From: a virus
Length of the DNA stretch: 64,000 bases
Virus record (IMG/VR): IMGVR_UViG_3300044858_003017
Direction: 5' to 3' (one strand)
Position numbers and translations under genes: made by a program. The notes under the pieces are model-generated. The model had not been told where the DNA came from and made no database searches. It saw only the letters and a list, made by a program, of their open reading frames with translations. Below, one piece after another: positions 1-64,000 of the stretch. Positions within the stretch are counted from its first letter, which is position 1; each line of letters begins with the position of its first letter.

Positions 1-65
1 TGCATCGGATGATTTGCATTTTCCTCCATCCAGGCAATAAAGTCGCTGATGTTAATTTTTTCCAT
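1..65 (-). CDS. hypothetical early protein, truncated by the window edge (MEKINISDFIAWMEENANHPM...)
   Basis: ATG at 65 preceded by the same promoter/AAGAGAG leader as neighbouring genes; frame open to position 1. Confidence 0.7.
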   Translation of the reverse strand, partial: MEKINISDFIAWMEENANHPM

Positions 66-123
66 TTATCTCTCTTTTTAATTTATATAAAGATAAGTAA
101 AAAATCAATGCGATCCAAGCATT

Positions 124-528
124 TTAGGAAAAAAGTTTGCTAAAAGTTTTGGCTGTCTTAATAGGACCTTTAAAGTCATTTTCGCGTCCCCATATTTCAG
201 CTAACCCACTATGCCCACACTTAGGAATAACTGTAAACACTACATTGCCCGTCTCAATATTGCATATTCTAAAATCATCATACAATGGCCCGTTCATCGG
301 ACAATTGTTCTTAAAAAATACATAATGCTCCAATATATCAATTTGCGGGTTATGCTTTAAGAATGTCTTTACCTGCTTCATTAATTTCCAGGACTTGTTA
401 CGTAAACTGGAATCCTTGCAGAACCAATCGTAAAAGTTATAACATTCATCGTTCTGGCCTTGCGAATCGATAATTAGGCCGTTGGCTTGTGCATTCAATT
501 GATCTGCTAAATTTGCTGTTCTTGTCAT
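124..528 (-). CDS. hypothetical phage protein (start moved to MTRTAN)
   Basis: ATG at 528 follows the conserved leader; the upstream extension in the ORF track runs through the promoter. Confidence 0.8.
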   Translation of the reverse strand: MTRTANLADQLNAQANGLIIDSQGQNDECYNFYDWFCKDSSLRNKSWKLMKQVKTFLKHNPQIDILEHYVFFKNNCPMNGPLYDDFRICNIETGNVVFTVIPKCGHSGLAEIWGRENDFKGPIKTAKTFSKLFS

Positions 529-616
529 ATTCTCTCTTTTTAATTTATATAAAGATAAGTAAAATAATGTTCGGATCCTAATCTTTTTACAGAAAAGTTT
601 AAAAAAAGTTTGCTGG

Positions 617-994
617 CTAACTAAAGCCAACAAACCCTTTCTCTAAATGTAATCCTAACTCCTCAGCTATATCCTTTAAGCGGTATAATGGAGCATCCTC
701 TAATTCCTGCTCTACTTTATCTAATACGCGCTCAACGGTATATCCCGATCCAAATCCGTAACATGTAACAGCTGTCTGGATATCAACTAAATCTCCGGAT
801 GCCTCATCCCACGGCAATGCCAATGCATCTTCGGTTAAATCAAAATCTTCTAGGAAGTTACATAATGCCGCATCCAATAATTCTTTAACCTTAAAGCGTA
901 CCACATCTGCTACTGCATCATTGTGGTCATACATTTCTTTACTCCAAGGCTTCACAATCTCAATTCCGTAAACAACTTTTTTCTCTCTTTTCAT
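617..994 (-). CDS. hypothetical acidic early protein
   Basis: 125-aa ORF with conserved leader. Confidence 0.8.
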   Translation of the reverse strand: MKREKKVVYGIEIVKPWSKEMYDHNDAVADVVRFKVKELLDAALCNFLEDFDLTEDALALPWDEASGDLVDIQTAVTCYGFGSGYTVERVLDKVEQELEDAPLYRLKDIAEELGLHLEKGFVGFS

Positions 995-1089
995 ATCTCT
1001 TATTTTTTAATTATAATATAAAGATAAGGAAAAAAAGAATGCGAACCTAAGGATCCGCAAACTTTTTTCCAACTTTTTTAAACTTTTTT

Positions 1090-1440
1090 TTAAACTGCTA
1101 AAGTTGCAACTATTTGCGGGAATCGTTTTCCTCCAAAGCCCGTCGTATTAGTTATTTCCGTCGTTAACCCTGGAATAGCTAAATTGTCGACATATTGCTT
1201 ATACGACGTCAAATCCATTTCGACGCCAACGGGATGCCAACCGCGCGCTTGCTGCTGCTTTGGAAATTGGCAAGTAAAACTCGGTTTATCCGTATTATCC
1301 GCGGCCATAAAAAACGCTTTGTGGGTTCCGGCAAAAAATTTAACGCTATTGCCCTCGCGTCGTACGTAACGAGCGTATTCCAATTCGTTTAAAATTGTCG
1401 TTTTTAATTCGTTTAAAATTGCTTTTTGTTCTTTTTGCAT
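1090..1440 (-). CDS. hypothetical early protein
   Basis: 116-aa ORF with conserved leader. Confidence 0.8.
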   Translation of the reverse strand: MQKEQKAILNELKTTILNELEYARYVRREGNSVKFFAGTHKAFFMAADNTDKPSFTCQFPKQQQARGWHPVGVEMDLTSYKQYVDNLAIPGLTTEITNTTGFGGKRFPQIVATLAV

Positions 1441-1524
1441 ATCCCTCTTTTTTAATTAATAATATAAAGATAAGTAAAATAATAATGCGAACCTAATTTT
1501 TTAGCAACTTTTTTCCAACTTTTT

Positions 1525-1809
1525 TTAATCCTCTAATTCAAAACCTAATTCAATGCATGCAGTTAATATGTCATCATACAATTCATCATCATCAAACTGT
1601 AAGCCTAATTCATCAGCCAACTCATCAGCATCTTCAGCCGACGCCACGCAGTCATTTTCATCTTTAACATATATGCTTGTCATACCATCGTCTGTGCTTA
1701 ACTCAAAATTAAACACTGCACCGTTAATCTCAACTAATCCATTAACTTCTCTATCCATTCCATCAACCCATCCATTCCCAATTTCTACAATTTTAACTAC
1801 ATTTGTCAT
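1525..1809 (-). CDS. hypothetical highly acidic small protein
   Basis: 94-aa D/E-rich ORF with conserved leader. Confidence 0.8.
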   Translation of the reverse strand: MTNVVKIVEIGNGWVDGMDREVNGLVEINGAVFNFELSTDDGMTSIYVKDENDCVASAEDADELADELGLQFDDDELYDDILTACIELGFELED

Positions 1810-1898
1810 ATATCTCTCTTTTTAATTTATATAAAGATAAGTATATTATTTCAATTATCCTAATTTTTTAGCAGAAATGTTTAAAAAAAGTTATTCAC

Positions 1899-1923
1899 AA
1901 AAAAAGGGCGACCGAAGCCGCCC
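1899..1923 (-). terminator. intrinsic terminator
   Basis: GGGCGGC-TTCG-GTCGCCC followed by a T-run on the minus strand. Confidence 0.85.
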
Positions 1924-2164
1924 GTGGTACACGCCTGGGAATAAGAGAGAGAAACCCGTCGGTCATGACACCCAATTGCTGCAAGTCTCAACAGCTAACT
2001 TGCACGCCCGGTTTTCAACTGTACCTACGATTGCTCGGTAGGTCGGGTTAATATTTCGATAGGACCAACTCATTACAATGTTATTCACATCATCACATCA
2101 TGATCCTATCACTACGATCCGTTGGGAGTGTCTGTTAAGAGCACTTGGTTCCCAAACCCCGTCG
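1924..2164 (-). ncRNA. candidate structured non-coding RNA (~240 nt)
   Basis: GC-richer than flanks, no ORF in the track, several helices (TTGGGA/TCCCAA, GATAGGATCA/TGGTCCTATC, ACCTAC-CGA-GCAA-TCG-TAGGT, TGCAAGT/ACTTGCA); ends at a terminator. Confidence 0.55.
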
Positions 2165-2245
2165 TTAATTTTTATTTCGATCCTGTATGTAAAAGTAAAC
2201 TATCACTCCTACTAACACTGCCATCCAAGCAAAAAACATTGTCAT
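2165..2245 (-). CDS. 26-aa single-TM peptide MTMFFAWMAVLVGVIVYFYIQDRNKN
   Basis: hand translation; directly downstream of a TTGGA-type promoter at about 2262-2296. Confidence 0.55.
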   Translation of the reverse strand: MTMFFAWMAVLVGVIVYFYIQDRNKN

Positions 2246-2300
2246 ATCATCTTATTTACTCTTATATAATATGAAAATGAATCCAAAGATCCAACCGCAA

Positions 2301-2916
2301 TCTAAAAATAGTTTACTCCGTATAGCTAGTAAAGCAAATAAAACCGGGTCTAAAACCTGGTTTTGGTCTAAAAATAGGATGCCGTTGGACTAAAAATCAA
2401 ACCACTCGGACTAAAAATAGATGTCATAATGGACTAAAAATAGCACGGATATATGCATATTGGACTAAAAATAGCCGGGAGGGAGCGGATATTGCTCTAA
2501 AAATAACATGTTCAGATCACTATATATAACGACACGCATATATGGACTAAATATACGTTATATTGGACTAAAAATAACGTTGGTATAAGATCCACTATAT
2601 ATAGAGACTAAAAATAGAACCAGCTTCGTCTAAAAATAAACCAGGGAGATATGGGTCGAATCATCTAAAAATAGACGCATATTGGACTAAAAATAGGTGT
2701 GCCATGGTGATGGCTCTTACAGTTCGTTTAAGAACATCGACGCCTTTTTGGTGCCTAGATATTCGGGAAATGGGGATATAGAGTCTATGCCCCGCGAAAA
2801 CAAGTAGGACCGGCAGGAAGATATCTAACCTATCCTATCTGATGCTACTAGACACTAAACTACATATTCATTCTAAAAATGCGTCTAGTACTTTTACGGG
2901 TACCATTCTAAAAATA
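2301..2916. repeat. array of about 16 (TGGA)CTAAAAATA direct repeats; candidate origin or genome-end region
   Basis: copies near 2301, 2348, 2367, 2386, 2408, 2430, 2461, 2496, 2543, 2564, 2605, 2628, 2663, 2683, 2871, 2907, all in one orientation, in non-coding DNA. Confidence 0.85.
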
Positions 2917-3140
2917 CGTGGGGGATGGGGATGCTACTAGAGTCTTTACGTATTTTACCCCATGTAGTAACGTCTTGGGGAGAACCTGGGGAATAGGGGA
3001 CCTTTGTACTTATGCGTACGTGCTTATGCGTATGTACTCGTATCTCTTATATATGCGTATGCTTTCGTTGTCGTCGTATATGCATACTAATCTTTCTTCT
3101 GCAGTACCCGTAAACTTCTACGGATACTACGTAGTTTGTT

Positions 3141-3431
3141 TTATTGTTTATCTTTTATGATTCTGCTTTGCAGCAAATTGATTAATGCTTGTACTTCTCC
3201 AAACTCTGTAAATCTTATTGCAGGTTCCGTATTGAATATTTCTACAAACCATTTGCCATCTTCTCCTACTTGATCGTTTGAGTTTGAAATTAAATCAAGT
3301 CCCATTGCAATGTCGTACGTGTAGTAGTAGAATTCATCTTCTATCCACATTCCACCTAAATCATCAGATACTTCTATTCCACCGTCTTCTTGTTTTTCAA
3401 AGCCGAGCAATTGTATTTCTTTTTCAGTCAT
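3141..3431 (-). CDS. hypothetical protein
   Basis: 96-aa ORF in a tightly packed run. Confidence 0.75.
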   Translation of the reverse strand: MTEKEIQLLGFEKQEDGGIEVSDDLGGMWIEDEFYYYTYDIAMGLDLISNSNDQVGEDGKWFVEIFNTEPAIRFTEFGEVQALINLLQSRIIKDKQ

Positions 3432-3436
3432 TGTTC

Positions 3437-3904
3437 TTATTTGTATTTTGATTTTAATATTAAATCGTAATAATCTATCAATTGATCGCCGTCTTTACTA
3501 TATCGGGTCCACTTCATTGGAAACTTTGTTTTACATGTATCAATTCTTTGTTGCCTTGTACCCGTTGTGTTATTTTCATAATACAACCAAGCTTCCCAAT
3601 AATGATCTTGTTCTGGAGCTTTAAACGTAACTGCTATCTGCTTTCCGAAAAAAACAAATGACCACAATGGCGCCCATTCAAAACGATAATCGTTACTTGT
3701 CCATTTTGTTTTCCAACCTAATCCTACAAAATCAAATCCAATCTTTTTAGGAACAAATTTCAAATAACCCGGGCGATCTGGATCTTTAACTGTTCTTCTA
3801 GGAAAAAAATACGGAGTGCCAACATAAACAGGTCCAAAGTACCATTTAAATTTTGGTCGGATGAATGGAGAACAAAATGCTTTAAGATAACTAAATTTAT
3901 TCAT
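3437..3904 (-). CDS. hypothetical aromatic-rich protein
   Basis: 155-aa ORF. Confidence 0.75.
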   Translation of the reverse strand: MNKFSYLKAFCSPFIRPKFKWYFGPVYVGTPYFFPRRTVKDPDRPGYLKFVPKKIGFDFVGLGWKTKWTSNDYRFEWAPLWSFVFFGKQIAVTFKAPEQDHYWEAWLYYENNTTGTRQQRIDTCKTKFPMKWTRYSKDGDQLIDYYDLILKSKYK

Positions 3905-3915
3905 TATTTTGTTTT

Positions 3916-4293
3916 TTATACAACATCTTCTACAACAACGTCACTATCAACTAATCTACTTATTTGTGCAAATTCAACATGGCTTTGATACTCAAGTTTC
4001 ATTTCTGCCCGAAATCTATCAGCATCTTCTGCTGTTGCTAATGAACCACAACATGTAACGATATCCCCTGCCATTTTGTATCTGTATGCACCATATGGAT
4101 TTGTAAGTTCTTCAACTTTCCAATCTGTCTCCGTCAATTCAGATAGTTTCTTATCTCTATTAATAATAGTTGCCGATCGGTGATAACCACAGCTACCACA
4201 GTTAACATATTCTTCTCCTGTTTTGTAATAGAAGTCATCCGTTGCTTCTCGTTTACAGTTAGGACATTCAATATAATCTAGTACACTTGCCAT
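3916..4293 (-). CDS. zinc-ribbon protein
   Basis: CPNC...CGSC motif; promoter at about 4305-4336. Confidence 0.7.
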   Translation of the reverse strand: MASVLDYIECPNCKREATDDFYYKTGEEYVNCGSCGYHRSATIINRDKKLSELTETDWKVEELTNPYGAYRYKMAGDIVTCCGSLATAEDADRFRAEMKLEYQSHVEFAQISRLVDSDVVVEDVV

Positions 4294-4336
4294 ATTCGTT
4301 TTCTTTAAGATATGAAATCAATTTCAATTATCCAAA

Positions 4337-4636
4337 TTATATGGCTGAATAATTAAGTATGTTTTCTATTATTTTTTCAATCTCTTCGCGAGATGCCCAA
4401 CCCATTACATCATCGTCAGTATCAGTAAATCTTTGAGTGCACCATTCTCTATCGCTACCAGCTTCCCAAATAGCAATTTCAAAAGAAGCATAGTCTTCCG
4501 GAGAATCTAGATCTTCTCGAGGAGTGCAGTAATTTCTTTGACTGCATTGAACAGAAAGAACATGTCCGTTAATTTCCGTGTGAGAACCAAATCCTCCAAG
4601 TGGATGCGGTTCAAATTTTAAGTCAGTAAATTTCAT
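4337..4636 (-). CDS. hypothetical protein
   Basis: 99-aa ORF. Confidence 0.75.
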   Translation of the reverse strand: MKFTDLKFEPHPLGGFGSHTEINGHVLSVQCSQRNYCTPREDLDSPEDYASFEIAIWEAGSDREWCTQRFTDTDDDVMGWASREEIEKIIENILNYSAI

Positions 4637-4639
4637 TTT

Positions 4640-4960
4640 TTAAGTATCAAGTTGTTGTTTATTAGTTGTATGCAATTCATTGAAATCTGAAAATTTAAGT
4701 CCCCACATTACACTAATCCATTGCATTTCTTTTTCGGCTCTTTTAGCATACATATTGTGTTTTTTCATTAGATACTTCTTACCCCATTTCTGCCATTCTT
4801 CATTTTGAGCCACTGTCATGGTCCATTCGGAATACCAAGCATCCTTACGATCCTTTATGTCATCATAGGTTACTGCATGGCCGGCAATACGAAACATTTC
4901 ATTGATTAAATCAACTACTGATTGTTCTTCCTTTTCTCGTCGCGTTAATCTCTTTGCCAT
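4640..4960 (-). CDS. hypothetical protein
   Basis: 106-aa ORF overlapping the upstream stop. Confidence 0.75.
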   Translation of the reverse strand: MAKRLTRREKEEQSVVDLINEMFRIAGHAVTYDDIKDRKDAWYSEWTMTVAQNEEWQKWGKKYLMKKHNMYAKRAEKEMQWISVMWGLKFSDFNELHTTNKQQLDT

Positions 4961-5661
4961 TGTATTTCATTTGTTAATTTATCCCATTCAAATGTTAATG
5001 GGAGATTGGTATATGTATAACGTTCATCCAATACTGATGCATTGATGAAATGTGTATGTCCATTAAAATAATATCCAGCACTACCATGTATGTGTCCGAA
5101 TACATGAATCTTTGGTGGTATTGCATCAACGCGCTCTCGCAACAATTCACATCCTACTTGAAATTTCTTACCGCCAGGAACATCTAAGTATCCGTATGGA
5201 GGACCATGTGTGATTAAGATATCGGTATTATCTGGAATGTCTTTCCAACGTTGTTCCAATTCCCATCCATTGCGAGGCAAATTAAATGCCCAATTGAAAA
5301 ACTCAGGTTGCCATGGTGAACCATAGATGCGAACATTGTCTTCTGGGTGATCTCCATTAGGTCCATCAAAGTATAAAACACATTCTTCATCTTGTAGATA
5401 CTCAATGGTTTTATAACCAGTCAATGTACCCGTAGCCCATTCAGGTTGCATCTGCATGATGCGATCGTGATTGCCAGCAATGAACACTTTTGTATCATAT
5501 CCTTTGATGCCATCGAACCACGTAAAGAATTCTTCTGCTTCTTCTTTATGATAACCAGAATTCATAAAGTCGCCTGCGTGGATAAGCAAATCTCCTCCAG
5601 GAAGATCTGCCTCCACATCGCGATGCCTTGTATGCGTATCAGATATAAAAGTAATTTTCAT
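4945..5661 (-). CDS. metallophosphoesterase (calcineurin-like, MPPED type)
   Basis: SDTH, HAGD, GNHD, THGPP and FGHIH motifs. Confidence 0.92.
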   Translation of the reverse strand: MKITFISDTHTRHRDVEADLPGGDLLIHAGDFMNSGYHKEEAEEFFTWFDGIKGYDTKVFIAGNHDRIMQMQPEWATGTLTGYKTIEYLQDEECVLYFDGPNGDHPEDNVRIYGSPWQPEFFNWAFNLPRNGWELEQRWKDIPDNTDILITHGPPYGYLDVPGGKKFQVGCELLRERVDAIPPKIHVFGHIHGSAGYYFNGHTHFINASVLDERYTYTNLPLTFEWDKLTNEIQWQRD

Positions 5662-5681
5662 ACTATTAATATATGAATTTA

Positions 5682-5915
5682 TTATTCATTTTCATAGAAA
5701 TCTTTAATCTTTTTTGCATACATTGTAACTGCCGGTTCAATCATCATGAAGCCAGCTATACCAACCAAAACAGATATAAAGGATATCGGCTTTGTTACAT
5801 AATAAGTAATTGCTACTGCGCCTGTAATCATGCATGTTGCTGCTGCAACATAATAGAAAATACGTTTAAAGAAATTTTGTACCATATATTTTATTTTTTT
5901 ATTTAATCCCACCAA
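5682..5915 (-). CDS. small two-TM membrane protein
   Basis: two hydrophobic segments; start may be M11 (5885). Confidence 0.65.
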   Translation of the reverse strand: MVGLNKKIKYMVQNFFKRIFYYVAAATCMITGAVAITYYVTKPISFISVLVGIAGFMMIEPAVTMYAKKIKDFYENE

Positions 5916-6415
5916 CCTTTCATTCCAGATCCATCAAACCATTTTTCATAAAGTTCATAATCTGTTTTTTTGCTATTGCTTTTGTCACGCAACATTTCAA
6001 ATTTGACATATGATTGTCCCTGCAAAATGCTAAAGAATTCTTTCCAATCTGATTGTTCCAATTGATTTGCCAATTCGAATATGCGTCGATACTTGTTCAT
6101 ACGCTGCTCTGTTGCAATATCAAGTATTTCAATCGTTATGCCTAATTCTTGTTCAGCCAATCCAATGTAATCATCTTCCATTATTCGATCCAACAAATCA
6201 ATGCAACGTTGAATCTTAGCAACCTTTTTCATTCTTGTTGCATCATCTTCATTTCCTTTAGCAATTGCATCTCGTAACGGACGCAATGATGCTTGCCAAA
6301 GACGTAATTGATATCCATAATCATATGGACGAAACTTCCATATTGTGCGCCAAAAGTATGCAATGTTTTTAATACCTTGACGAATGTCATAAAGTTTCCA
6401 TCTTAAAGATCGCAT
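5903..6415 (-). CDS. hypothetical phage protein
   Basis: 170-aa ORF ending GMKGWWD. Confidence 0.75.
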   Translation of the reverse strand: MRSLRWKLYDIRQGIKNIAYFWRTIWKFRPYDYGYQLRLWQASLRPLRDAIAKGNEDDATRMKKVAKIQRCIDLLDRIMEDDYIGLAEQELGITIEILDIATEQRMNKYRRIFELANQLEQSDWKEFFSILQGQSYVKFEMLRDKSNSKKTDYELYEKWFDGSGMKGWWD

Positions 6416-6618
6416 CCTTCTACCTCCTTTATTTGTGTTAATGTATCAGGACGATATGGATCTTGTTGATTAAACAACATGTCCCGAAGCATTTGATTTT
6501 CTTGTTTTAACTGTTGGCATGATTCATATTCAGACCCAAAGCTTTTTACAATCATTGCGCCTATTCCTATTCCAAGTATAATACCTGCTGCTGCCAAATA
6601 CATTTCAATCTTGTACAT
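6403..6618 (-). CDS. small membrane-anchored protein
   Basis: N-terminal TM helix plus short coiled coil. Confidence 0.65.
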   Translation of the reverse strand: MYKIEMYLAAAGIILGIGIGAMIVKSFGSEYESCQQLKQENQMLRDMLFNQQDPYRPDTLTQIKEVEGCDL

Positions 6619-6862
6619 CTTGTTCTTGTTTTGTTAATTCATATTCATAACGTTCCACAATCATTTTGCGTTGTGAACTGCTACGTTGTGATGTTTTACT
6701 TTGAACCAAATCATATTCTGATTTCAAAGTATCCATATCCATTCTGGCTACTTCTTGTACCGATGGTGGCATGTAATCAGTTGGATCCACGTTTTTGATA
6801 AATTCTTGCAAGAACGCATTGTATTGTTCTTGTTCTTCTGGTGTTAAATTGTCTAAGTTCAT
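6605..6862 (-). CDS. hypothetical protein
   Basis: 85-aa ORF. Confidence 0.7.
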   Translation of the reverse strand: MNLDNLTPEEQEQYNAFLQEFIKNVDPTDYMPPSVQEVARMDMDTLKSEYDLVQSKTSQRSSSQRKMIVERYEYELTKQEQDVQD

Positions 6863-6863
6863 A

Positions 6864-7028
6864 TTATGCTACTATATTAATTAATAACCAAATTGCGCAG
6901 GCCCACATTGCAGTGCCCATAAAAGTAAATACTTCAGATAGCAAATCTGGTTGTGGTTTTCGTAATCCTTGTACCAATCGCGCTACACAAGCAAATGCCA
7001 TTGGAATTGAAAAAAATGTTAATGCCAT
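6864..7028 (-). CDS. 54-aa two-TM protein (MALTFFSIPMAF...), not in ORF track
   Basis: hand translation; fills the gap between flanking minus-strand genes. Confidence 0.65.
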   Translation of the reverse strand: MALTFFSIPMAFACVARLVQGLRKPQPDLLSEVFTFMGTAMWACAIWLLINIVA

Positions 7029-7033
7029 ATCTC

Positions 7034-7354
7034 TTATTTTTTATTGTTACATGTTTTTGTTAAAAAGTCATTTAATGAATGCCCACATACACATGATTGC
7101 GTATTGACATCAAATTTACATCCAGGCTTAGATACTTTCTTATCTGAAAGAAATGCACCAATCTCCGATTGCAATGAATATTTGTTTTCCGGCATTGCAT
7201 CTAATGGAGCATTGTATGTTGTCACATCGCCATCCGGATGTATTGTTTTTGCAATTAAAAAGCGACGTGGTTCGGGACGAGGTACTTTACATAACATACC
7301 TGCACGTCTCAATGCAAGACATAATTTGGTTTGAAAATTTCTTCTACGCTTCAT
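7034..7354 (-). CDS. hypothetical basic Cys-containing protein
   Basis: 106-aa ORF; promoter at about 7364-7398 and AAAGAG leader. Confidence 0.7.
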   Translation of the reverse strand: MKRRRNFQTKLCLALRRAGMLCKVPRPEPRRFLIAKTIHPDGDVTTYNAPLDAMPENKYSLQSEIGAFLSDKKVSKPGCKFDVNTQSCVCGHSLNDFLTKTCNNKK

Positions 7355-7417
7355 AACTCTTTTTCTATAATATAGAAAAGTATATTCAATAATCCAACCA
7401 ACACGGAAGAAACTTTG

Positions 7418-7783
7418 TTATCCTTTAATTAATTTTTTTGATTCCTGTTCGGTTTCTTTAACCAACATATATGTGTCTATCAATTTATCAAATCGACGAT
7501 CTACATATGAATTTAATTCATCCGTACGACGCCAGATGTCATCGGTCTGACGATCCATTCTTTCATATACATGTTTAATTTGATCGTTAAACACTCTTCG
7601 AATTTCATCATCTTCGTGACTGATGTTTCTGTATAAATTAGAAATTTGGTCATTGGTATAACGATCCAATGTATCGATGTGTCTTTGTAATTTTAATACC
7701 TTCACAATACTATATACAGCAATAGCAGCAATCGCCACCAAAACCATTGTTAGTACTCCAAAAGCAAACATTAATGTTTCCAT
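7418..7783 (-). CDS. membrane-anchored coiled-coil protein (start moved to METLMF)
   Basis: GGAGG upstream of ATG 7783; N-terminal TM helix. Confidence 0.75.
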   Translation of the reverse strand: METLMFAFGVLTMVLVAIAAIAVYSIVKVLKLQRHIDTLDRYTNDQISNLYRNISHEDDEIRRVFNDQIKHVYERMDRQTDDIWRRTDELNSYVDRRFDKLIDTYMLVKETEQESKKLIKG

Positions 7784-7796
7784 AAGTTTCCTCCGT

Positions 7797-7809
7797 ATGT
7801 CAAAGAACT
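7797..7809 (-). promoter_or_regulatory. boxA-like antitermination element AGTTCTTTGACAT
   Basis: resembles the rrn boxA consensus (TGCTCTTTAACA family); intergenic. Confidence 0.4.
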
Positions 7810-7824
7810 CCCGTGTTGGGTTGG

Positions 7825-7923
7825 TTATCGTACTTGCGAATATGCATCGCAAGAAGACTTTGATGAGCGGCATGCAACAAGCGTGCAACACATCGCAATA
7901 AGTAGTATCATGAAATATTTCAT
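7825..7923 (-). CDS. 32-aa lipoprotein MKYFMILLIAMCCTLVACRSSKSSCDAYSQVR
   Basis: hand translation; ATGA overlap with upstream gene; signal peptide with LVA-C lipobox. Confidence 0.7.
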   Translation of the reverse strand: MKYFMILLIAMCCTLVACRSSKSSCDAYSQVR

Positions 7924-8132
7924 ACTGGGTCTCCGGTTATGTTTTTATAAGTGACATATTCTTGTATTGCGGCATTGTACTCATCGCGAGGGAATGCAAC
8001 ACGAACATCATCAATATAAGCAAATACTTCACGCGGAAACATCATGATGTTAGAAAGCTTATCAAAATCAATTTCTTGAAGTTTATAGTAACTTCCTGAT
8101 TCAGCATACCTTGTGAGTATTTCTATTTTCAT
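7920..8132 (-). CDS. hypothetical protein
   Basis: 70-aa ORF. Confidence 0.65.
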   Translation of the reverse strand: MKIEILTRYAESGSYYKLQEIDFDKLSNIMMFPREVFAYIDDVRVAFPRDEYNAAIQEYVTYKNITGDPV

Positions 8133-8202
8133 AACATTGTCCTACATATAACAATTTACAACTTATATTAATAAATATAAATAAAATAAATTCAATATCC
8201 AA

Positions 8203-9579
8203 TTAACGAATTGTTTTTCTCATGGTGCCATCTTCATAAATTTCGATAACAATACCAGTTGCTGATTCATTTACTTGCTGACCTAACAAGTTGATTGTTC
8301 TGATTACTTTCTTTAAGTCTCGACGATTATCTATTGCAATAGGTCCATACTCTTTATTTGTGCCATCAATATCAAATTGTTTCAATCGATAATAATTGAG
8401 TACTGGATATACCTCATCGTCTACTAAGTCATACCGTATTTCTTGTGTTGAATTAATTGCAGCCCATTGTTGCCCAATTGATTTCCACGTGTAACCATCT
8501 TCACTTTTTTCTACAACAAAGTGACTCGAATTGTGTTCAGTTGCAGTTGCCCATTCTAGATAATTTGTTTTATCATAAGCGATGCCATCAAAATAAAGCA
8601 ATTCAACTGGCAATGCACCATTCGTCATAATCAAATAAACCAATGTTTGCTCATTGCAATTCCATGGACTAATAGTTTTAACGCGAATTGCACCATTGGT
8701 TGTTGTCTGTGGCCAGGTATGTGTTATGCTTGGACTATTAGAGTTTGGTATATTCACCCAAAGAACGCCCGTCATCGATTGAGTATATGCCCATAGGTAT
8801 GTTGCACCCGGCACTGGTGGAATTGAATATGTTTCTGATGTGCCGGCGATGATTACATTGTTTCCTGATACCGGGCCAGCTGGTCCCAAGCTAGGATTAA
8901 CTGTTATAGTTATTGCAGCACATCCGCTGCTAAATTGTCCTCCACTAAAATTTCTAGCCCAATACGTAGTTGTAGTAGTGGGAGAAACTAATCGAGAATT
9001 ACCTGTTCCAATCAGCGTTACACCACAGCCACCAGTATACCAATGTACAGTACCTTGTGCTCCATTTGCAACCAAGTTAGTAGAATTGCCACTACATAAA
9101 GGATTAACTGATGGAGTAATTGATGTTGGGTTATTTACTGTTGCAACACAATTAGTTGAACGATAACCCATGTTACGATTTTGTCCACACCCACAACTAG
9201 ATGAACAACAGTTACCTAAGTTCAAATAATAAGTACCAGTAGTAGGACATGTCCATGTTAGATATGTACCCAATCCACACCAATCATCGTTCTGTGCTAA
9301 CGCACCAGATGTTGGCTGTGTAGATATTGTAAGATATGGATCTGCAGAATAATATGCAGACGGAGCAAATGAATTACAATAAGTAAATTCATATGTACAT
9401 CCCGCCGTTGCTTGAAAAGAAACATATCCTAAACACGTATGGTAAAAGTATTGCCAAGACGTAGTTAATGAAATACTCCCCATTGGGTTATTACAAAATG
9501 CTTGAGCATGTACTGTTTGTTTGTTAAAACCAAATAACAATATAGTAAATAAAACCAGTTTAAATAAAATTTTTTTCAT
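8203..9579 (-). CDS. secreted Ig-like surface protein with T9SS-type C-terminal sorting region
   Basis: signal peptide, Cys-rich N-domain, SPTTTTTYW Ig-like repeat, LPVELLYF domain, C-terminal INLLGQ...IEIYEDG tail. Confidence 0.8.
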   Translation of the reverse strand: MKKILFKLVLFTILLFGFNKQTVHAQAFCNNPMGSISLTTSWQYFYHTCLGYVSFQATAGCTYEFTYCNSFAPSAYYSADPYLTISTQPTSGALAQNDDWCGLGTYLTWTCPTTGTYYLNLGNCCSSSCGCGQNRNMGYRSTNCVATVNNPTSITPSVNPLCSGNSTNLVANGAQGTVHWYTGGCGVTLIGTGNSRLVSPTTTTTYWARNFSGGQFSSGCAAITITVNPSLGPAGPVSGNNVIIAGTSETYSIPPVPGATYLWAYTQSMTGVLWVNIPNSNSPSITHTWPQTTTNGAIRVKTISPWNCNEQTLVYLIMTNGALPVELLYFDGIAYDKTNYLEWATATEHNSSHFVVEKSEDGYTWKSIGQQWAAINSTQEIRYDLVDDEVYPVLNYYRLKQFDIDGTNKEYGPIAIDNRRDLKKVIRTINLLGQQVNESATGIVIEIYEDGTMRKTIR

Positions 9580-9598
9580 ATCGCTCCATTTATAATAA

Positions 9599-12037
9599 TT
9601 ATCGTATCAATGTAATATGTCCTGTTACAGTATACTTAGCATCCGTTTCTTTATCACCAAACCAAATCTTATAAGTATATACTCCATCTTGACACAATGT
9701 GTTGTTATAAGTACCATCCCATGATGCTGTTGCTGAATATGATTCCCATACAGTATTGCCCCAACGATTGAATATAGTTAAATGAAATTCAGCTGGGTCA
9801 AAGCCTGAGGTAAATACTGGCCTCCAATATTGATTGTATTGATTGCCATCTGGCGTAAATGAATTTGGTACATAATATAAAAGCTGTGGACAACGTGATA
9901 CTGTTACCGTAGTATTTGTTGGTTGCGATACGCATCCATCTACTGTGTGTGTTGCTTGAATTGTATACATTCCAGCATTAGTCCAAGATACCGTAAGTGT
10001 TGGAGATTGCGTAGTGTTACTCAGCAATGTCCATTCTGTTACGCCCGGAGCATTAACTGTAGCTACATATGTTGATATAACTGAATCTCCTTCACAAATT
10101 TGTATGAATTCATCATTTGGTGTGATTGCTAATACTTCTGGTTGTGGGTATACTGTTATTGTTGTAAACGAAGTAAATGCACAACCACTTTGAGTATACG
10201 TATATGATACATTGTTTGTGCCTACTGCCTGAGTTGGATCTAATTGATTGCCCGTAACACCTAATCCAGAAAACGTTCCTCCCACAGGTGTTGCAGTGAG
10301 TGTCGCATCTGCATCGTATACACAAAATGGTCCAACTGCATCAATCACCGGTACAATGTTTAATATGTATACATTCTCACTTACTGGTGCACTAAGACAT
10401 CCCAATTGATTCGCGGCAATTACTTGAACAGCTCCGCTAACTAATCCTGCGTTTAACGCACTCCAATCAACTGTAATGGCATTTGTACCTTGTCCTGATA
10501 CTATGTTACCTAATGATGTCCACGTGTATGTATATCCAGGTTGCGTTGGTACTGAATATGCTGCTGCCGTTTCTCCTAAACAAACAGTATCTAATGAAGC
10601 AATTGGTCCAGTAACAACGACGGGTGGATCTACTAAGGTAACCGTATTAGATGCAACGCAACCATTTGCATCTGTTACTACTACAGCGTAAGTGCCTTGA
10701 CATAATGACACTGCAGTTTGCGTTGTTTGCTGATCGTTCCACGCAAATGTATAAGGAGCTATGCCATCGATTGGATTAGCAGTAGCCGTTCCGTTACAAT
10801 CACCAGCACATACTGGATTAGTAAATGTCATAGTTGGATCTTGCAATGGAGCTGGATCAATCAATGTAGCCGGAGTAGTTACAGTACATCCATTAACATC
10901 TGATATCAATACGGAATAGTTACCAGCACATAGTTGTGTTATGTTAGGTGTTGATTGTCCCGTTGTCCAAGTATATGTATAAGGTGCAGTACCATTAGTT
11001 GGAGTTACCGTGATGCTACCATTACAGTCACCATTACACAATGGATTTGTTACCACAACGTTAGGTGGATTCAATACCGGAGGTCCTGGTACAACTTGCA
11101 CCGTGTCTGGTCCTAATCCTACTCCTGCATTACATGTAGACCAACCTGCATTGCAAGGACCATATTCTAAACGACAAGTATAATATGCTCCGCCGGCGGG
11201 AGGTGTTACTGTTATTTGATTTACGTTCTGAGCAATTGGAACTGGATTGCCTACTTGATACCAAACAAGTGTTGGTTGTATTGGTGCACCTGCAGGAGTC
11301 CATCTACGTGCATCATTGACAGCAGTCCATTGTGATGAATTTCTACCAGCAACAGTTACTGATTGTGTTCCTGCAGCATTGTGTATGCCGTGTACTGAGG
11401 TACCGCCTGCCCATTGTGGACAATTTGGTTTATTAGCAATATACGTTTCAATCACATTGGTTGATTCATAAAGTACAATATGAAATGTTCCTAGTAGGTT
11501 AGTGCATGAATACATTGGCACGCCGATCCAACTTACAACTAGCTTTCGGCACGGAGCAACACCTTGAACTTGATATCGTACTTGTCCTCCAATTCCTGGA
11601 TGCCAATCCTGCCATGGTCCCATAACGCAATTCTTTGGCACTGCAGCATTCATCGTTGGAATTGGAACTGCTGCAAAAGTTGCTGGCTGTACTCCTGCTC
11701 CTAAAGAAACCCAACCATTGGAACCAATTCGGAACTGAGTATATGTTGTTCCATAAAAACAAAAAGTAAATCCAATATTGAATACGTTCGATTGCACATC
11801 ATCTCCCAATGCAACTAATGTGCCCACATTGGTTTGTGCCACATATGGTATTTGCGATACAGTGTATGCGGTTGTAGCATTTGGATTATTACCTGGTCCA
11901 CATTGGGATAGGTCTGCTGTTAATGTTGCAGTATTAACACCGCAAGGAAGAATTTGATCCGGACCCAATGCCGGACAATATTGAGTGTAAGCAATGATGT
12001 TAATCAACATCATGATAATAGCATAAACGTGTTTCAT
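9599..12037 (-). CDS. SprB-repeat adhesin-like protein with T9SS type B (gliding-motility, CHU_C) C-terminal domain
   Basis: signal peptide; repeats C-x-G-D-C-N-G...G-x-A-P-Y-T-[YF]-x-W...D-x-N-G-C; C-terminal YVPNSFTPDGN...IFNRWG...WDG...DGVYTY...GHITLIR. Confidence 0.9.
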   Translation of the reverse strand: MKHVYAIIMMLINIIAYTQYCPALGPDQILPCGVNTATLTADLSQCGPGNNPNATTAYTVSQIPYVAQTNVGTLVALGDDVQSNVFNIGFTFCFYGTTYTQFRIGSNGWVSLGAGVQPATFAAVPIPTMNAAVPKNCVMGPWQDWHPGIGGQVRYQVQGVAPCRKLVVSWIGVPMYSCTNLLGTFHIVLYESTNVIETYIANKPNCPQWAGGTSVHGIHNAAGTQSVTVAGRNSSQWTAVNDARRWTPAGAPIQPTLVWYQVGNPVPIAQNVNQITVTPPAGGAYYTCRLEYGPCNAGWSTCNAGVGLGPDTVQVVPGPPVLNPPNVVVTNPLCNGDCNGSITVTPTNGTAPYTYTWTTGQSTPNITQLCAGNYSVLISDVNGCTVTTPATLIDPAPLQDPTMTFTNPVCAGDCNGTATANPIDGIAPYTFAWNDQQTTQTAVSLCQGTYAVVVTDANGCVASNTVTLVDPPVVVTGPIASLDTVCLGETAAAYSVPTQPGYTYTWTSLGNIVSGQGTNAITVDWSALNAGLVSGAVQVIAANQLGCLSAPVSENVYILNIVPVIDAVGPFCVYDADATLTATPVGGTFSGLGVTGNQLDPTQAVGTNNVSYTYTQSGCAFTSFTTITVYPQPEVLAITPNDEFIQICEGDSVISTYVATVNAPGVTEWTLLSNTTQSPTLTVSWTNAGMYTIQATHTVDGCVSQPTNTTVTVSRCPQLLYYVPNSFTPDGNQYNQYWRPVFTSGFDPAEFHLTIFNRWGNTVWESYSATASWDGTYNNTLCQDGVYTYKIWFGDKETDAKYTVTGHITLIR

Positions 12038-12066
12038 AACTAACCTTTAATATAAATATGTACAGT

Positions 12067-12092
12067 AAAAAACCCTGACGCGATGCCAGGGT
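12067..12092 (-). terminator. intrinsic terminator downstream of tRNA
   Basis: ACCCTGGC-ATCGC-GTCAGGGT followed by a T-run. Confidence 0.75.
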
Positions 12093-12174
12093 AAACTTGA
12101 GCAGGTCCTATGTTCCGTTGCATTCCATCTCGAGAACTGCCTAATACCAGTGGGTTTGTGGTTACTCGTGTTCG

Positions 12175-12246
12175 TAGTCGGTACGGGATTCGAACCCGTG
12201 TGACAAGAATGAAAATCTTGTATCCTAACCCCTAGATGAACCGACC
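12175..12246 (-). tRNA. tRNA-Glu (anticodon TTC), CCA not encoded
   Basis: GGTCGGT/ACCGACT acceptor stem, CAAGA-TT-TTC-AT-TCTTG anticodon arm, GGTTCGAATCC T-arm. Confidence 0.95.
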
Positions 12247-12252
12247 ATAACA

Positions 12253-12423
12253 TTAAAAAGATCCTAGATGCAAATGTTGTTGATATGCCATTTGATCTTC
12301 ATAATAAGATAAATCGCATAACGCCATTAAACACTCATCCTGCGTGCCTGTAGTGACAACTTCACCATATGCATTACGCAATTCAAATTTGTCTCGTGCT
12401 GAATCTATACAAACAATTTCCAT
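12253..12423 (-). CDS. 56-aa hypothetical protein (MEIVCIDSARDKF...), not in ORF track
   Basis: hand translation; promoter at about 12433-12466. Confidence 0.65.
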   Translation of the reverse strand: MEIVCIDSARDKFELRNAYGEVVTTGTQDECLMALCDLSYYEDQMAYQQHLHLGSF

Positions 12424-12471
12424 ATTCTTTTTTTATATAATATGAAATTGCTAGCACGTATCCAACCAAAA

Positions 12472-12789
12472 TCAAATAAATTGTAATAAAAAATAACTCA
12501 ATTTATATCCCACAAATGCTCCTAGGGCAGATGGTATAGGAAATACAATCAATTTACCTAAGTCCGTCACATACTTGGGACGATTCACAATACGGCCCAT
12601 GAATGCATAATACGCTAAATAACCAAACAATACTGCTAAGTCCGTACGGGTTGCAATAAACACTACTAGTATTGCTCCTAAGAATCCGAATGTAAAATTG
12701 TCTCTAGTGCCTTCCCAAATTTCTTGAGTGGTTGCGTTCTTGTATTCAAGATATATTCTTTTATAACGTGTTGGCTTTTTAGTTTTCAT
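12472..12789 (-). CDS. membrane protein (start moved to MKTKKP)
   Basis: about three hydrophobic helices; ATGA overlap with upstream gene. Confidence 0.7.
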   Translation of the reverse strand: MKTKKPTRYKRIYLEYKNATTQEIWEGTRDNFTFGFLGAILVVFIATRTDLAVLFGYLAYYAFMGRIVNRPKYVTDLGKLIVFPIPSALGAFVGYKLSYFLLQFI

Positions 12790-13121
12790 TCTATTGTCTT
12801 TTCTACGTATGTACATGTTTCTCCAGCATCAAATCCTTTTTCCAATAACAATGGCAATGATGCAGGCTTACACCAAGCATAAATTTTGTATCCTTTATAG
12901 CGAGCCTGTGCATAGTCCCAACGAGTCTCCCACAAAGTTCTGTATATTCCTTTGCGGCGATGTTCTTCATGTACCCAAGCATCAAGGAATTTGATTTTGC
13001 TATCATCTTCTCGCTCCATGTAAATGTGTCCTACAATTTCACCGTTAATCATTGCAATCCACGTTTCAAGTCGTTGTGCATTGCTTTTGAGATGTACTAT
13101 TTTAATATCATCTGTTGTCAT
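12786..13121 (-). CDS. GNAT family acetyltransferase
   Basis: WVHEEHRRKGIY acetyl-CoA motif A; C-terminal KGF. Confidence 0.85.
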   Translation of the reverse strand: MTTDDIKIVHLKSNAQRLETWIAMINGEIVGHIYMEREDDSKIKFLDAWVHEEHRRKGIYRTLWETRWDYAQARYKGYKIYAWCKPASLPLLLEKGFDAGETCTYVEKTIE

Positions 13122-13366
13122 ATGTTTCCTGCGTAAACTGTTATTGCACCTAATACATATCCTATACTAGAAGCAAATGCCATTTTGAATCGGTCCGGCC
13201 ATGTTTGAGAATCAACCATGTATCCCACAAATGGTAATCCTAAAAACGGTCCAATGAATGCCCAAAATATCATTGCAATGCTACGATCCGCTACTGTTGC
13301 AATGTACATGGTAGATGCTGTTTCTAAAATGAATGCAGCAAGGCCTATGATAACGTATTTTTTCAT
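13118..13366 (-). CDS. small three-TM membrane protein
   Basis: hydrophobic 82-aa ORF. Confidence 0.7.
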   Translation of the reverse strand: MKKYVIIGLAAFILETASTMYIATVADRSIAMIFWAFIGPFLGLPFVGYMVDSQTWPDRFKMAFASSIGYVLGAITVYAGNI

Positions 13367-13368
13367 AA

Positions 13369-14484
13369 CTAATTTGATAAAGGTGCTTTAATGTGTGGAT
13401 GAGATTGGTAGTCATATAGTTGCAAGTCTTCTTCCAATAAACAACGACAAAAATTAACATTATTAAATGCATTGAATACCGATACGGCATCGATTGGCAT
13501 TATACCACATTCTCCAGATTCTGTTGGCCACCATTCTGTATTGATATTAAGTTTTGGTAATGGCATTGGTTCTCTTGTTAACTGTTCCTTTGCCTGATCT
13601 AAATGGTTCTCATACAAATGCACATCACCTAAGTTGCCAATTAATTCATCGGGAATCATGTTAACAGCTTCGGCAATGATATGAAGTAGTAGTGCATAAC
13701 TTGCAATGTTGAATGGTAAACCTAAGAATGTATCTACTGAACGTTGATTCCACATTAGAGAGATTGATCTGGTTGGAACATTCCATTGATTGATTTCAGA
13801 ATAGGATAAGGTATCCGGCCCACCTCCATTATAGATTTGATTAAACATTTCTTGACTGACTAAGGATCTTCTTTCTTCTAAACTTAATTCTCTTGTATAA
13901 ACTTGAAATCCATAATGACAAGGTGGAAGTACCATATGGTCTAATTCACCTACATTCCAAGCAGTAACCATCAATCTCCTTGAATCTGGATTTGTTTTAA
14001 GGTCGTTGATTAGGTTTTGGATTTGATCAACATATTCTATACGAAACTCAAAATCTAGTTTATCCCATTCATACTTTTTCCAATTTCTCCATTGCTTACC
14101 ATACACGGGACCTAACTCACCCCACTTTTTAGCAAACTCATCATCGGTTTTAATTCTATCAACAAACGTTTTTTCATCCAAATGTGGTTCCCAAGCTTGA
14201 ACCTGGTCTGAATAATTTTTATAAGCATCTCCGGTCCAGATATTACAACCATTATCAACAAGGAACTTGATGTTAGTATCGCCGCGCAGAAACCACATTA
14301 GTTCGGTTGCTATGAGACGGAATGGCATCTTCTTTGTTGTGAGTAAAGGGAAGCCTGCAGACATCTTGTGTCGAATTTGTCTTCCAAATACTGACCGAGT
14401 CTTCCCGTTTCTAGTATCTTTTTCTATGCCATTATGCAAAACATCATGAAGCAGTTTTAAGTAATCGTGTTCTATGTTATTCAT
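13369..14484 (-). CDS. thyA: thymidylate synthase
   Basis: FPLLTTKK, LGPVYGKQWR, LPPCH, QRSVD-FLGLPFNIASY, GDVHLYENH motifs. Confidence 0.97.
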   Translation of the reverse strand: MNNIEHDYLKLLHDVLHNGIEKDTRNGKTRSVFGRQIRHKMSAGFPLLTTKKMPFRLIATELMWFLRGDTNIKFLVDNGCNIWTGDAYKNYSDQVQAWEPHLDEKTFVDRIKTDDEFAKKWGELGPVYGKQWRNWKKYEWDKLDFEFRIEYVDQIQNLINDLKTNPDSRRLMVTAWNVGELDHMVLPPCHYGFQVYTRELSLEERRSLVSQEMFNQIYNGGGPDTLSYSEINQWNVPTRSISLMWNQRSVDTFLGLPFNIASYALLLHIIAEAVNMIPDELIGNLGDVHLYENHLDQAKEQLTREPMPLPKLNINTEWWPTESGECGIMPIDAVSVFNAFNNVNFCRCLLEEDLQLYDYQSHPHIKAPLSN

Positions 14485-14573
14485 TTGTGTTGTTTAAATT
14501 TATAAAACTGATATGCCATCCATACTAATTGTATAGACCATATACTAATCAATGTTATCAATAACCAGTTCAT
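14481..14573 (-). CDS. 30-aa single-TM peptide MNWLLITLISIWSIQLVWMAYQFYKFKQHK
   Basis: hand translation; stop overlaps the thyA start (ATGA). Confidence 0.5.
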   Translation of the reverse strand: MNWLLITLISIWSIQLVWMAYQFYKFKQHK

Positions 14574-14787
14574 CTTCTATAATTTGTGCATCTTGTACGG
14601 TTTCGCAAAACATGAAATGCGTATCAGATCTCAATACGTGATCAGCTCGTACCCATTCCATGTATATTTTAACATAATCCATATTAGGCATTTCTCCTAA
14701 TTTAGCGGCAAAGTATGATATTGGTTTCTTTCGCAGTATGATGTATGCTGCATCGCCATGCTTGTATATTGGTGTCATTGGTGCCAT
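14545..14787 (-). CDS. hypothetical protein
   Basis: 80-aa ORF. Confidence 0.7.
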   Translation of the reverse strand: MAPMTPIYKHGDAAYIILRKKPISYFAAKLGEMPNMDYVKIYMEWVRADHVLRSDTHFMFCETVQDAQIIEDELVIDNID

Positions 14788-15008
14788 TCTTCATATCCTA
14801 ATATAATTGCATCTGATATATTCAATGCAGGATTTTCTTTCATACGCTTCAATGCCCATGTTACAACTTCCGTGTCTATCTTTAAGTCTCGAGCATCTTT
14901 CATGATATGTTCAACCACGTCCAAAGACCGGTGAATATCTTCCACCGGCCTTGGTTTAGGTTTTGTTAATAAAGCAATTGCTTTTTTATATAACTTAGTG
15001 TCTTTCAT
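14775..15008 (-). CDS. hypothetical protein
   Basis: 77-aa ORF. Confidence 0.7.
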   Translation of the reverse strand: MKDTKLYKKAIALLTKPKPRPVEDIHRSLDVVEHIMKDARDLKIDTEVVTWALKRMKENPALNISDAIILGYEEWHQ

Positions 15009-15009
15009 A

Positions 15010-18691
<3,682 letters not shown>

Positions 18692-18746
18692 GCTCTTTAT
18701 TTTTATATATAATATGAAATAAATATTCAGTTTCCAACCATTATGT

Positions 18747-18772
18747 AAAAAAAGGCGACATTTCTGCCGCCT
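18747..18772 (-). terminator. intrinsic terminator between MoxR and VWA genes
   Basis: AGGCGGCA-GAAA-TGTCGCCT followed by a T-run. Confidence 0.8.
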
Positions 18773-18791
18773 CTTTTTGAGCTATGAAAAA

Positions 18792-19946
18792 TTAGAATGA
18801 ATTAGATTCGTCTGAACCATTTCCTGTATTGAAAATATCTTTCATTTCAGTTGCCATATGTTTTTGAATGATTTGTTTAACAAAGGTTCTTTCAGAATCC
18901 GTACCACCCGATGCATCAAAGAATGGAAGAATTGCAACCTCAGAGGCCTCTGACAAAGAAAAGCCATCTGCTAACAATTCACATACACGCACCGTCATAC
19001 GAGTGGATACCATGGTAGTCAATTTACCTTCTTCTGACCTCCATTCTTTACGGGTTGCATCTGCAATATCAGCTACTGAATGAATCAATGCCTTGGATAC
19101 CGTTGGGAATCGTTTAGTCAATAAATCTTCTTCTTGAGACAAAGAAAGAATATCAACCTCAATGATTTCAAAACGATCCATCAATGCGCGGTCTAATACT
19201 CTTGTGGATGTATATTCGGTACCAATGTTTGCCGTTGCAATAAATGATACACCAGATGCAACACGAATGGTAGGAGAATTGATATCTTCATCTAATCGCA
19301 GATACCTTTGACCCTCATCCAATACTGTCATTAAGATGTTCCATGCTTCAGGATGCGCGCGAGACAACTCATCTAGCAATACAACGGCATTCTCTGTTTG
19401 AATTGCCTTGACAAACGCAGATTCATCAAATGATGTCTGACCATCTTTGAAATGCGTATTACCAATAAGCGTTGCGCGAGGATCTTGAGTTGCACCCAAG
19501 TTAAAATAAAAGAAAGGACGATTAGTTGCTACCGGAAGATCTTTTGCGGCTTGCGTCTTACCACAACCTGCAGGACCAACCATCATGATGTTTTTACCAC
19601 GCACTGCTGACCGTACCAAATACTTCCATTTGATGTCAGACATTTCTAAAGTTGCGGGTTTAATTTTATGTGCATTCTGAATAAGATGCATTAATGGATC
19701 GGCTTCTGTTTGTGTTTGTGGCATTTCTGGTTCTAGATTACTTGGTGCAAATTCTAATTCTACGTCTGATATACTTATGCGTTTAGATCGACCTGTTTCT
19801 TCATCAAACACTAATGCTTCATCATTATCATGTGCATGTTTAATCATGATTGATCGAAACAATGAACTAATGTCATTGCCATTCGGATCTACAATAACTT
19901 GTTTGCCATTTACTACGGCCGGTACTCCAATTACTTTCTTTTTCAT
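18792..19946 (-). CDS. MoxR/CbbQ/CobS-like AAA+ ATPase
   Basis: GPAGCGKT Walker A, LLDELSR Walker B, ATAN, DRALMDRF. Confidence 0.92.
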   Translation of the reverse strand: MKKKVIGVPAVVNGKQVIVDPNGNDISSLFRSIMIKHAHDNDEALVFDEETGRSKRISISDVELEFAPSNLEPEMPQTQTEADPLMHLIQNAHKIKPATLEMSDIKWKYLVRSAVRGKNIMMVGPAGCGKTQAAKDLPVATNRPFFYFNLGATQDPRATLIGNTHFKDGQTSFDESAFVKAIQTENAVVLLDELSRAHPEAWNILMTVLDEGQRYLRLDEDINSPTIRVASGVSFIATANIGTEYTSTRVLDRALMDRFEIIEVDILSLSQEEDLLTKRFPTVSKALIHSVADIADATRKEWRSEEGKLTTMVSTRMTVRVCELLADGFSLSEASEVAILPFFDASGGTDSERTFVKQIIQKHMATEMKDIFNTGNGSDESNSF

Positions 19947-20011
19947 AAACTCTTTATTTTTCTATATAATATGAAATAAAGAGTCAATATCCAACCGTTA
20001 TGAATATTTTT

Positions 20012-20374
20012 TTACCATTTTCTGCAAGACCAATATCTTGCTGAGGTTCTGTCTTTGGCAGTATGACAACGATGCCTTGCTCTAAATGAACGCCTACGTG
20101 CGGGATTGCTTTTACGTATTCTCATATTAGGGTCACCGAAGTTGACCTTTACAACGTTGCCTTTGGCATTTCTAACGTAAACTTTGAATTTCTTTACATC
20201 ACCGCGCATTGGTTTGCCTAATTGAACTTTGCGTCCTTGATATTCAGCTTCGTTGATGCCTGGTTCCTTGATGGTTACGTATTCTGGATTATCATCTGCG
20301 GCTTTGATTGTTTCAATTAAACATGAACCGCAATATCCTTCTGCTACTGGTATTTGATTTTCGTAAAGTGTCAT
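20012..20374 (-). CDS. basic protein of a type seen in T4-like phage virion regions
   Basis: KVNFGDPNM...RRSFRARHRC...ARYWSC; family similarity from recall. Confidence 0.7.
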   Translation of the reverse strand: MTLYENQIPVAEGYCGSCLIETIKAADDNPEYVTIKEPGINEAEYQGRKVQLGKPMRGDVKKFKVYVRNAKGNVVKVNFGDPNMRIRKSNPARRRSFRARHRCHTAKDRTSARYWSCRKW

Positions 20375-20398
20375 TTCGTTTCCTTACTTATAAATATG

Positions 20399-22231
20399 TT
20401 ATCGCAACAAAGCATCAATTTTACTTTTCAAGTCATCGCGATGTATGTTACAAATTTCTTTCACTGATGGTAAATCATTAACTATTTGTTGCAATGTCAT
20501 GTAATATGCTACCACTCCCATGGTTGGCGATTCTGGATTATCTAGTGTTGATAATGTTTTCGCAACAGCTGCATCAAATGAAGTTTTAAGTTTACCAGTT
20601 AACTGAGCGTTAATAATTAATGGTGTCAATGTTAATTGCTGCAGATTCAATGGTTTTAATTGTTGTATCAAATCTTGCAAATCAACATCAATATTGACGT
20701 TGTTACTAAGACATTCAATCTTAGTAATAGTTTTTGGCAATCCGTTGAATGATTGTATAGTTCCATCAGTGCTATACATGATAATAAGATCTTGTACGCT
20801 TTGTAATCCCGCAAAACTTGTTATAGTGCCGCCGCGCAACGTTAATGTGCGAATAGCTGTCGGACATCCCGTAAAATCAGATATTTGCGGACTAACTAAA
20901 ATTAATCTATTACATTGTTCCGGAAAATTATCAAAACTAGCCAATTGTTTAAAACGTAATCCACCCACTCGTTTAAATTGTATAGGACAATACGTGGGAT
21001 TATCAGAATCTGGGATATTTGCTGAAAAATCAACATCAGCTGACGGTGCATCAACATACAATTTATCTGCATCTGAAAATTGCAATGTACCAATATTGTT
21101 ATATACTGCATAGTTATCTAATATATAATATACTTCATCCGTCGTTGTAGCTACTTGCTTACGCTTTAACATGTTAGCAACCAATTGTTCGATATTGGCA
21201 GTTCCATATTTTGTAACTTGTCGTTTCGAATCACAATACAACGTATCAACCATTTTGAAACGTCCCGTTTTGCCAGGCTGTGCTTCATTTATAATTTTAT
21301 CGACAGCTTCTAAAAATGTATGCGGTGGACTACCATATACTTTTTCTTCTGGCTCATAAAATACATCGGTTGAATCATCGGTATTGACAAATGGTTTAAT
21401 TGCAACCCGAGCAACAGGCCGTTTTATATTTAAATCATCATTTGCAACTAAATATGCAACCATGGTACCGGCGGACACATCATATTGTATGTAATGTGAA
21501 TTGATACCTGAATATAAATTCATGCAACTAGTCCAACCACGATTGGTACTCATTCCAGCAACATCATATGCATGTTTTGAAAACACAATGTAAAATGTTT
21601 TTGTTTTATTTTCTCGAGCTCGCTTAATTTCTGGAATTTCGTCGTAAAGTTTCACCAATTCATCTATTTTCTTTTTAGCATCTTGTTTTACTTGTGTTAC
21701 AACTTCATCAAATGGACGACTACCGCCACGGCCTACAAGCATTTTATTTCCGTTTGCATCTATTTCAGCATGACGTTCTAGACTGGAAACAAATGCTTTT
21801 ACTTCTGCTTGTGCGATTACAGCCGCAATGAATTTAGACATTTTAGTAGTGCGGCCATATGCATCTTTTGGTTGTCCATATATGATTTGATCTAGGTCTG
21901 GCAGTTCGAACCTATCAAAATTTTCTCGCTGAGAATACAAATTAGCATCTGATATATGTCGTTTTAAAACTGGATAAAAATCTATAAATTGATGAGATAA
22001 ACTGTCTCTATCTGGATCAAATACAACTTCTTTGCTTTCAAACTTTATCGCAACTCTATCGCCTCTACGCGATGACTTTGCATCTGGACGTTGTTTGATT
22101 GCATTTAATACGGCATCCAATTGTTGTTCAATTTCTGGATTTCGTTTGATGTTAACATAGTTACGAGCCATATCTAAAGGCAATGCTTCTTTGATTAGTT
22201 GCGTCTCTAAAAGTCGTTTCAATCTGATCAT
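20399..22231 (-). CDS. hypothetical virion-associated protein with C-terminal LRR-like repeats
   Basis: MIRLKRLLE start; repeats LASFDNFP / ISDFTGCP / ITSFAGL / IQSFNGLP. Confidence 0.7.
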   Translation of the reverse strand: MIRLKRLLETQLIKEALPLDMARNYVNIKRNPEIEQQLDAVLNAIKQRPDAKSSRRGDRVAIKFESKEVVFDPDRDSLSHQFIDFYPVLKRHISDANLYSQRENFDRFELPDLDQIIYGQPKDAYGRTTKMSKFIAAVIAQAEVKAFVSSLERHAEIDANGNKMLVGRGGSRPFDEVVTQVKQDAKKKIDELVKLYDEIPEIKRARENKTKTFYIVFSKHAYDVAGMSTNRGWTSCMNLYSGINSHYIQYDVSAGTMVAYLVANDDLNIKRPVARVAIKPFVNTDDSTDVFYEPEEKVYGSPPHTFLEAVDKIINEAQPGKTGRFKMVDTLYCDSKRQVTKYGTANIEQLVANMLKRKQVATTTDEVYYILDNYAVYNNIGTLQFSDADKLYVDAPSADVDFSANIPDSDNPTYCPIQFKRVGGLRFKQLASFDNFPEQCNRLILVSPQISDFTGCPTAIRTLTLRGGTITSFAGLQSVQDLIIMYSTDGTIQSFNGLPKTITKIECLSNNVNIDVDLQDLIQQLKPLNLQQLTLTPLIINAQLTGKLKTSFDAAVAKTLSTLDNPESPTMGVVAYYMTLQQIVNDLPSVKEICNIHRDDLKSKIDALLR

Positions 22232-22980
22232 TACATGTCCTGCCGTATTCCTAATTTAGGAAGATATGTTCTCCAAATGTTTAAAATGTTTTCTTTTTCC
22301 TGTGCAGATATAGCATCGTTACTTACCCACATAGATAAATATTCATCAACCACCGTTTTGAATGGCTGTTTGCTTTTCTTTGCCTTAAAATACAATCCTT
22401 GAAGCATAGCAGGAATTTCTTTAGGCAACGTAAAATAACGTGCTGCAGGTAATTTACCAGCTTCAATACGATCTCGAAGCCTTTGGTCCGAAGGAATATA
22501 TTTGCCATCAATTGTATTCCAACCACTTTGCGTTACATGTTCAATTTCATGGCGCAATGTATCTCGCAAGTTCATTGCAATTTCACTCAACACCTTAGGA
22601 TATTCTGCCGGATCAATTTGCATTCTAACTTCAATCAAAGGCGGTTCATCTGAATCTCGCTTTGTGTCATTGAAAGCATCTCCGCCGTAACGTAAATCAT
22701 TAAGGCCTTCAATCCATTGTATTTTTAATTGCAGATAAAATTCTACCGGTATGGTTGCATTTTCAACTTCTTCAAAATATACTGCAGGCTGTTGTTTATC
22801 ATCTTCGATAAGGGGAACTGTTTCTGATTTGGTATAGTATATCTTTTTACCACCAAATTCTCCCGAAGCCGTTTGTGTTGACGAATAACTGTCTTTGATT
22901 ATTGCTAAAAGTGTATTCGCCAACTTTGTAACTAAAGAATCATAACGACCTTCTAAAATTAAACGCTTCATTGATATCAT
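22231..22980 (-). CDS. HExxH-motif protein (possible zinc metallopeptidase)
   Basis: LRHEIEHVTQ followed by Y...P-K-E; MISMKRLILE start. Confidence 0.65.
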   Translation of the reverse strand: MISMKRLILEGRYDSLVTKLANTLLAIIKDSYSSTQTASGEFGGKKIYYTKSETVPLIEDDKQQPAVYFEEVENATIPVEFYLQLKIQWIEGLNDLRYGGDAFNDTKRDSDEPPLIEVRMQIDPAEYPKVLSEIAMNLRDTLRHEIEHVTQSGWNTIDGKYIPSDQRLRDRIEAGKLPAARYFTLPKEIPAMLQGLYFKAKKSKQPFKTVVDEYLSMWVSNDAISAQEKENILNIWRTYLPKLGIRQDM

Positions 22981-22991
22981 ATTAATAAATA

Positions 22992-23546
22992 TTACTCAAG
23001 CAAATTGTAATTCCAATAACGTTCTTTGTCTTGATTAAAAGGATTACCTGTTTGTTGATAGTAACAATTCATGCAAAGCATTTGAAGATTTTCTATGCAA
23101 TGATTTGCGTCATCTCCATCAATATGGTCTAAAAGTAAAGGAACTGTATCATCGGTTATTCTGCGTTCTGCATAACCACAGCTGTTGCATTGTTCTGGAA
23201 GTATTGCTAATGCTAATAATCTATTGCGTAGCTTCCACGTAGGATAGTTAGGATGCTTGCCTGTTAAGATATTATCAATTGAATATATACCTTTATTGGC
23301 TTTGCAAACATCTTTTGGTATTCCTACTCCAAATTGATTTTTGTGAAGTTCATACAAAGTCTTTCCAGTATCTCGGTCCTCATACATTCGAGCATACTTC
23401 TTATAAGTAGTGAATGACACCTTAAGGAACCGAGCCGCCGCGGCATTAGATTTTGTATTTTCCATTGCATAGCGTATTTCGCTTTCTGGAATATCTAATG
23501 CCGTTTTGCCTAAACCGTAAATGTATTTGTATTGTTTTTCTTCCAT
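22992..23546 (-). CDS. HNH endonuclease-like protein with N-terminal HTH
   Basis: CNSC...LDHIDGD-x2-NH-x3-NLQMLCMNC; SNAAAARFLKVS HTH-like segment. Confidence 0.8.
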   Translation of the reverse strand: MEEKQYKYIYGLGKTALDIPESEIRYAMENTKSNAAAARFLKVSFTTYKKYARMYEDRDTGKTLYELHKNQFGVGIPKDVCKANKGIYSIDNILTGKHPNYPTWKLRNRLLALAILPEQCNSCGYAERRITDDTVPLLLDHIDGDDANHCIENLQMLCMNCYYQQTGNPFNQDKERYWNYNLLE

Positions 23547-23932
23547 TAATACAATCCGTGTTTTCTTAAAATACTAACTGCTTCTTTTGGAAACGTTTTG
23601 TTATCATACATCTCCGTAACCATTTCTTGCAGTTTGCTAATTTTTGATGCAAAGAATGTTGGATGCACTTTGGATAATTCTCTTACCTCAGTAATCCAAA
23701 AAGAATATACTGGATATTTGTCATTAAATCTATCTTTATCCGTACGATTCTCCCAATACTCAATTTGATCTGCAAGTGGCCACATATGTATCGGAATATT
23801 TGGATCTTTGCGCATAGCTGGCTTTATCGGCTGTCCCGCTTCGCGTTTTATGTTTTTAGAAATAAATTTGTCCATGATCATTGCAGAACGATCCTTCGGG
23901 GACATACCTGTGTGTGCTGATTTTCTACCCAT
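23546..23932 (-). CDS. hypothetical protein
   Basis: 128-aa ORF coupled to neighbours. Confidence 0.7.
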   Translation of the reverse strand: MGRKSAHTGMSPKDRSAMIMDKFISKNIKREAGQPIKPAMRKDPNIPIHMWPLADQIEYWENRTDKDRFNDKYPVYSFWITEVRELSKVHPTFFASKISKLQEMVTEMYDNKTFPKEAVSILRKHGLY

Positions 23933-24125
23933 TTGGTTGTTTTATTTTTTCGGTTAATATAACTAATTTACGCCAAGCATCTTCTGCTCGATATGCATAT
24001 GTTTTGAATTGTATAACATCTAACTTTTTACGTGCCAGTTCCATACGTTTCATGTTGCGATGATATGCTGCATGAAGTATTGCAATTCGAAATCGCAGTA
24101 TTGCATTATGAATTTTTCTTATCAT
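23925..24125 (-). CDS. small basic hypothetical protein
   Basis: 66-aa ORF. Confidence 0.6.
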   Translation of the reverse strand: MIRKIHNAILRFRIAILHAAYHRNMKRMELARKKLDVIQFKTYAYRAEDAWRKLVILTEKIKQPNG

Positions 24126-24381
24126 GTTTCTCCAATGTTGATTTCAATTTATTCTTGATAAAATATTCATGAACTGCTTCACAATCTTCATGGCAATCGA
24201 TAAATACAACACATCGTCCGGCATTATGTACTATCAAAGCACACTGATGAGCTTGCAATTCATTATGCCCACATGCATCAACCAAACAATTGATAACATG
24301 ATCAAACGTATTGCGATTGTCATTGTGCAAAGTAATTTGATACTTGCCTCGTTTAGATTTCGTCGACTGCTTCTTTGACAT
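24106..24381 (-). CDS. clpS: ClpS-like Clp protease adaptor (start moved to MSKKQS)
   Basis: LHNDNRNTFDHVINCL...QAHQCALIVHNAGRCVV fits the ClpS pattern. Confidence 0.85.
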   Translation of the reverse strand: MSKKQSTKSKRGKYQITLHNDNRNTFDHVINCLVDACGHNELQAHQCALIVHNAGRCVVFIDCHEDCEAVHEYFIKNKLKSTLEKHDKKNS

Positions 24382-24553
24382 CTCGTATAATTGCACATTG
24401 TTCATATAATTCTCGTTCTTCAGCATAACGCAATGATTCATTCAAAAAACGCATGCGGCGAGGCTTGTCCCACGTGTCAGGCCAATCCCATTCACCCGTT
24501 GCCATGATGTTAATTGAATCGATAAATAATTGTTCTATGAAATTCTGATTCAT
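24353..24553 (-). CDS. small UVR-motif-like protein
   Basis: AEERELYEQCAIIRD resembles the UvrB/C E-x-YE-x-AA-x-x-RD motif. Confidence 0.6.
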   Translation of the reverse strand: MNQNFIEQLFIDSINIMATGEWDWPDTWDKPRRMRFLNESLRYAEERELYEQCAIIRDVKEAVDEI

Positions 24554-24588
24554 AACTTAATATAAATAAAATTGACGCAGAATCCAAA

Positions 24589-25287
24589 TTATTTGATAAT
24601 GAGCTTCTGACCTGGTTTAATCATATCTGATTTTAAATTGTTTGCTCGTTTAATTGCATCAACCGTTGTTTTATATTTTGATGCAATTACACTTAAACTA
24701 TCACCAGACTTTACTGTATAAGTCTTTGATGCTTTTGTAGATTGAGTATCTGTTATATTGTCAGTTTCCTTACTCATACTTAAGAATTGTTTTTGATTCC
24801 AATCCATTCGTTTTCTTACACTAGGGGTATTTCTGTATTCAGCATGGTTAAGATATTCTTTAGCTGCAGCAGACCATTTGCCAGCATTCATTAATTTTAT
24901 AGTATCATGTGATGATTTTATTTCGCCACGATATGCTGCATTAATAAGGCCCTGTCTTACATTAACAGGTAACTTTTTATAATCAGGAACGAGTCTAGCT
25001 GCTTTTAATGATGCAGCAAACAAATCATTCTTTAAAAGTTCTTTAGCATCTGAATCAGATATACCATTTTTAAATCTATCGCTGCGAACATCACTAGGAG
25101 TTAATTTATGACCATATGCAATAGTAGGCAACCCGCCTTCTGGACTTTTATGCGGGTACCAACGTTGTTTTTTATCATTCCATCCACCTGGTTTATATGC
25201 TTTATTATTCTCCCATTGCATTACTTTTTGCATAAAGTCACTAGTTATTGCAGCAGCTTCCGTTAACAATGATTTTAATGATATCAT
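24589..25287 (-). CDS. phage lysozyme-like muramidase with C-terminal LysM
   Basis: WE...EGGLPTIAYGH (GH24-like); LysM YTVKSGDSLSVIASKY...ANNLKSDMIKPGQKL. Confidence 0.85.
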   Translation of the reverse strand: MISLKSLLTEAAAITSDFMQKVMQWENNKAYKPGGWNDKKQRWYPHKSPEGGLPTIAYGHKLTPSDVRSDRFKNGISDSDAKELLKNDLFAASLKAARLVPDYKKLPVNVRQGLINAAYRGEIKSSHDTIKLMNAGKWSAAAKEYLNHAEYRNTPSVRKRMDWNQKQFLSMSKETDNITDTQSTKASKTYTVKSGDSLSVIASKYKTTVDAIKRANNLKSDMIKPGQKLIIK

Positions 25288-25676
25288 GATTTCTTACCCC
25301 AATTTTTCGCACCCTTCTTTCTACAAGCTGCAAGTGCTAATGATCCATATGCAGATGGCCAAACATCATATCGAGCTTTTACTTTGTAGTAGCACGCATC
25401 TCGTTTAGCTTTCTTTTTTTCTTCAATTGCACCTTCTGCCTTAGGAGTACGTTTACCCATACCAACTTTACGTTTTTGTGCAACCAATGATTTTTTTTCT
25501 TTTTTATCAAATGAACTCCATGTTTTAGGAGTATCTTTTGATACTTTGCGAGAAGGCCGACATTTCTTAACGCCTTTGGTTTTATCATTACCACAAGGGC
25601 GTCCATGTTGATCTGTCCATTTTTCCTTTACCCATCTGCGTAAATCTTCTGACAATAAATCAACTAATCGTATCAT
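25284..25676 (-). CDS. basic hypothetical virion protein
   Basis: EDLRRWVKEKW...KCRPS and DACYYKVKARYDVWPSAY modules; Lys-rich. Confidence 0.7.
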   Translation of the reverse strand: MIRLVDLLSEDLRRWVKEKWTDQHGRPCGNDKTKGVKKCRPSRKVSKDTPKTWSSFDKKEKKSLVAQKRKVGMGKRTPKAEGAIEEKKKAKRDACYYKVKARYDVWPSAYGSLALAACRKKGAKNWGKKS

Positions 25677-26008
25677 CGTTTTCCTTGTTCTTCTCGAATA
25701 ATTAATTCACCTAAAACTTCTAAACGTCCAACTTCACGTTGAAATTCAATTTGTGTCATTGAAGTAGATATTTTTTTATATGTTTCTTCAAATTCTCGTT
25801 TTGCTTTATCTAAATCAAATCGACCTGCAGCAGCTCGTTTATAATATGGTAACTTAACTTTGAAATGATGCCACGTAAGTAAAGCTAATCCGCCTTTCTT
25901 TTTAGCATTATCAACAATTTTTTCAGCACCCGCTTCGCGAGTGTCAGCAAATGATTCAAATGTTTCTTTTTTAACTTTTGATTCAAACAAATAATTTCTT
26001 AGTTTCAT
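25673..26008 (-). CDS. hypothetical protein (start moved to MKLRNYLFE)
   Basis: ATATTTAT motif at 26013-26020 just upstream. Confidence 0.7.
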   Translation of the reverse strand: MKLRNYLFESKVKKETFESFADTREAGAEKIVDNAKKKGGLALLTWHHFKVKLPYYKRAAAGRFDLDKAKREFEETYKKISTSMTQIEFQREVGRLEVLGELIIREEQGKR

Positions 26009-26019
26009 ATTAATAAATA

Positions 26020-26682
26020 TCACAACGTAGGAATCAATTTGTATGATTTTCGTCCAAACATTAACATGGATCTAAAATCAGCTTGTTGAAATGCATCTAA
26101 TGAATGTTTTGATAACATATTAAAACGTTTAACAACTGATATCGTTTCATCCCAATTGGTTTGTTGAAGTACGTTTTCTACATAATCAATATCATTTAAC
26201 ATATCTGATACGTCTCTATAATCCCATTCAATATGAACAACAGGCCGTACTTTATCTTCAAAAATATAATCAATGCATAAATCTAAACCGCATTTGAATT
26301 CAGCAGTTAAGATTCTTAATAGTTCGGGACGTTGTGTTGCATATGTTTTTACTTGTTCTGCAGCTTCTCCCGATACTGGATATCTAAAAACAAATTGACT
26401 GTGATCTAATATCAATTCAGACTCGCTACGTTGCGTAAGCCATGGCTGAATTATTGCATGAGCTCCCTTTGCAGCATCACCATCTTTATACCAGGTAGTA
26501 TCATGTTCTAATACAACGTTATTATGGCGATAATATGCTTGTTCAATTTCATTTAAATCAAAACCTTCATGATCAACATGACACGTATAATTTAGTAATA
26601 CATGTTCTGCGACGTCATCTGGCAATGGTTTTGAAATTGTAATATCATGATAGACAGGTTTTGATACGCTATAACTTAACAT
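26020..26682 (-). CDS. hypothetical protein
   Basis: 220-aa ORF, TAATG-coupled. Confidence 0.75.
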   Translation of the reverse strand: MLSYSVSKPVYHDITISKPLPDDVAEHVLLNYTCHVDHEGFDLNEIEQAYYRHNNVVLEHDTTWYKDGDAAKGAHAIIQPWLTQRSESELILDHSQFVFRYPVSGEAAEQVKTYATQRPELLRILTAEFKCGLDLCIDYIFEDKVRPVVHIEWDYRDVSDMLNDIDYVENVLQQTNWDETISVVKRFNMLSKHSLDAFQQADFRSMLMFGRKSYKLIPTL

Positions 26683-27080
26683 TACATCATGTTTTTTATT
26701 ATGTTTGCAAAATTTGTTTTTGAATTATTAAAATCAGAATCGGCATCATCAAATAATTTAGTTTCATATGAATTTTTTGATTTTTTAATTAAACAAACCG
26801 TTGCATCAAATTGTTCCAATCCGTTTAACAAATAAACGATTCCAAAATATGCATATGAATCACAAACCTTTGCAATGAATTCTGCTTTTGAAAATATCAA
26901 TTTCATTGTACCTAAATCTTCTATAGGTGCACTAAAAACGTGTTCTTTTCTTTTTAGTCCTAAATATGTAAACTTAGGAGATGTTTTCATTTGTTTTGAA
27001 AATTCCTTAAAGAATGGTTTCGCCAAAGCCTTTGGATCAATAACATCATTTTCATTTAATATGTTTTTTAATTTCATCAT
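26682..27080 (-). CDS. hypothetical protein
   Basis: MMKLKNILNE start. Confidence 0.75.
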   Translation of the reverse strand: MMKLKNILNENDVIDPKALAKPFFKEFSKQMKTSPKFTYLGLKRKEHVFSAPIEDLGTMKLIFSKAEFIAKVCDSYAYFGIVYLLNGLEQFDATVCLIKKSKNSYETKLFDDADSDFNNSKTNFANIIKNMM

Positions 27081-27496
27081 TTTGTTAGATCCTTATTGTC
27101 TAGAGCTCCACCGGTTACCCACGCAGTACAAGATCTTGTCCCAGCACACTTAAAATGTAAAAAATTACAATATCCTAAATCTGCCTTTTCTATAGTAGCC
27201 ATAGCATCGATATTTTTTTCATCGCCCTCTATGCCCTTTGCCATGCATGCCCACATTTTATCTGAAACATCAAATGCAGCACAATTACCACATTTCATTG
27301 TTTTAGCAGTAGCTTCATCAATTTTCCAACGCTTAGCTGCATCTTTCCAATACTGTCCCGGTTTATCTGGATTTGCGGGTCCATAATAATATTCATCAAT
27401 TGCATGTTGTCGATTTTTTAAATTGACATGAATATCTTGCGTAGCAATTGGACAACCCGTTTTTGCTTCAATTAATATGTGTTTAAGCTTTTGCAT
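27077..27496 (-). CDS. Cys-rich hypothetical phage protein
   Basis: YGPANP...CGNCAAFD...GYC...FKCAGTRSCTAW. Confidence 0.75.
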   Translation of the reverse strand: MQKLKHILIEAKTGCPIATQDIHVNLKNRQHAIDEYYYGPANPDKPGQYWKDAAKRWKIDEATAKTMKCGNCAAFDVSDKMWACMAKGIEGDEKNIDAMATIEKADLGYCNFLHFKCAGTRSCTAWVTGGALDNKDLTK

Positions 27497-27960
27497 TATT
27501 TTTTATGTTTTGAAATTTCAATTGCAGCCAATTGTTTAAGTGCTGCCTTACGTGTTTTATGTGTGCCTAAACGCTTTCCACCTTTTTTAGGATATACTGC
27601 CCAACCATCTTCAACTTTGCGTATTGTTTCGTGCATTGCTTGTTTGAGATGATTTTTAAATCCGACCGGAACGAATTGTGGCCGTTGCATGTTGTATGAT
27701 TCTGCACTATCATGCATTTCATTCATCAAGAAATCTCCAACCTCTTGTACATCATCTTTTGAGGTTGCAATATGATCTGCAGCCCAATCATGACCATCGT
27801 TTAATATTTCTTGTACTTGCTCTGGATCCATTTGCAACATGGCATCTACATATTTTTTAATGATTTTTAAATTACCAAAAAACATGTAATTGCTATCGTT
27901 ATCATTGCATCCGCCTTTAGCACTACCGCAGCCACAACTACATTCGTCGAGTCTTTTCAT
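27496..27960 (-). CDS. hypothetical protein
   Basis: CSCGC, DWAADHI and basic RLGTHKTRKAALKQLAAIEISK modules. Confidence 0.75.
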   Translation of the reverse strand: MKRLDECSCGCGSAKGGCNDNDSNYMFFGNLKIIKKYVDAMLQMDPEQVQEILNDGHDWAADHIATSKDDVQEVGDFLMNEMHDSAESYNMQRPQFVPVGFKNHLKQAMHETIRKVEDGWAVYPKKGGKRLGTHKTRKAALKQLAAIEISKHKK

Positions 27961-27961
27961 A

Positions 27962-28132
27962 TTAAGCCTTTGCTAACACTGACCAAATAGTTCCAGTTAA
28001 AGTAATGATACCGCCAATAATTTCCGTAGCAGTAGCTTCATCAATAATTCCTTTGGTAATCAAAATACCACCAACGAATGTTAGAGTATGACGAAGAATA
28101 CCAAGTAATTGTTCTTTTGTTAAACGTTTCAT
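27962..28132 (-). CDS. 56-aa two-TM holin-like protein (MKRLTKEQLLGILRHTLTFVGG...), not in ORF track
   Basis: hand translation; two TM helices; ATATTTAT motif and AAGGA upstream. Confidence 0.75.
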   Translation of the reverse strand: MKRLTKEQLLGILRHTLTFVGGILITKGIIDEATATEIIGGIITLTGTIWSVLAKA

Positions 28133-28159
28133 ATTTTCCTTTTATATAAATATATGTTA

Positions 28160-29320
28160 TTATGGATTCAATTGAACGTTAGTCCAGCGGCCATTGGTTG
28201 CACTATAAATATATAATATTTCTGTAGCATCATTCCAATACATACTTCCTGCGAACGGGCTCCCTCCGGTTTGTTGTATCGGAATTGCAAATTGACCACT
28301 CGATGTGGTGTCACCTAGGATGCGTAAATCTACCGTAGCAAATTTTACAGCACTCATTGATCCTGTTACGTTAAATGATCCAGTGACGGTTACTGCAGAT
28401 ATAGTATCAGTACCTGGATTAACACGTATGTTTGTTACCGTATTCAAACTTTCCGCAGCCGGCGTTGCATTACCAGAATCTACTATTACCATAAAATGAT
28501 CAGCGTCTGCAGCCGTACGCTGTACTAATACTTGTCTAGATAAATCAGCAAACGATGCAGTGACTGCTCTAGATGATGATACTGCAACTGAAGCCGTTCC
28601 TTGCAACGAAGCCGTAACATCTGCTGTTACTAGTAATGAACCGGTAATCTGAACACTACCAGTAATTGCATGGTTATCAGTTAATGCATTACCAATTACA
28701 ACTCCAGTTCCGGTTACTACAAGTTCGGTTGAACTGCCACTAGTAACGGAAAATTGTGTTGGTGATACTGAGGCGGTGACACTTCCAGTTACTATTTGAG
28801 ATAAATTTAATCCAATAACACCAGAGGCTGGTACTACTGAAGCAAAGGATGCACTAGTTGCAAATGAAGCGCTTTGTGCTTGTAAAGCATAAGATGCTGT
28901 TGTTGCAAAACTACTAGATACAGCATTTAAAACATATGATGCTGTTGTAGCAAACGAAGAACTTAATGCAGCTGCTGCATACGATGATGTTGCTGTAATT
29001 GTATTTGTTGTTGCATTATATGTTAATCCCGTAGCATCAACTCGCTGTCCTACATTACCTGTTGCCGCTTCAACAAACGTAACATAATATGGACCAGTAC
29101 CTGTTGTTGTATTAGTTACTGCTACATTTGTTGCATTAGTAGCAGTTGTAGCAAAAGATGCTGTTCCTGTTAATGCACCAATCAATGAACCCGTAAATGA
29201 TCCGGTTGCAATTACTGTTGTAGTAGCACTAGTTCCATCTAATGCATCTATAATATTTGTTATATGAGCGGGTTGTATAGTCCCACCACCGGTGATACCT
29301 GTTCTACTTATTGTTGCCAT
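28160..29320 (-). CDS. tail-fibre-like structural protein
   Basis: T/S/A/G-rich with TASFA/SSSFA/TASYA and TGS repeats; C-terminal GSMYWN. Confidence 0.7.
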   Translation of the reverse strand: MATISRTGITGGGTIQPAHITNIIDALDGTSATTTVIATGSFTGSLIGALTGTASFATTATNATNVAVTNTTTGTGPYYVTFVEAATGNVGQRVDATGLTYNATTNTITATSSYAAAALSSSFATTASYVLNAVSSSFATTASYALQAQSASFATSASFASVVPASGVIGLNLSQIVTGSVTASVSPTQFSVTSGSSTELVVTGTGVVIGNALTDNHAITGSVQITGSLLVTADVTASLQGTASVAVSSSRAVTASFADLSRQVLVQRTAADADHFMVIVDSGNATPAAESLNTVTNIRVNPGTDTISAVTVTGSFNVTGSMSAVKFATVDLRILGDTTSSGQFAIPIQQTGGSPFAGSMYWNDATEILYIYSATNGRWTNVQLNP

Positions 29321-29513
29321 TTACGTCCTTGTTTTTCTTTTTATATCTTGGCCAATTTTTTGTTTTTTCATTCAACCATTCTTGGCGATCATCACAACCA
29401 CAATCTTCATCTAAAAGTTGTGCAATGCGTTTTGCAAGTTCATCTAAACGAGTTGCACTCGTAATTCGTTTAATGTCATCACCCAATCCTCTACTTTGCA
29501 TATTTGCTCCCAT
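29304..29513 (-). CDS. small hypothetical protein
   Basis: SRGLGD...DCGCDDRQEWLN. Confidence 0.7.
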   Translation of the reverse strand: MGANMQSRGLGDDIKRITSATRLDELAKRIAQLLDEDCGCDDRQEWLNEKTKNWPRYKKKNKDVNGNNK

Positions 29514-30525
29514 TTCGTATTTTATTTAAAAGTTGTATCATAACCGTTTGCCATTGCGGAGTATGTGGAATTTCAAATACGCGTGTGCCCGGATATGTGT
29601 ATTCTTGTTCTGGACGCATCAATTGCATATGTCCTGTATCATCAATACCTAATACTTTGAATGGCACATTGCGCATTGTAATTCTATTACCAGGTATCAT
29701 AGTGCATCGACCCGGATGTTTCCATTGTCCCATATGGTCTTCTATGCCCCCGGTGAATTGCATTATATTATTCCAATCCGTTTCCGTAAGTGTTCGTTGT
29801 TTAGTAATGTGTTGTGCTAATGGCTCAACAACTCGTTCGGTAAATACCATTTGTCCTAATTCTGTTTGTCGCAACATTTCTTTTAATTTATCTATTAAAC
29901 CTTTGTTCCGTAAATGTTTATATGCTAAATTTTCAATTGAATATTCTCCTGCAGTATCCAATCCAGTTTGCCGAAGTTTTCTTAAACGTTTCAACAATGT
30001 TTTGATTTTAAAATCTAATTTAGCATCATCTGGTTTCAAGTTATTGATTTCATATTCAAACGGATCAGCCTTTTGTTGAATAACAGTATCATCAATTTGA
30101 ATGATATCGGCTGCAGGCTTTGTAATCCATTTATTATTTAATATGGAATATACTCCTACTGAATTATGTAGTTGTTGATTTGAATCTTGAGCATATAATT
30201 CAATGTTCATGCCTTGATATGTTAACGGATAATTTGCGGACCAAACTGATTTTTTAGCACGCATATAATCATCAACCACGTGCAAGTTAGTTCCTATTTG
30301 CAAATAGTTCGTAATTACATGTAAATCAATATCACTGTATTTTGTCCAATTATAATTGGCATTGCTACCAATTAATACAATATCAATAACTGGTATATCT
30401 TTTCCTAAAAACTCAGTGAATTTCGAAGCAATACGCAATAGACCATCTCGAACCTTAGGTTTCAATTGATGTCCTATCCAAAGCTTTGGATTCAATTCAT
30501 TATGTGTTTGATATTCGTTTATCAT
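29491..30525 (-). CDS. Pol-beta superfamily nucleotidyltransferase domain protein
   Basis: IGSNANYNWTKYSDIDLH (GS...DxD) and IELYAQD. Confidence 0.75.
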   Translation of the reverse strand: MINEYQTHNELNPKLWIGHQLKPKVRDGLLRIASKFTEFLGKDIPVIDIVLIGSNANYNWTKYSDIDLHVITNYLQIGTNLHVVDDYMRAKKSVWSANYPLTYQGMNIELYAQDSNQQLHNSVGVYSILNNKWITKPAADIIQIDDTVIQQKADPFEYEINNLKPDDAKLDFKIKTLLKRLRKLRQTGLDTAGEYSIENLAYKHLRNKGLIDKLKEMLRQTELGQMVFTERVVEPLAQHITKQRTLTETDWNNIMQFTGGIEDHMGQWKHPGRCTMIPGNRITMRNVPFKVLGIDDTGHMQLMRPEQEYTYPGTRVFEIPHTPQWQTVMIQLLNKIRNGSKYAK

Positions 30526-33086
30526 TATTTTGCTAACGGTGTTGTAAATTTTTGTTGTTTTACCATTGGAATTTCAGATGCTGCTTTAAATTGTCCTAAA
30601 TCACCAGGATTAATTACTTCATTACCAAAGCCAATTGCCTCTTCAATCATTTTAAATGGCCATGTTCCAAAAACATATGCTAATAAGGTTGCAATTACGC
30701 CTTGTTTTTCATCAATATTATCCGAATCGACACCTATTTTTTCAAAAAAGTCTCGAAACTCATTATAATATACGTCCAATCGTTTTAGATTTAGCATTCC
30801 GTCTAATACCTTTAAAAATCCTCGAACTAGGCCTCCAATATATTTGTTTAAAAATGCACTTTTTTGAAAAGCTTCATTAACCCATTTGCCTACAGTTCCT
30901 TCTAAATCGAATGCTTTTCCTGCGCCAAAATCATATTTGGCAAATCCTACTTTGGCTGTATCATAAAAATTATAAATTCGATTTGGCATTATTGCCCGTA
31001 TGTTATTCCAAAAACTCATAGCCCATATTTTATATACAGCATTACCTTTTTGTATGCAATCTATAATAACATCATCTAAAAATTTATTAAGAGCGTCTGC
31101 ATTTCTGGCCAAAGGTGCTAAAACTAAATCATTAAATGTTCTTCTAAATCCTAGACCAGTACCGAGTGAATCTCGTAATACTCTAGAAAATGCAGCTACA
31201 ATCTCTCGCATACCCGCTTCACCAATTTGTTGTATTGTTTGGCTTCCGAAGCGATCAAATAACGCCGGAAAATATCTTTGAAATATTGCCGGACGTTCTA
31301 ATAACCATTCTGTTAACAATCTAGGATTTTCTCGGAAATATGCATATGCAGCATCAAATATTATTTGTCCGCCATTTTGTGTCCCCACTAACGTTGTAAA
31401 AAATCTAATACCATCTCTGCCTTGTTTTACATATTGAATAAAACTATCAATCATAGAACGTTGAAATGCATCAAACCATTTTTTTCCAACAATTCTATAA
31501 AACATCCTAGTTACCATACCAGCATTTTTAGCTAATTCTGTAGTTAACCCCTTAAGTACTTCTCGTATACCACGGTTTCCTACATATCCTGCAACTTCGG
31601 CCGTACCTTTAGAACCAGCGACTACCAAATCACTAGCAGTATCCATTCCTTTTGCAATTTCATCCATAGATCTAGCAAATTGTCGCGCGTAGTCTTCAAG
31701 TGGTCGACCATAATTTGCAACTATATCATCTAAAACGCGACCGACCCAACCTACAATTGCACGTCCACGCAAGTTTCTAGCAATGTCCATTAATCTACGA
31801 AGTCCGCTCGTAACAGCACTTAGAGCCTGAGATGCAAATGATCTTAATGCTTGCCTTGCTGCTCTATTTCGAGCTAAGTATTCTATGAATGTTCTACGGG
31901 CGCCTTGTGCCCATGCCCTAGGACCTTGTCGAATTAAATATTCCAAGGCTTCAATTCCAGTTTTGCCGCCAATTTTTAATCCTTTAAATGCTAATTTAAA
32001 ACCATTTTTAAATACACTACCAAACAGTGGTATTATTGCAATCATTGATAACAATGCTTCTAATTTCTTACCGCGTATCCAATATACCAATCCATTAAGT
32101 ACATCAATAGCATCACCATATCCTGGAATTAATCCTGCCCAATCTGCAACACTTTGAATTCTATCAACCCACGATGTTGCAGAAAAATCATATTCTTTTT
32201 GATTTTTCCATTTCGTTTCATATTTTCTTTTAACGCCGGTAATATCTAACCATAAAGCTCGTGCAAATCCTGCACCCTTATATGGATCATAATTTTTTTC
32301 TAAAAATTTATTGTTAAATGTAAACATTAATGTATAATCATTTTGAACGCCAGTTAATATCGGAGCTTCTTTTTCTAATTCCGAATATATTGAAATTTTA
32401 TTGCCCGTTACTTTATAAGTAAATGCTGATTCTTTTGCCATTGATAGTGTCTCGGGCATAATTGTTACAGTTCCGTCTGGATGAAATCGCATAAATGCAA
32501 TAGATTTACCTTTATTGTCTGTACATAAAATTTCATAATCATACCATTGATTACCCGGATTTGATCTATCAAATACATATCCCGAATTCATACGTTCGCC
32601 TTTATCTGCTTTACCGTATTGTGGATCTTGCTGTACAATTTGTTTAAAGAAATTATCAGCTGCAGTGTTTTTCCATTTATTAAATGGCGTTGACTTATCG
32701 AATTTACCAGTTTTAATAAATTTTAATATTTCTGCTTGTTGATTGTTTACTATGAAATTATAACTTTTTGATAAAAAATCTTTTTTAACCTTCTCAGCTG
32801 ATTTTAGAATATTTAAAATATGTTGCTTATTTGATGCGGCAAATGTCTGTGCATCAGTTCTTGCAAGGTCTGACCCTGTTTTAGGATTCCACGGTGCTAT
32901 TTGTTCATTTAATGATTTGATTTCTGTATCATTTAATTGACCAAATCGCAATTCATGATATTCTCGTAAAAATTTTAATATGCGAACATGTTTTTCTATG
33001 TCAATATTAGCTGATACATTATTTGCAGATAATGGTATTAATTGCGGTTTTAATGATGATTCAATAATTAAATCTAATGATTTCAT
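30525..33086 (-). CDS. large hypothetical protein with pre-toxin TG-like segment
   Basis: DWAGLIPGYGDAIDVLNGLVY...EALLSMIAIIPLFG; MKSLDLIIE start. Confidence 0.7.
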   Translation of the reverse strand: MKSLDLIIESSLKPQLIPLSANNVSANIDIEKHVRILKFLREYHELRFGQLNDTEIKSLNEQIAPWNPKTGSDLARTDAQTFAASNKQHILNILKSAEKVKKDFLSKSYNFIVNNQQAEILKFIKTGKFDKSTPFNKWKNTAADNFFKQIVQQDPQYGKADKGERMNSGYVFDRSNPGNQWYDYEILCTDNKGKSIAFMRFHPDGTVTIMPETLSMAKESAFTYKVTGNKISIYSELEKEAPILTGVQNDYTLMFTFNNKFLEKNYDPYKGAGFARALWLDITGVKRKYETKWKNQKEYDFSATSWVDRIQSVADWAGLIPGYGDAIDVLNGLVYWIRGKKLEALLSMIAIIPLFGSVFKNGFKLAFKGLKIGGKTGIEALEYLIRQGPRAWAQGARRTFIEYLARNRAARQALRSFASQALSAVTSGLRRLMDIARNLRGRAIVGWVGRVLDDIVANYGRPLEDYARQFARSMDEIAKGMDTASDLVVAGSKGTAEVAGYVGNRGIREVLKGLTTELAKNAGMVTRMFYRIVGKKWFDAFQRSMIDSFIQYVKQGRDGIRFFTTLVGTQNGGQIIFDAAYAYFRENPRLLTEWLLERPAIFQRYFPALFDRFGSQTIQQIGEAGMREIVAAFSRVLRDSLGTGLGFRRTFNDLVLAPLARNADALNKFLDDVIIDCIQKGNAVYKIWAMSFWNNIRAIMPNRIYNFYDTAKVGFAKYDFGAGKAFDLEGTVGKWVNEAFQKSAFLNKYIGGLVRGFLKVLDGMLNLKRLDVYYNEFRDFFEKIGVDSDNIDEKQGVIATLLAYVFGTWPFKMIEEAIGFGNEVINPGDLGQFKAASEIPMVKQQKFTTPLAK

Positions 33087-33116
33087 AATATTATATACCT
33101 TTTTTAATAAATATGT

Positions 33117-33464
33117 TTACTTCCAAAAGAGTTGGACTAAAATAAGTGATAGCGCTAGCAATAACGATACCGATGTTTTTAAATTAACAGCTTCGCCTTT
33201 AAACATGTATGTCATAATGGTAAATACAATGATGCCGGCTACAAAAGATGTAAAACGACCAGGCCAGAATTGTCCGCCATACCCGGATACTGCATATCGC
33301 GTTGCTTCCATAAACGCCCATGTTATGGGAACTCCTAATAACATCAATGCAAATTTATATGTTCTAGCCCATTGCCATAATAAAGGACCATTTACTTGAA
33401 CCCAAACGACAATTTGGCCAAGAAAAAATATCAATAAAGATATTACAACGTGTTTATAATTCAT
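33117..33464 (-). CDS. four-TM membrane protein (DMT/SMR-like topology)
   Basis: four hydrophobic helices in 115 aa; TAATG-coupled. Confidence 0.7.
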   Translation of the reverse strand: MNYKHVVISLLIFFLGQIVVWVQVNGPLLWQWARTYKFALMLLGVPITWAFMEATRYAVSGYGGQFWPGRFTSFVAGIIVFTIMTYMFKGEAVNLKTSVSLLLALSLILVQLFWK

Positions 33465-34141
33465 TATTCAGATTGATTTGTTGCGTATTTTATTCCCATG
33501 ATTGTTCCAATAATACTAAATGCGTTGGTAAGCAATATTCCAAATATGTTTGACCAAGCTGCACTTATAACTTGAGTATCTTTTCCAACAATCAAAGTAA
33601 ATACATATACGCCTGTGGTAATGACGCCAACGCCGACAATTACATAAAGTGCAACTTTAACTATGGTTGAAATAAGTTCTGTTTGATTGCGCTTTTGTAA
33701 TAAATCCAAATCATTTTCTGCATTTTGTTTTGCAGCCTCTGCTTCTAATTTTGATTGTTCAGCACGTACCATTTCTACTCGTAACTCTTCCGTTAAACGA
33801 ATGTTAGTTGTTTTCCATTCATTCAACTCTTTATTTTGTTGTTCAAATGCCGTTTTTGATTGTTCAACATTTTCTAAGGTATCTTGTAACTCAGTTAATA
33901 TTCTTTGATTTTCATCATTCAATGAAGTCAATTCTTCATTTTGTTTTTGAATCTTTTTAGTCATCTCCAGACGCTTCTTTCGTTTTTCTGCGTCTTTAGA
34001 TTCACATTCTTTCAAATACTCTTTAAAGTCTTCATCATCTTCTCGTTCAATAAGCTTTGTAATATTGCCTTCGAGACCAATACCTTTTTTCTGATAAAGT
34101 TCAATTAACTGTTTTTTAGTATTGTCATCAATTTTAATCAT
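33464..34141 (-). CDS. coiled-coil protein with two C-terminal TM helices
   Basis: E/K/Q-rich heptads then two hydrophobic segments; ATGA-coupled to the receiver gene. Confidence 0.75.
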   Translation of the reverse strand: MIKIDDNTKKQLIELYQKKGIGLEGNITKLIEREDDEDFKEYLKECESKDAEKRKKRLEMTKKIQKQNEELTSLNDENQRILTELQDTLENVEQSKTAFEQQNKELNEWKTTNIRLTEELRVEMVRAEQSKLEAEAAKQNAENDLDLLQKRNQTELISTIVKVALYVIVGVGVITTGVYVFTLIVGKDTQVISAAWSNIFGILLTNAFSIIGTIMGIKYATNQSE

Positions 34142-34575
34142 TTATAAATTTTAAATGGTGCTGTTCTATTTTTATAACCATCATAGTCTTTTCTAAAGTC
34201 TTCTAATCTAGGTTCTATATCATCTGATTTGATAATCCAAAACTGCGCTCCTACTTGTATAGCACGAGCTTGCTCTTCTGATTCATTTGATGATGAAATG
34301 ATTCCAATGACAACTTGATTGCCATATTCAAAATTAATTTTTCGTATCAATTCGATGCCATCAAATGAACTACCAATTATATTTAAATCAACAAATACGC
34401 ATTCTGGTTTTTCATCCGAACCACCATCATTAAACCATCGTTTAAATTTCTTTTCCGCCTCATCTGCACTACTAAGTGACTGCAATGATAAACTTATATC
34501 AAGCAATGAACATGCATCTTCAAACACTAAATGGAATAAATCCTCATCATCTACTAACAAAATTGAATCAATCAT
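34138..34575 (-). CDS. single-domain response regulator (CheY-like receiver)
   Basis: LLVDDE, VFVDLN phospho-Asp, DGIELI, ISSS, conserved K in WIIKS; no output domain. Confidence 0.92.
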   Translation of the reverse strand: MIDSILLVDDEDLFHLVFEDACSLLDISLSLQSLSSADEAEKKFKRWFNDGGSDEKPECVFVDLNIIGSSFDGIELIRKINFEYGNQVVIGIISSSNESEEQARAIQVGAQFWIIKSDDIEPRLEDFRKDYDGYKNRTAPFKIYK

Positions 34576-34584
34576 CTCTTTTCT

Positions 34585-35997
34585 TTATTTTACTTTTATT
34601 TTTATTTTAGTTCCAATTTCATTTTCCTCACATTCCATATCAAATCCATGCTCTTTTAATATAGCAAAAGATATGTTTAATCCAAGGCCAATTTCATCAT
34701 TATTTTCTTTCGAAACCGATTTTAAATGTTTTTTAAATTCTTTATTTGTCATACCAATTCCATTGTCTTGTACTATGATATGATTCCCTTCTATAAATAT
34801 CGATACGGTTTTGTTTTCGCTGTTATTGTATTTCAATCCGTTCTTAACTAAATTCTCAATTGCATTGCAAAATAATATTGAATTAACTGGTAATACTCCT
34901 AATTCTGAAATTGAAACTTGTTTAGCATAAGATGTCTTTTCAAAATAGTCATTTAATAATTGCGTAACATCTTGTTCGTCCGTATCAAAATCTACAGTAC
35001 GTTTAACTAGATTAGTAAATTCATATACGCTTTTATAAACTCGTTGTGTATGATTTAATCCTTCGCGTACCATTTTAAGTGACCCTTCAATCTTAAGTTG
35101 TTTGATAGTATCCACAGGTAATCTTTTTTCTAATGACGATATCCCACGTGGTATGTATGTGTTGATACCAGAGTGCATATCGTGCCTAATAATTCGCGCA
35201 GCATATTCTAAGTAGGTGTTTTTAGTATTTATATCCGCCAACTGTCTAATTATTTCTTTGTCTTGACCTTTAATTGTTTTTCGTTGGAATAAAATCATAA
35301 TACCTAAAAACATAAGTAAAATAGTAATACCCGCGCCAATCAAGTAATTATTTAATTTCTTCGCATCATCTTTTAATTTAACTGCTTCAACTTTCATTTT
35401 TTCTTCTTTAACAGTTAAATCAATGATTGTCTTTTCTTTGCCTAAATTCTTAATAGATTCATCCTTCGCTTTAATTACTTCGGGACTAGCATGACTTCTA
35501 ATAAGTGCTTCTTTTTCTTTGATTAGTTTTTCTATTTGGCCTTCAATCTCTTGTGCTAATTTCTTCATGTCCGTTGGACTCACATTTTCAAAAGACTTTG
35601 GTATACTTTGTAAAAATTCTTTATCGCTTTGCAAACTTGCTGCTATATCAGCTGGCACTTCTTCTTCAAATACAACTTCGGGTTCTAATTTTACAATTTC
35701 AACATGTGCCTTTACTCGTTCAAAATACCAATCAGCTCCTTCATACATGTCTCGTTGTCTAAACGCTTTACCCAATTGTCTACATATGTCAGCTTCATTC
35801 TTAGTAATATTGCGTTTTGATTTTTGTAAATCATCAATTCCAACTTTGTTAATTAAAGCTGTTATCTGCGGGTCTTCGGGACATGTAGGTATTCCTTTAA
35901 CCCAAACAATTGATTGTTCTGGATCGATTATTCTTGTTTGTGACGTAACGTTAATGGTTACGCATAATAATAATATCGTTAATAATAAATGTTTCAT
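34585..35997 (-). CDS. sensor histidine kinase with periplasmic domain (start moved to MKHLLL)
   Basis: signal peptide, extracytoplasmic helical domain, TM, H-box RHDMHSG, N-box NLVKNGLKYN, DNGIG, GLGL. Confidence 0.9.
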   Translation of the reverse strand: MKHLLLTILLLCVTINVTSQTRIIDPEQSIVWVKGIPTCPEDPQITALINKVGIDDLQKSKRNITKNEADICRQLGKAFRQRDMYEGADWYFERVKAHVEIVKLEPEVVFEEEVPADIAASLQSDKEFLQSIPKSFENVSPTDMKKLAQEIEGQIEKLIKEKEALIRSHASPEVIKAKDESIKNLGKEKTIIDLTVKEEKMKVEAVKLKDDAKKLNNYLIGAGITILLMFLGIMILFQRKTIKGQDKEIIRQLADINTKNTYLEYAARIIRHDMHSGINTYIPRGISSLEKRLPVDTIKQLKIEGSLKMVREGLNHTQRVYKSVYEFTNLVKRTVDFDTDEQDVTQLLNDYFEKTSYAKQVSISELGVLPVNSILFCNAIENLVKNGLKYNNSENKTVSIFIEGNHIIVQDNGIGMTNKEFKKHLKSVSKENNDEIGLGLNISFAILKEHGFDMECEENEIGTKIKIKVK

Positions 35998-36629
35998 GGC
36001 GTTGGTAGTATTTGATAAGGGAATTGAAATTGAGTTGGTCTCCATCTATCTTTATAATATGTCAACCAATCTTCATTAGGTTCATCTTTTATCTCTCGAT
36101 TATAATTTTTCCAATATGGATCATCAGAAACTGGTCCGCGTCTGGCTATAGAAAAATTACCAGTTCTTCTATGTCCAACAATTATATAAGAAGCTAGGTC
36201 TATTGCCATAACTGTAGATTTAGTATATGAATAATATATGATTGCATTGCTAGATGCCGTATTATACAACCATGTACTAACGCTATCATATCTTTGTTGC
36301 AAACTATCAAAATTACTAAATTTATTTTTAAGAGTAAATTGTAAATTGTTTGCAACAGCTTGTAGACTATCGATTACTAATTGTTGTTTGTCTTGTTGTT
36401 TTATCATTTCTAGATTAAGACTATCAATTATTGTTTGTTGTTTAGCAATATTGTTTTTATAAAATGCAACTCTGCTTCGTTGGTTTGCAAGAAGAAGTTC
36501 TATATCTTGATTTTGTTCAACGGTATAAATAACTACAGAATCGCCTTTTAATATAGTTTGTACTGGATAGTTTTGCGATAATGATATAAAAGATATTGCA
36601 ATAAGTAATATCGTCAATAACCGTTTCAT
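35994..36629 (-). CDS. secreted/periplasmic coiled-coil protein
   Basis: Sec signal peptide, IDSL-type heptads; ATGA-coupled on both sides. Confidence 0.75.
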   Translation of the reverse strand: MKRLLTILLIAISFISLSQNYPVQTILKGDSVVIYTVEQNQDIELLLANQRSRVAFYKNNIAKQQTIIDSLNLEMIKQQDKQQLVIDSLQAVANNLQFTLKNKFSNFDSLQQRYDSVSTWLYNTASSNAIIYYSYTKSTVMAIDLASYIIVGHRRTGNFSIARRGPVSDDPYWKNYNREIKDEPNEDWLTYYKDRWRPTQFQFPYQILPTP

Positions 36630-37531
36630 GTCAACCTTATTTTTAATTTAGTTCCAATATTGTTTTTTTCACATGAAATTCCAAATCCATGTTCTTGTAG
36701 TATAGCAATACAAATATTCAATCCCAATCCACTGCCAGTTTCTTTTTGTCCTTCTTTTCTAGTATATGGTTGAGATAATGTATCAAATTCTTGTTGAGTT
36801 ATGCCGCGGCCATTATCTTGCAAAATCAACAAATCATTTTCCATATATATCTTAACTAATTTTAGATCACTATCGTTGTATTTTAATCCATTGCGAATTA
36901 AATTATCTAATGCTGTACAAAACAATGATTCATTAACTGATACAATGGGTAATTCGTCAATGATAACTTGACTTTTATATGAAGTAGATGCTAGATAATT
37001 TTCTAAGATAGTTTTTAAATTGTGATCGGCTCTATCTAATACGGCATCTTTTTTTACTAGATTAGTAAATTCATAAACACCTTTATAAACTTTTTGGGAA
37101 TGAGCAAGTCCTTCCTTTATCATTTTCAATGGTGCTTCAATTTTTAATTCTGCGATTACAGAATCAGGTACTCTGCGTTCTAAAGATGATATGCCTCTCG
37201 GAATATAAGTATTAATACCCGAATGCATATCGTGTCTAAGTATCTTTGCTGCATGTTCCAGATATGTATTTTGTTTGCGTACTTCGCCAACCTGATTATT
37301 AATCTCTTCAATCATCCGTCGTTTTTGTAATAAGAATTCAGATGCAAAAACAAAGAATGGAAATATAAATCCAATTACACAACCATATCCAAATTTGCTT
37401 AGTTCATAACTAGTAGAACACCAACCCATAATGGCACAAATTTGTACAATAAAGAAAATAATCATAATAGCACCAGTAATTCCTAGTGCTATTTTTGATT
37501 TTAATGATATGCCCGATAATGCATTGCGCAT
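36626..37531 (-). CDS. two-TM histidine kinase (start moved to MRNALS)
   Basis: two TM helices, H-box RHDMHSG, NLIRNGLKYN, DNGRG, GSGLGL; TAATG overlap with amidase stop. Confidence 0.9.
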   Translation of the reverse strand: MRNALSGISLKSKIALGITGAIMIIFFIVQICAIMGWCSTSYELSKFGYGCVIGFIFPFFVFASEFLLQKRRMIEEINNQVGEVRKQNTYLEHAAKILRHDMHSGINTYIPRGISSLERRVPDSVIAELKIEAPLKMIKEGLAHSQKVYKGVYEFTNLVKKDAVLDRADHNLKTILENYLASTSYKSQVIIDELPIVSVNESLFCTALDNLIRNGLKYNDSDLKLVKIYMENDLLILQDNGRGITQQEFDTLSQPYTRKEGQKETGSGLGLNICIAILQEHGFGISCEKNNIGTKLKIRLT

Positions 37532-38208
37532 TACAATGTTTTCAGCATTGCAATCATACGAGGACAAGGATATATATCCGATTTATCCTTACGATATGAA
37601 TTGTGCGTATACACACCTACTTCTCCTTTCAAAGCTCGCGTTGATACTGACCACATATCTTCTTCTCGGTATGTTAAGTCAATGCCGTAAGTGTCTCGCC
37701 AATGTAACAATAATTGTTTAACAGATTCAATTTGTGCATCTGTATACGCATGATAATATTTATGTCCTTTATATGGCGTTTCTAATTCCGTCACTTGATC
37801 TGCAGGAATTTCTCGATCCACATAATTATAAAATTTATCTCCAACTTTGTCTAATCCACCCCAGTTACAAATTTCAATTCCAATTGATATCTTATCTAAT
37901 GCTTTGTAAGGAACGCCCTTAGCTTTAAACACATCTTGTTTAAGTCCTAAATGATATCCCCAATGCTTAGATGAAAATGCTTGACAAATTTCTCCGTCGT
38001 ATGTATCTTTTGATACGCCTTTACCAGATATAGTAACGCAAGTTGCAATTCGTCCTCTATCATCATTAGCCCACATTTTAATTGTGCCTGGGCCTGATGA
38101 ATTACCTGCGGTGTGATGCAATACGATTTGTTTCTTTTCTGTTGCTTCTTTAATATACTGTGACTCTGGTAATGGAACTTGTTTAATTTTTGATGTATCT
38201 AAACTCAT
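37531..38208 (-). CDS. N-acetylmuramoyl-L-alanine amidase (Amidase_2 endolysin)
   Basis: IVLHHTAG, SIGIEICN, YTDAQIES, HNSYRKDKSD. Confidence 0.9.
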   Translation of the reverse strand: MSLDTSKIKQVPLPESQYIKEATEKKQIVLHHTAGNSSGPGTIKMWANDDRGRIATCVTISGKGVSKDTYDGEICQAFSSKHWGYHLGLKQDVFKAKGVPYKALDKISIGIEICNWGGLDKVGDKFYNYVDREIPADQVTELETPYKGHKYYHAYTDAQIESVKQLLLHWRDTYGIDLTYREEDMWSVSTRALKGEVGVYTHNSYRKDKSDIYPCPRMIAMLKTL

Positions 38209-38210
38209 AT

Positions 38211-38639
38211 TTAACCTTTATTTCGTAAACCTTTATGTAAATCAATTTTATCTAAAATTTCTAATAAAACTTTTCCTTCAATCAATCCCAACATTGATGC
38301 ATTCTTTAATGCACTAACAAGTTGAAATATTATGAATGGCAATAAAATGGTTTCACTCAACCACCCCGTACCCGGAAAACCTTTTTCGATAACTAACAAT
38401 ACCGTTAAAAACATAATCCATACTACCAATGTTCTCAAAACTTTAAGAGCTTTAAATGTTTTGAAGCCTTCATTTTTAGTACCAGCAATTACTCCAAAGA
38501 ACCCATCTGTCATTACTACTGCAACCAATGCCAAATACTGATCTGAATTTGACATTGCCAAGTTGAAGAAATATGTACAAATGAATGCCATCAATGTACT
38601 TGCCGAATATATTATCGCCGATAATGTTGTTGTTTTCAT
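38211..38639 (-). CDS. phage holin (toxin-secretion/holin family-like)
   Basis: multi-TM with D-x-x-x-G-V-I-A and SALKNA-x-x-LG pattern; adjacent to endolysin. Confidence 0.75.
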   Translation of the reverse strand: MKTTTLSAIIYSASTLMAFICTYFFNLAMSNSDQYLALVAVVMTDGFFGVIAGTKNEGFKTFKALKVLRTLVVWIMFLTVLLVIEKGFPGTGWLSETILLPFIIFQLVSALKNASMLGLIEGKVLLEILDKIDLHKGLRNKG

Positions 38640-39229
38640 TATTTAACGTCCGCAGATTCAATCAATGTATAAGTAAAAGAATTTCCATGGATGTCTTTGG
38701 CTTTACGACAAATTGTCATAAATTCTTCAAAATCTTTAACTCTTTTAAATACTTGACAACCTTCAGACCAATTTTCAACATAAGTTGAATCTGCACCCGC
38801 TTTGTGAATGTTGATTCCAAAAACACCTTCATCCACTTTGTTTTCAGCGTATGTCATGTTGCGATCTGCATCACGAAATACTTTTACTGATTTATATTGT
38901 TTTAATGCTTCATACTTACCTTGATGCAAACCAATTCCGTGTGAACCTCTGTATTGACCTTCAACTAATCGAGCAACGCCTTTTGCATTGTGATATTGCT
39001 GAACACCTTTCTTACCTGGATCAGTTGTACATGGCCATGCATGAAATTTCCATTCGCCATCAACTTTATATGATACTGTCATGATATCATCAAACACGTT
39101 AGTAACTTTATCACCTGTTGCAGAATTTCGTACTCCTACAATATTCACATCATAATTTTTTGCACCTTCAAACCAAACATATCCTTTAGCTTTTACGGTA
39201 GCTTCAATTTGTTCTCTTGTATAAGACAT
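38639..39229 (-). CDS. L,D-transpeptidase (YkuD)-like cell-wall enzyme
   Basis: GINIHKAG...WSEGCQ His/Cys catalytic pattern. Confidence 0.65.
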   Translation of the reverse strand: MSYTREQIEATVKAKGYVWFEGAKNYDVNIVGVRNSATGDKVTNVFDDIMTVSYKVDGEWKFHAWPCTTDPGKKGVQQYHNAKGVARLVEGQYRGSHGIGLHQGKYEALKQYKSVKVFRDADRNMTYAENKVDEGVFGINIHKAGADSTYVENWSEGCQVFKRVKDFEEFMTICRKAKDIHGNSFTYTLIESADVK

Positions 39230-39238
39230 TGTTAACCT

Positions 39239-39493
39239 TTATATTTCTTCGCTGTTTTCGTTATTTGATTTTTTTCCTGCAAACTTTTCTAAACCTGCAA
39301 TTCCTAAACTTCCCAATGTTACAATAACAAATGAATTGTAAATGTATTCATTTAATTTTAATTCATTACCAAAATATCCTGTTATTAAATCTACAACCAT
39401 TGCAAGTGTCATAACTGCAAATGACATAAATCCAATAATGGTTTTTTCATTGTAATCATTCGAATCTTTAAAGATTTGTTTGAATCCGCCCAT
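39239..39493 (-). CDS. small two-TM holin-like protein (start moved to MGGFKQ)
   Basis: two TM helices, charged tail; GGGAG and ATATTTAT upstream. Confidence 0.65.
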   Translation of the reverse strand: MGGFKQIFKDSNDYNEKTIIGFMSFAVMTLAMVVDLITGYFGNELKLNEYIYNSFVIVTLGSLGIAGLEKFAGKKSNNENSEEI

Positions 39494-39558
39494 TATATCT
39501 CCCGTTAAATTATTACTTTCGTATAAATATAACAAAACAAACAAATCAATGAGAAAAT

Positions 39559-40707
39559 TTATTTTTTACAAACAACTAGATCTTTTTCATATGTTTCCAT
39601 AGAAACAATTGTAATTTTTAAATTACCTATTGTAAAGGTGCCGGGTTCTCCAGAATCTTGTACTATTGCTGATAAATTTTGTATAACATCAAAATCTTGT
39701 TGAGTAAATGCATTTCCATCAATTTCTACAACGATATCATTATAATCATATCTATCCAACTCAGTTAATGAATGGCAACGTTTACGTAAATCAAATTTTG
39801 TATTAGGTTGTTCTAATGTAACATATTTCATCCACTCTGCATCTGAGTATATTTGTTCGCCAAACGGTTCTAATAATTCTAATAAGTGTGCCGTACAATT
39901 TTCAATACGTATTCCAATATTATATTTTGGTGCCGATAATCGCATACCCCATTTTCTAATGAAATTTCTATTTGAATTCAATTCAATTTGCTGTGTTCGA
40001 GTTTGATATTCTTCTGAAAATCTAGATGTTTTACTAACAAAATGATAACATATTGCATCCAATGCAGTAAAACAATTCATTCCCAATAAATTCCATCGAC
40101 GAATCAAATCATCATCTTCGCAAAACATTGGATTGAATAAATTATCCATACCTCCAATTTCTAATAACTTGATGCGAGGCATACACATAAAAAACGTAAT
40201 ACCAGATTCAGTTTTGTTTTCATATTTAGATTTATTTGTTCTAACAAACTCGTATAACGCCCCCTTATCAAACGTCTCTAAAGATGTACCCAAATCATGT
40301 ATTAGTTTACCTGGACGTTCATGTCCTGCGAATATAGGCGGTTCTATTGTGGTATATGCAACCACATTGTTAGCATCTACATGTTTTTCTAAATTTTCAA
40401 TAAAACCAGGCGCTAATACAATATCATTATGTAAATATGCTACATAGTCGCGCGTAGCTAATTCTGCTGCTTTGTTAAATGTATCAGAAAACGTTTTGTT
40501 TTCAACTGAATAGAAATACTTTAAGTTATCATCTAATAATGTGTCTAACCATTCATGCGTTCCATCAGTTGACCCATAACTTACAAAACATATTTCTACT
40601 TCTGGATATAATGCTCTAGTTGTTTCGTAAAAATGTTTATTGTAGTCTAAATTATTTTTTAGTCCTACTAATAATGAAATGTTATTTTCCATATAATATT
40701 TGTTCAA
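39559..40707 (-). CDS. GT2 family glycosyltransferase
   Basis: GSTDGT, YLHNDI, FCEDDDL motifs. Confidence 0.85.
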   Translation of the reverse strand: MNKYYMENNISLLVGLKNNLDYNKHFYETTRALYPEVEICFVSYGSTDGTHEWLDTLLDDNLKYFYSVENKTFSDTFNKAAELATRDYVAYLHNDIVLAPGFIENLEKHVDANNVVAYTTIEPPIFAGHERPGKLIHDLGTSLETFDKGALYEFVRTNKSKYENKTESGITFFMCMPRIKLLEIGGMDNLFNPMFCEDDDLIRRWNLLGMNCFTALDAICYHFVSKTSRFSEEYQTRTQQIELNSNRNFIRKWGMRLSAPKYNIGIRIENCTAHLLELLEPFGEQIYSDAEWMKYVTLEQPNTKFDLRKRCHSLTELDRYDYNDIVVEIDGNAFTQQDFDVIQNLSAIVQDSGEPGTFTIGNLKITIVSMETYEKDLVVCKK

Positions 40708-41557
40708 TTCGTTCTTCTAATGTATATTTAGGTTTGTATATTGATAGCATTAAACTAGGATCACATACTCTAAAAGAAACTCCAATTGGTTTTTCTAATA
40801 AATGTTTAATTCCATTCTCTGGCCGCCATTTGCTAATTTCAAACATAGTTTCAGCTAATGTATTAAATGGAGTAGCTATTCCACTTCCTAGATTCAATGC
40901 ATCAACTTGAACATCATTTTCTACAACAGTCATAACCGCTTCTACAATATCTTCCATATGGATAAAATCTCGTACTTGCGTACCATCGCCCCAAATTTCA
41001 AATTCAGAAACTTTTCTTTTAATTCTATCAATGAATGATGGGAATGGATAAGTTAAATCCTGATCTGCGCCATATCCTGAGAATGGTCTAAATACATAAA
41101 CTTTAGTTCCTTGTTCTCTAACAAATTTTGCTAAATATTCGCCTGTTAATTTAGCCCAACCATATGTATAATCTGGTAATCTAATATCATCTAAATTAAT
41201 ATCCGATTCTTTTAAATGATATTGCAATTCTGGATGTTGTAAATGTACTGGGTATGCTGCACTAGAACTAAAGTAAACTACTCTAGGTTGTTTTGTTTTT
41301 ATTACCCAGTTAAAGAACTCCGAATCAATTGATAAATCTGTTGCTACTGATAACGGTTCATTTTCAATTGTTTCTCGACCACCTACGATTGCTGCTAAAT
41401 GAATTATCAAATCAAATTTTTGAGTTGAAGTTTTAAAAAAGTCGCGACAATCGTTTCCTTCTTTTAAATCAACTCCAGTTATTTCATGTTTACCATTAAA
41501 ATAACGTAAAAAGGATCTGCCTACGAACCCCATATGGCCTGTAATTAATATTTTCAT
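40682..41557 (-). CDS. NAD-dependent epimerase/dehydratase
   Basis: TGHMGFVG, HLAA, SSSAAY, YGWAK, GDGTQVRDF. Confidence 0.93.
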   Translation of the reverse strand: MKILITGHMGFVGRSFLRYFNGKHEITGVDLKEGNDCRDFFKTSTQKFDLIIHLAAIVGGRETIENEPLSVATDLSIDSEFFNWVIKTKQPRVVYFSSSAAYPVHLQHPELQYHLKESDINLDDIRLPDYTYGWAKLTGEYLAKFVREQGTKVYVFRPFSGYGADQDLTYPFPSFIDRIKRKVSEFEIWGDGTQVRDFIHMEDIVEAVMTVVENDVQVDALNLGSGIATPFNTLAETMFEISKWRPENGIKHLLEKPIGVSFRVCDPSLMLSIYKPKYTLEERIEQILYGK

Positions 41558-42420
41558 AAATTTTCTATAAAATTAAAAATGCTTGTATATGCATCTTGTT
41601 CAAATTGTTTATAAATCTCGTCATTCTTTTCATTTAATGTCCCAACTCGTTTTGTAGGGTGAACTTGATTATGTCCTTTTAATCTAGTTGATATATGATA
41701 TTGTGGTATATTTTTTTTAGTAAAAAACATTTCTAAACAATAATCTTCTCGAGCAAAATGTAAATCTAATGGTAAAAATGGATATGGTAAATTTCTTGCT
41801 AGTGCGGTCATATTACCATCTATCTTCAATCGGTCTAATTTAATTAAAATTGGATCGAATTGACTATTAAATTTATTTAATTCATCAATTGAAATATAAT
41901 CAGTACAATTAAATGGAGCTGGAGCTTGTTCTGGACGTATTGCGGGGCCGTTTCTAGGAAATTTATGTATCCACGGATGTTCTACATCATCCCATGTACT
42001 ATCCCACATTTTTCTAGTTGCTAATGAAATAAAATGTGGATGATCTAATTCTATGTTTGATAATAGAAAGAAATAATCTTCTGGGACTAAACAATCAGAT
42101 TCTCCCCATACAATGTATTTATAATCATATTCTGGACCGTAAATATCTCTACGGAAATCTCCTATATTATAAAATTCATCATCATTTGTTTTATATGAAA
42201 TGATTGCATTCTTTAAAACTGGATGATTTATAAATTCATTAAACATCTCTATTGGAATAACGTTGTCAGGCTTTTCTATAAATGTTTGAGCATTTAAATA
42301 TACTATTAAATCTACTGGGATAATACTATTTTGAATTGCATGCTCAACTGAATCTAATGTTTCATTTAACATTTTAGACTCATACCACATTACGTGTAAT
42401 GTATATAATATTTTATTCAT
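41554..42420 (-). CDS. putative GT-A fold glycosyltransferase
   Basis: WGESD and REDY acidic motifs; cluster context. Confidence 0.55.
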   Translation of the reverse strand: MNKILYTLHVMWYESKMLNETLDSVEHAIQNSIIPVDLIVYLNAQTFIEKPDNVIPIEMFNEFINHPVLKNAIISYKTNDDEFYNIGDFRRDIYGPEYDYKYIVWGESDCLVPEDYFFLLSNIELDHPHFISLATRKMWDSTWDDVEHPWIHKFPRNGPAIRPEQAPAPFNCTDYISIDELNKFNSQFDPILIKLDRLKIDGNMTALARNLPYPFLPLDLHFAREDYCLEMFFTKKNIPQYHISTRLKGHNQVHPTKRVGTLNEKNDEIYKQFEQDAYTSIFNFIENL

Positions 42421-43277
42421 ATAATTGATTGATATAAATTAATGTGTTGTTGTGCAACATATTTGCTGTTGCATAATTCTTTTATTTCTTCCGGCGCCGT
42501 TGAATCTATTGATAAAATATTTCCATTGATATCAATTAAATACATATATCCTGGCACATCGCAACACCAACCTTCTAAAGTTGTTCTGCCTAATAAAATT
42601 CCTGCAGTAAAATGCATCATCTGTACTATGTTTTCAGTATCCCATCGTTTGTCTACATATTTAATGTTTGGATGCTTAAAGTCATAACGACTTTCACTCA
42701 TTAGATACAAATCCCAATCATTTTCAATGCATTGTTGAACTAAATGCTGAACTGCTTGAAAACGTATTGGATCTAAAACTTCTCCAACAAAAATTCCAGA
42801 ATAACGTTCTAATTTTGAAGCCTCATTGGAATTAAATCTAGTTCTATCAATTGGATTGTATATCAATGAAACTTTGGATGCTGGTATATTGTAGTCATTG
42901 ATAAGCATATCTACAATTGGTTTTCGTATTACAACATAATGTGATATTCTAGAATCCAATATCGGATCTTCAGATCTAATTTCTGAATGTATGATACTAA
43001 TTATAGGAATATTTTTAAAATGTTCCAACATAAACAAATTGACTTGCGGTTGACTTGCTACTATTATATCATATTTTTCTGTAATATCCAAATTTGTTGT
43101 ATCTAATTGTCGAACATGTTGAAGTTTTAATCGTACTTCATCCATCCAATCAATTTCTCGCAATGTGAATAATGTAACATCGTGTCCTAATGCATCTAAT
43201 TCACGTGTTAGTTCATAATGATATAATTCACTTCCGCCTAAGCCATTAGCATTCAAACAACCTAATAGTATTTTCAT
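42417..43277 (-). CDS. GT-B (GT4-like) glycosyltransferase
   Basis: GGSELY...LGHDVTLF, IYNPID, GRTTLEG. Confidence 0.75.
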   Translation of the reverse strand: MKILLGCLNANGLGGSELYHYELTRELDALGHDVTLFTLREIDWMDEVRLKLQHVRQLDTTNLDITEKYDIIVASQPQVNLFMLEHFKNIPIISIIHSEIRSEDPILDSRISHYVVIRKPIVDMLINDYNIPASKVSLIYNPIDRTRFNSNEASKLERYSGIFVGEVLDPIRFQAVQHLVQQCIENDWDLYLMSESRYDFKHPNIKYVDKRWDTENIVQMMHFTAGILLGRTTLEGWCCDVPGYMYLIDINGNILSIDSTAPEEIKELCNSKYVAQQHINLYQSII

Positions 43278-43897
43278 ATTTTTTGTAAGATAAAATTAAT
43301 TGTATTTTGCCAAACAATCCTATATTCAGTATGACATATATCTGATAACTGCTGTATTGTGATATTATTAGAATTATGTTCGAATATAAAAAATTCTGGT
43401 CTGTATCCTAATTCATATAATCTACTAAATGCTAAAATATCCTTACCCTCGATGTCAATGCTAATAATATCAAAGTAATCAATCTTGATATCTGATACTA
43501 ATTGATCAATTGTCTTTGTTTTAATTAGTTCTTCAGTATAGTGAACATTTCTATTAGTTTCCCAATATGTTTTTTCTGAAGTTGACATTGTAGATACTTG
43601 ATTAATTGTATCTGGCTCTAAATTTCCTAAATAAATCACCGTTTCCGTTTCTTCTGAATCAATTGCATATGGATATATGATAACTTGATTATTTTCAGAA
43701 TATAATTCATTTAATTTAGATATACATTGGCTAGTAGGTTCTACTAATACGCCTTTCCATCCTAGTTTTTCAATAAAATATCTAGAATTTGAATAAGTTG
43801 TTCCGTCATTTGCACCTATATCTAATATAGATCCAATTTTATTATTGTTAGACAACTGATTAACAATAAAAAGGTCTTCTCCGTGTTGTGAATACAT
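43274..43897 (-). CDS. FkbM family methyltransferase
   Basis: YSQHGED, LDIGANDG, VEP, SIDIEG. Confidence 0.9.
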   Translation of the reverse strand: MYSQHGEDLFIVNQLSNNNKIGSILDIGANDGTTYSNSRYFIEKLGWKGVLVEPTSQCISKLNELYSENNQVIIYPYAIDSEETETVIYLGNLEPDTINQVSTMSTSEKTYWETNRNVHYTEELIKTKTIDQLVSDIKIDYFDIISIDIEGKDILAFSRLYELGYRPEFFIFEHNSNNITIQQLSDICHTEYRIVWQNTINFILQKI

Positions 43898-43900
43898 AAG

Positions 43901-44491
43901 TTACTTTGTTGCTACGATATATTGAAAATGTGCTTTGTGATGTAATGTTACATTCCATCCTGCGTCTACAAACATTTCTTTATATGAATCCCCATTAAAC
44001 ACCCATAAATGAAATGGTGCGTGATATGTTGGTGTTTCATAATCGGGAGATGATGCTATGATATATTTTACGCCGTTATTTAATAATTTTTTAATAAATG
44101 TGTCTGGATCTACTAAATGCTCTAATACTTCTGTACAAATTGCAATATCTGGGAATTTAATATCATCTTCGATTATAAAATCTTTGTAAAATACATTATC
44201 TGTATTTCCGCGTGTAATTGCATCTTCTACATTTGCAGGACATAAATCATAACCCCAAATTGTATTTGAAACTTTTGACTGAATCTCGCGAATTAGTCCA
44301 GCATTGCCACAACCAAAATCACAAATTGTTAAATCTTTATTTTGTTCATGATTTAATATTTGTAATAAAAAATCTTGCACTTGCAATAATCTAGGACGAT
44401 GTCCTGCTTCATTTATATGATCAACTGCTTCTCGGTCTTTATACCATTCTGCATCATGACTATGTGGTTTATCAAATGTTTTATATCTCAT
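43901..44491 (-). CDS. class I SAM-dependent methyltransferase
   Basis: DFGCGNAG, EVLEHLVDP. Confidence 0.9.
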   Translation of the reverse strand: MRYKTFDKPHSHDAEWYKDREAVDHINEAGHRPRLLQVQDFLLQILNHEQNKDLTICDFGCGNAGLIREIQSKVSNTIWGYDLCPANVEDAITRGNTDNVFYKDFIIEDDIKFPDIAICTEVLEHLVDPDTFIKKLLNNGVKYIIASSPDYETPTYHAPFHLWVFNGDSYKEMFVDAGWNVTLHHKAHFQYIVATK

Positions 44492-45165
44492 AATAATTCT
44501 TTTATTTTATTAATGTCAATCATTCTTTGTGGACTATTCATATAGATTTGATATTGTTGTTGATCATATGGTGCAACAGATGCTGCATCTACATATTGTG
44601 AATCTCGTACTGCTTTGCCGTTGTCTGGATGTACATGTTCAAATATTACTTCATCAAAGTATTTAATAATATTTAAGCTATGTCCTAAATCTAACCAAAA
44701 ATTGTCAGCATACATATGAATTAAATTCTTAGGAACCATATATTCTAATTTGTCAACTATATTAGAAGTTAAACAAACTGCGGTTGGTAATTTAGCTCCT
44801 TGTAATAAATCATTACCATATGCGATGCCAACTCCATTATTTTTTTCAAAATAAGAAATAAACTTAGATTCCCAAGCTGATTGAATAACGTGATCATCGC
44901 CAAAAAACGCAATATATTTATATTGGTCTTTATATTTCATGGCAATTTGATTCAATGTTGGAATCATCCTTATTCGAGGATTCACTTCATAAATAACGCC
45001 ATCTCTTCTAGGATATTGATGATCATCATCAGAGTCTAATGCAATGCATAAATCACTATGTCCTTCTGAATGAAGTTGACAATGTTGTATAAATCGATCA
45101 ACATTTGGATATCTGACACTTTCACCAGATCTGGATGGTACTATAATTAAAATTTCTTTTTTCAT
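44488..45165 (-). CDS. GT2-like glycosyltransferase
   Basis: IIVPSR, LDSDD, FGDDH, HMYADN. Confidence 0.75.
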   Translation of the reverse strand: MKKEILIIVPSRSGESVRYPNVDRFIQHCQLHSEGHSDLCIALDSDDDHQYPRRDGVIYEVNPRIRMIPTLNQIAMKYKDQYKYIAFFGDDHVIQSAWESKFISYFEKNNGVGIAYGNDLLQGAKLPTAVCLTSNIVDKLEYMVPKNLIHMYADNFWLDLGHSLNIIKYFDEVIFEHVHPDNGKAVRDSQYVDAASVAPYDQQQYQIYMNSPQRMIDINKIKELL

Positions 45166-45785
45166 AATGTATTGTAATAATTGTTTTGTTTTTCTTGTCG
45201 TTCAATTGTTTTAGGATGATATAGAGCGAACTCCTCCATTTCTGGCAAACTGGTCCACGTCTTATGTCCATTTAATACTTCATGGACTTTATTAATCCAT
45301 TTAATTTCTGTTTTGTTTTTCCAAATTCTCCATTGATTGTCCGGCCAATTGATCCAGCCCTGATCATTTACATTCCAGCGCCATTTTGTAATATGTTCTT
45401 GAGTAATTCCTTCTACTGTATTAACGCGTGGAACTAAAAATACATCACAATCAAAGTTTTCTTCTAATACATATGGTAATACTTCTACTAGTTTTTCATG
45501 AGGTATTTCATCTGCATCGATCTGAAAAATATAATCGCCGCTACATAAACTAGTTAACTTATTTTTCCAATCTGCAAAATGTCCTGCAAACTCACCTTTA
45601 TGCCAAGAAAATTCTTTATTAACAGAGTGTGATCGTAAAAAAGCTTCAATCTCTAAATCTCCATTTTTACTATCAAACAAGATAACAATATTGTCTTGTA
45701 TTCTTTTATGTTTAAGCAAGTGTGTAATGAGTCTTTGAATTTCTTTAAACTCATTGCACACCGTAATAGCGTATGTTATTTTCAT
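45162..45785 (-). CDS. GT2 family glycosyltransferase
   Basis: ITVCNE, QIDADE, KVHE. Confidence 0.85.
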   Translation of the reverse strand: MKITYAITVCNEFKEIQRLITHLLKHKRIQDNIVILFDSKNGDLEIEAFLRSHSVNKEFSWHKGEFAGHFADWKNKLTSLCSGDYIFQIDADEIPHEKLVEVLPYVLEENFDCDVFLVPRVNTVEGITQEHITKWRWNVNDQGWINWPDNQWRIWKNKTEIKWINKVHEVLNGHKTWTSLPEMEEFALYHPKTIERQEKQNNYYNTL

Positions 45786-47014
45786 ATTTTTTGCAATTTA
45801 GGTAGTTTTAACTCTAATGGTTTTGGGATAGATTCAACTCCCTCATCTACAATGTTCAATACTCGTTCATATACTGTGGCTACTGCAGTTTTAGTAAAAG
45901 TTGAATTTACAAAGTAACGTTGACGTTTTGCTAATTCTTGCCATTTTTTATAATTTTTCAAAACATCTTTCATCATTTTACCTGCAGATGCATAATCCGG
46001 AGTAAACCATTTAGCTTCTTCAATTAAAAATTCATTGCGTGCCGATGGATGAATTTCAGTTAATCCGCCTGGTAATGCACAAATAAAATCTTTTTTCAAG
46101 AAATCTACCTGTCCTGAATAGTATGGAGCAATGATTGGTTTCCCGGATGTCGAAAATTCTAATAATGGACGACCAAAACCTTCAGCTTTAGTAAATGATA
46201 TCATTGCTTTTATTTTTGGATGATTATAAAGAAGATTCATTTCTTCATCTGTTAAATCACCATGCAAAAGATATACACTTGGTAATTTTGCATTTCCAAA
46301 CATATCTCGTATTTGTGAAATTTTTGATTCAATTTCAAATCGATCTAATACAGAATATGTTGCACCACTTGTTTTTAATACGAGAGCAGGAGTATCTTTT
46401 TGATTTTTATATGTATCAAAAAAACAATGAATCAATCCACTGATATTTTTTCTATCTTCTCCTAGTTGTCCTTGTAACCAATGTCCTACCGATAAAAATG
46501 CAGTTGTTTCTGCAATTTGATCTAATATACTTAATTGGCCTGGCAATGTATTCGTATAAATTGTTTCATCAAAATATTCCGGAATAACTTGTATATTTGT
46601 TGTTATAGCTTTTCCATGTTTTTTAGATGTATTTTCAAATACTTGTTTAGTAAATTCAGTTGGAACAATAATCATTTGCATAGCATTAATTTTATCAATC
46701 CATTCTGCGGGACAAATATCACCTTCTGTTGCCGCGGTGACTCCAATATTATATTTACCAACTGCTTGAAATTCATTTGGCACGGTTATTTGTACCCAAA
46801 TATCTGGTTGATATTGTATTGGCATTGGAATAATTCTTTGTTTCCAATCTTGTGGCAATGGATATGTAAATGGTGTATGCCCCCATGGTAATGAAAGCAA
46901 TTTAATGTCCCATTCATTACCTCGTTGTTCAATAAAATTAGCAATTATTTCACGAGCATGATGTCCGTATCCCGATTGTGTTGCTACTGGTGATGCTATA
47001 ACTACTGTGCGCAT
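45782..47014 (-). CDS. GT4 family glycosyltransferase
   Basis: SGYG, RKN, EGFGRPLLE. Confidence 0.88.
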   Translation of the reverse strand: MRTVVIASPVATQSGYGHHAREIIANFIEQRGNEWDIKLLSLPWGHTPFTYPLPQDWKQRIIPMPIQYQPDIWVQITVPNEFQAVGKYNIGVTAATEGDICPAEWIDKINAMQMIIVPTEFTKQVFENTSKKHGKAITTNIQVIPEYFDETIYTNTLPGQLSILDQIAETTAFLSVGHWLQGQLGEDRKNISGLIHCFFDTYKNQKDTPALVLKTSGATYSVLDRFEIESKISQIRDMFGNAKLPSVYLLHGDLTDEEMNLLYNHPKIKAMISFTKAEGFGRPLLEFSTSGKPIIAPYYSGQVDFLKKDFICALPGGLTEIHPSARNEFLIEEAKWFTPDYASAGKMMKDVLKNYKKWQELAKRQRYFVNSTFTKTAVATVYERVLNIVDEGVESIPKPLELKLPKLQKI

Positions 47015-48498
47015 ACTATTCCTGTTTTTTCGTATTTTTTTGTTGTAACTTTATGTAATGTATATTTTGCTCTATTTTCTCGTTTAGAATCAAATAGATA
47101 ATCAATCATATGAATCATTTTTTGACCCATTTGTTCTGCCGTAAGTCCATTTTTCAAACACCAATCTCTTCCAGCTTGTCCCATCGACTCTCGAAGCGTT
47201 TCTGGAGTGTCATACCAATAGCGAATTGCATCAGCTACATCTTCAAAACAAACTCGGTCATCAAAGATATATGGCGTAGCAGGCGATCCTTGAAGTGATC
47301 GGTTACTTGGAAATACTGGTTTGGCCCATATCCCATGGTGTTTAAATTTACCCATATGATTTGTTGAAAAATCTCCATCAAATCTTATCCATTCATCATT
47401 TTCATCTACAAAACCACATTGATCTTGCAATCCACCGGTAACATTATTAACGATAGGAGTTCCTGACAACATTGCTTCAGTTGAACTAAGTCCCCAACCT
47501 TCGTTGCTACCAATATTAACTACCACATCTGCAACATTATACAATGCATTTAACTCTTGTGGAGTCATTTTTTGTTCTGAAAATAATATTTTGCAATTAG
47601 GTGCCAATGTTTTATAAATTGCACGCAAATCTGTACCATTTTCGTCTACAACTTGCGTGTGCATTAAAAGTGCAACTTTATTTCGTGTAGCTTCTGGCAA
47701 TCCGTCTACAAAATGTTTGAATGCTAATATCAAATCACCTGGTTGTTTTCTTCGTATATTTCGATTATTCCAAAATACTACAAAATCAACATCATTTTTA
47801 GTTTTGATATTTTCATACATTCGTTTGTATGCTGCGTCATCTTGCGGCAATGGCTTAAACGTGTTATGATTCAATCCGTGTGGAACAAATCCTGTAATAA
47901 TTTGGTTCCATTTTACATCTTGCGGTACAGAATCATTTGAATCATAATTTACGACATCAAACCCATTTTGAGTAAGTACTTCTCGATGAATGTTATCTGA
48001 CTGCTTGCTAATACCCATAATTAAATCGCAACTTGCATAATATGGTGCGTTCCACATCGGATACGGCAAATCATCCCAGATTGAATAATATACAATAGGA
48101 ATATTATAAGTTGTTTTAATTTCATGTTCAATTGCATAAAGCCAAACCCAATATCTTGGATCAGTGAAATGAAATATTGCATCTGGTTTTTCTTGATTGA
48201 TGATTGCAAATAATATATTGCGGTCGCCATATCCGCTCCACGGAATTATTTTAACAGACGCATCAGCTACACCAGTTTCTTGTGCAACATGTGCAGATAA
48301 ATCAACACCTTGCCCGTGTTCGGGATGATGTAGAGCTGCTCCTAATTGTACCCAATCATAATGATGTACGGTATTAAAAACTATTTCTCGGCTAATTGTG
48401 CCAATGCCAGACGGCAAACGAAAATCGTCAGCTAACAATAAAATTTTCTTTTTCTTAGGCTTGTTCGGGTCGAACTTTTGTAACTTTGGTAACTCCAT
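47002..48498 (-). CDS. GT4 family glycosyltransferase
   Basis: SGIG, NRNIRRKQ, EGWGLSSTEAM. Confidence 0.88.
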   Translation of the reverse strand: MELPKLQKFDPNKPKKKKILLLADDFRLPSGIGTISREIVFNTVHHYDWVQLGAALHHPEHGQGVDLSAHVAQETGVADASVKIIPWSGYGDRNILFAIINQEKPDAIFHFTDPRYWVWLYAIEHEIKTTYNIPIVYYSIWDDLPYPMWNAPYYASCDLIMGISKQSDNIHREVLTQNGFDVVNYDSNDSVPQDVKWNQIITGFVPHGLNHNTFKPLPQDDAAYKRMYENIKTKNDVDFVVFWNNRNIRRKQPGDLILAFKHFVDGLPEATRNKVALLMHTQVVDENGTDLRAIYKTLAPNCKILFSEQKMTPQELNALYNVADVVVNIGSNEGWGLSSTEAMLSGTPIVNNVTGGLQDQCGFVDENDEWIRFDGDFSTNHMGKFKHHGIWAKPVFPSNRSLQGSPATPYIFDDRVCFEDVADAIRYWYDTPETLRESMGQAGRDWCLKNGLTAEQMGQKMIHMIDYLFDSKRENRAKYTLHKVTTKKYEKTGIVCAQ

Positions 48499-48530
48499 TT
48501 AATCCTTTGTAACTTTATTATAAATATGGT

Positions 48531-48935
48531 TTAACCTAATATAACCACCGGTTTATTTAATTTTTTAGTGCGAGTCCATGCAGTTTGCAATACTGGGTCT
48601 AATTGCATTTGGTTACTCATAATCATCATGTAATCACATCGTTCTGCAATAAGTTGCATGCGGTGATGTAATTGTGAAAAATGATATGGTTTGCCATAAT
48701 ATGACTCTGGCATTGCTGAATACATGTTATGTCCTGAAAATGAAGGATTGTATTCTTCATACTGTATGGCAAATTCTAATGCATATTTCCTAACCATGTT
48801 GTTTGCACCTTCGCTGCCACCTGCACCAACTACTATCAAGTCATCTCCAAACTTTCGTTTTAACATTTGAAGAGTTTCTTGAATCTTTCTTTTGTTTTGC
48901 CAATCTGTATTTCCAATGACTGCAACTCGTTTCAT
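48531..48935 (-). CDS. SLOG/YspA-like (DUF2493-like) protein
   Basis: RVAVIG, GAGGSEGA, IAERCD...KPV. Confidence 0.65.
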   Translation of the reverse strand: MKRVAVIGNTDWQNKRKIQETLQMLKRKFGDDLIVVGAGGSEGANNMVRKYALEFAIQYEEYNPSFSGHNMYSAMPESYYGKPYHFSQLHHRMQLIAERCDYMMIMSNQMQLDPVLQTAWTRTKKLNKPVVILG

Positions 48936-49150
48936 TTTCTATCTCGTACAAATTTAACACCTTTTGGATAATGTCCGTATACTAAACGAAGCATTTGTTC
49001 CAATGTTTTTCTATTTTCTTTATGATCAGGTCCATCTACATTTGTGCATAATGCATATTCCATTGTGCACGTACGTTTACCGCCCCAAGATGCATGATTT
49101 TGCATTTCAAATTCGTAAACGTATACATGTTTATGTGTCCATTTAATCAT
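48932..49150 (-). CDS. hypothetical protein
   Basis: 72-aa ORF; promoter at about 49156-49185. Confidence 0.65.
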   Translation of the reverse strand: MIKWTHKHVYVYEFEMQNHASWGGKRTCTMEYALCTNVDGPDHKENRKTLEQMLRLVYGHYPKGVKFVRDRK

Positions 49151-49168
49151 ATCTTATTATAATGAATT

Positions 49169-50125
49169 TTATTCACGAATCCTATTTTCTTTAGGACAAC
49201 GTACATAATCAGTTTTGAAAGGACAATACTTGCAATTCGTAGAACCTTTACCAGCAATTGCCATATATTGTCTATCAGCATTCTTATTGCCTTCAGCATC
49301 GAAACAAGATTCAACAAATGCTTCAATCTGCCGCTGCACTTTCTTTTGCGTTACCGAACCTGCAGATGGTTTGAAATTTTGTATGCGTTTTTGTGGAAAC
49401 ATTGATTCTTCAACAATCTTGCGCTTAACAATAAAAAATTCAACATCAATGTTTTCTTTAGGAACACCAAATTGCTCTGAAAAGTAATTCTTGTATGCAA
49501 CTAACTGTGCAGCTTTCATTGAATCTGATTTAGCATTCTTATTCCAACCATTGCGCGATGTCTTGATGTCAAGAATTACAATCTTATTGGTTGGAGCATG
49601 ACGAAGCACAACATCAATAAAGCCATACCAATATACTGATGGATTCTTTGCTGATGCTTGTTGACATAATTCAATTTCGATACCAACAAGCTCCCAATCT
49701 TTGCTTGAAAAATATTGTGAACGTCGTTTCAAAAACCATTGTAAAATAGCAGCACCATCTTCTAAATATTCTGCTAATTGCAACGGATTAGAAAAATGTT
49801 GTCCTCCCATTTCTTGCACACATCGAGTATATTCATCTCGAAGCTTACTTTGCAATATTGAACGAAGATTTAATTCTTCTGCTTTCTTAACAGATTCCGT
49901 ATACATTACGGTTAAGAAATGTTGAAATGTTTCGTGAAATGCCGTACCAAATACTGTATCAATTGATGCTTGAAATGGAGCTAAACCATCAATGTATGCT
50001 AACTTCCAAGAAAGTGGACAACGTTCATACATTGACCATTGTGAATAAGATATTTTTCTAGGAACAGTTTGTGCATCTCGTATTGCTAGTTTATATACTG
50101 GATTGATATAATTTCCTTGTTTCAT
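49169..50125 (-). CDS. PD-(D/E)XK exonuclease (RecB/Cas4-like)
   Basis: SYSQ...CP, GTAFHE, GFID...LDIKT, QLVAY, CKYCPF...C. Confidence 0.88.
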   Translation of the reverse strand: MKQGNYINPVYKLAIRDAQTVPRKISYSQWSMYERCPLSWKLAYIDGLAPFQASIDTVFGTAFHETFQHFLTVMYTESVKKAEELNLRSILQSKLRDEYTRCVQEMGGQHFSNPLQLAEYLEDGAAILQWFLKRRSQYFSSKDWELVGIEIELCQQASAKNPSVYWYGFIDVVLRHAPTNKIVILDIKTSRNGWNKNAKSDSMKAAQLVAYKNYFSEQFGVPKENIDVEFFIVKRKIVEESMFPQKRIQNFKPSAGSVTQKKVQRQIEAFVESCFDAEGNKNADRQYMAIAGKGSTNCKYCPFKTDYVRCPKENRIRE

Positions 50126-50141
50126 ATTATAAAATAAGAAA

Positions 50142-50345
50142 TTATTTGTTAGAATCCAATTGTTCCTTTAAATAAATATCAATTAAATCTTTTGTTTTTT
50201 GTAGATCTTGTTGAAAAGAACCTTTGTGACGGCACCTTACAATGCGTTTAATGATGTCGAACTCATAGGCGTTCAAGTCCCACTCTTCTGCAAATTTATA
50301 AAGGCTATCCTTACCTTTGTAATGTGATTGTGTATTTATACTCAT
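50142..50345 (-). CDS. DUF3310-like small protein
   Basis: HY...IIKRIVRCRHKG...DLQK pattern. Confidence 0.6.
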   Translation of the reverse strand: MSINTQSHYKGKDSLYKFAEEWDLNAYEFDIIKRIVRCRHKGSFQQDLQKTKDLIDIYLKEQLDSNK

Positions 50346-50791
50346 TTGATTCCTTTCAACATTCGCTTTTTATCGCCATCACTATATCCGTACATTGAAA
50401 TAATGCGGTCAATTGATATCTTATCCATCAATTCTAAATAATCTGCAGCTTCTGATTTGCTAGTCTGATAATGCTCTGCAAACTGTGCAATCAATTCCTT
50501 ATCATACTTATCTTCTGATTTGCCTTTGATGTATTTTGCAAAGCTTTTATTGGTAGGCAGAAGATCGTGATATAATTTATAAGTTTCTTGTGGTCGTAAT
50601 TGTCCAATGGTATATGTTTGGAATTCATTGATTAATTCCGTTAATTCCATACGCATTGATAACCATCGATTTACGATGAACGGAGAAAATTTCTTTTGAT
50701 CCGTTTCAGACCATTTCGACCATTCTCGTTTTTTATCAGTTAATCCACTTATTAAATCAAAAATTGTTGCACCTTTCTTTTCTTCTGCCAT
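50342..50791 (-). CDS. clamp loader small subunit (T4 gp62-like)
   Basis: FSPFIVNRWLS, KYIK, EAADYL; near the large subunit. Confidence 0.75.
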   Translation of the reverse strand: MAEEKKGATIFDLISGLTDKKREWSKWSETDQKKFSPFIVNRWLSMRMELTELINEFQTYTIGQLRPQETYKLYHDLLPTNKSFAKYIKGKSEDKYDKELIAQFAEHYQTSKSEAADYLELMDKISIDRIISMYGYSDGDKKRMLKGIK

Positions 50792-50794
50792 TTA

Positions 50795-51010
50795 TTATAA
50801 TTTATATTTTTTACGATATTGTTCTTCTAACTGTTTGCCTATGCCTAATTCTAAAATCACTGCGGTATCTGGTACTCCAATGATACGCTTTGCATCTAAG
50901 ATATCATCTATAGATTTATTGCGAAACGTTTTCATTTTTGTTTTTGCATTGCTTCGATTAGATGATTTAAACACAACCGTTACTGTACTTTTGTGATATG
51001 ATATAGACAT
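50795..51010 (-). CDS. hypothetical protein
   Basis: 71-aa ORF. Confidence 0.65.
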   Translation of the reverse strand: MSISYHKSTVTVVFKSSNRSNAKTKMKTFRNKSIDDILDAKRIIGVPDTAVILELGIGKQLEEQYRKKYKL

Positions 51011-51228
51011 TACTTTTTAACTTTAATTGGTTGAAATTCTTCTGGAACAAATCCACAATCATCACATCTAAATACTGGAATAGGAACTATCGTATCTTTA
51101 TCTGCACCAGTTAAAAATTTAGATACTTTATTGATTGCCATTACTTGACGAAAATACATTCCGTTGCATTCTTTACATGTAATTGGTTGCATATCATTTG
51201 GACCAATATTAACATTTAATTTACTCAT
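51010..51228 (-). CDS. zinc-ribbon protein (start moved to MSKLNV)
   Basis: CKEC...CDDC; start overlaps the clamp-loader stop. Confidence 0.7.
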   Translation of the reverse strand: MSKLNVNIGPNDMQPITCKECNGMYFRQVMAINKVSKFLTGADKDTIVPIPVFRCDDCGFVPEEFQPIKVKK

Positions 51229-52172
51229 AATTCTCCTAATAAATTTACAAACATTGCCATTATATTGATTTCTTTGTCTACTACATTTGCATCTTTGAAT
51301 TGTGCTTCTGCAATAATCAAAATGCAAGATGCAATATGACCATGTGCAAAATCATCTAAATTGTCATATAAAAAAGTATACATTGGAGTAAAGTCTCGTA
51401 CTTTGCTATCTGCAATTACTTGCCGTATTTTATTGAACGATGCCTTTTTATCTTTTGAATTTTTAAGAATCTCCAATATTTCTGTCATGTAATTTGCTTG
51501 TATTGCACTTGCTTTGTCTAATTGCAACGTGTTATTAACAACAGATGCCTGTGCTGCATTGATTGCACGACGAATATCTGGATATGATGCATTGATGATT
51601 GCTGCAACATCCTTGATATCATACGTAACACCCTTTTCATCTAATACTGCAACCAATCGCCTTGCAACATCTGATTTATTTGGTGGAGTAATAGCAAATG
51701 TTTGACAACGAGATTGAATTGGATCAATAATCTTTTCAACATAGTTACATGTTAAGATAAATCTAGTTGTTTTGCTATACGTTTCCATTAAATTGCGAAG
51801 AGCAGCTTGTGCATTTGGTGTCAAATAATCTGCCTCATCTAAAATAATAATTTTCCAACGTCTAAATCCAACAGTAGATGCATATCGCTTAATCTTATCT
51901 CGTACGGCATCTACCGAGTTTTCATCAGATGCATTAATATACATTAAATCTGCATCTACGCTGTTTGCGATTATTTTCGCCAACGTCGTTTTGCCTGTTC
52001 CAGCTGATCCATAAAATAAAAGATGCGGAACATCGCCATTGGAAATAAAGATTTTAACTTTTTCAATAATGTGTTCATTTCCTATATATCCTTCTAAAGT
52101 GTCTGGGCGAAATGATTCCACCCAGAGCGTATTTTCTTGTTGTCCTATCATGTTATTTACCCGTTGAGCCAA
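51225..52172 (-). CDS. clamp loader large subunit (gp44/RFC-like AAA+)
   Basis: LWVESFRP, GSAGTGKT, NASDE, LDEAD, SRC. Confidence 0.93.
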   Translation of the reverse strand: MAQRVNNMIGQQENTLWVESFRPDTLEGYIGNEHIIEKVKIFISNGDVPHLLFYGSAGTGKTTLAKIIANSVDADLMYINASDENSVDAVRDKIKRYASTVGFRRWKIIILDEADYLTPNAQAALRNLMETYSKTTRFILTCNYVEKIIDPIQSRCQTFAITPPNKSDVARRLVAVLDEKGVTYDIKDVAAIINASYPDIRRAINAAQASVVNNTLQLDKASAIQANYMTEILEILKNSKDKKASFNKIRQVIADSKVRDFTPMYTFLYDNLDDFAHGHIASCILIIAEAQFKDANVVDKEINIMAMFVNLLGEL

Positions 52173-52581
52173 ATCCGTGCTGACCTCGTTTTGTTCCTGA
52201 TAATGAATCAGTTAATTCCCATTGAATTCGTTCTACGCGAGCCAAAATCAATTGTGCTATTCGTTCTCCGTTAGCAAATTCTACAACCGTGTTGCTATGA
52301 TTAATTAAAATAACACCAATTTCGCCTCGATAATCAGCATCAATAGTTCCTGGCGTATTTAATACAGTTACCCCGTGTTTCAATGCCAATCCGCTACGAG
52401 GACGAACTTGAATTTCAAACCCTGCAGGTATTTCTACAAACAGGCCTGTTTTTGCCAATACCCGTTCGCCTGGATTCATTACAATATGTTCTGTACATCT
52501 TACATCCATACCGGCACTTTGAGGTGTTTCATATGCCGGCAACACGTTCAATGATTCATTTATTACTTGTACTATCATCAT
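52153..52581 (-). CDS. dut: dUTPase
   Basis: AGMD, RPRSGLA, GTIDADYRGEI, RIAQL, RGQHGFGSTG. Confidence 0.97.
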   Translation of the reverse strand: MMIVQVINESLNVLPAYETPQSAGMDVRCTEHIVMNPGERVLAKTGLFVEIPAGFEIQVRPRSGLALKHGVTVLNTPGTIDADYRGEIGVILINHSNTVVEFANGERIAQLILARVERIQWELTDSLSGTKRGQHGFGSTGK

Positions 52582-52582
52582 A

Positions 52583-53293
52583 TTAATTTTGTAACATTAC
52601 TAACCAATAGGTTGATTCAAAATCTGAACCTTTAAATTCAATTCTAGATAATCCATCCGGAGATACTTTTAATTCTCCTGAATCACCACGATTAGCTACA
52701 AGTACTTCTTTTAATTTGTCTGCCGAAAAACAAACCGGATCCATATTGTCAATATTAGTGGGGCCAACTTCAAAAGAAATATTATCTGCATTTACCGTTG
52801 TATAATTGATAATGAATTTTACTTGTCCATTAATTACTTGCACTGCAAAATTCTTTGCATCAGGTAATGCATTTTTTGCTTTGATAAATTTGCTAACAAA
52901 TTCTTCATTAACCGGAATGGTTACTTGATAATCAGGTTCTGCATTGATTGATGGTACTGCGGGAATAACTGTCGTGTCAGCTAACATGAAAGTTGCTTGT
53001 GTGCTACCTTCTGAAATTTTCATAGCATAATTCTTACCTGCCGCATCTTTTACATCGATTGCAATATTTTCACCTAATGCTCCTAGCATTTTAATCAATG
53101 CTCCAGTGTGGTTAATACCCAACATACCTTTCATAAAAGGAGTCGTATTCCATTTAATTTTACCTACTACGGTTTGATCCATATCAATCAATTCACAATT
53201 AATTGAATTTTCTTGTTCTTTTAAGATAACCGCTTCGCAGTTTCCTGCTAAATAATAACGATTAATGAACGATTGTAACTTGCTTTTTTCCAT
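52583..53293 (-). CDS. putative DNA sliding clamp (gp45-like)
   Basis: 236 aa, C-terminal TYWLV strand, near clamp loader. Confidence 0.65.
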   Translation of the reverse strand: MEKSKLQSFINRYYLAGNCEAVILKEQENSINCELIDMDQTVVGKIKWNTTPFMKGMLGINHTGALIKMLGALGENIAIDVKDAAGKNYAMKISEGSTQATFMLADTTVIPAVPSINAEPDYQVTIPVNEEFVSKFIKAKNALPDAKNFAVQVINGQVKFIINYTTVNADNISFEVGPTNIDNMDPVCFSADKLKEVLVANRGDSGELKVSPDGLSRIEFKGSDFESTYWLVMLQN

Positions 53294-53306
53294 TATTTAT
53301 TCCAAT

Positions 53307-54566
53307 TTAAAATGTAAAGAATTTATTAAAATTTTCTGCATCGGTAGTCGATATACTGCTACCACCGAATTTTTTATATGTTTTGATGTATTTTTCATAT
53401 ACTTGCGGCGCCGAATCCGGATCTGCAAACATTTCATGTAATGACAAAATTACATCGTATAAGTCTCTTGGTATTACTGTTTCTAACAATTCCACGTGAC
53501 TATCAACCAATTGATTGATTTCATTTGCTGCCTGTACATACAAATGCGTATTGTGAACTACCATTCTTGGCATAGCTTCCTGTGAATAACGATCTAAACC
53601 TGCATCTGTCTTTCCGCCTAGCAATTCATATGTAAAATCTTTACAGGCAGGACAACCTAATGCACAAGGAACATGTTGAGTTAAATCAATTGCAACCTCT
53701 CCGGTTTTACCTTGTTTGATATGTGCCTTTCTGCGATATTCAGCATTCTTCGGAAAATACAATTCAGAAAATGTTTGTGACTTGTAATTTGTTGAATGCA
53801 AATATGTTCCAAATACTGGATATTGACCCGGAGAAGAAGAATCTGTTGTAATATAAATTCTATTTCCGGTATGCGCATTCATCAATTTTTGCAATGTAGC
53901 CAAAATAAAGAAATCTGATATTTTGCTAATGCCTAACAAGTGAACATATTCTAATCGTTTATTTTCAAATTCGCGCTCTTTAAGCATCAAAGAAACCGCA
54001 AACATGAAATCAACTAATTTTTGCGGGCCTCCAATCGCCCAACCTTGAAAATCAAAATGCTTAAATTTATGATACCACCAAGTATATTCATCGGTATTTG
54101 AACCTTGCAACATGTTTAAGAATTTTGTCTTACCGCTTTGATGTTTTTCAAACCAAGCAAAATTATCAAAACTAATGTCAGCACAATGTGCAAATTGATT
54201 GCGATATTTTGTTTTAGGTGGGATATCTAAGTTAGCTGCTACATCGCTATTTGCTTCTAACCAATGAAATATCTTTTCTCGTAATTCATTGCTATATGGT
54301 AATGCACCCGTTGCAATCTGATAACCTCCTGAGTCACCAAATACTAGCACATCTTTTTCTAATCCCAATTGATCGCGAAAATCCATTTTCTTGTAATGAT
54401 GCCCTGCCGTAACCAGAAAGTATGGATGTCTCCATTCTGCAGGATATCTAGAATCAAAGAATTTTACTGGATCGCCGCTTTCGAACTTCATATCTTTCTT
54501 AAATGCAGATACCATAGATCCTGCAGATAAAGATGGAAAGTATATGAATCTTTTATTTTCTGCCAT
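53307..54566 (-). CDS. dpdA: TGT-fold guanine transglycosylase, DpdA-like
   Basis: DSGGYQ, LDIPP, LQG, WAIGG, HLLG, DSSS and C-x2-C-x2-C...H zinc site; linked to folE/queD/queE. Confidence 0.8.
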   Translation of the reverse strand: MAENKRFIYFPSLSAGSMVSAFKKDMKFESGDPVKFFDSRYPAEWRHPYFLVTAGHHYKKMDFRDQLGLEKDVLVFGDSGGYQIATGALPYSNELREKIFHWLEANSDVAANLDIPPKTKYRNQFAHCADISFDNFAWFEKHQSGKTKFLNMLQGSNTDEYTWWYHKFKHFDFQGWAIGGPQKLVDFMFAVSLMLKEREFENKRLEYVHLLGISKISDFFILATLQKLMNAHTGNRIYITTDSSSPGQYPVFGTYLHSTNYKSQTFSELYFPKNAEYRRKAHIKQGKTGEVAIDLTQHVPCALGCPACKDFTYELLGGKTDAGLDRYSQEAMPRMVVHNTHLYVQAANEINQLVDSHVELLETVIPRDLYDVILSLHEMFADPDSAPQVYEKYIKTYKKFGGSSISTTDAENFNKFFTF

Positions 54567-55581
54567 CGTATTCCTTTAGTTTATTAATTAATTTAGTTGC
54601 TGAAAAAAATTTATTATGTAATTTGTCTACCAATTGTGTAATTTGTCCAGCTATATTGTGTTGTTCATATCGCAATATTGCTGCTACCGCTTCATCTACA
54701 CTGTCTGCTTGTTTAAACATTGGGTCATACATTTCTGTATATGATAATCGATTTGGAACAATTGGACATGCTCCTGCGCACGCTGATTCATACATTGAAA
54801 TGCCCAATGTTTCTTGATCTGCAAATGACACTGCAAATTTAGCTCGACGAAGCAATTCGTGATATTCTGTTTTTGTCAAATTCATTTCCATTGCTACACA
54901 AAATTGATAATGTGCCAATTCTGGTCGAGCAGCTAATTCTTGAAATAAATCTAAACGTTTCTCTGGTGCAATGCGATGCGGAAACACAATGATATCTTCT
55001 TTTAATACCCAACGCTTTGGTTCAATCATATTGCGTGTATATTCCATGGGCCAACCTGTCTTATTGAAAGTTGGATCATGATATATATCATATGTTTTAT
55101 TCATTAAATCAAAATGTGCCTTAGTTGCCAACCAATTATGTTCGTATGATGCAATCATTGCTTGTTCAGCGTGTCGTATCCATGGTTTATCTCCTACGAG
55201 ACGACCTAAAAAGTCATTTGGGTCATATGAACCCGCGTGCCAAAGTCCGTGCGTTACAACAGGAATATTTAAAAGTTCACTCATATATTTTACATTGACA
55301 ATACCCGGATGCCAAGCATCTGTAAAAATGATATGGTCGCCTGCTTGTATTTTTCCTTGCGTAAACCATGATGCCAATTTATGTACTTGCGTTGACTTAT
55401 ACATATTGGTACCGCCGAAATTCAAAAAGGCACCTGGTGTTGCAGCTTCTGGAATTGTAGTATCGCCCTCAACTACTTCAACATCAAATCCATTGTCTCG
55501 AAGCAATTGCGGTACATGATTTTTCCATTCGCAAGTATAGCGAGTTGGAACTGATTCTATGTCTACTAAATATATTTTCAT
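54553..55581 (-). CDS. GT-B glycosyltransferase within the deazaguanine cassette
   Basis: FPHRIAPEK, QETLGISMYE, P-x-R-L-S-Y-x-E. Confidence 0.8.
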   Translation of the reverse strand: MKIYLVDIESVPTRYTCEWKNHVPQLLRDNGFDVEVVEGDTTIPEAATPGAFLNFGGTNMYKSTQVHKLASWFTQGKIQAGDHIIFTDAWHPGIVNVKYMSELLNIPVVTHGLWHAGSYDPNDFLGRLVGDKPWIRHAEQAMIASYEHNWLATKAHFDLMNKTYDIYHDPTFNKTGWPMEYTRNMIEPKRWVLKEDIIVFPHRIAPEKRLDLFQELAARPELAHYQFCVAMEMNLTKTEYHELLRRAKFAVSFADQETLGISMYESACAGACPIVPNRLSYTEMYDPMFKQADSVDEAVAAILRYEQHNIAGQITQLVDKLHNKFFSATKLINKLKEYDGRK

Positions 55582-55937
55582 GCTTTAGATCGTTTTATGA
55601 TTGCACCATTTTCCCAATCTTCCCACACTTCTACTTTATAAAGAGACGGGAATTGTTCTAGTAACCATTCTCCAATTGCCTCGCAACTCATTGAGCCAAA
55701 TTCTAATACGTTAGTCGTATCCTCAGTAAACCCAATTCGAAGTTCTTTTTGAATTGCACGATTCAACAAAATAAATTCTTCATCACGATCTGTATGCGTT
55801 ACTCGTGCATAACAACGGAATCCAAACATATGTCGATGGCGTTCTGATAAAAATGCTACTTCCGGAAAAACGTCTTTTGCATCGGGCCAACAATGGAACC
55901 CTTCGATACTAAATGTTACTACTACGCTGTACTTCAT
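55578..55937 (-). CDS. dpdL: QueD-paralog T-fold protein, DpdL-like (putative CDG decarboxylase)
   Basis: LSERHRHMF fits LxxxHRHxF (DpdL signature as I recall it); SCEAI; VWEDWENGA. Confidence 0.65.
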   Translation of the reverse strand: MKYSVVVTFSIEGFHCWPDAKDVFPEVAFLSERHRHMFGFRCYARVTHTDRDEEFILLNRAIQKELRIGFTEDTTNVLEFGSMSCEAIGEWLLEQFPSLYKVEVWEDWENGAIIKRSKA

Positions 55938-56340
55938 CTGCTATTAATTTTTTATATTTAGTTGTTGACCAACCGTGGTCTCTGTTTAAGTATTGAATTG
56001 GAAGATCTAAATCATCGCCCGTAAATTTCTTTCCGACGTAATCATCACCTAAATACCGAACATATTCGGCGGATTTGTTTTCAGCAAACCGCTTTAATTT
56101 ATAATGCAATTCCGATTCCAATGTATATGGAATAACATGATTAACGTGTCGCAATGCAATCAACATCGATGTTCGATCTTTAACTGAAAGAACTGGTTTC
56201 ATTTTTTCGGGACGTTCAATCGTTGGATCGGTTTGGAGCAATACCCATATCTGATCACATTCATCTTCCATTTGTTCAAACATTTCAATGTAGCCTGGAT
56301 GTAATACATCGAAACTACCGGCAATAAGTCCTATCTTCAT
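55909..56340 (-). CDS. cytidylyltransferase-like (TagD-type) nucleotidyltransferase
   Basis: GSFDVLHPGY (HxGH variant), LGDDY, RDHGWSTT. Confidence 0.85.
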   Translation of the reverse strand: MKIGLIAGSFDVLHPGYIEMFEQMEDECDQIWVLLQTDPTIERPEKMKPVLSVKDRTSMLIALRHVNHVIPYTLESELHYKLKRFAENKSAEYVRYLGDDYVGKKFTGDDLDLPIQYLNRDHGWSTTKYKKLIADEVQRSSNI

Positions 56341-56759
56341 TGTCTATCAAATTTATAGTCATCTGGAGTAACTTGTTGCATATTGTGAACCGTTGTGCAA
56401 TATAAAGAATAATCTGCATACACAACTTTGATGCTATCTGTTTGTTTTAACAATGCAGCATCTTCACAATCTAACATCAATAAAATGTGTGCTCTAATTC
56501 TAATCATAGGTGGTACGTGTTTTAACATACCAGGAGTAACTTCTATGGTAACAAATGTAGTATCTGTTATCATTGCAAATACCGAATCCCATGATTGATT
56601 TTTAATTAATTGCTCTGTTGCCGGAGAACAAAAATAAATGTGTGCACAAGGTGTTAATTTTTTATACATTGCCTTGACATCTGCAATAAACAATGTTTCG
56701 ATATCTGTAAAGCGTCCTTCAACTTCTTTACCATACCAATGCGTTCTATAACCAATCAT
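56337..56759 (-). CDS. hypothetical protein heading the modification cassette
   Basis: 140-aa ORF; promoter at about 56763-56794. Confidence 0.75.
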   Translation of the reverse strand: MIGYRTHWYGKEVEGRFTDIETLFIADVKAMYKKLTPCAHIYFCSPATEQLIKNQSWDSVFAMITDTTFVTIEVTPGMLKHVPPMIRIRAHILLMLDCEDAALLKQTDSIKVVYADYSLYCTTVHNMQQVTPDDYKFDRQ

Positions 56760-56782
56760 ATTATATTATAATGAATTTATTC

Positions 56783-59299
56783 TTATTTTCCAAATGAAAA
56801 GAATTTTGCTACCGAATTATTTTCTGGAAATGCACCCCAATTCATTGCAGCATAAAAATCATCAAGTTTATTTTTCAATTCCTTTTCAAAGATTTTATTG
56901 CGGTCAATATATTGTGCAACGAAATCGATGGTTTGTTGTGGATCTTCATATCCTCGCAATGCCATCGTATCGAAGCCAAATGGATTATCTGACAAATATG
57001 CCCATTTTACTTTTTCACCATTTTGAATAGGTTGAATATCTCGAATGCCATACATTGATAACAAATCATTGAAATTGATTGCAGATTTAACGTGTGCCGG
57101 AGTACCTTTCTCATATCCAGTAAATGGTTTGCGGCCTTTTGTAAATTTTGATATTTCTTTGACTCCAGAATTTTTCATTACATTTAATACCGGAGATGAT
57201 TTTAATCCAGATTTAAATTTGTGAATCATATCCGTAGTTTCGGTTTTATCCTTTTCCTTTAACACGTGCCACAATGTTTCTTTCATGATTTTTTTGAAAT
57301 CTTCTGGAAATGACGACCTAACAACATCTAATCCTTTGATATCAAGTTTATCCGTAGGTTTACCTTCTTTAAAAATAACCCATTGTGCATATCTCTTTTT
57401 AGCAATCCATAAACCAGACTTTGCAACATATTCTTGTTTGATTTGCCAACGATGTGATTCGGTATTGTGAAATACAACGGCATATCGGTCATACATTGTG
57501 TTTACTAACTTTTGTACTTCTGATGCAATTGCATTGGTTTGGTCAATCATAAATTGTTCATCTGATTCATCAAATCCAGGAAACCGCTTTTCAATAAGTG
57601 GTAAGCTAGATACGAATGTTGAATCTGTATCTGTGTAAAAAGCAAATTCTGCTTTACCATTGGTTGCATTAATAAAATGATCTTGTCCCGTTTCTTTTGC
57701 ATAATGATTGTTAATTACCTTTGCTGAAAATTTAATTACACTTTGACCCGTAGCGGTAATTGCACCTGCATTATCTAAATCGTGAAAGCGAAATGTTTTG
57801 AGTCCTAATACTCCATAAAATGAATTAAGCAATACTTTTTGTGTTAATTGCAATGCATCGTAGAATTTATATTCTTCTGTTCCAACTGCATATTCATCTC
57901 GTTTGTCTTTATATGTAACCCGTTCATCAAACCATTTTTCTAGAATCGTCGGTAAGAAGCCTTTGATGTCTGTACGATACACTGCACCATTACTTGCAAC
58001 GGTATGTTGTTTGTCTTGCAACCATTGCTTAACATTTTGTACATATGTGCCATCAACAAATTTAGCTTGTTGTGCATCGTCTTTCAATAAGCATTCTTGA
58101 TTCCAATTTGAAATAACACCTATTTTAGTTTCTGGTGAAATATTCAAACTCATGATGATGCTTGGATATAGTGACGTTAAATCTAAGTCATAAATCCATT
58201 TATACAATCCTGGTATTGGATCTTTTACATATGCTCCTGCAAGTGCATCGGCTTCTGATTCTTCTTCAACAAATCTAAATTGTTTGTTGGGAGCAACTAA
58301 TCCATTGCGTTTTAAATCTACAATCGCTGCACCATCTAAGTATTTGGATGCATAATACACATCTTCATATGGAACATGTCCTTTATGGCATATGGTCCTT
58401 GCAAGTGCAATTAATTGCAGCTTTTCATCCATTTCGTAAATAAGGTCAACGTCTGTTACGTTATATTCAACAAATTTGTGAATGTCCGTTGCAAACAATT
58501 GATCCAAATCTCCATCATATTCAACTTTACCTCTGCCCAATTCTTTTTTTGCAACAGTATCCAAACGATAATTTGGTAACTCGGTATATGTAAACTTTTT
58601 GTATAATGTTAAGTAATCTAAACTAGATACACCAAATATTTTGTATCTTTCTCGATTCTTGTTCCATTCAACAATACCTGCGGGAGATAATTTTTTAACT
58701 GCCTGTGCACCTAATACTTTTTTGATGCGATTAACAAGATATGGAATATCGAAATTATCTGTATTCCAACCCGTAATTACTGTGGGTTGTATTTCTGCAA
58801 ATGCATTAATGAACCGCATGAGCATTGTTGCTTCAGAATCAAATATTTCCACATCATATTTATTAGTAGAAAATGAATCGTGTTTTACTCTTCTTGCTTC
58901 ATCTAACAACAAAACTTTCATGGTACGCCCAGCTTTATCATAATATGCAATGGACGTTATTTGTGAACGAGCTTCATCAGGAGTCGAATACCCATCTTCG
59001 TCCCGTTCTACTTCGATATCAAAGAAAAAGTCTCTATGTCCTTTTGAAACTAAATCGCTTTCGTAATAAAGGTCAATAAGCGTACGCATTTCTTCATTTA
59101 AATCTGATTCATATGCGGATGAGTTATCTCTCCAATTGCCATCTACCTTCGATAATCTAACTCCATCCAAAGATTGATGTTGTCCCGAATCATCTGGCAA
59201 ATATGCATATGGTTTGAATGGAAACTTTTGATGTCCCAATTCATCATCCCATATGTGCATAATGCCATTCTTTTTGTCGTAACCTATTGCTTGATACAT
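56783..59299 (-). CDS. family B DNA polymerase
   Basis: FDIE exonuclease motif, DLTSLYPS, KVLLNSFYG, YTDTDS, KKRY. Confidence 0.97.
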   Translation of the reverse strand: MYQAIGYDKKNGIMHIWDDELGHQKFPFKPYAYLPDDSGQHQSLDGVRLSKVDGNWRDNSSAYESDLNEEMRTLIDLYYESDLVSKGHRDFFFDIEVERDEDGYSTPDEARSQITSIAYYDKAGRTMKVLLLDEARRVKHDSFSTNKYDVEIFDSEATMLMRFINAFAEIQPTVITGWNTDNFDIPYLVNRIKKVLGAQAVKKLSPAGIVEWNKNRERYKIFGVSSLDYLTLYKKFTYTELPNYRLDTVAKKELGRGKVEYDGDLDQLFATDIHKFVEYNVTDVDLIYEMDEKLQLIALARTICHKGHVPYEDVYYASKYLDGAAIVDLKRNGLVAPNKQFRFVEEESEADALAGAYVKDPIPGLYKWIYDLDLTSLYPSIIMSLNISPETKIGVISNWNQECLLKDDAQQAKFVDGTYVQNVKQWLQDKQHTVASNGAVYRTDIKGFLPTILEKWFDERVTYKDKRDEYAVGTEEYKFYDALQLTQKVLLNSFYGVLGLKTFRFHDLDNAGAITATGQSVIKFSAKVINNHYAKETGQDHFINATNGKAEFAFYTDTDSTFVSSLPLIEKRFPGFDESDEQFMIDQTNAIASEVQKLVNTMYDRYAVVFHNTESHRWQIKQEYVAKSGLWIAKKRYAQWVIFKEGKPTDKLDIKGLDVVRSSFPEDFKKIMKETLWHVLKEKDKTETTDMIHKFKSGLKSSPVLNVMKNSGVKEISKFTKGRKPFTGYEKGTPAHVKSAINFNDLLSMYGIRDIQPIQNGEKVKWAYLSDNPFGFDTMALRGYEDPQQTIDFVAQYIDRNKIFEKELKNKLDDFYAAMNWGAFPENNSVAKFFSFGK

Positions 59300-59805
59300 T
59301 AATTAACCTTGTATATGTCTTGTAATTCTCGTTTTAATCCGTTGTCATCTAATCCGTAACCAACTACCCATTCATTATCAATTTCAAATCCATGAAAGTT
59401 AGTTAAATCTACTCCACCTTTGCGTTTTAACAATGTGACAACTTTTACGCATTCTGGAATTCTACTATTTACCATAAATAACATTTCCATGATGCTGGTT
59501 CCGGAGTCACAAATATCATCTATAATATAAACTCTTTTACCGCGAAGTTCCAACTCAATTGTTTTAGTTATTAAAACTCCTCCAGAATTATCTCGTTTGT
59601 CATAAGATTTTAATCGCGCAAAATCAATTTCATGGTCAATTTTTATAGCTCTACTTAAATCTGAAAAGAAATGTATAGCACCATTAAGTACGCAAATTAA
59701 TACTGGTGGCATAATGTTGCCGGATTCGATGTGGTCTAAAGAAATTGCTTCTGCTAATTCTTTAACACGTTGTTGTATTTGTTTTTGTGTTATGAGTTTT
59801 TCCAT
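59299..59805 (-). CDS. hpt: hypoxanthine/guanine phosphoribosyltransferase
   Basis: CVLNGA, IIDDICDSGTS PRPP loop, WVVGYGLD. Confidence 0.92.
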   Translation of the reverse strand: MEKLITQKQIQQRVKELAEAISLDHIESGNIMPPVLICVLNGAIHFFSDLSRAIKIDHEIDFARLKSYDKRDNSGGVLITKTIELELRGKRVYIIDDICDSGTSIMEMLFMVNSRIPECVKVVTLLKRKGGVDLTNFHGFEIDNEWVVGYGLDDNGLKRELQDIYKVN

Positions 59806-60011
59806 ATTCTATAAATTCCGTATACATTGATTGCAATAATAACTAAACTTAAAACTAGATGACTGTAATTGTCAATAAAAAAATCATATGTAATCCACCC
59901 AGTATCTCCAATGATCCAAGTAATCATTGCGGCTTTTGTCCAGCCTTTTGCATTTGAAATGTAACCAGCTAATACCAAAGCCGTACTAATCCATCCTAAA
60001 ATTTCTATCAT
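59790..60011 (-). CDS. small three-TM membrane protein
   Basis: hydrophobic 73-aa ORF. Confidence 0.7.
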   Translation of the reverse strand: MIEILGWISTALVLAGYISNAKGWTKAAMITWIIGDTGWITYDFFIDNYSHLVLSLVIIAINVYGIYRIWKNS

Positions 60012-60304
60012 TATTGTTTAATTAAGGCAATTTCTGATTCTCTTACTAAATGATATTTTTCTCCGGCAATTGAAATTTCTTTGTGATCTCCAATTTGGTT
60101 GGAATGAATCATAACTTCATTTCCTTCTTGAACTGCCATTGGAATTCTATCACCAGTTTGCGTAAAAAGACCTGGTCCTGTTTTTACTACATCAGCATAA
60201 CGATACTCATCTGTACCTGTCATAATGATAATACCACTTTGTGTTTTGTCTGTCTTTTCTTGTAATTTTAATAAAACCTGATCTCCAGTTGGTAACCAAT
60301 TCAT
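60011..60304 (-). CDS. groES: co-chaperonin GroES
   Basis: PTGDQVLL, TQSGIII mobile loop, TGPG, VRESEI. Confidence 0.9.
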   Translation of the reverse strand: MNWLPTGDQVLLKLQEKTDKTQSGIIIMTGTDEYRYADVVKTGPGLFTQTGDRIPMAVQEGNEVMIHSNQIGDHKEISIAGEKYHLVRESEIALIKQ

Positions 60305-60318
60305 AACTTATTCCTTTT

Positions 60319-60564
60319 TTAATTAAACATTTTTCTAATTGCATCTTCCGTAATGTTGTTTCCAACGATGCGCCCTATTCCATAATCATTCATTGTGATG
60401 ATTACACACGGAACACTTTTAACTCCATACTTATCGCAAGTTGCTTTATTTGCATCTACATCGATAATTTGTATAGGAAGCTCTGCAGATAATCGTTCTA
60501 TTCTTGGTCGCAATGCTTTACATGGCTCGCACCAAGATGCTGTAAAATAAAGTATTTTTTTCAT
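60319..60564 (-). CDS. thioredoxin
   Basis: FTASWCEPCK, IDVD, SVP. Confidence 0.9.
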   Translation of the reverse strand: MKKILYFTASWCEPCKALRPRIERLSAELPIQIIDVDANKATCDKYGVKSVPCVIITMNDYGIGRIVGNNITEDAIRKMFN

Positions 60565-60623
60565 CGTGTTATCTCGTATATAATTTTAATATCGCCAATG
60601 GTCGTTGTTGTATAATACATCAT
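60561..60623 (-). CDS. possible 20-aa peptide MMYYTTTTIGDIKIIYEITR
   Basis: ATGA overlap with both queE stop and thioredoxin start. Confidence 0.4.
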   Translation of the reverse strand: MMYYTTTTIGDIKIIYEITR

Positions 60624-61432
60624 ACTCCTCGTTTAGTGTCAAATGCAATAATATGGTCTCTTCCTGTCATGTTATATCCATATTCGGCACACATATCAAA
60701 TACCACCGGATACATATGAATTAATTCTTCTCGGGTATCGCCTGCTGGCATAATAAATGTTTTATCCTTAGGAATATTCATTTCTACCCGGAATTCTTCA
60801 ATCTCTGCTAAATTTTCTTGAGTGCCATCCCATACTGGTTTATAATGATAATCCGTATGAAATTCCATCATTTGTTTGATTGCATCTTTTTTGAGACGAA
60901 ATTTGTTATGTTGCGCCACCATCTTCTCATCCGTAATCGTCCCTTGCGGCGTAGCAACACCCACAACGGGAACACTGTTACTAAATTTAGGACTAAGACT
61001 AACCAAGCCGATAGGGTAATCAGTGGCAATAAAATGAGATCCTTCCGTCTCAATCGTGATAAGAATGTTTCTTTCATGTGCAAAATGCGTTAATTCATTT
61101 ACCAATGCCGGATGCATCGTTGGCGATCCACCAGTTAACATCATTTCTTTGATATGAGGATTTTCATCATATATCTTGATAATGTCATTGAAACAGAATG
61201 TTCCTTTTTCTGGGTGTATACTTGTATACCAACTATCACACCAACCGCCTTCGCCAAAGAAGCAACGATGCGTGCATCCTGTAGTTCGTACTGCTATTGT
61301 AGGTCTACCAAATCGGCTTCCTTCTGATTGAACGCATCTATACAATTCAACAATTGGTAATACTTTATCGTAGTCTGTGATTCTTTTAGAATGGGAGGTC
61401 GTCATCGTGGTACTCATTACTATTGGTAACAT
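60620..61432 (-). CDS. queE: 7-carboxy-7-deazaguanine synthase (radical SAM); real start probably near 61405
   Basis: QSEG, RTTGCTHRC...WCDS, TGGSP, IETEG, SLSPK. Confidence 0.92.
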   Translation of the reverse strand: MLPIVMSTTMTTSHSKRITDYDKVLPIVELYRCVQSEGSRFGRPTIAVRTTGCTHRCFFGEGGWCDSWYTSIHPEKGTFCFNDIIKIYDENPHIKEMMLTGGSPTMHPALVNELTHFAHERNILITIETEGSHFIATDYPIGLVSLSPKFSNSVPVVGVATPQGTITDEKMVAQHNKFRLKKDAIKQMMEFHTDYHYKPVWDGTQENLAEIEEFRVEMNIPKDKTFIMPAGDTREELIHMYPVVFDMCAEYGYNMTGRDHIIAFDTKRGV

Positions 61433-61787
61433 TATTATCTAATTTTTTTATTAATTCGTTGATTTGTGTTTCTAATTTGTTTAATCTAGATTCAATTTCT
61501 ATCAAAGCCGATCGTCTTACTATCGGTGTCGAATCAACTTCTGCTTTAGTTGCAAAGTATTCATCTAAAAATGATAACGGATACAATTGCACTTGAGTAT
61601 ATTCAGGCTTCTGCATATCTTTAGGTAACATTTTCCATTTAAGCTCAATACCTTGTTTAACAGCTTCAGCTGTTACTTCTCGACCAATGTTCGATCCACC
61701 GGAACCTTTACCTAAATATTCAAAAAGCGATAGATACGTTTCTTCATTTTCATTCTTCATAACTTGCTGCATTTCTTTCGTGTTCAT
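61386..61787 (-). CDS. hypothetical protein with acidic DDDLPF C-terminus
   Basis: LSLFEYLGK...LYPLSFLDEYF, coiled coil, SSB-like tail; start may be 61760. Confidence 0.7.
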   Translation of the reverse strand: MNTKEMQQVMKNENEETYLSLFEYLGKGSGGSNIGREVTAEAVKQGIELKWKMLPKDMQKPEYTQVQLYPLSFLDEYFATKAEVDSTPIVRRSALIEIESRLNKLETQINELIKKLDNNVTNSNEYHDDDLPF

Positions 61788-62214
61788 AAACTTCTACTTT
61801 AACGGCTCTTACTCTACCATCGGTTTCTTTTTCTAAAAAAGTATTGATTGTGTTGTATAGGAATTCTGCAAATTTTTCACAACCCGTCGCCGGCAGTATC
61901 CTTAATTGAATGATCCCATTGGAATACATTTTGTGAAATGTATCTAAATATGGATCATCGCTAGCAATAATAGTTGTATGATCTAGCAACCAAGCAAAAT
62001 AGTCTTTTGGAGACATGCCGTTAATAGTATTCTTTGCTCGCTTCATGCCACCAAAGTCCCAAACCCAATTTCTTTCATCTAATTCACCCTCAAACCATAC
62101 TCTAAAAGATATAGCGTATCCATGTAAAAATCTACAATGAGTTCCTTCTGCACGCCATTGGCGGAAACATGTTGAATACCCGTCAAATAATTTAGTTGAT
62201 TGAAATTTAGCCAT
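61750..62214 (-). CDS. queD: 6-carboxytetrahydropterin synthase
   Basis: CRFLHGY, WVWDFG, LDH, GCEKFA, VYE. Confidence 0.9.
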   Translation of the reverse strand: MAKFQSTKLFDGYSTCFRQWRAEGTHCRFLHGYAISFRVWFEGELDERNWVWDFGGMKRAKNTINGMSPKDYFAWLLDHTTIIASDDPYLDTFHKMYSNGIIQLRILPATGCEKFAEFLYNTINTFLEKETDGRVRAVKVEVYEHERNAASYEE

Positions 62215-62215
62215 A

Positions 62216-62881
62216 TTAATAACCTTTTACGAATTCATAAAATTCTGCTCGGGTAGCATCATCATCTCTAAATGCACCGGTTAACTTAGATGTCTTCATT
62301 GAAGCTCCACCATGTTTAACTCCTCGGCATTGAACACAATTATGAGTTGCTTCAATCATAACAGCTACACCTTTATTGTCATTGATAATAGTAGTGATAG
62401 CATTATGAATTGCTACCGTTAATTGTTCTTGTATTGCACCTCTTCTACCAAAATGCTCTACTAATCGATTTAATTTTGATAAACCGATAACTTTGCTATC
62501 AGTACCTGGAATATATGCAACATGAACTCGACCCATAATAGTTTGATGATGATGTGAGCACATTGAAGTTAATGGAATACCTCCTTCAAATACCATACCA
62601 TCATATCCATCAGATGGAAATGCGGTGATGTCTGGAGTGCCATCATATCGACCAGCCCACAAATCATTTACATATGCTTTTGCAACTCTTCTAGGAGTAT
62701 CTGAACTATTAGGATCGTTACGCCAATCACACTTAAGTGCATCAAGAAACTCGCCAAATGCCTTAGCAGCTTCTTCAATCATTTTGTCTTTTTCTTGTCG
62801 GGTAAATGGTGCACCAGGAGCAGAACCATTTGCATAACCTAATTTAACTAATTCTAAATTTTGCTTTTGTTTTTCTGTCAT
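62216..62881 (-). CDS. folE: GTP cyclohydrolase I
   Basis: TPRRVAK, SMCSHH, GLSKLNR, QEQLT, HNCVQCRG. Confidence 0.96.
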   Translation of the reverse strand: MTEKQKQNLELVKLGYANGSAPGAPFTRQEKDKMIEEAAKAFGEFLDALKCDWRNDPNSSDTPRRVAKAYVNDLWAGRYDGTPDITAFPSDGYDGMVFEGGIPLTSMCSHHHQTIMGRVHVAYIPGTDSKVIGLSKLNRLVEHFGRRGAIQEQLTVAIHNAITTIINDNKGVAVMIEATHNCVQCRGVKHGGASMKTSKLTGAFRDDDATRAEFYEFVKGY

Positions 62882-62943
62882 AACTTAATTCTTATTCTTA
62901 ATATAATAAACTTTATTGAGTTTTCAAAGTTTTTATGTAATTA

Positions 62944-64000
62944 TTACATAGTTGGATCGCCCGGTGTATCTATACCAGACCAGTCATACTTTGGCGTCTT
63001 AGTAGCTTTAGGCTTTACCCATGTTTCATAGTCTATTGGTTTGGCTTCATATGGAGTCAAATATTTATTTACAATTTGTTTAGGAATCATTTGTAATCCA
63101 GCTTTGTGATCATATTGAACTGACGGAATATATTGTACTATTTTTGATATCAACGTATTAATTTTTTCTTCCAGTCCTAATTCGCGCCAGGTTTTAAATT
63201 GTATACTATTTAAAATTAATTTAGTTATAGGATTTCGAAAATCTCGACCTAAAATATATTTATCATTCCCCGCCATATATTTGGATTCTTCAAAATCATC
63301 GTTGATTGAATCAAGTATTCCATTGGATGCAAATCTTACATAATAATCCGGAAACAATGGAGTAACATCCCATGTTTGACCAAATATCTCAGCAGGCTTT
63401 ACCCGATATTGTTTTTTATTAGTTAAAGATTTTATGTCTTCTGGCAACGGGTATGTTTGTTGATTATTATTAAATTTATATGTTTTATAATTAGGATATG
63501 GATGACGTAGTTCTTTAGTTGAAACTAATATTTCTTTAGCAACCGGATTATATTTAAGTTGATTTGGATCGCCTTCTTTTGATTGATTAAATGGAATATT
63601 GCTTCTAGGAGTTCCTTGATATACTGAATATGGTATGTTTATTTTATCTAAAATAGCTATAGATTTTGATAAATCCGGATTTCCTTTTTGAACAAATATA
63701 TCAATTCGTTTTAAATATGGCATAAAATAAAAATTACGCCCATCAACAACAATTTGTTCTTCTCCCAATTTTTCAAAATCACTATGTGTCAAATCGGCGC
63801 CAGATAATCCCTCTCCGCTATAACTAAATGGTCGTATTTGGTATTTAGTACTTAATTTATTGCCATCAAACATGAATCTAGCTATTGGTTTTGATTTCAT
63901 ATCTTGAAATCCAGCAGTACTCATATCAGCCCAACGGGTTGCTGATATTTGTTGTTCCTCATTTGGGGTCATGTATTGCGTTTTTAATATTGCAGAAACA
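62944..64000 (-). CDS. hypothetical protein, probably 5'-truncated by the window edge
   Basis: frame stays open from M at 63972 to the end of the window. Confidence 0.65.
   Translation of the reverse strand, partial: VSAILKTQYMTPNEEQQISATRWADMSTAGFQDMKSKPIARFMFDGNKLSTKYQIRPFSYSGEGLSGADLTHSDFEKLGEEQIVVDGRNFYFMPYLKRIDIFVQKGNPDLSKSIAILDKINIPYSVYQGTPRSNIPFNQSKEGDPNQLKYNPVAKEILVSTKELRHPYPNYKTYKFNNNQQTYPLPEDIKSLTNKKQYRVKPAEIFGQTWDVTPLFPDYYVRFASNGILDSINDDFEESKYMAGNDKYILGRDFRNPITKLILNSIQFKTWRELGLEEKINTLISKIVQYIPSVQYDHKAGLQMIPKQIVNKYLTPYEAKPIDYETWVKPKATKTPKYDWSGIDTPGDPTM

Follow-up and report, generated by a model that had tools for sequence, protein, structure and literature searches.

What would a two-component signaling system do inside the lysis operon of a phage? 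The question is raised by a stretch of 64,000 nucleotides (hereafter the window) from an uncultured freshwater phage of about 150 kb, in which two histidine kinases and a receiver are encoded together with lysis genes. Judged from the gene content, it appears moderately probable that the block joins a phage lysis cassette (g1-g4) to a phage-specific two-component module that sets the time of lysis.

Organization of the gene block

The block spans positions 33117-39544 of the minus strand, to which all gene coordinates below refer, and is composed of ten co-directional genes, g1 to g10. In this order, they encode a protein with two transmembrane (TM) segments, a YkuD-like protein, a holin, an Amidase_2 protein, a kinase, a secreted protein, a second kinase, a receiver, a TM-hairpin protein, and a 4-TM protein. 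All ten ORFs were present, and reading the junctions from the sequence confirmed the statement of a preliminary description of this locus that neighboring genes overlap or are separated by gaps of less than 10 nt (here at most 9 nt). With internal ATGs taken as the starts of g1 (39493), g5 (37531), and g7 (35997), gaps of 9 nt were found at g1-g2 and g7-g8 and a gap of 2 nt at g3-g4, the junctions g2-g3, g4-g5, and g9-g10 read TAATG, and g5-g6, g6-g7, and g8-g9 read ATGA. The TAATG at g4-g5 is the previously reported overlap between the amidase stop and the start of the first kinase. The shared direction of the genes is unremarkable, because nearly all ORFs of the window lie on the minus strand. 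RNA-library contigs spanned fragments only and do not demonstrate co-transcription. Glycosyltransferase genes were located directly 5' of the block.

A candidate promoter element, the motif ATATTTAT, was found at 39523-39530 on the minus strand, 30 nt 5' of the g1 ATG. Another copy on the same strand (33107-33114) follows g10 and precedes the neighboring 853-aa gene by 21 nt; because it separates the two, the ten-gene block is bracketed. An earlier reading that one motif precedes ten genes holds for the copy 5' of g1, but it is not strictly true given the copy at 33107-33114 and a further one inside g7 (34793-34800). The total of 21 copies in the window was no excess over chance (16.6 +/- 4.3 expected). 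Their placement was non-random: 16 of the 21 copies were on the coding strand, and seven of these 16 lay entirely outside minus-strand ORFs, in sequence that makes up 5.3% of the window (binomial P ~9e-6), an enrichment just 5' of gene starts.

Lysis genes

The protein g1 (39239-39493; the ORF reaches a TTG at 39544) has 84 aa and two TM segments, and appears to be a small membrane protein of holin-like or antiholin-like character. Homologues of g1 (cluster c8) recurred close to the endolysins of relatives and to the conserved signaling core described below. No family match was found in Pfam, PHROG, or NCBIfam for g1, nor for g6, g9, and g10.

The 196-aa g2 (38639-39229) matched phrog_3000 (9e-37) and, more weakly, the endolysin family phrog_33083 (4e-10). 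Neither the Pfam YkuD family nor any PDB sequence was matched. Residues H142 and S155-x-G157-C158 were invariant, and the AF2 model (pLDDT 85), when compared with PDB folds, gave top matches that were weak and all of the YkuD family (E 2e-3 to 7e-2, TM at most 0.43), including DpaA (E 2e-3, TM 0.43). The protein is probably a cell-wall enzyme of a YkuD-like (L,D-transpeptidase/carboxypeptidase/DpaA) fold.

The holin g3 (38211-38639, 142 aa) was identified by Pfam Phage_holin_4_1 (23.9 bits, cut-off 22.2) and the holin family phrog_199, while its match to TIGR01593 was under the cut-off of that family. The endolysin g4 (37531-38208, 225 aa) is an N-acetylmuramoyl-L-alanine amidase according to Pfam Amidase_2 (44.8 bits, above the cut-off) and the amidase family phrog_1794. 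Holin and hydrolase thus adjoin one another, as in a holin-endolysin cassette. Spanin families in Pfam and PHROG had no match among the ten proteins.

Two kinases and one receiver

The first kinase, HK1 (g5; 36626-37531, 301 aa), has two N-terminal TM helices joined by a short loop. The second, HK2 (g7; 34585-35997, 470 aa from the ATGA-coupled ATG), has a periplasmic domain of about 200 aa between a signal/TM segment and a second TM segment, followed by a kinase core like that of HK1. Both matched HATPase_c (44.6 bits for g5 and 43.5 bits for g7, cut-off 26.4), and the N, G1, and G2 boxes (N138/N142, D167-N-G-x-G171, and G196-L-G-L) were invariant in 12 diverse members. Also invariant was the motif RHDMHSGINTYxPRG, which has the H-[DE]-hydrophobic pattern and occupies the expected site of the H-box; Pfam HisKA was not matched by g5 or g7 at E 0.01, and the His taken as phospho-acceptor was chosen by its position alone. 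The best solved relative of the kinases was HK853, for which the PDB profile match begins only at DHp helix 2.

The receiver g8 (34138-34575, 145 aa) stands alone, with Response_reg (35.5 bits, cut-off 30.2) as the only domain matched. Its catalytic residues D9, D10, D63, S94-96, and K116 were invariant across 20 relatives, as were the kinase boxes in theirs. The identity of the receiver was 79-100% across the 80 best loci, well above the conservation of the kinases or g9. Since an output domain is absent, an output by protein-protein contact is reasonable, in agreement with the preliminary description, which had noted the absence of a DNA-binding domain.

The same description had proposed a complete two-kinase phosphorelay. 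A multi-step His-Asp-His-Asp relay was rejected, as no Hpt domain and no fused receiver (hybrid kinase) was found in the ten block proteins, and the window contains two kinases and one receiver and no more. Instead, both kinases appear to converge on one receiver. The H-box and flanking DHp helix 1 are almost identical between HK1 and HK2, and because DHp helix 1 determines the choice of partner by a kinase, this near identity fits a single shared receiver. Phosphotransfer from kinase to receiver is predicted from these features.

Distribution of the triad and its linkage to lysis genes

A conserved core of kinase, receiver, and g9 was carried by more than 590 IMG/VR contigs. The order kinase-receiver-g9 was retained in essentially all of the 156 IMG/VR loci long enough to judge, and receiver and g9 were always adjacent and translationally coupled (ATGA). 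On the bacterial side, only four MAG contigs among 185,579 species genomes were found, each with the whole triad, and this distribution indicates that the triad is not host-derived. GenBank phages contained no homologue of the kinase or the receiver, and no cultured relative was found.

Lysis genes were frequent neighbors of the core. Of 41 unique loci that extended 4 kb or more to each side, 30 had at least one lysis gene (endolysin, g2, g3-type holin, or g1) no more than three genes away from it. Lysis genes filled 20.7% of gene slots within this distance and 2.0% of those further out in the same loci; these loci are the best matches to the window proteins and belong to one phage lineage, so that shared ancestry inflates the counts. 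More than 25 arrangements of core and lysis genes were observed, on both strands, and the type of the adjoining endolysin was swapped between PG_binding_1-GH19 (about 86 cases) and Amidase_2 (17 cases). In the majority of related phage contigs, the kinase-receiver pair adjoined genes for an endolysin or holin, as the earlier proposal would predict, and it was neither usually unlinked to lysis nor a copy of host loci. No recognizable lysis gene was present within three genes in 11 of the 41 loci, or on either side in 20 of 95 unique loci. Recurring neighbors in the lysis-free loci included genes for a metallophosphoesterase and Hsp70.

The remaining signaling genes were less constant. The secreted protein g6 (35994-36629, 211 aa) carries a signal peptide and a coiled coil, with a further domain at the C terminus, and shows no lipobox partner. 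It was present together with a second kinase in six of the 41 loci, and always accompanied HK2 in two-kinase loci. The kinases encoded 3' of g6 formed one clade (SH-aLRT 99), and this phylogeny indicates that g6 and HK2 are an optional add-on of single origin. In single-kinase phages, homologues of g6 (hhalign probability 99.6%, E 2e-24) were encoded immediately 5' of an endolysin or holin. The kinase-kinase-receiver unit of the preliminary description exists here, but what is conserved is a single kinase with the receiver and g9. The envelope-sensing input proposed earlier does not hold throughout, as in most relatives the same kinase core bears GAF and PAS sensors of the cytoplasmic type.

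The last gene, g10 (33117-33464), encodes a small DMT-like protein of 115 aa with four TM segments. Its Atlas matches were viral clusters, one of which has PF04342 DMT_6 in 35% of its members. It was found within three genes of the core in four of the 41 loci, a distribution that marks it as an optional accessory. Of the two downstream membrane proteins previously suggested as the output, g9 alone proved to be constant.

The g9 hairpin and its sensor fusions

The candidate output protein g9 (33464-34141, 225 aa) was characterized by alignment and an AF2 model (pLDDT 85). It is built from a small N-terminal domain, a long helix that runs from the cytoplasm into TM1 (residues 37-185), a tight turn, and a second helix (190-223) with a conserved TM2, and the two TM helices of the model leave both termini on the inner side (N-in/C-in). 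The 5552 relatives of g9 belong to no Pfam family, and its fold neighbors in the Atlas were viral clusters without names. No holin or antiholin match was found in Pfam, PHROG, or NCBIfam; g9 resembles such proteins only in topology and gene position. A contact between receiver and g9 is predicted.

A sharper form of the main explanation would make g9 itself a holin with a sensory cytoplasmic stalk, gated directly by kinase and receiver. The modeled topology and the highly conserved, polar, and glycine-rich TM2 are consistent with such a role, as is the position of g9 directly 5' of an endolysin in 23 of 85 unique cases. In ten of these 23 loci, no other small protein with at least two TM segments was detected within eight genes, although the hydropathy scan was crude and several of the ten loci are short contigs. 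The window, however, already encodes a bona fide Phage_holin_4_1 holin in addition to the 2-TM g1, and with no holin family matched by g9, this stricter version is considered improbable.

When the hairpin profile was searched against 1.8 billion representatives, the hairpin was C-terminal every time. It was found fused directly to GAF (P0127) or PAS (P0159, P0228, and P0154) domains, the same sensor types as those of the triad kinases. All four fusion genes checked were located zero to four genes 5' of a cell-wall hydrolase, and the hydrolases represented four catalytic families (GH19, GH19/glucosaminidase, Amidase_2, and Peptidase_M15_3). These proteins resemble g9 in the C-terminal hairpin, the pre-membrane helix, and the position 5' of endolysin, and the triad in sensor type; in contrast, they fuse sensor to hairpin without a kinase or receiver, and they are themselves uncharacterized.

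The fusions bear on two further explanations. The triad could be an envelope or membrane-state module with a non-lysis function, such as superinfection exclusion, late membrane energization, or transport control, where g9, and the DMT-like g10 when present, would be a regulated membrane effector, located in a general envelope-gene block to which the lysis genes also belong. The 11 loci without a nearby lysis gene, the similarity of g10 to small DMT transporters, the glycosyltransferase genes immediately 5', and the absence of a holin-family match for g9 would fit this function. It is nonetheless unlikely in view of the ten-fold enrichment of lysis genes per slot beside the core, the placement of all four fusions just 5' of wall hydrolases of differing families, and the restriction of g10 to a minority of loci. 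Alternatively, the receiver could target host proteins, mimicking or draining host two-component or CheY-like signaling, with g9 as a tether or buffer and the proximity to lysis genes inherited. An extra conserved partner would fit the high conservation of the receiver and its lack of an output domain, but the fusions keep the hairpin and the endolysin-side position while lacking a receiver, and the constant adjacency and coupling of receiver and g9 also argue against a host target, which is very improbable.

Comparison with known systems

In T4, lysis inhibition involves the holin T with the antiholins RI and RIII (PMC11413866). As proposed here, a phage sensory input sets or delays holin triggering in T4 through protein-protein contact at the inner membrane, with participation of the periplasmic RI, to which g6 and the HK2 sensor may correspond in this phage. 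In contrast, the T4 holin is bound directly by a periplasmic antiholin, whereas here the link from sensor to membrane effector would run through a His-Asp kinase and receiver, and in most relatives sensing is cytoplasmic, via GAF and PAS. No homologue of T, RI, or RIII was found among the ten proteins in PHROGs and Pfam. In N4, lysis timing has been proposed to depend on a regulatory region on the cytoplasmic side of the small pinholin gp63, with help from the 2-TM lysis regulator gp62 (PMC12642591). Timing at such a region is the shared proposal; however, the "Receiver domain" of N4 is only the name of a gp63 region and not a CheY-like domain, N4 has no kinase, and no homology was found.

The bacterial LytSR two-component system is tied to membrane state and controls the holin/antiholin-like proteins LrgAB/CidAB and murein hydrolase activity (PMC4830213, PMC5717393). 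LytR acts on lrgAB transcription via a DNA-binding output (PMC4830213). Regulation of the LytSR type was rejected for this locus, as g8 consists of Response_reg alone and the kinases have either two TM segments or a signal and one TM segment, with no LytTR output and no LytS-type multi-TM sensor. The system also differs in being viral, in its atypical H-box, and in the dedicated membrane protein as the partner.

Stand-alone receivers that act by partner binding include CheY, DivK, CpdR, and Spo0F. Like g8, they are single receiver domains with an intact phospho-acceptor pocket, and the output by protein-protein contact that is proposed for g8 is theirs as well, while the candidate partner family here, g9, is undescribed. 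For none among them is an action on a lysis or holin-like membrane protein known. No paper was found that describes such a set of sensor kinase, receiver, and g9 with lysis genes.

Proposed mechanism of lysis timing

In the preferred explanation, the two membrane kinases would read separate inputs, HK1 as a minimal 2-TM sensor and HK2 through its periplasmic domain, acting together with secreted g6. Each would autophosphorylate on the His of the common RHDMH box and hand the phosphoryl group to Asp63 of the sole stand-alone receiver. The phosphorylated receiver may then act on the cytoplasmic part of g9, whose long helix would continue straight into the polar and conserved TM hairpin that spans the inner membrane. 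The state of the hairpin could speed or delay holin triggering, or the hairpin could itself form the lesion, and the time of lysis would thereby be set.

Control of lysis timing through g9 is suggested by the gene content and coupling, the invariant residues, the triad, the enrichment of lysis genes beside it, and the sensor-hairpin fusions near endolysins. The lack of a holin-family match for g9 and the canonical holin already in the window are points against it. Its retention next to lysis genes in hundreds of relatives makes it probable that, with this set, the virus uses a sensed signal to time host bursting. More tentatively, the hairpin proteins may form a large and purely viral family of lysis regulators, in which an inner-membrane hairpin, as the holin or its gatekeeper, sets the moment of lysis and the front ends (fused PAS/GAF, or kinase and receiver) are interchangeable; the two kinases of this phage would then combine intramembrane and, via g6, periplasmic cues.

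If true, this would be the first known His-Asp phosphorylation pathway to control phage lysis post-translationally, and many environmental phages would decide the moment of burst by reading the physiological or envelope state of the host.

Organization of the lysis block

A DNA polymerase, a thymidylate synthase, GroEL, and a Hoc-like protein are all encoded in the window, which is phage DNA, and nearly all of its ORFs lie on the minus strand. Ten of them, named g1 to g10 in the order of transcription, span positions 39544 to 33117. The first four encode a protein with two transmembrane (TM) helices (g1), a protein matching phrog_3000 and, weakly, an endolysin PHROG (g2, 38639-39229), a Phage_holin_4_1 protein scoring over the Pfam cut-off (g3), and an Amidase_2 protein (g4). 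These are followed by HK1, a HATPase_c kinase with two TM helices at its N-terminus (g5), a protein with a signal peptide and a coiled coil (g6), HK2, a HATPase_c kinase with a periplasmic domain of about 200 amino acids (g7), a receiver consisting of Response_reg and nothing else (g8), a protein that ends in a membrane hairpin (g9), and a protein with four TM segments (g10). No family match was found for g1, g6, g9, or g10 in Pfam, PHROGs, or NCBIfam. Internal ATGs were chosen as the starts of g1, g5, and g7 because TAATG or ATGA coupling results; with these starts, six of the nine junctions overlap and three have gaps of 2-9 nt. The ten-gene block of the preliminary description was thus borne out, and its gene parts and their linkage to lysis genes were judged correct.

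Immediately upstream of the block, genes for glycosyltransferase and NDP-sugar epimerase enzymes follow one another in the same orientation over an extended stretch (39559-48498), and the epimerase and one glycosyltransferase stay adjacent to the lysis and signalling genes in relatives. Just downstream, a gene of 853 amino acids (30525-33086) has its own copy of the motif ATATTTAT and no PHROGs family match, and its relatives are just 27% identical.

The motif occurs 30 nt upstream of g1 (39523-39530) and ahead of the gene downstream of the block (33107-33114), and a third copy lies within g7. Its total count in the window showed no excess over chance; its placement on the coding strand just upstream of starts was non-random (P ~9e-6). 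Between 8171 and 50179 on the minus strand, many genes have a copy 5-47 nt ahead of their start, namely those starting at 12037, 16620, 18691, 20374, 22980, 28132, 33086, 39493, 48498, and 50125. The motif looks like a candidate phage promoter element. The genes behind it are functionally mixed, including Hoc-like, GroEL, exonuclease, and glycosyltransferase genes; a designation as a "late structural" promoter was rejected as unproven, and no promoter class can be assigned because GroEL and the exonuclease are also preceded by it. In a scan for sigma-70 promoters and terminators, neither count exceeded that of shuffled sequences. Three lake RNA libraries yielded relatives (90-99% alike) on short contigs only, and two of these contigs crossed junctions, at g8/g9 and g5/g6; since these libraries may contain DNA, the contigs are no proof of expression or co-transcription.

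Two kinases and a single receiver

The signalling proteins appeared intact. In 20 receivers 71-85% identical to that of the window, the acidic pair D9/D10, the acceptor D63, S94-96, and K116 were invariant, as were the RHDMHSGINTYxPRG box and the N, G1 (DNGxG), and G2 (GLGL) boxes in 12 diverse kinase cores. The acceptor His was assigned by position and pattern, because the alignment to HK853, the best solved relative of the kinase, spans just DHp helix 2 and the ATP-binding domain, and Pfam HisKA had no match in the kinases. The His-carrying DHp helix determines the partner choice of a kinase. As this helix is nearly identical between HK1 and HK2 and one receiver is present in the window, we read the two kinases as feeding one receiver. 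Neither an Hpt domain nor a hybrid kinase was found in the system, for which reason the term phosphorelay, used initially, is wrong in its strict sense.

The sensors attached to the kinase core are interchangeable, and included GAF with one or two PAS domains, PAS alone, two TM helices as in the window, and periplasmic domains. The two-kinase form suggests that the phage would integrate a periplasmic cue with a membrane cue. A complex prediction for the receiver and residues 1-160 of g9, both supplied as alignments, reached a score of 0.22, with the mark set at 0.32, which counts neither way.

Conservation and linkage to lysis genes

Relatives of HK1 were found on more than 590 IMG/VR contigs and relatives of the receiver on as many, with many of these contigs 100-322 kb in length. 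Genes were called and clustered in 156 fetched loci, which belong to a single phage lineage and cannot be counted as independent, since they were chosen as the best matches to the proteins of the window. Wherever the contig permits, the order kinase, receiver, g9 (the triad) was retained. The preliminary description had also placed the second kinase and g10 in the core, which proved wrong: g6 and the second kinase form an insert in 6 of 41 unique well-flanked loci, and g10 is found no more than three genes from the core in four of the 41. In a quick tree of kinase cores, all kinases behind g6 formed one clade (SH-aLRT 99), while the first kinases of two-kinase loci were scattered. By this topology, the g6-HK2 pair is a single-origin add-on that was combined with different first kinases.

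Other genes were observed near the triad. In the subgroup with a kinase sharing 57-59% identity with HK1, a 62-80-amino-acid protein with one or two TM segments (cluster c27; L015:5669-5869, L073:9807-9995, and relatives) is always encoded immediately upstream of the kinase, overlapping or abutting its start. This small protein could act as an additional membrane partner, or could be a holin or antiholin. Related phages (L086:11416-13287, L084:6599-7294, and relatives) have genes for a full-length Hsp70/DnaK (850 bits) and for a calcineurin-like metallophosphoesterase a few genes from the triad; the window itself has a GroEL gene at 15010-16620.

An endolysin, g2, a g3-type holin, or g1 was found within three genes of the core in 30 of the 41 non-independent well-flanked loci. 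Across 95 unique loci, lysis genes occupied 100 of the 482 slots up to three genes from the core and 28 of the 1,398 more distant ones, a ten-fold difference. Their position varied, with more than 25 arrangements that placed them on either side of the core and on both strands, and an endolysin directly followed g9 in 23 of 85 unique cases. The amidase of the window fell in a cluster of endolysins that divide into two catalytic types, with about 86 PG_binding_1-GH19 members and 17 of the Amidase_2 type. We are highly confident that this is a genuine, intact, and phage-specific signalling module that is genetically tied to lysis genes.

The origin of the module was also considered. Among 185,579 species genomes, the receiver was present in just four MAG contigs, all of which carry the whole triad, and a host-derived two-component locus was rejected. 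These contigs (L157-L160) are labelled as Verrucomicrobia, Bdellovibrionota, and Alphaproteobacteria, and probably represent either phage sequences that were binned into MAGs of unrelated phyla or elements resembling prophages. A tblastn search of GenBank phages returned one weak match for HK1 and none for the receiver, and no cultured relative. The host of the phage is probably a member of the Bacteroidota: the DNA of g1 and g2 is similar to that of Bacteroides and Flavobacterium phages, and a 735-amino-acid protein encoded beside the triad in a related locus (L144:2872-5079) has PKD-like and CHU_C type IX secretion sorting domains, which suggests that the host belongs to this phylum and that its T9SS would export the phage protein.

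The g9 hairpin as the proposed output

Clustering at 90% yielded 5,552 relatives of g9, which has no Pfam family, and the g9 protein of the window recurs on contigs of up to 151,663 bp. The conserved parts are the first ~70 residues, the pre-membrane helix, and above all TM2 (WSNxFGILLTNAFSIxGTIMG), while the coiled coil in the middle varies in length. In the AlphaFold model (pLDDT 85), a helix at 37-185 runs on into TM1, followed by a turn and TM2.

A profile of the last 100 residues of g9 was searched against 1.8 billion representatives, where the hairpin was found in 117 clusters and was C-terminal in every case. In four of the longer matches, a GAF or PAS domain directly precedes the hairpin, and all four genes lie 0-4 genes upstream of a wall hydrolase, each of a different family (GH19, GH19/glucosaminidase, Amidase_2, and Peptidase_M15_3). 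A word-indexed search for longer hairpin-bearing proteins found none, which reflects a limit of sensitivity, as the exhaustive profile search did recover such fusions. Three short matches with the hairpin only (P0124, P0132, and P0135) were on short or uninformative contigs. The hairpin thus stays beside endolysins with both kinds of input, sensor fusion and kinase-receiver pair, and no other observation argues as strongly for a module that ends on g9 and has to do with lysis. We lean modestly towards the reading that the module sets lysis timing through g9.

The g6 and g2 proteins

In single-kinase phages, homologues of g6 (hhalign probability 99.6%) are encoded directly upstream of an endolysin or a holin without a second kinase, and g6 would therefore belong to the lysis neighbourhood independently of HK2, as a periplasmic component. 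HK2 may read g6 or have the same cue as g6; no similarity was found between g6 and the periplasmic domain of HK2, and a search of g6 in the Atlas gave nothing above 0.78.

The g2 protein is probably a cysteine enzyme of the YkuD fold. Its top fold matches were all YkuD-family enzymes, the best being DpaA (PDB 8ikr), with weak scores, and searches of g2 against the PDB by single sequence and by profile gave no match. H142 and an S-x-G-C motif are invariant. DpaA releases an outer-membrane lipoprotein from peptidoglycan. Given a fold assigned from weak scores, such a phage enzyme in a lysis cassette could target an envelope tether, rather than glycan or stem peptide.

Implications for phage lysis

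Burst size and phage fitness are fixed by lysis timing. To our knowledge, few ways of adjusting this timing to a signal have been described, namely the lysis inhibition of T4 and N4 and antiholin isoforms. A full-text literature search returned no publication describing a two-component system within the lysis cassette of a phage. Among the closest systems are T4 lysis inhibition (PMC11413866) and N4 gp62/gp63 (PMC12642591), which are not homologous and lack a stand-alone receiver with a membrane protein as its target; the N4 "Receiver domain" (PMC12642591) is so in name only. The bacterial LytSR with LrgAB (PMC4830213), also among the closest, is likewise not homologous and is not known to use such a receiver.

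If true, a phage two-component pathway ending on a dedicated membrane protein of the lysis cassette would be a new regulatory principle for phage lysis. The module is widespread, with its 5,552 g9 relatives and more than 590 viral contigs of up to 322 kb, and modular, with GAF, PAS, two-TM, and periplasmic inputs that are interchangeable, and it would provide synthetic biology with parts for signal-gated lysis.
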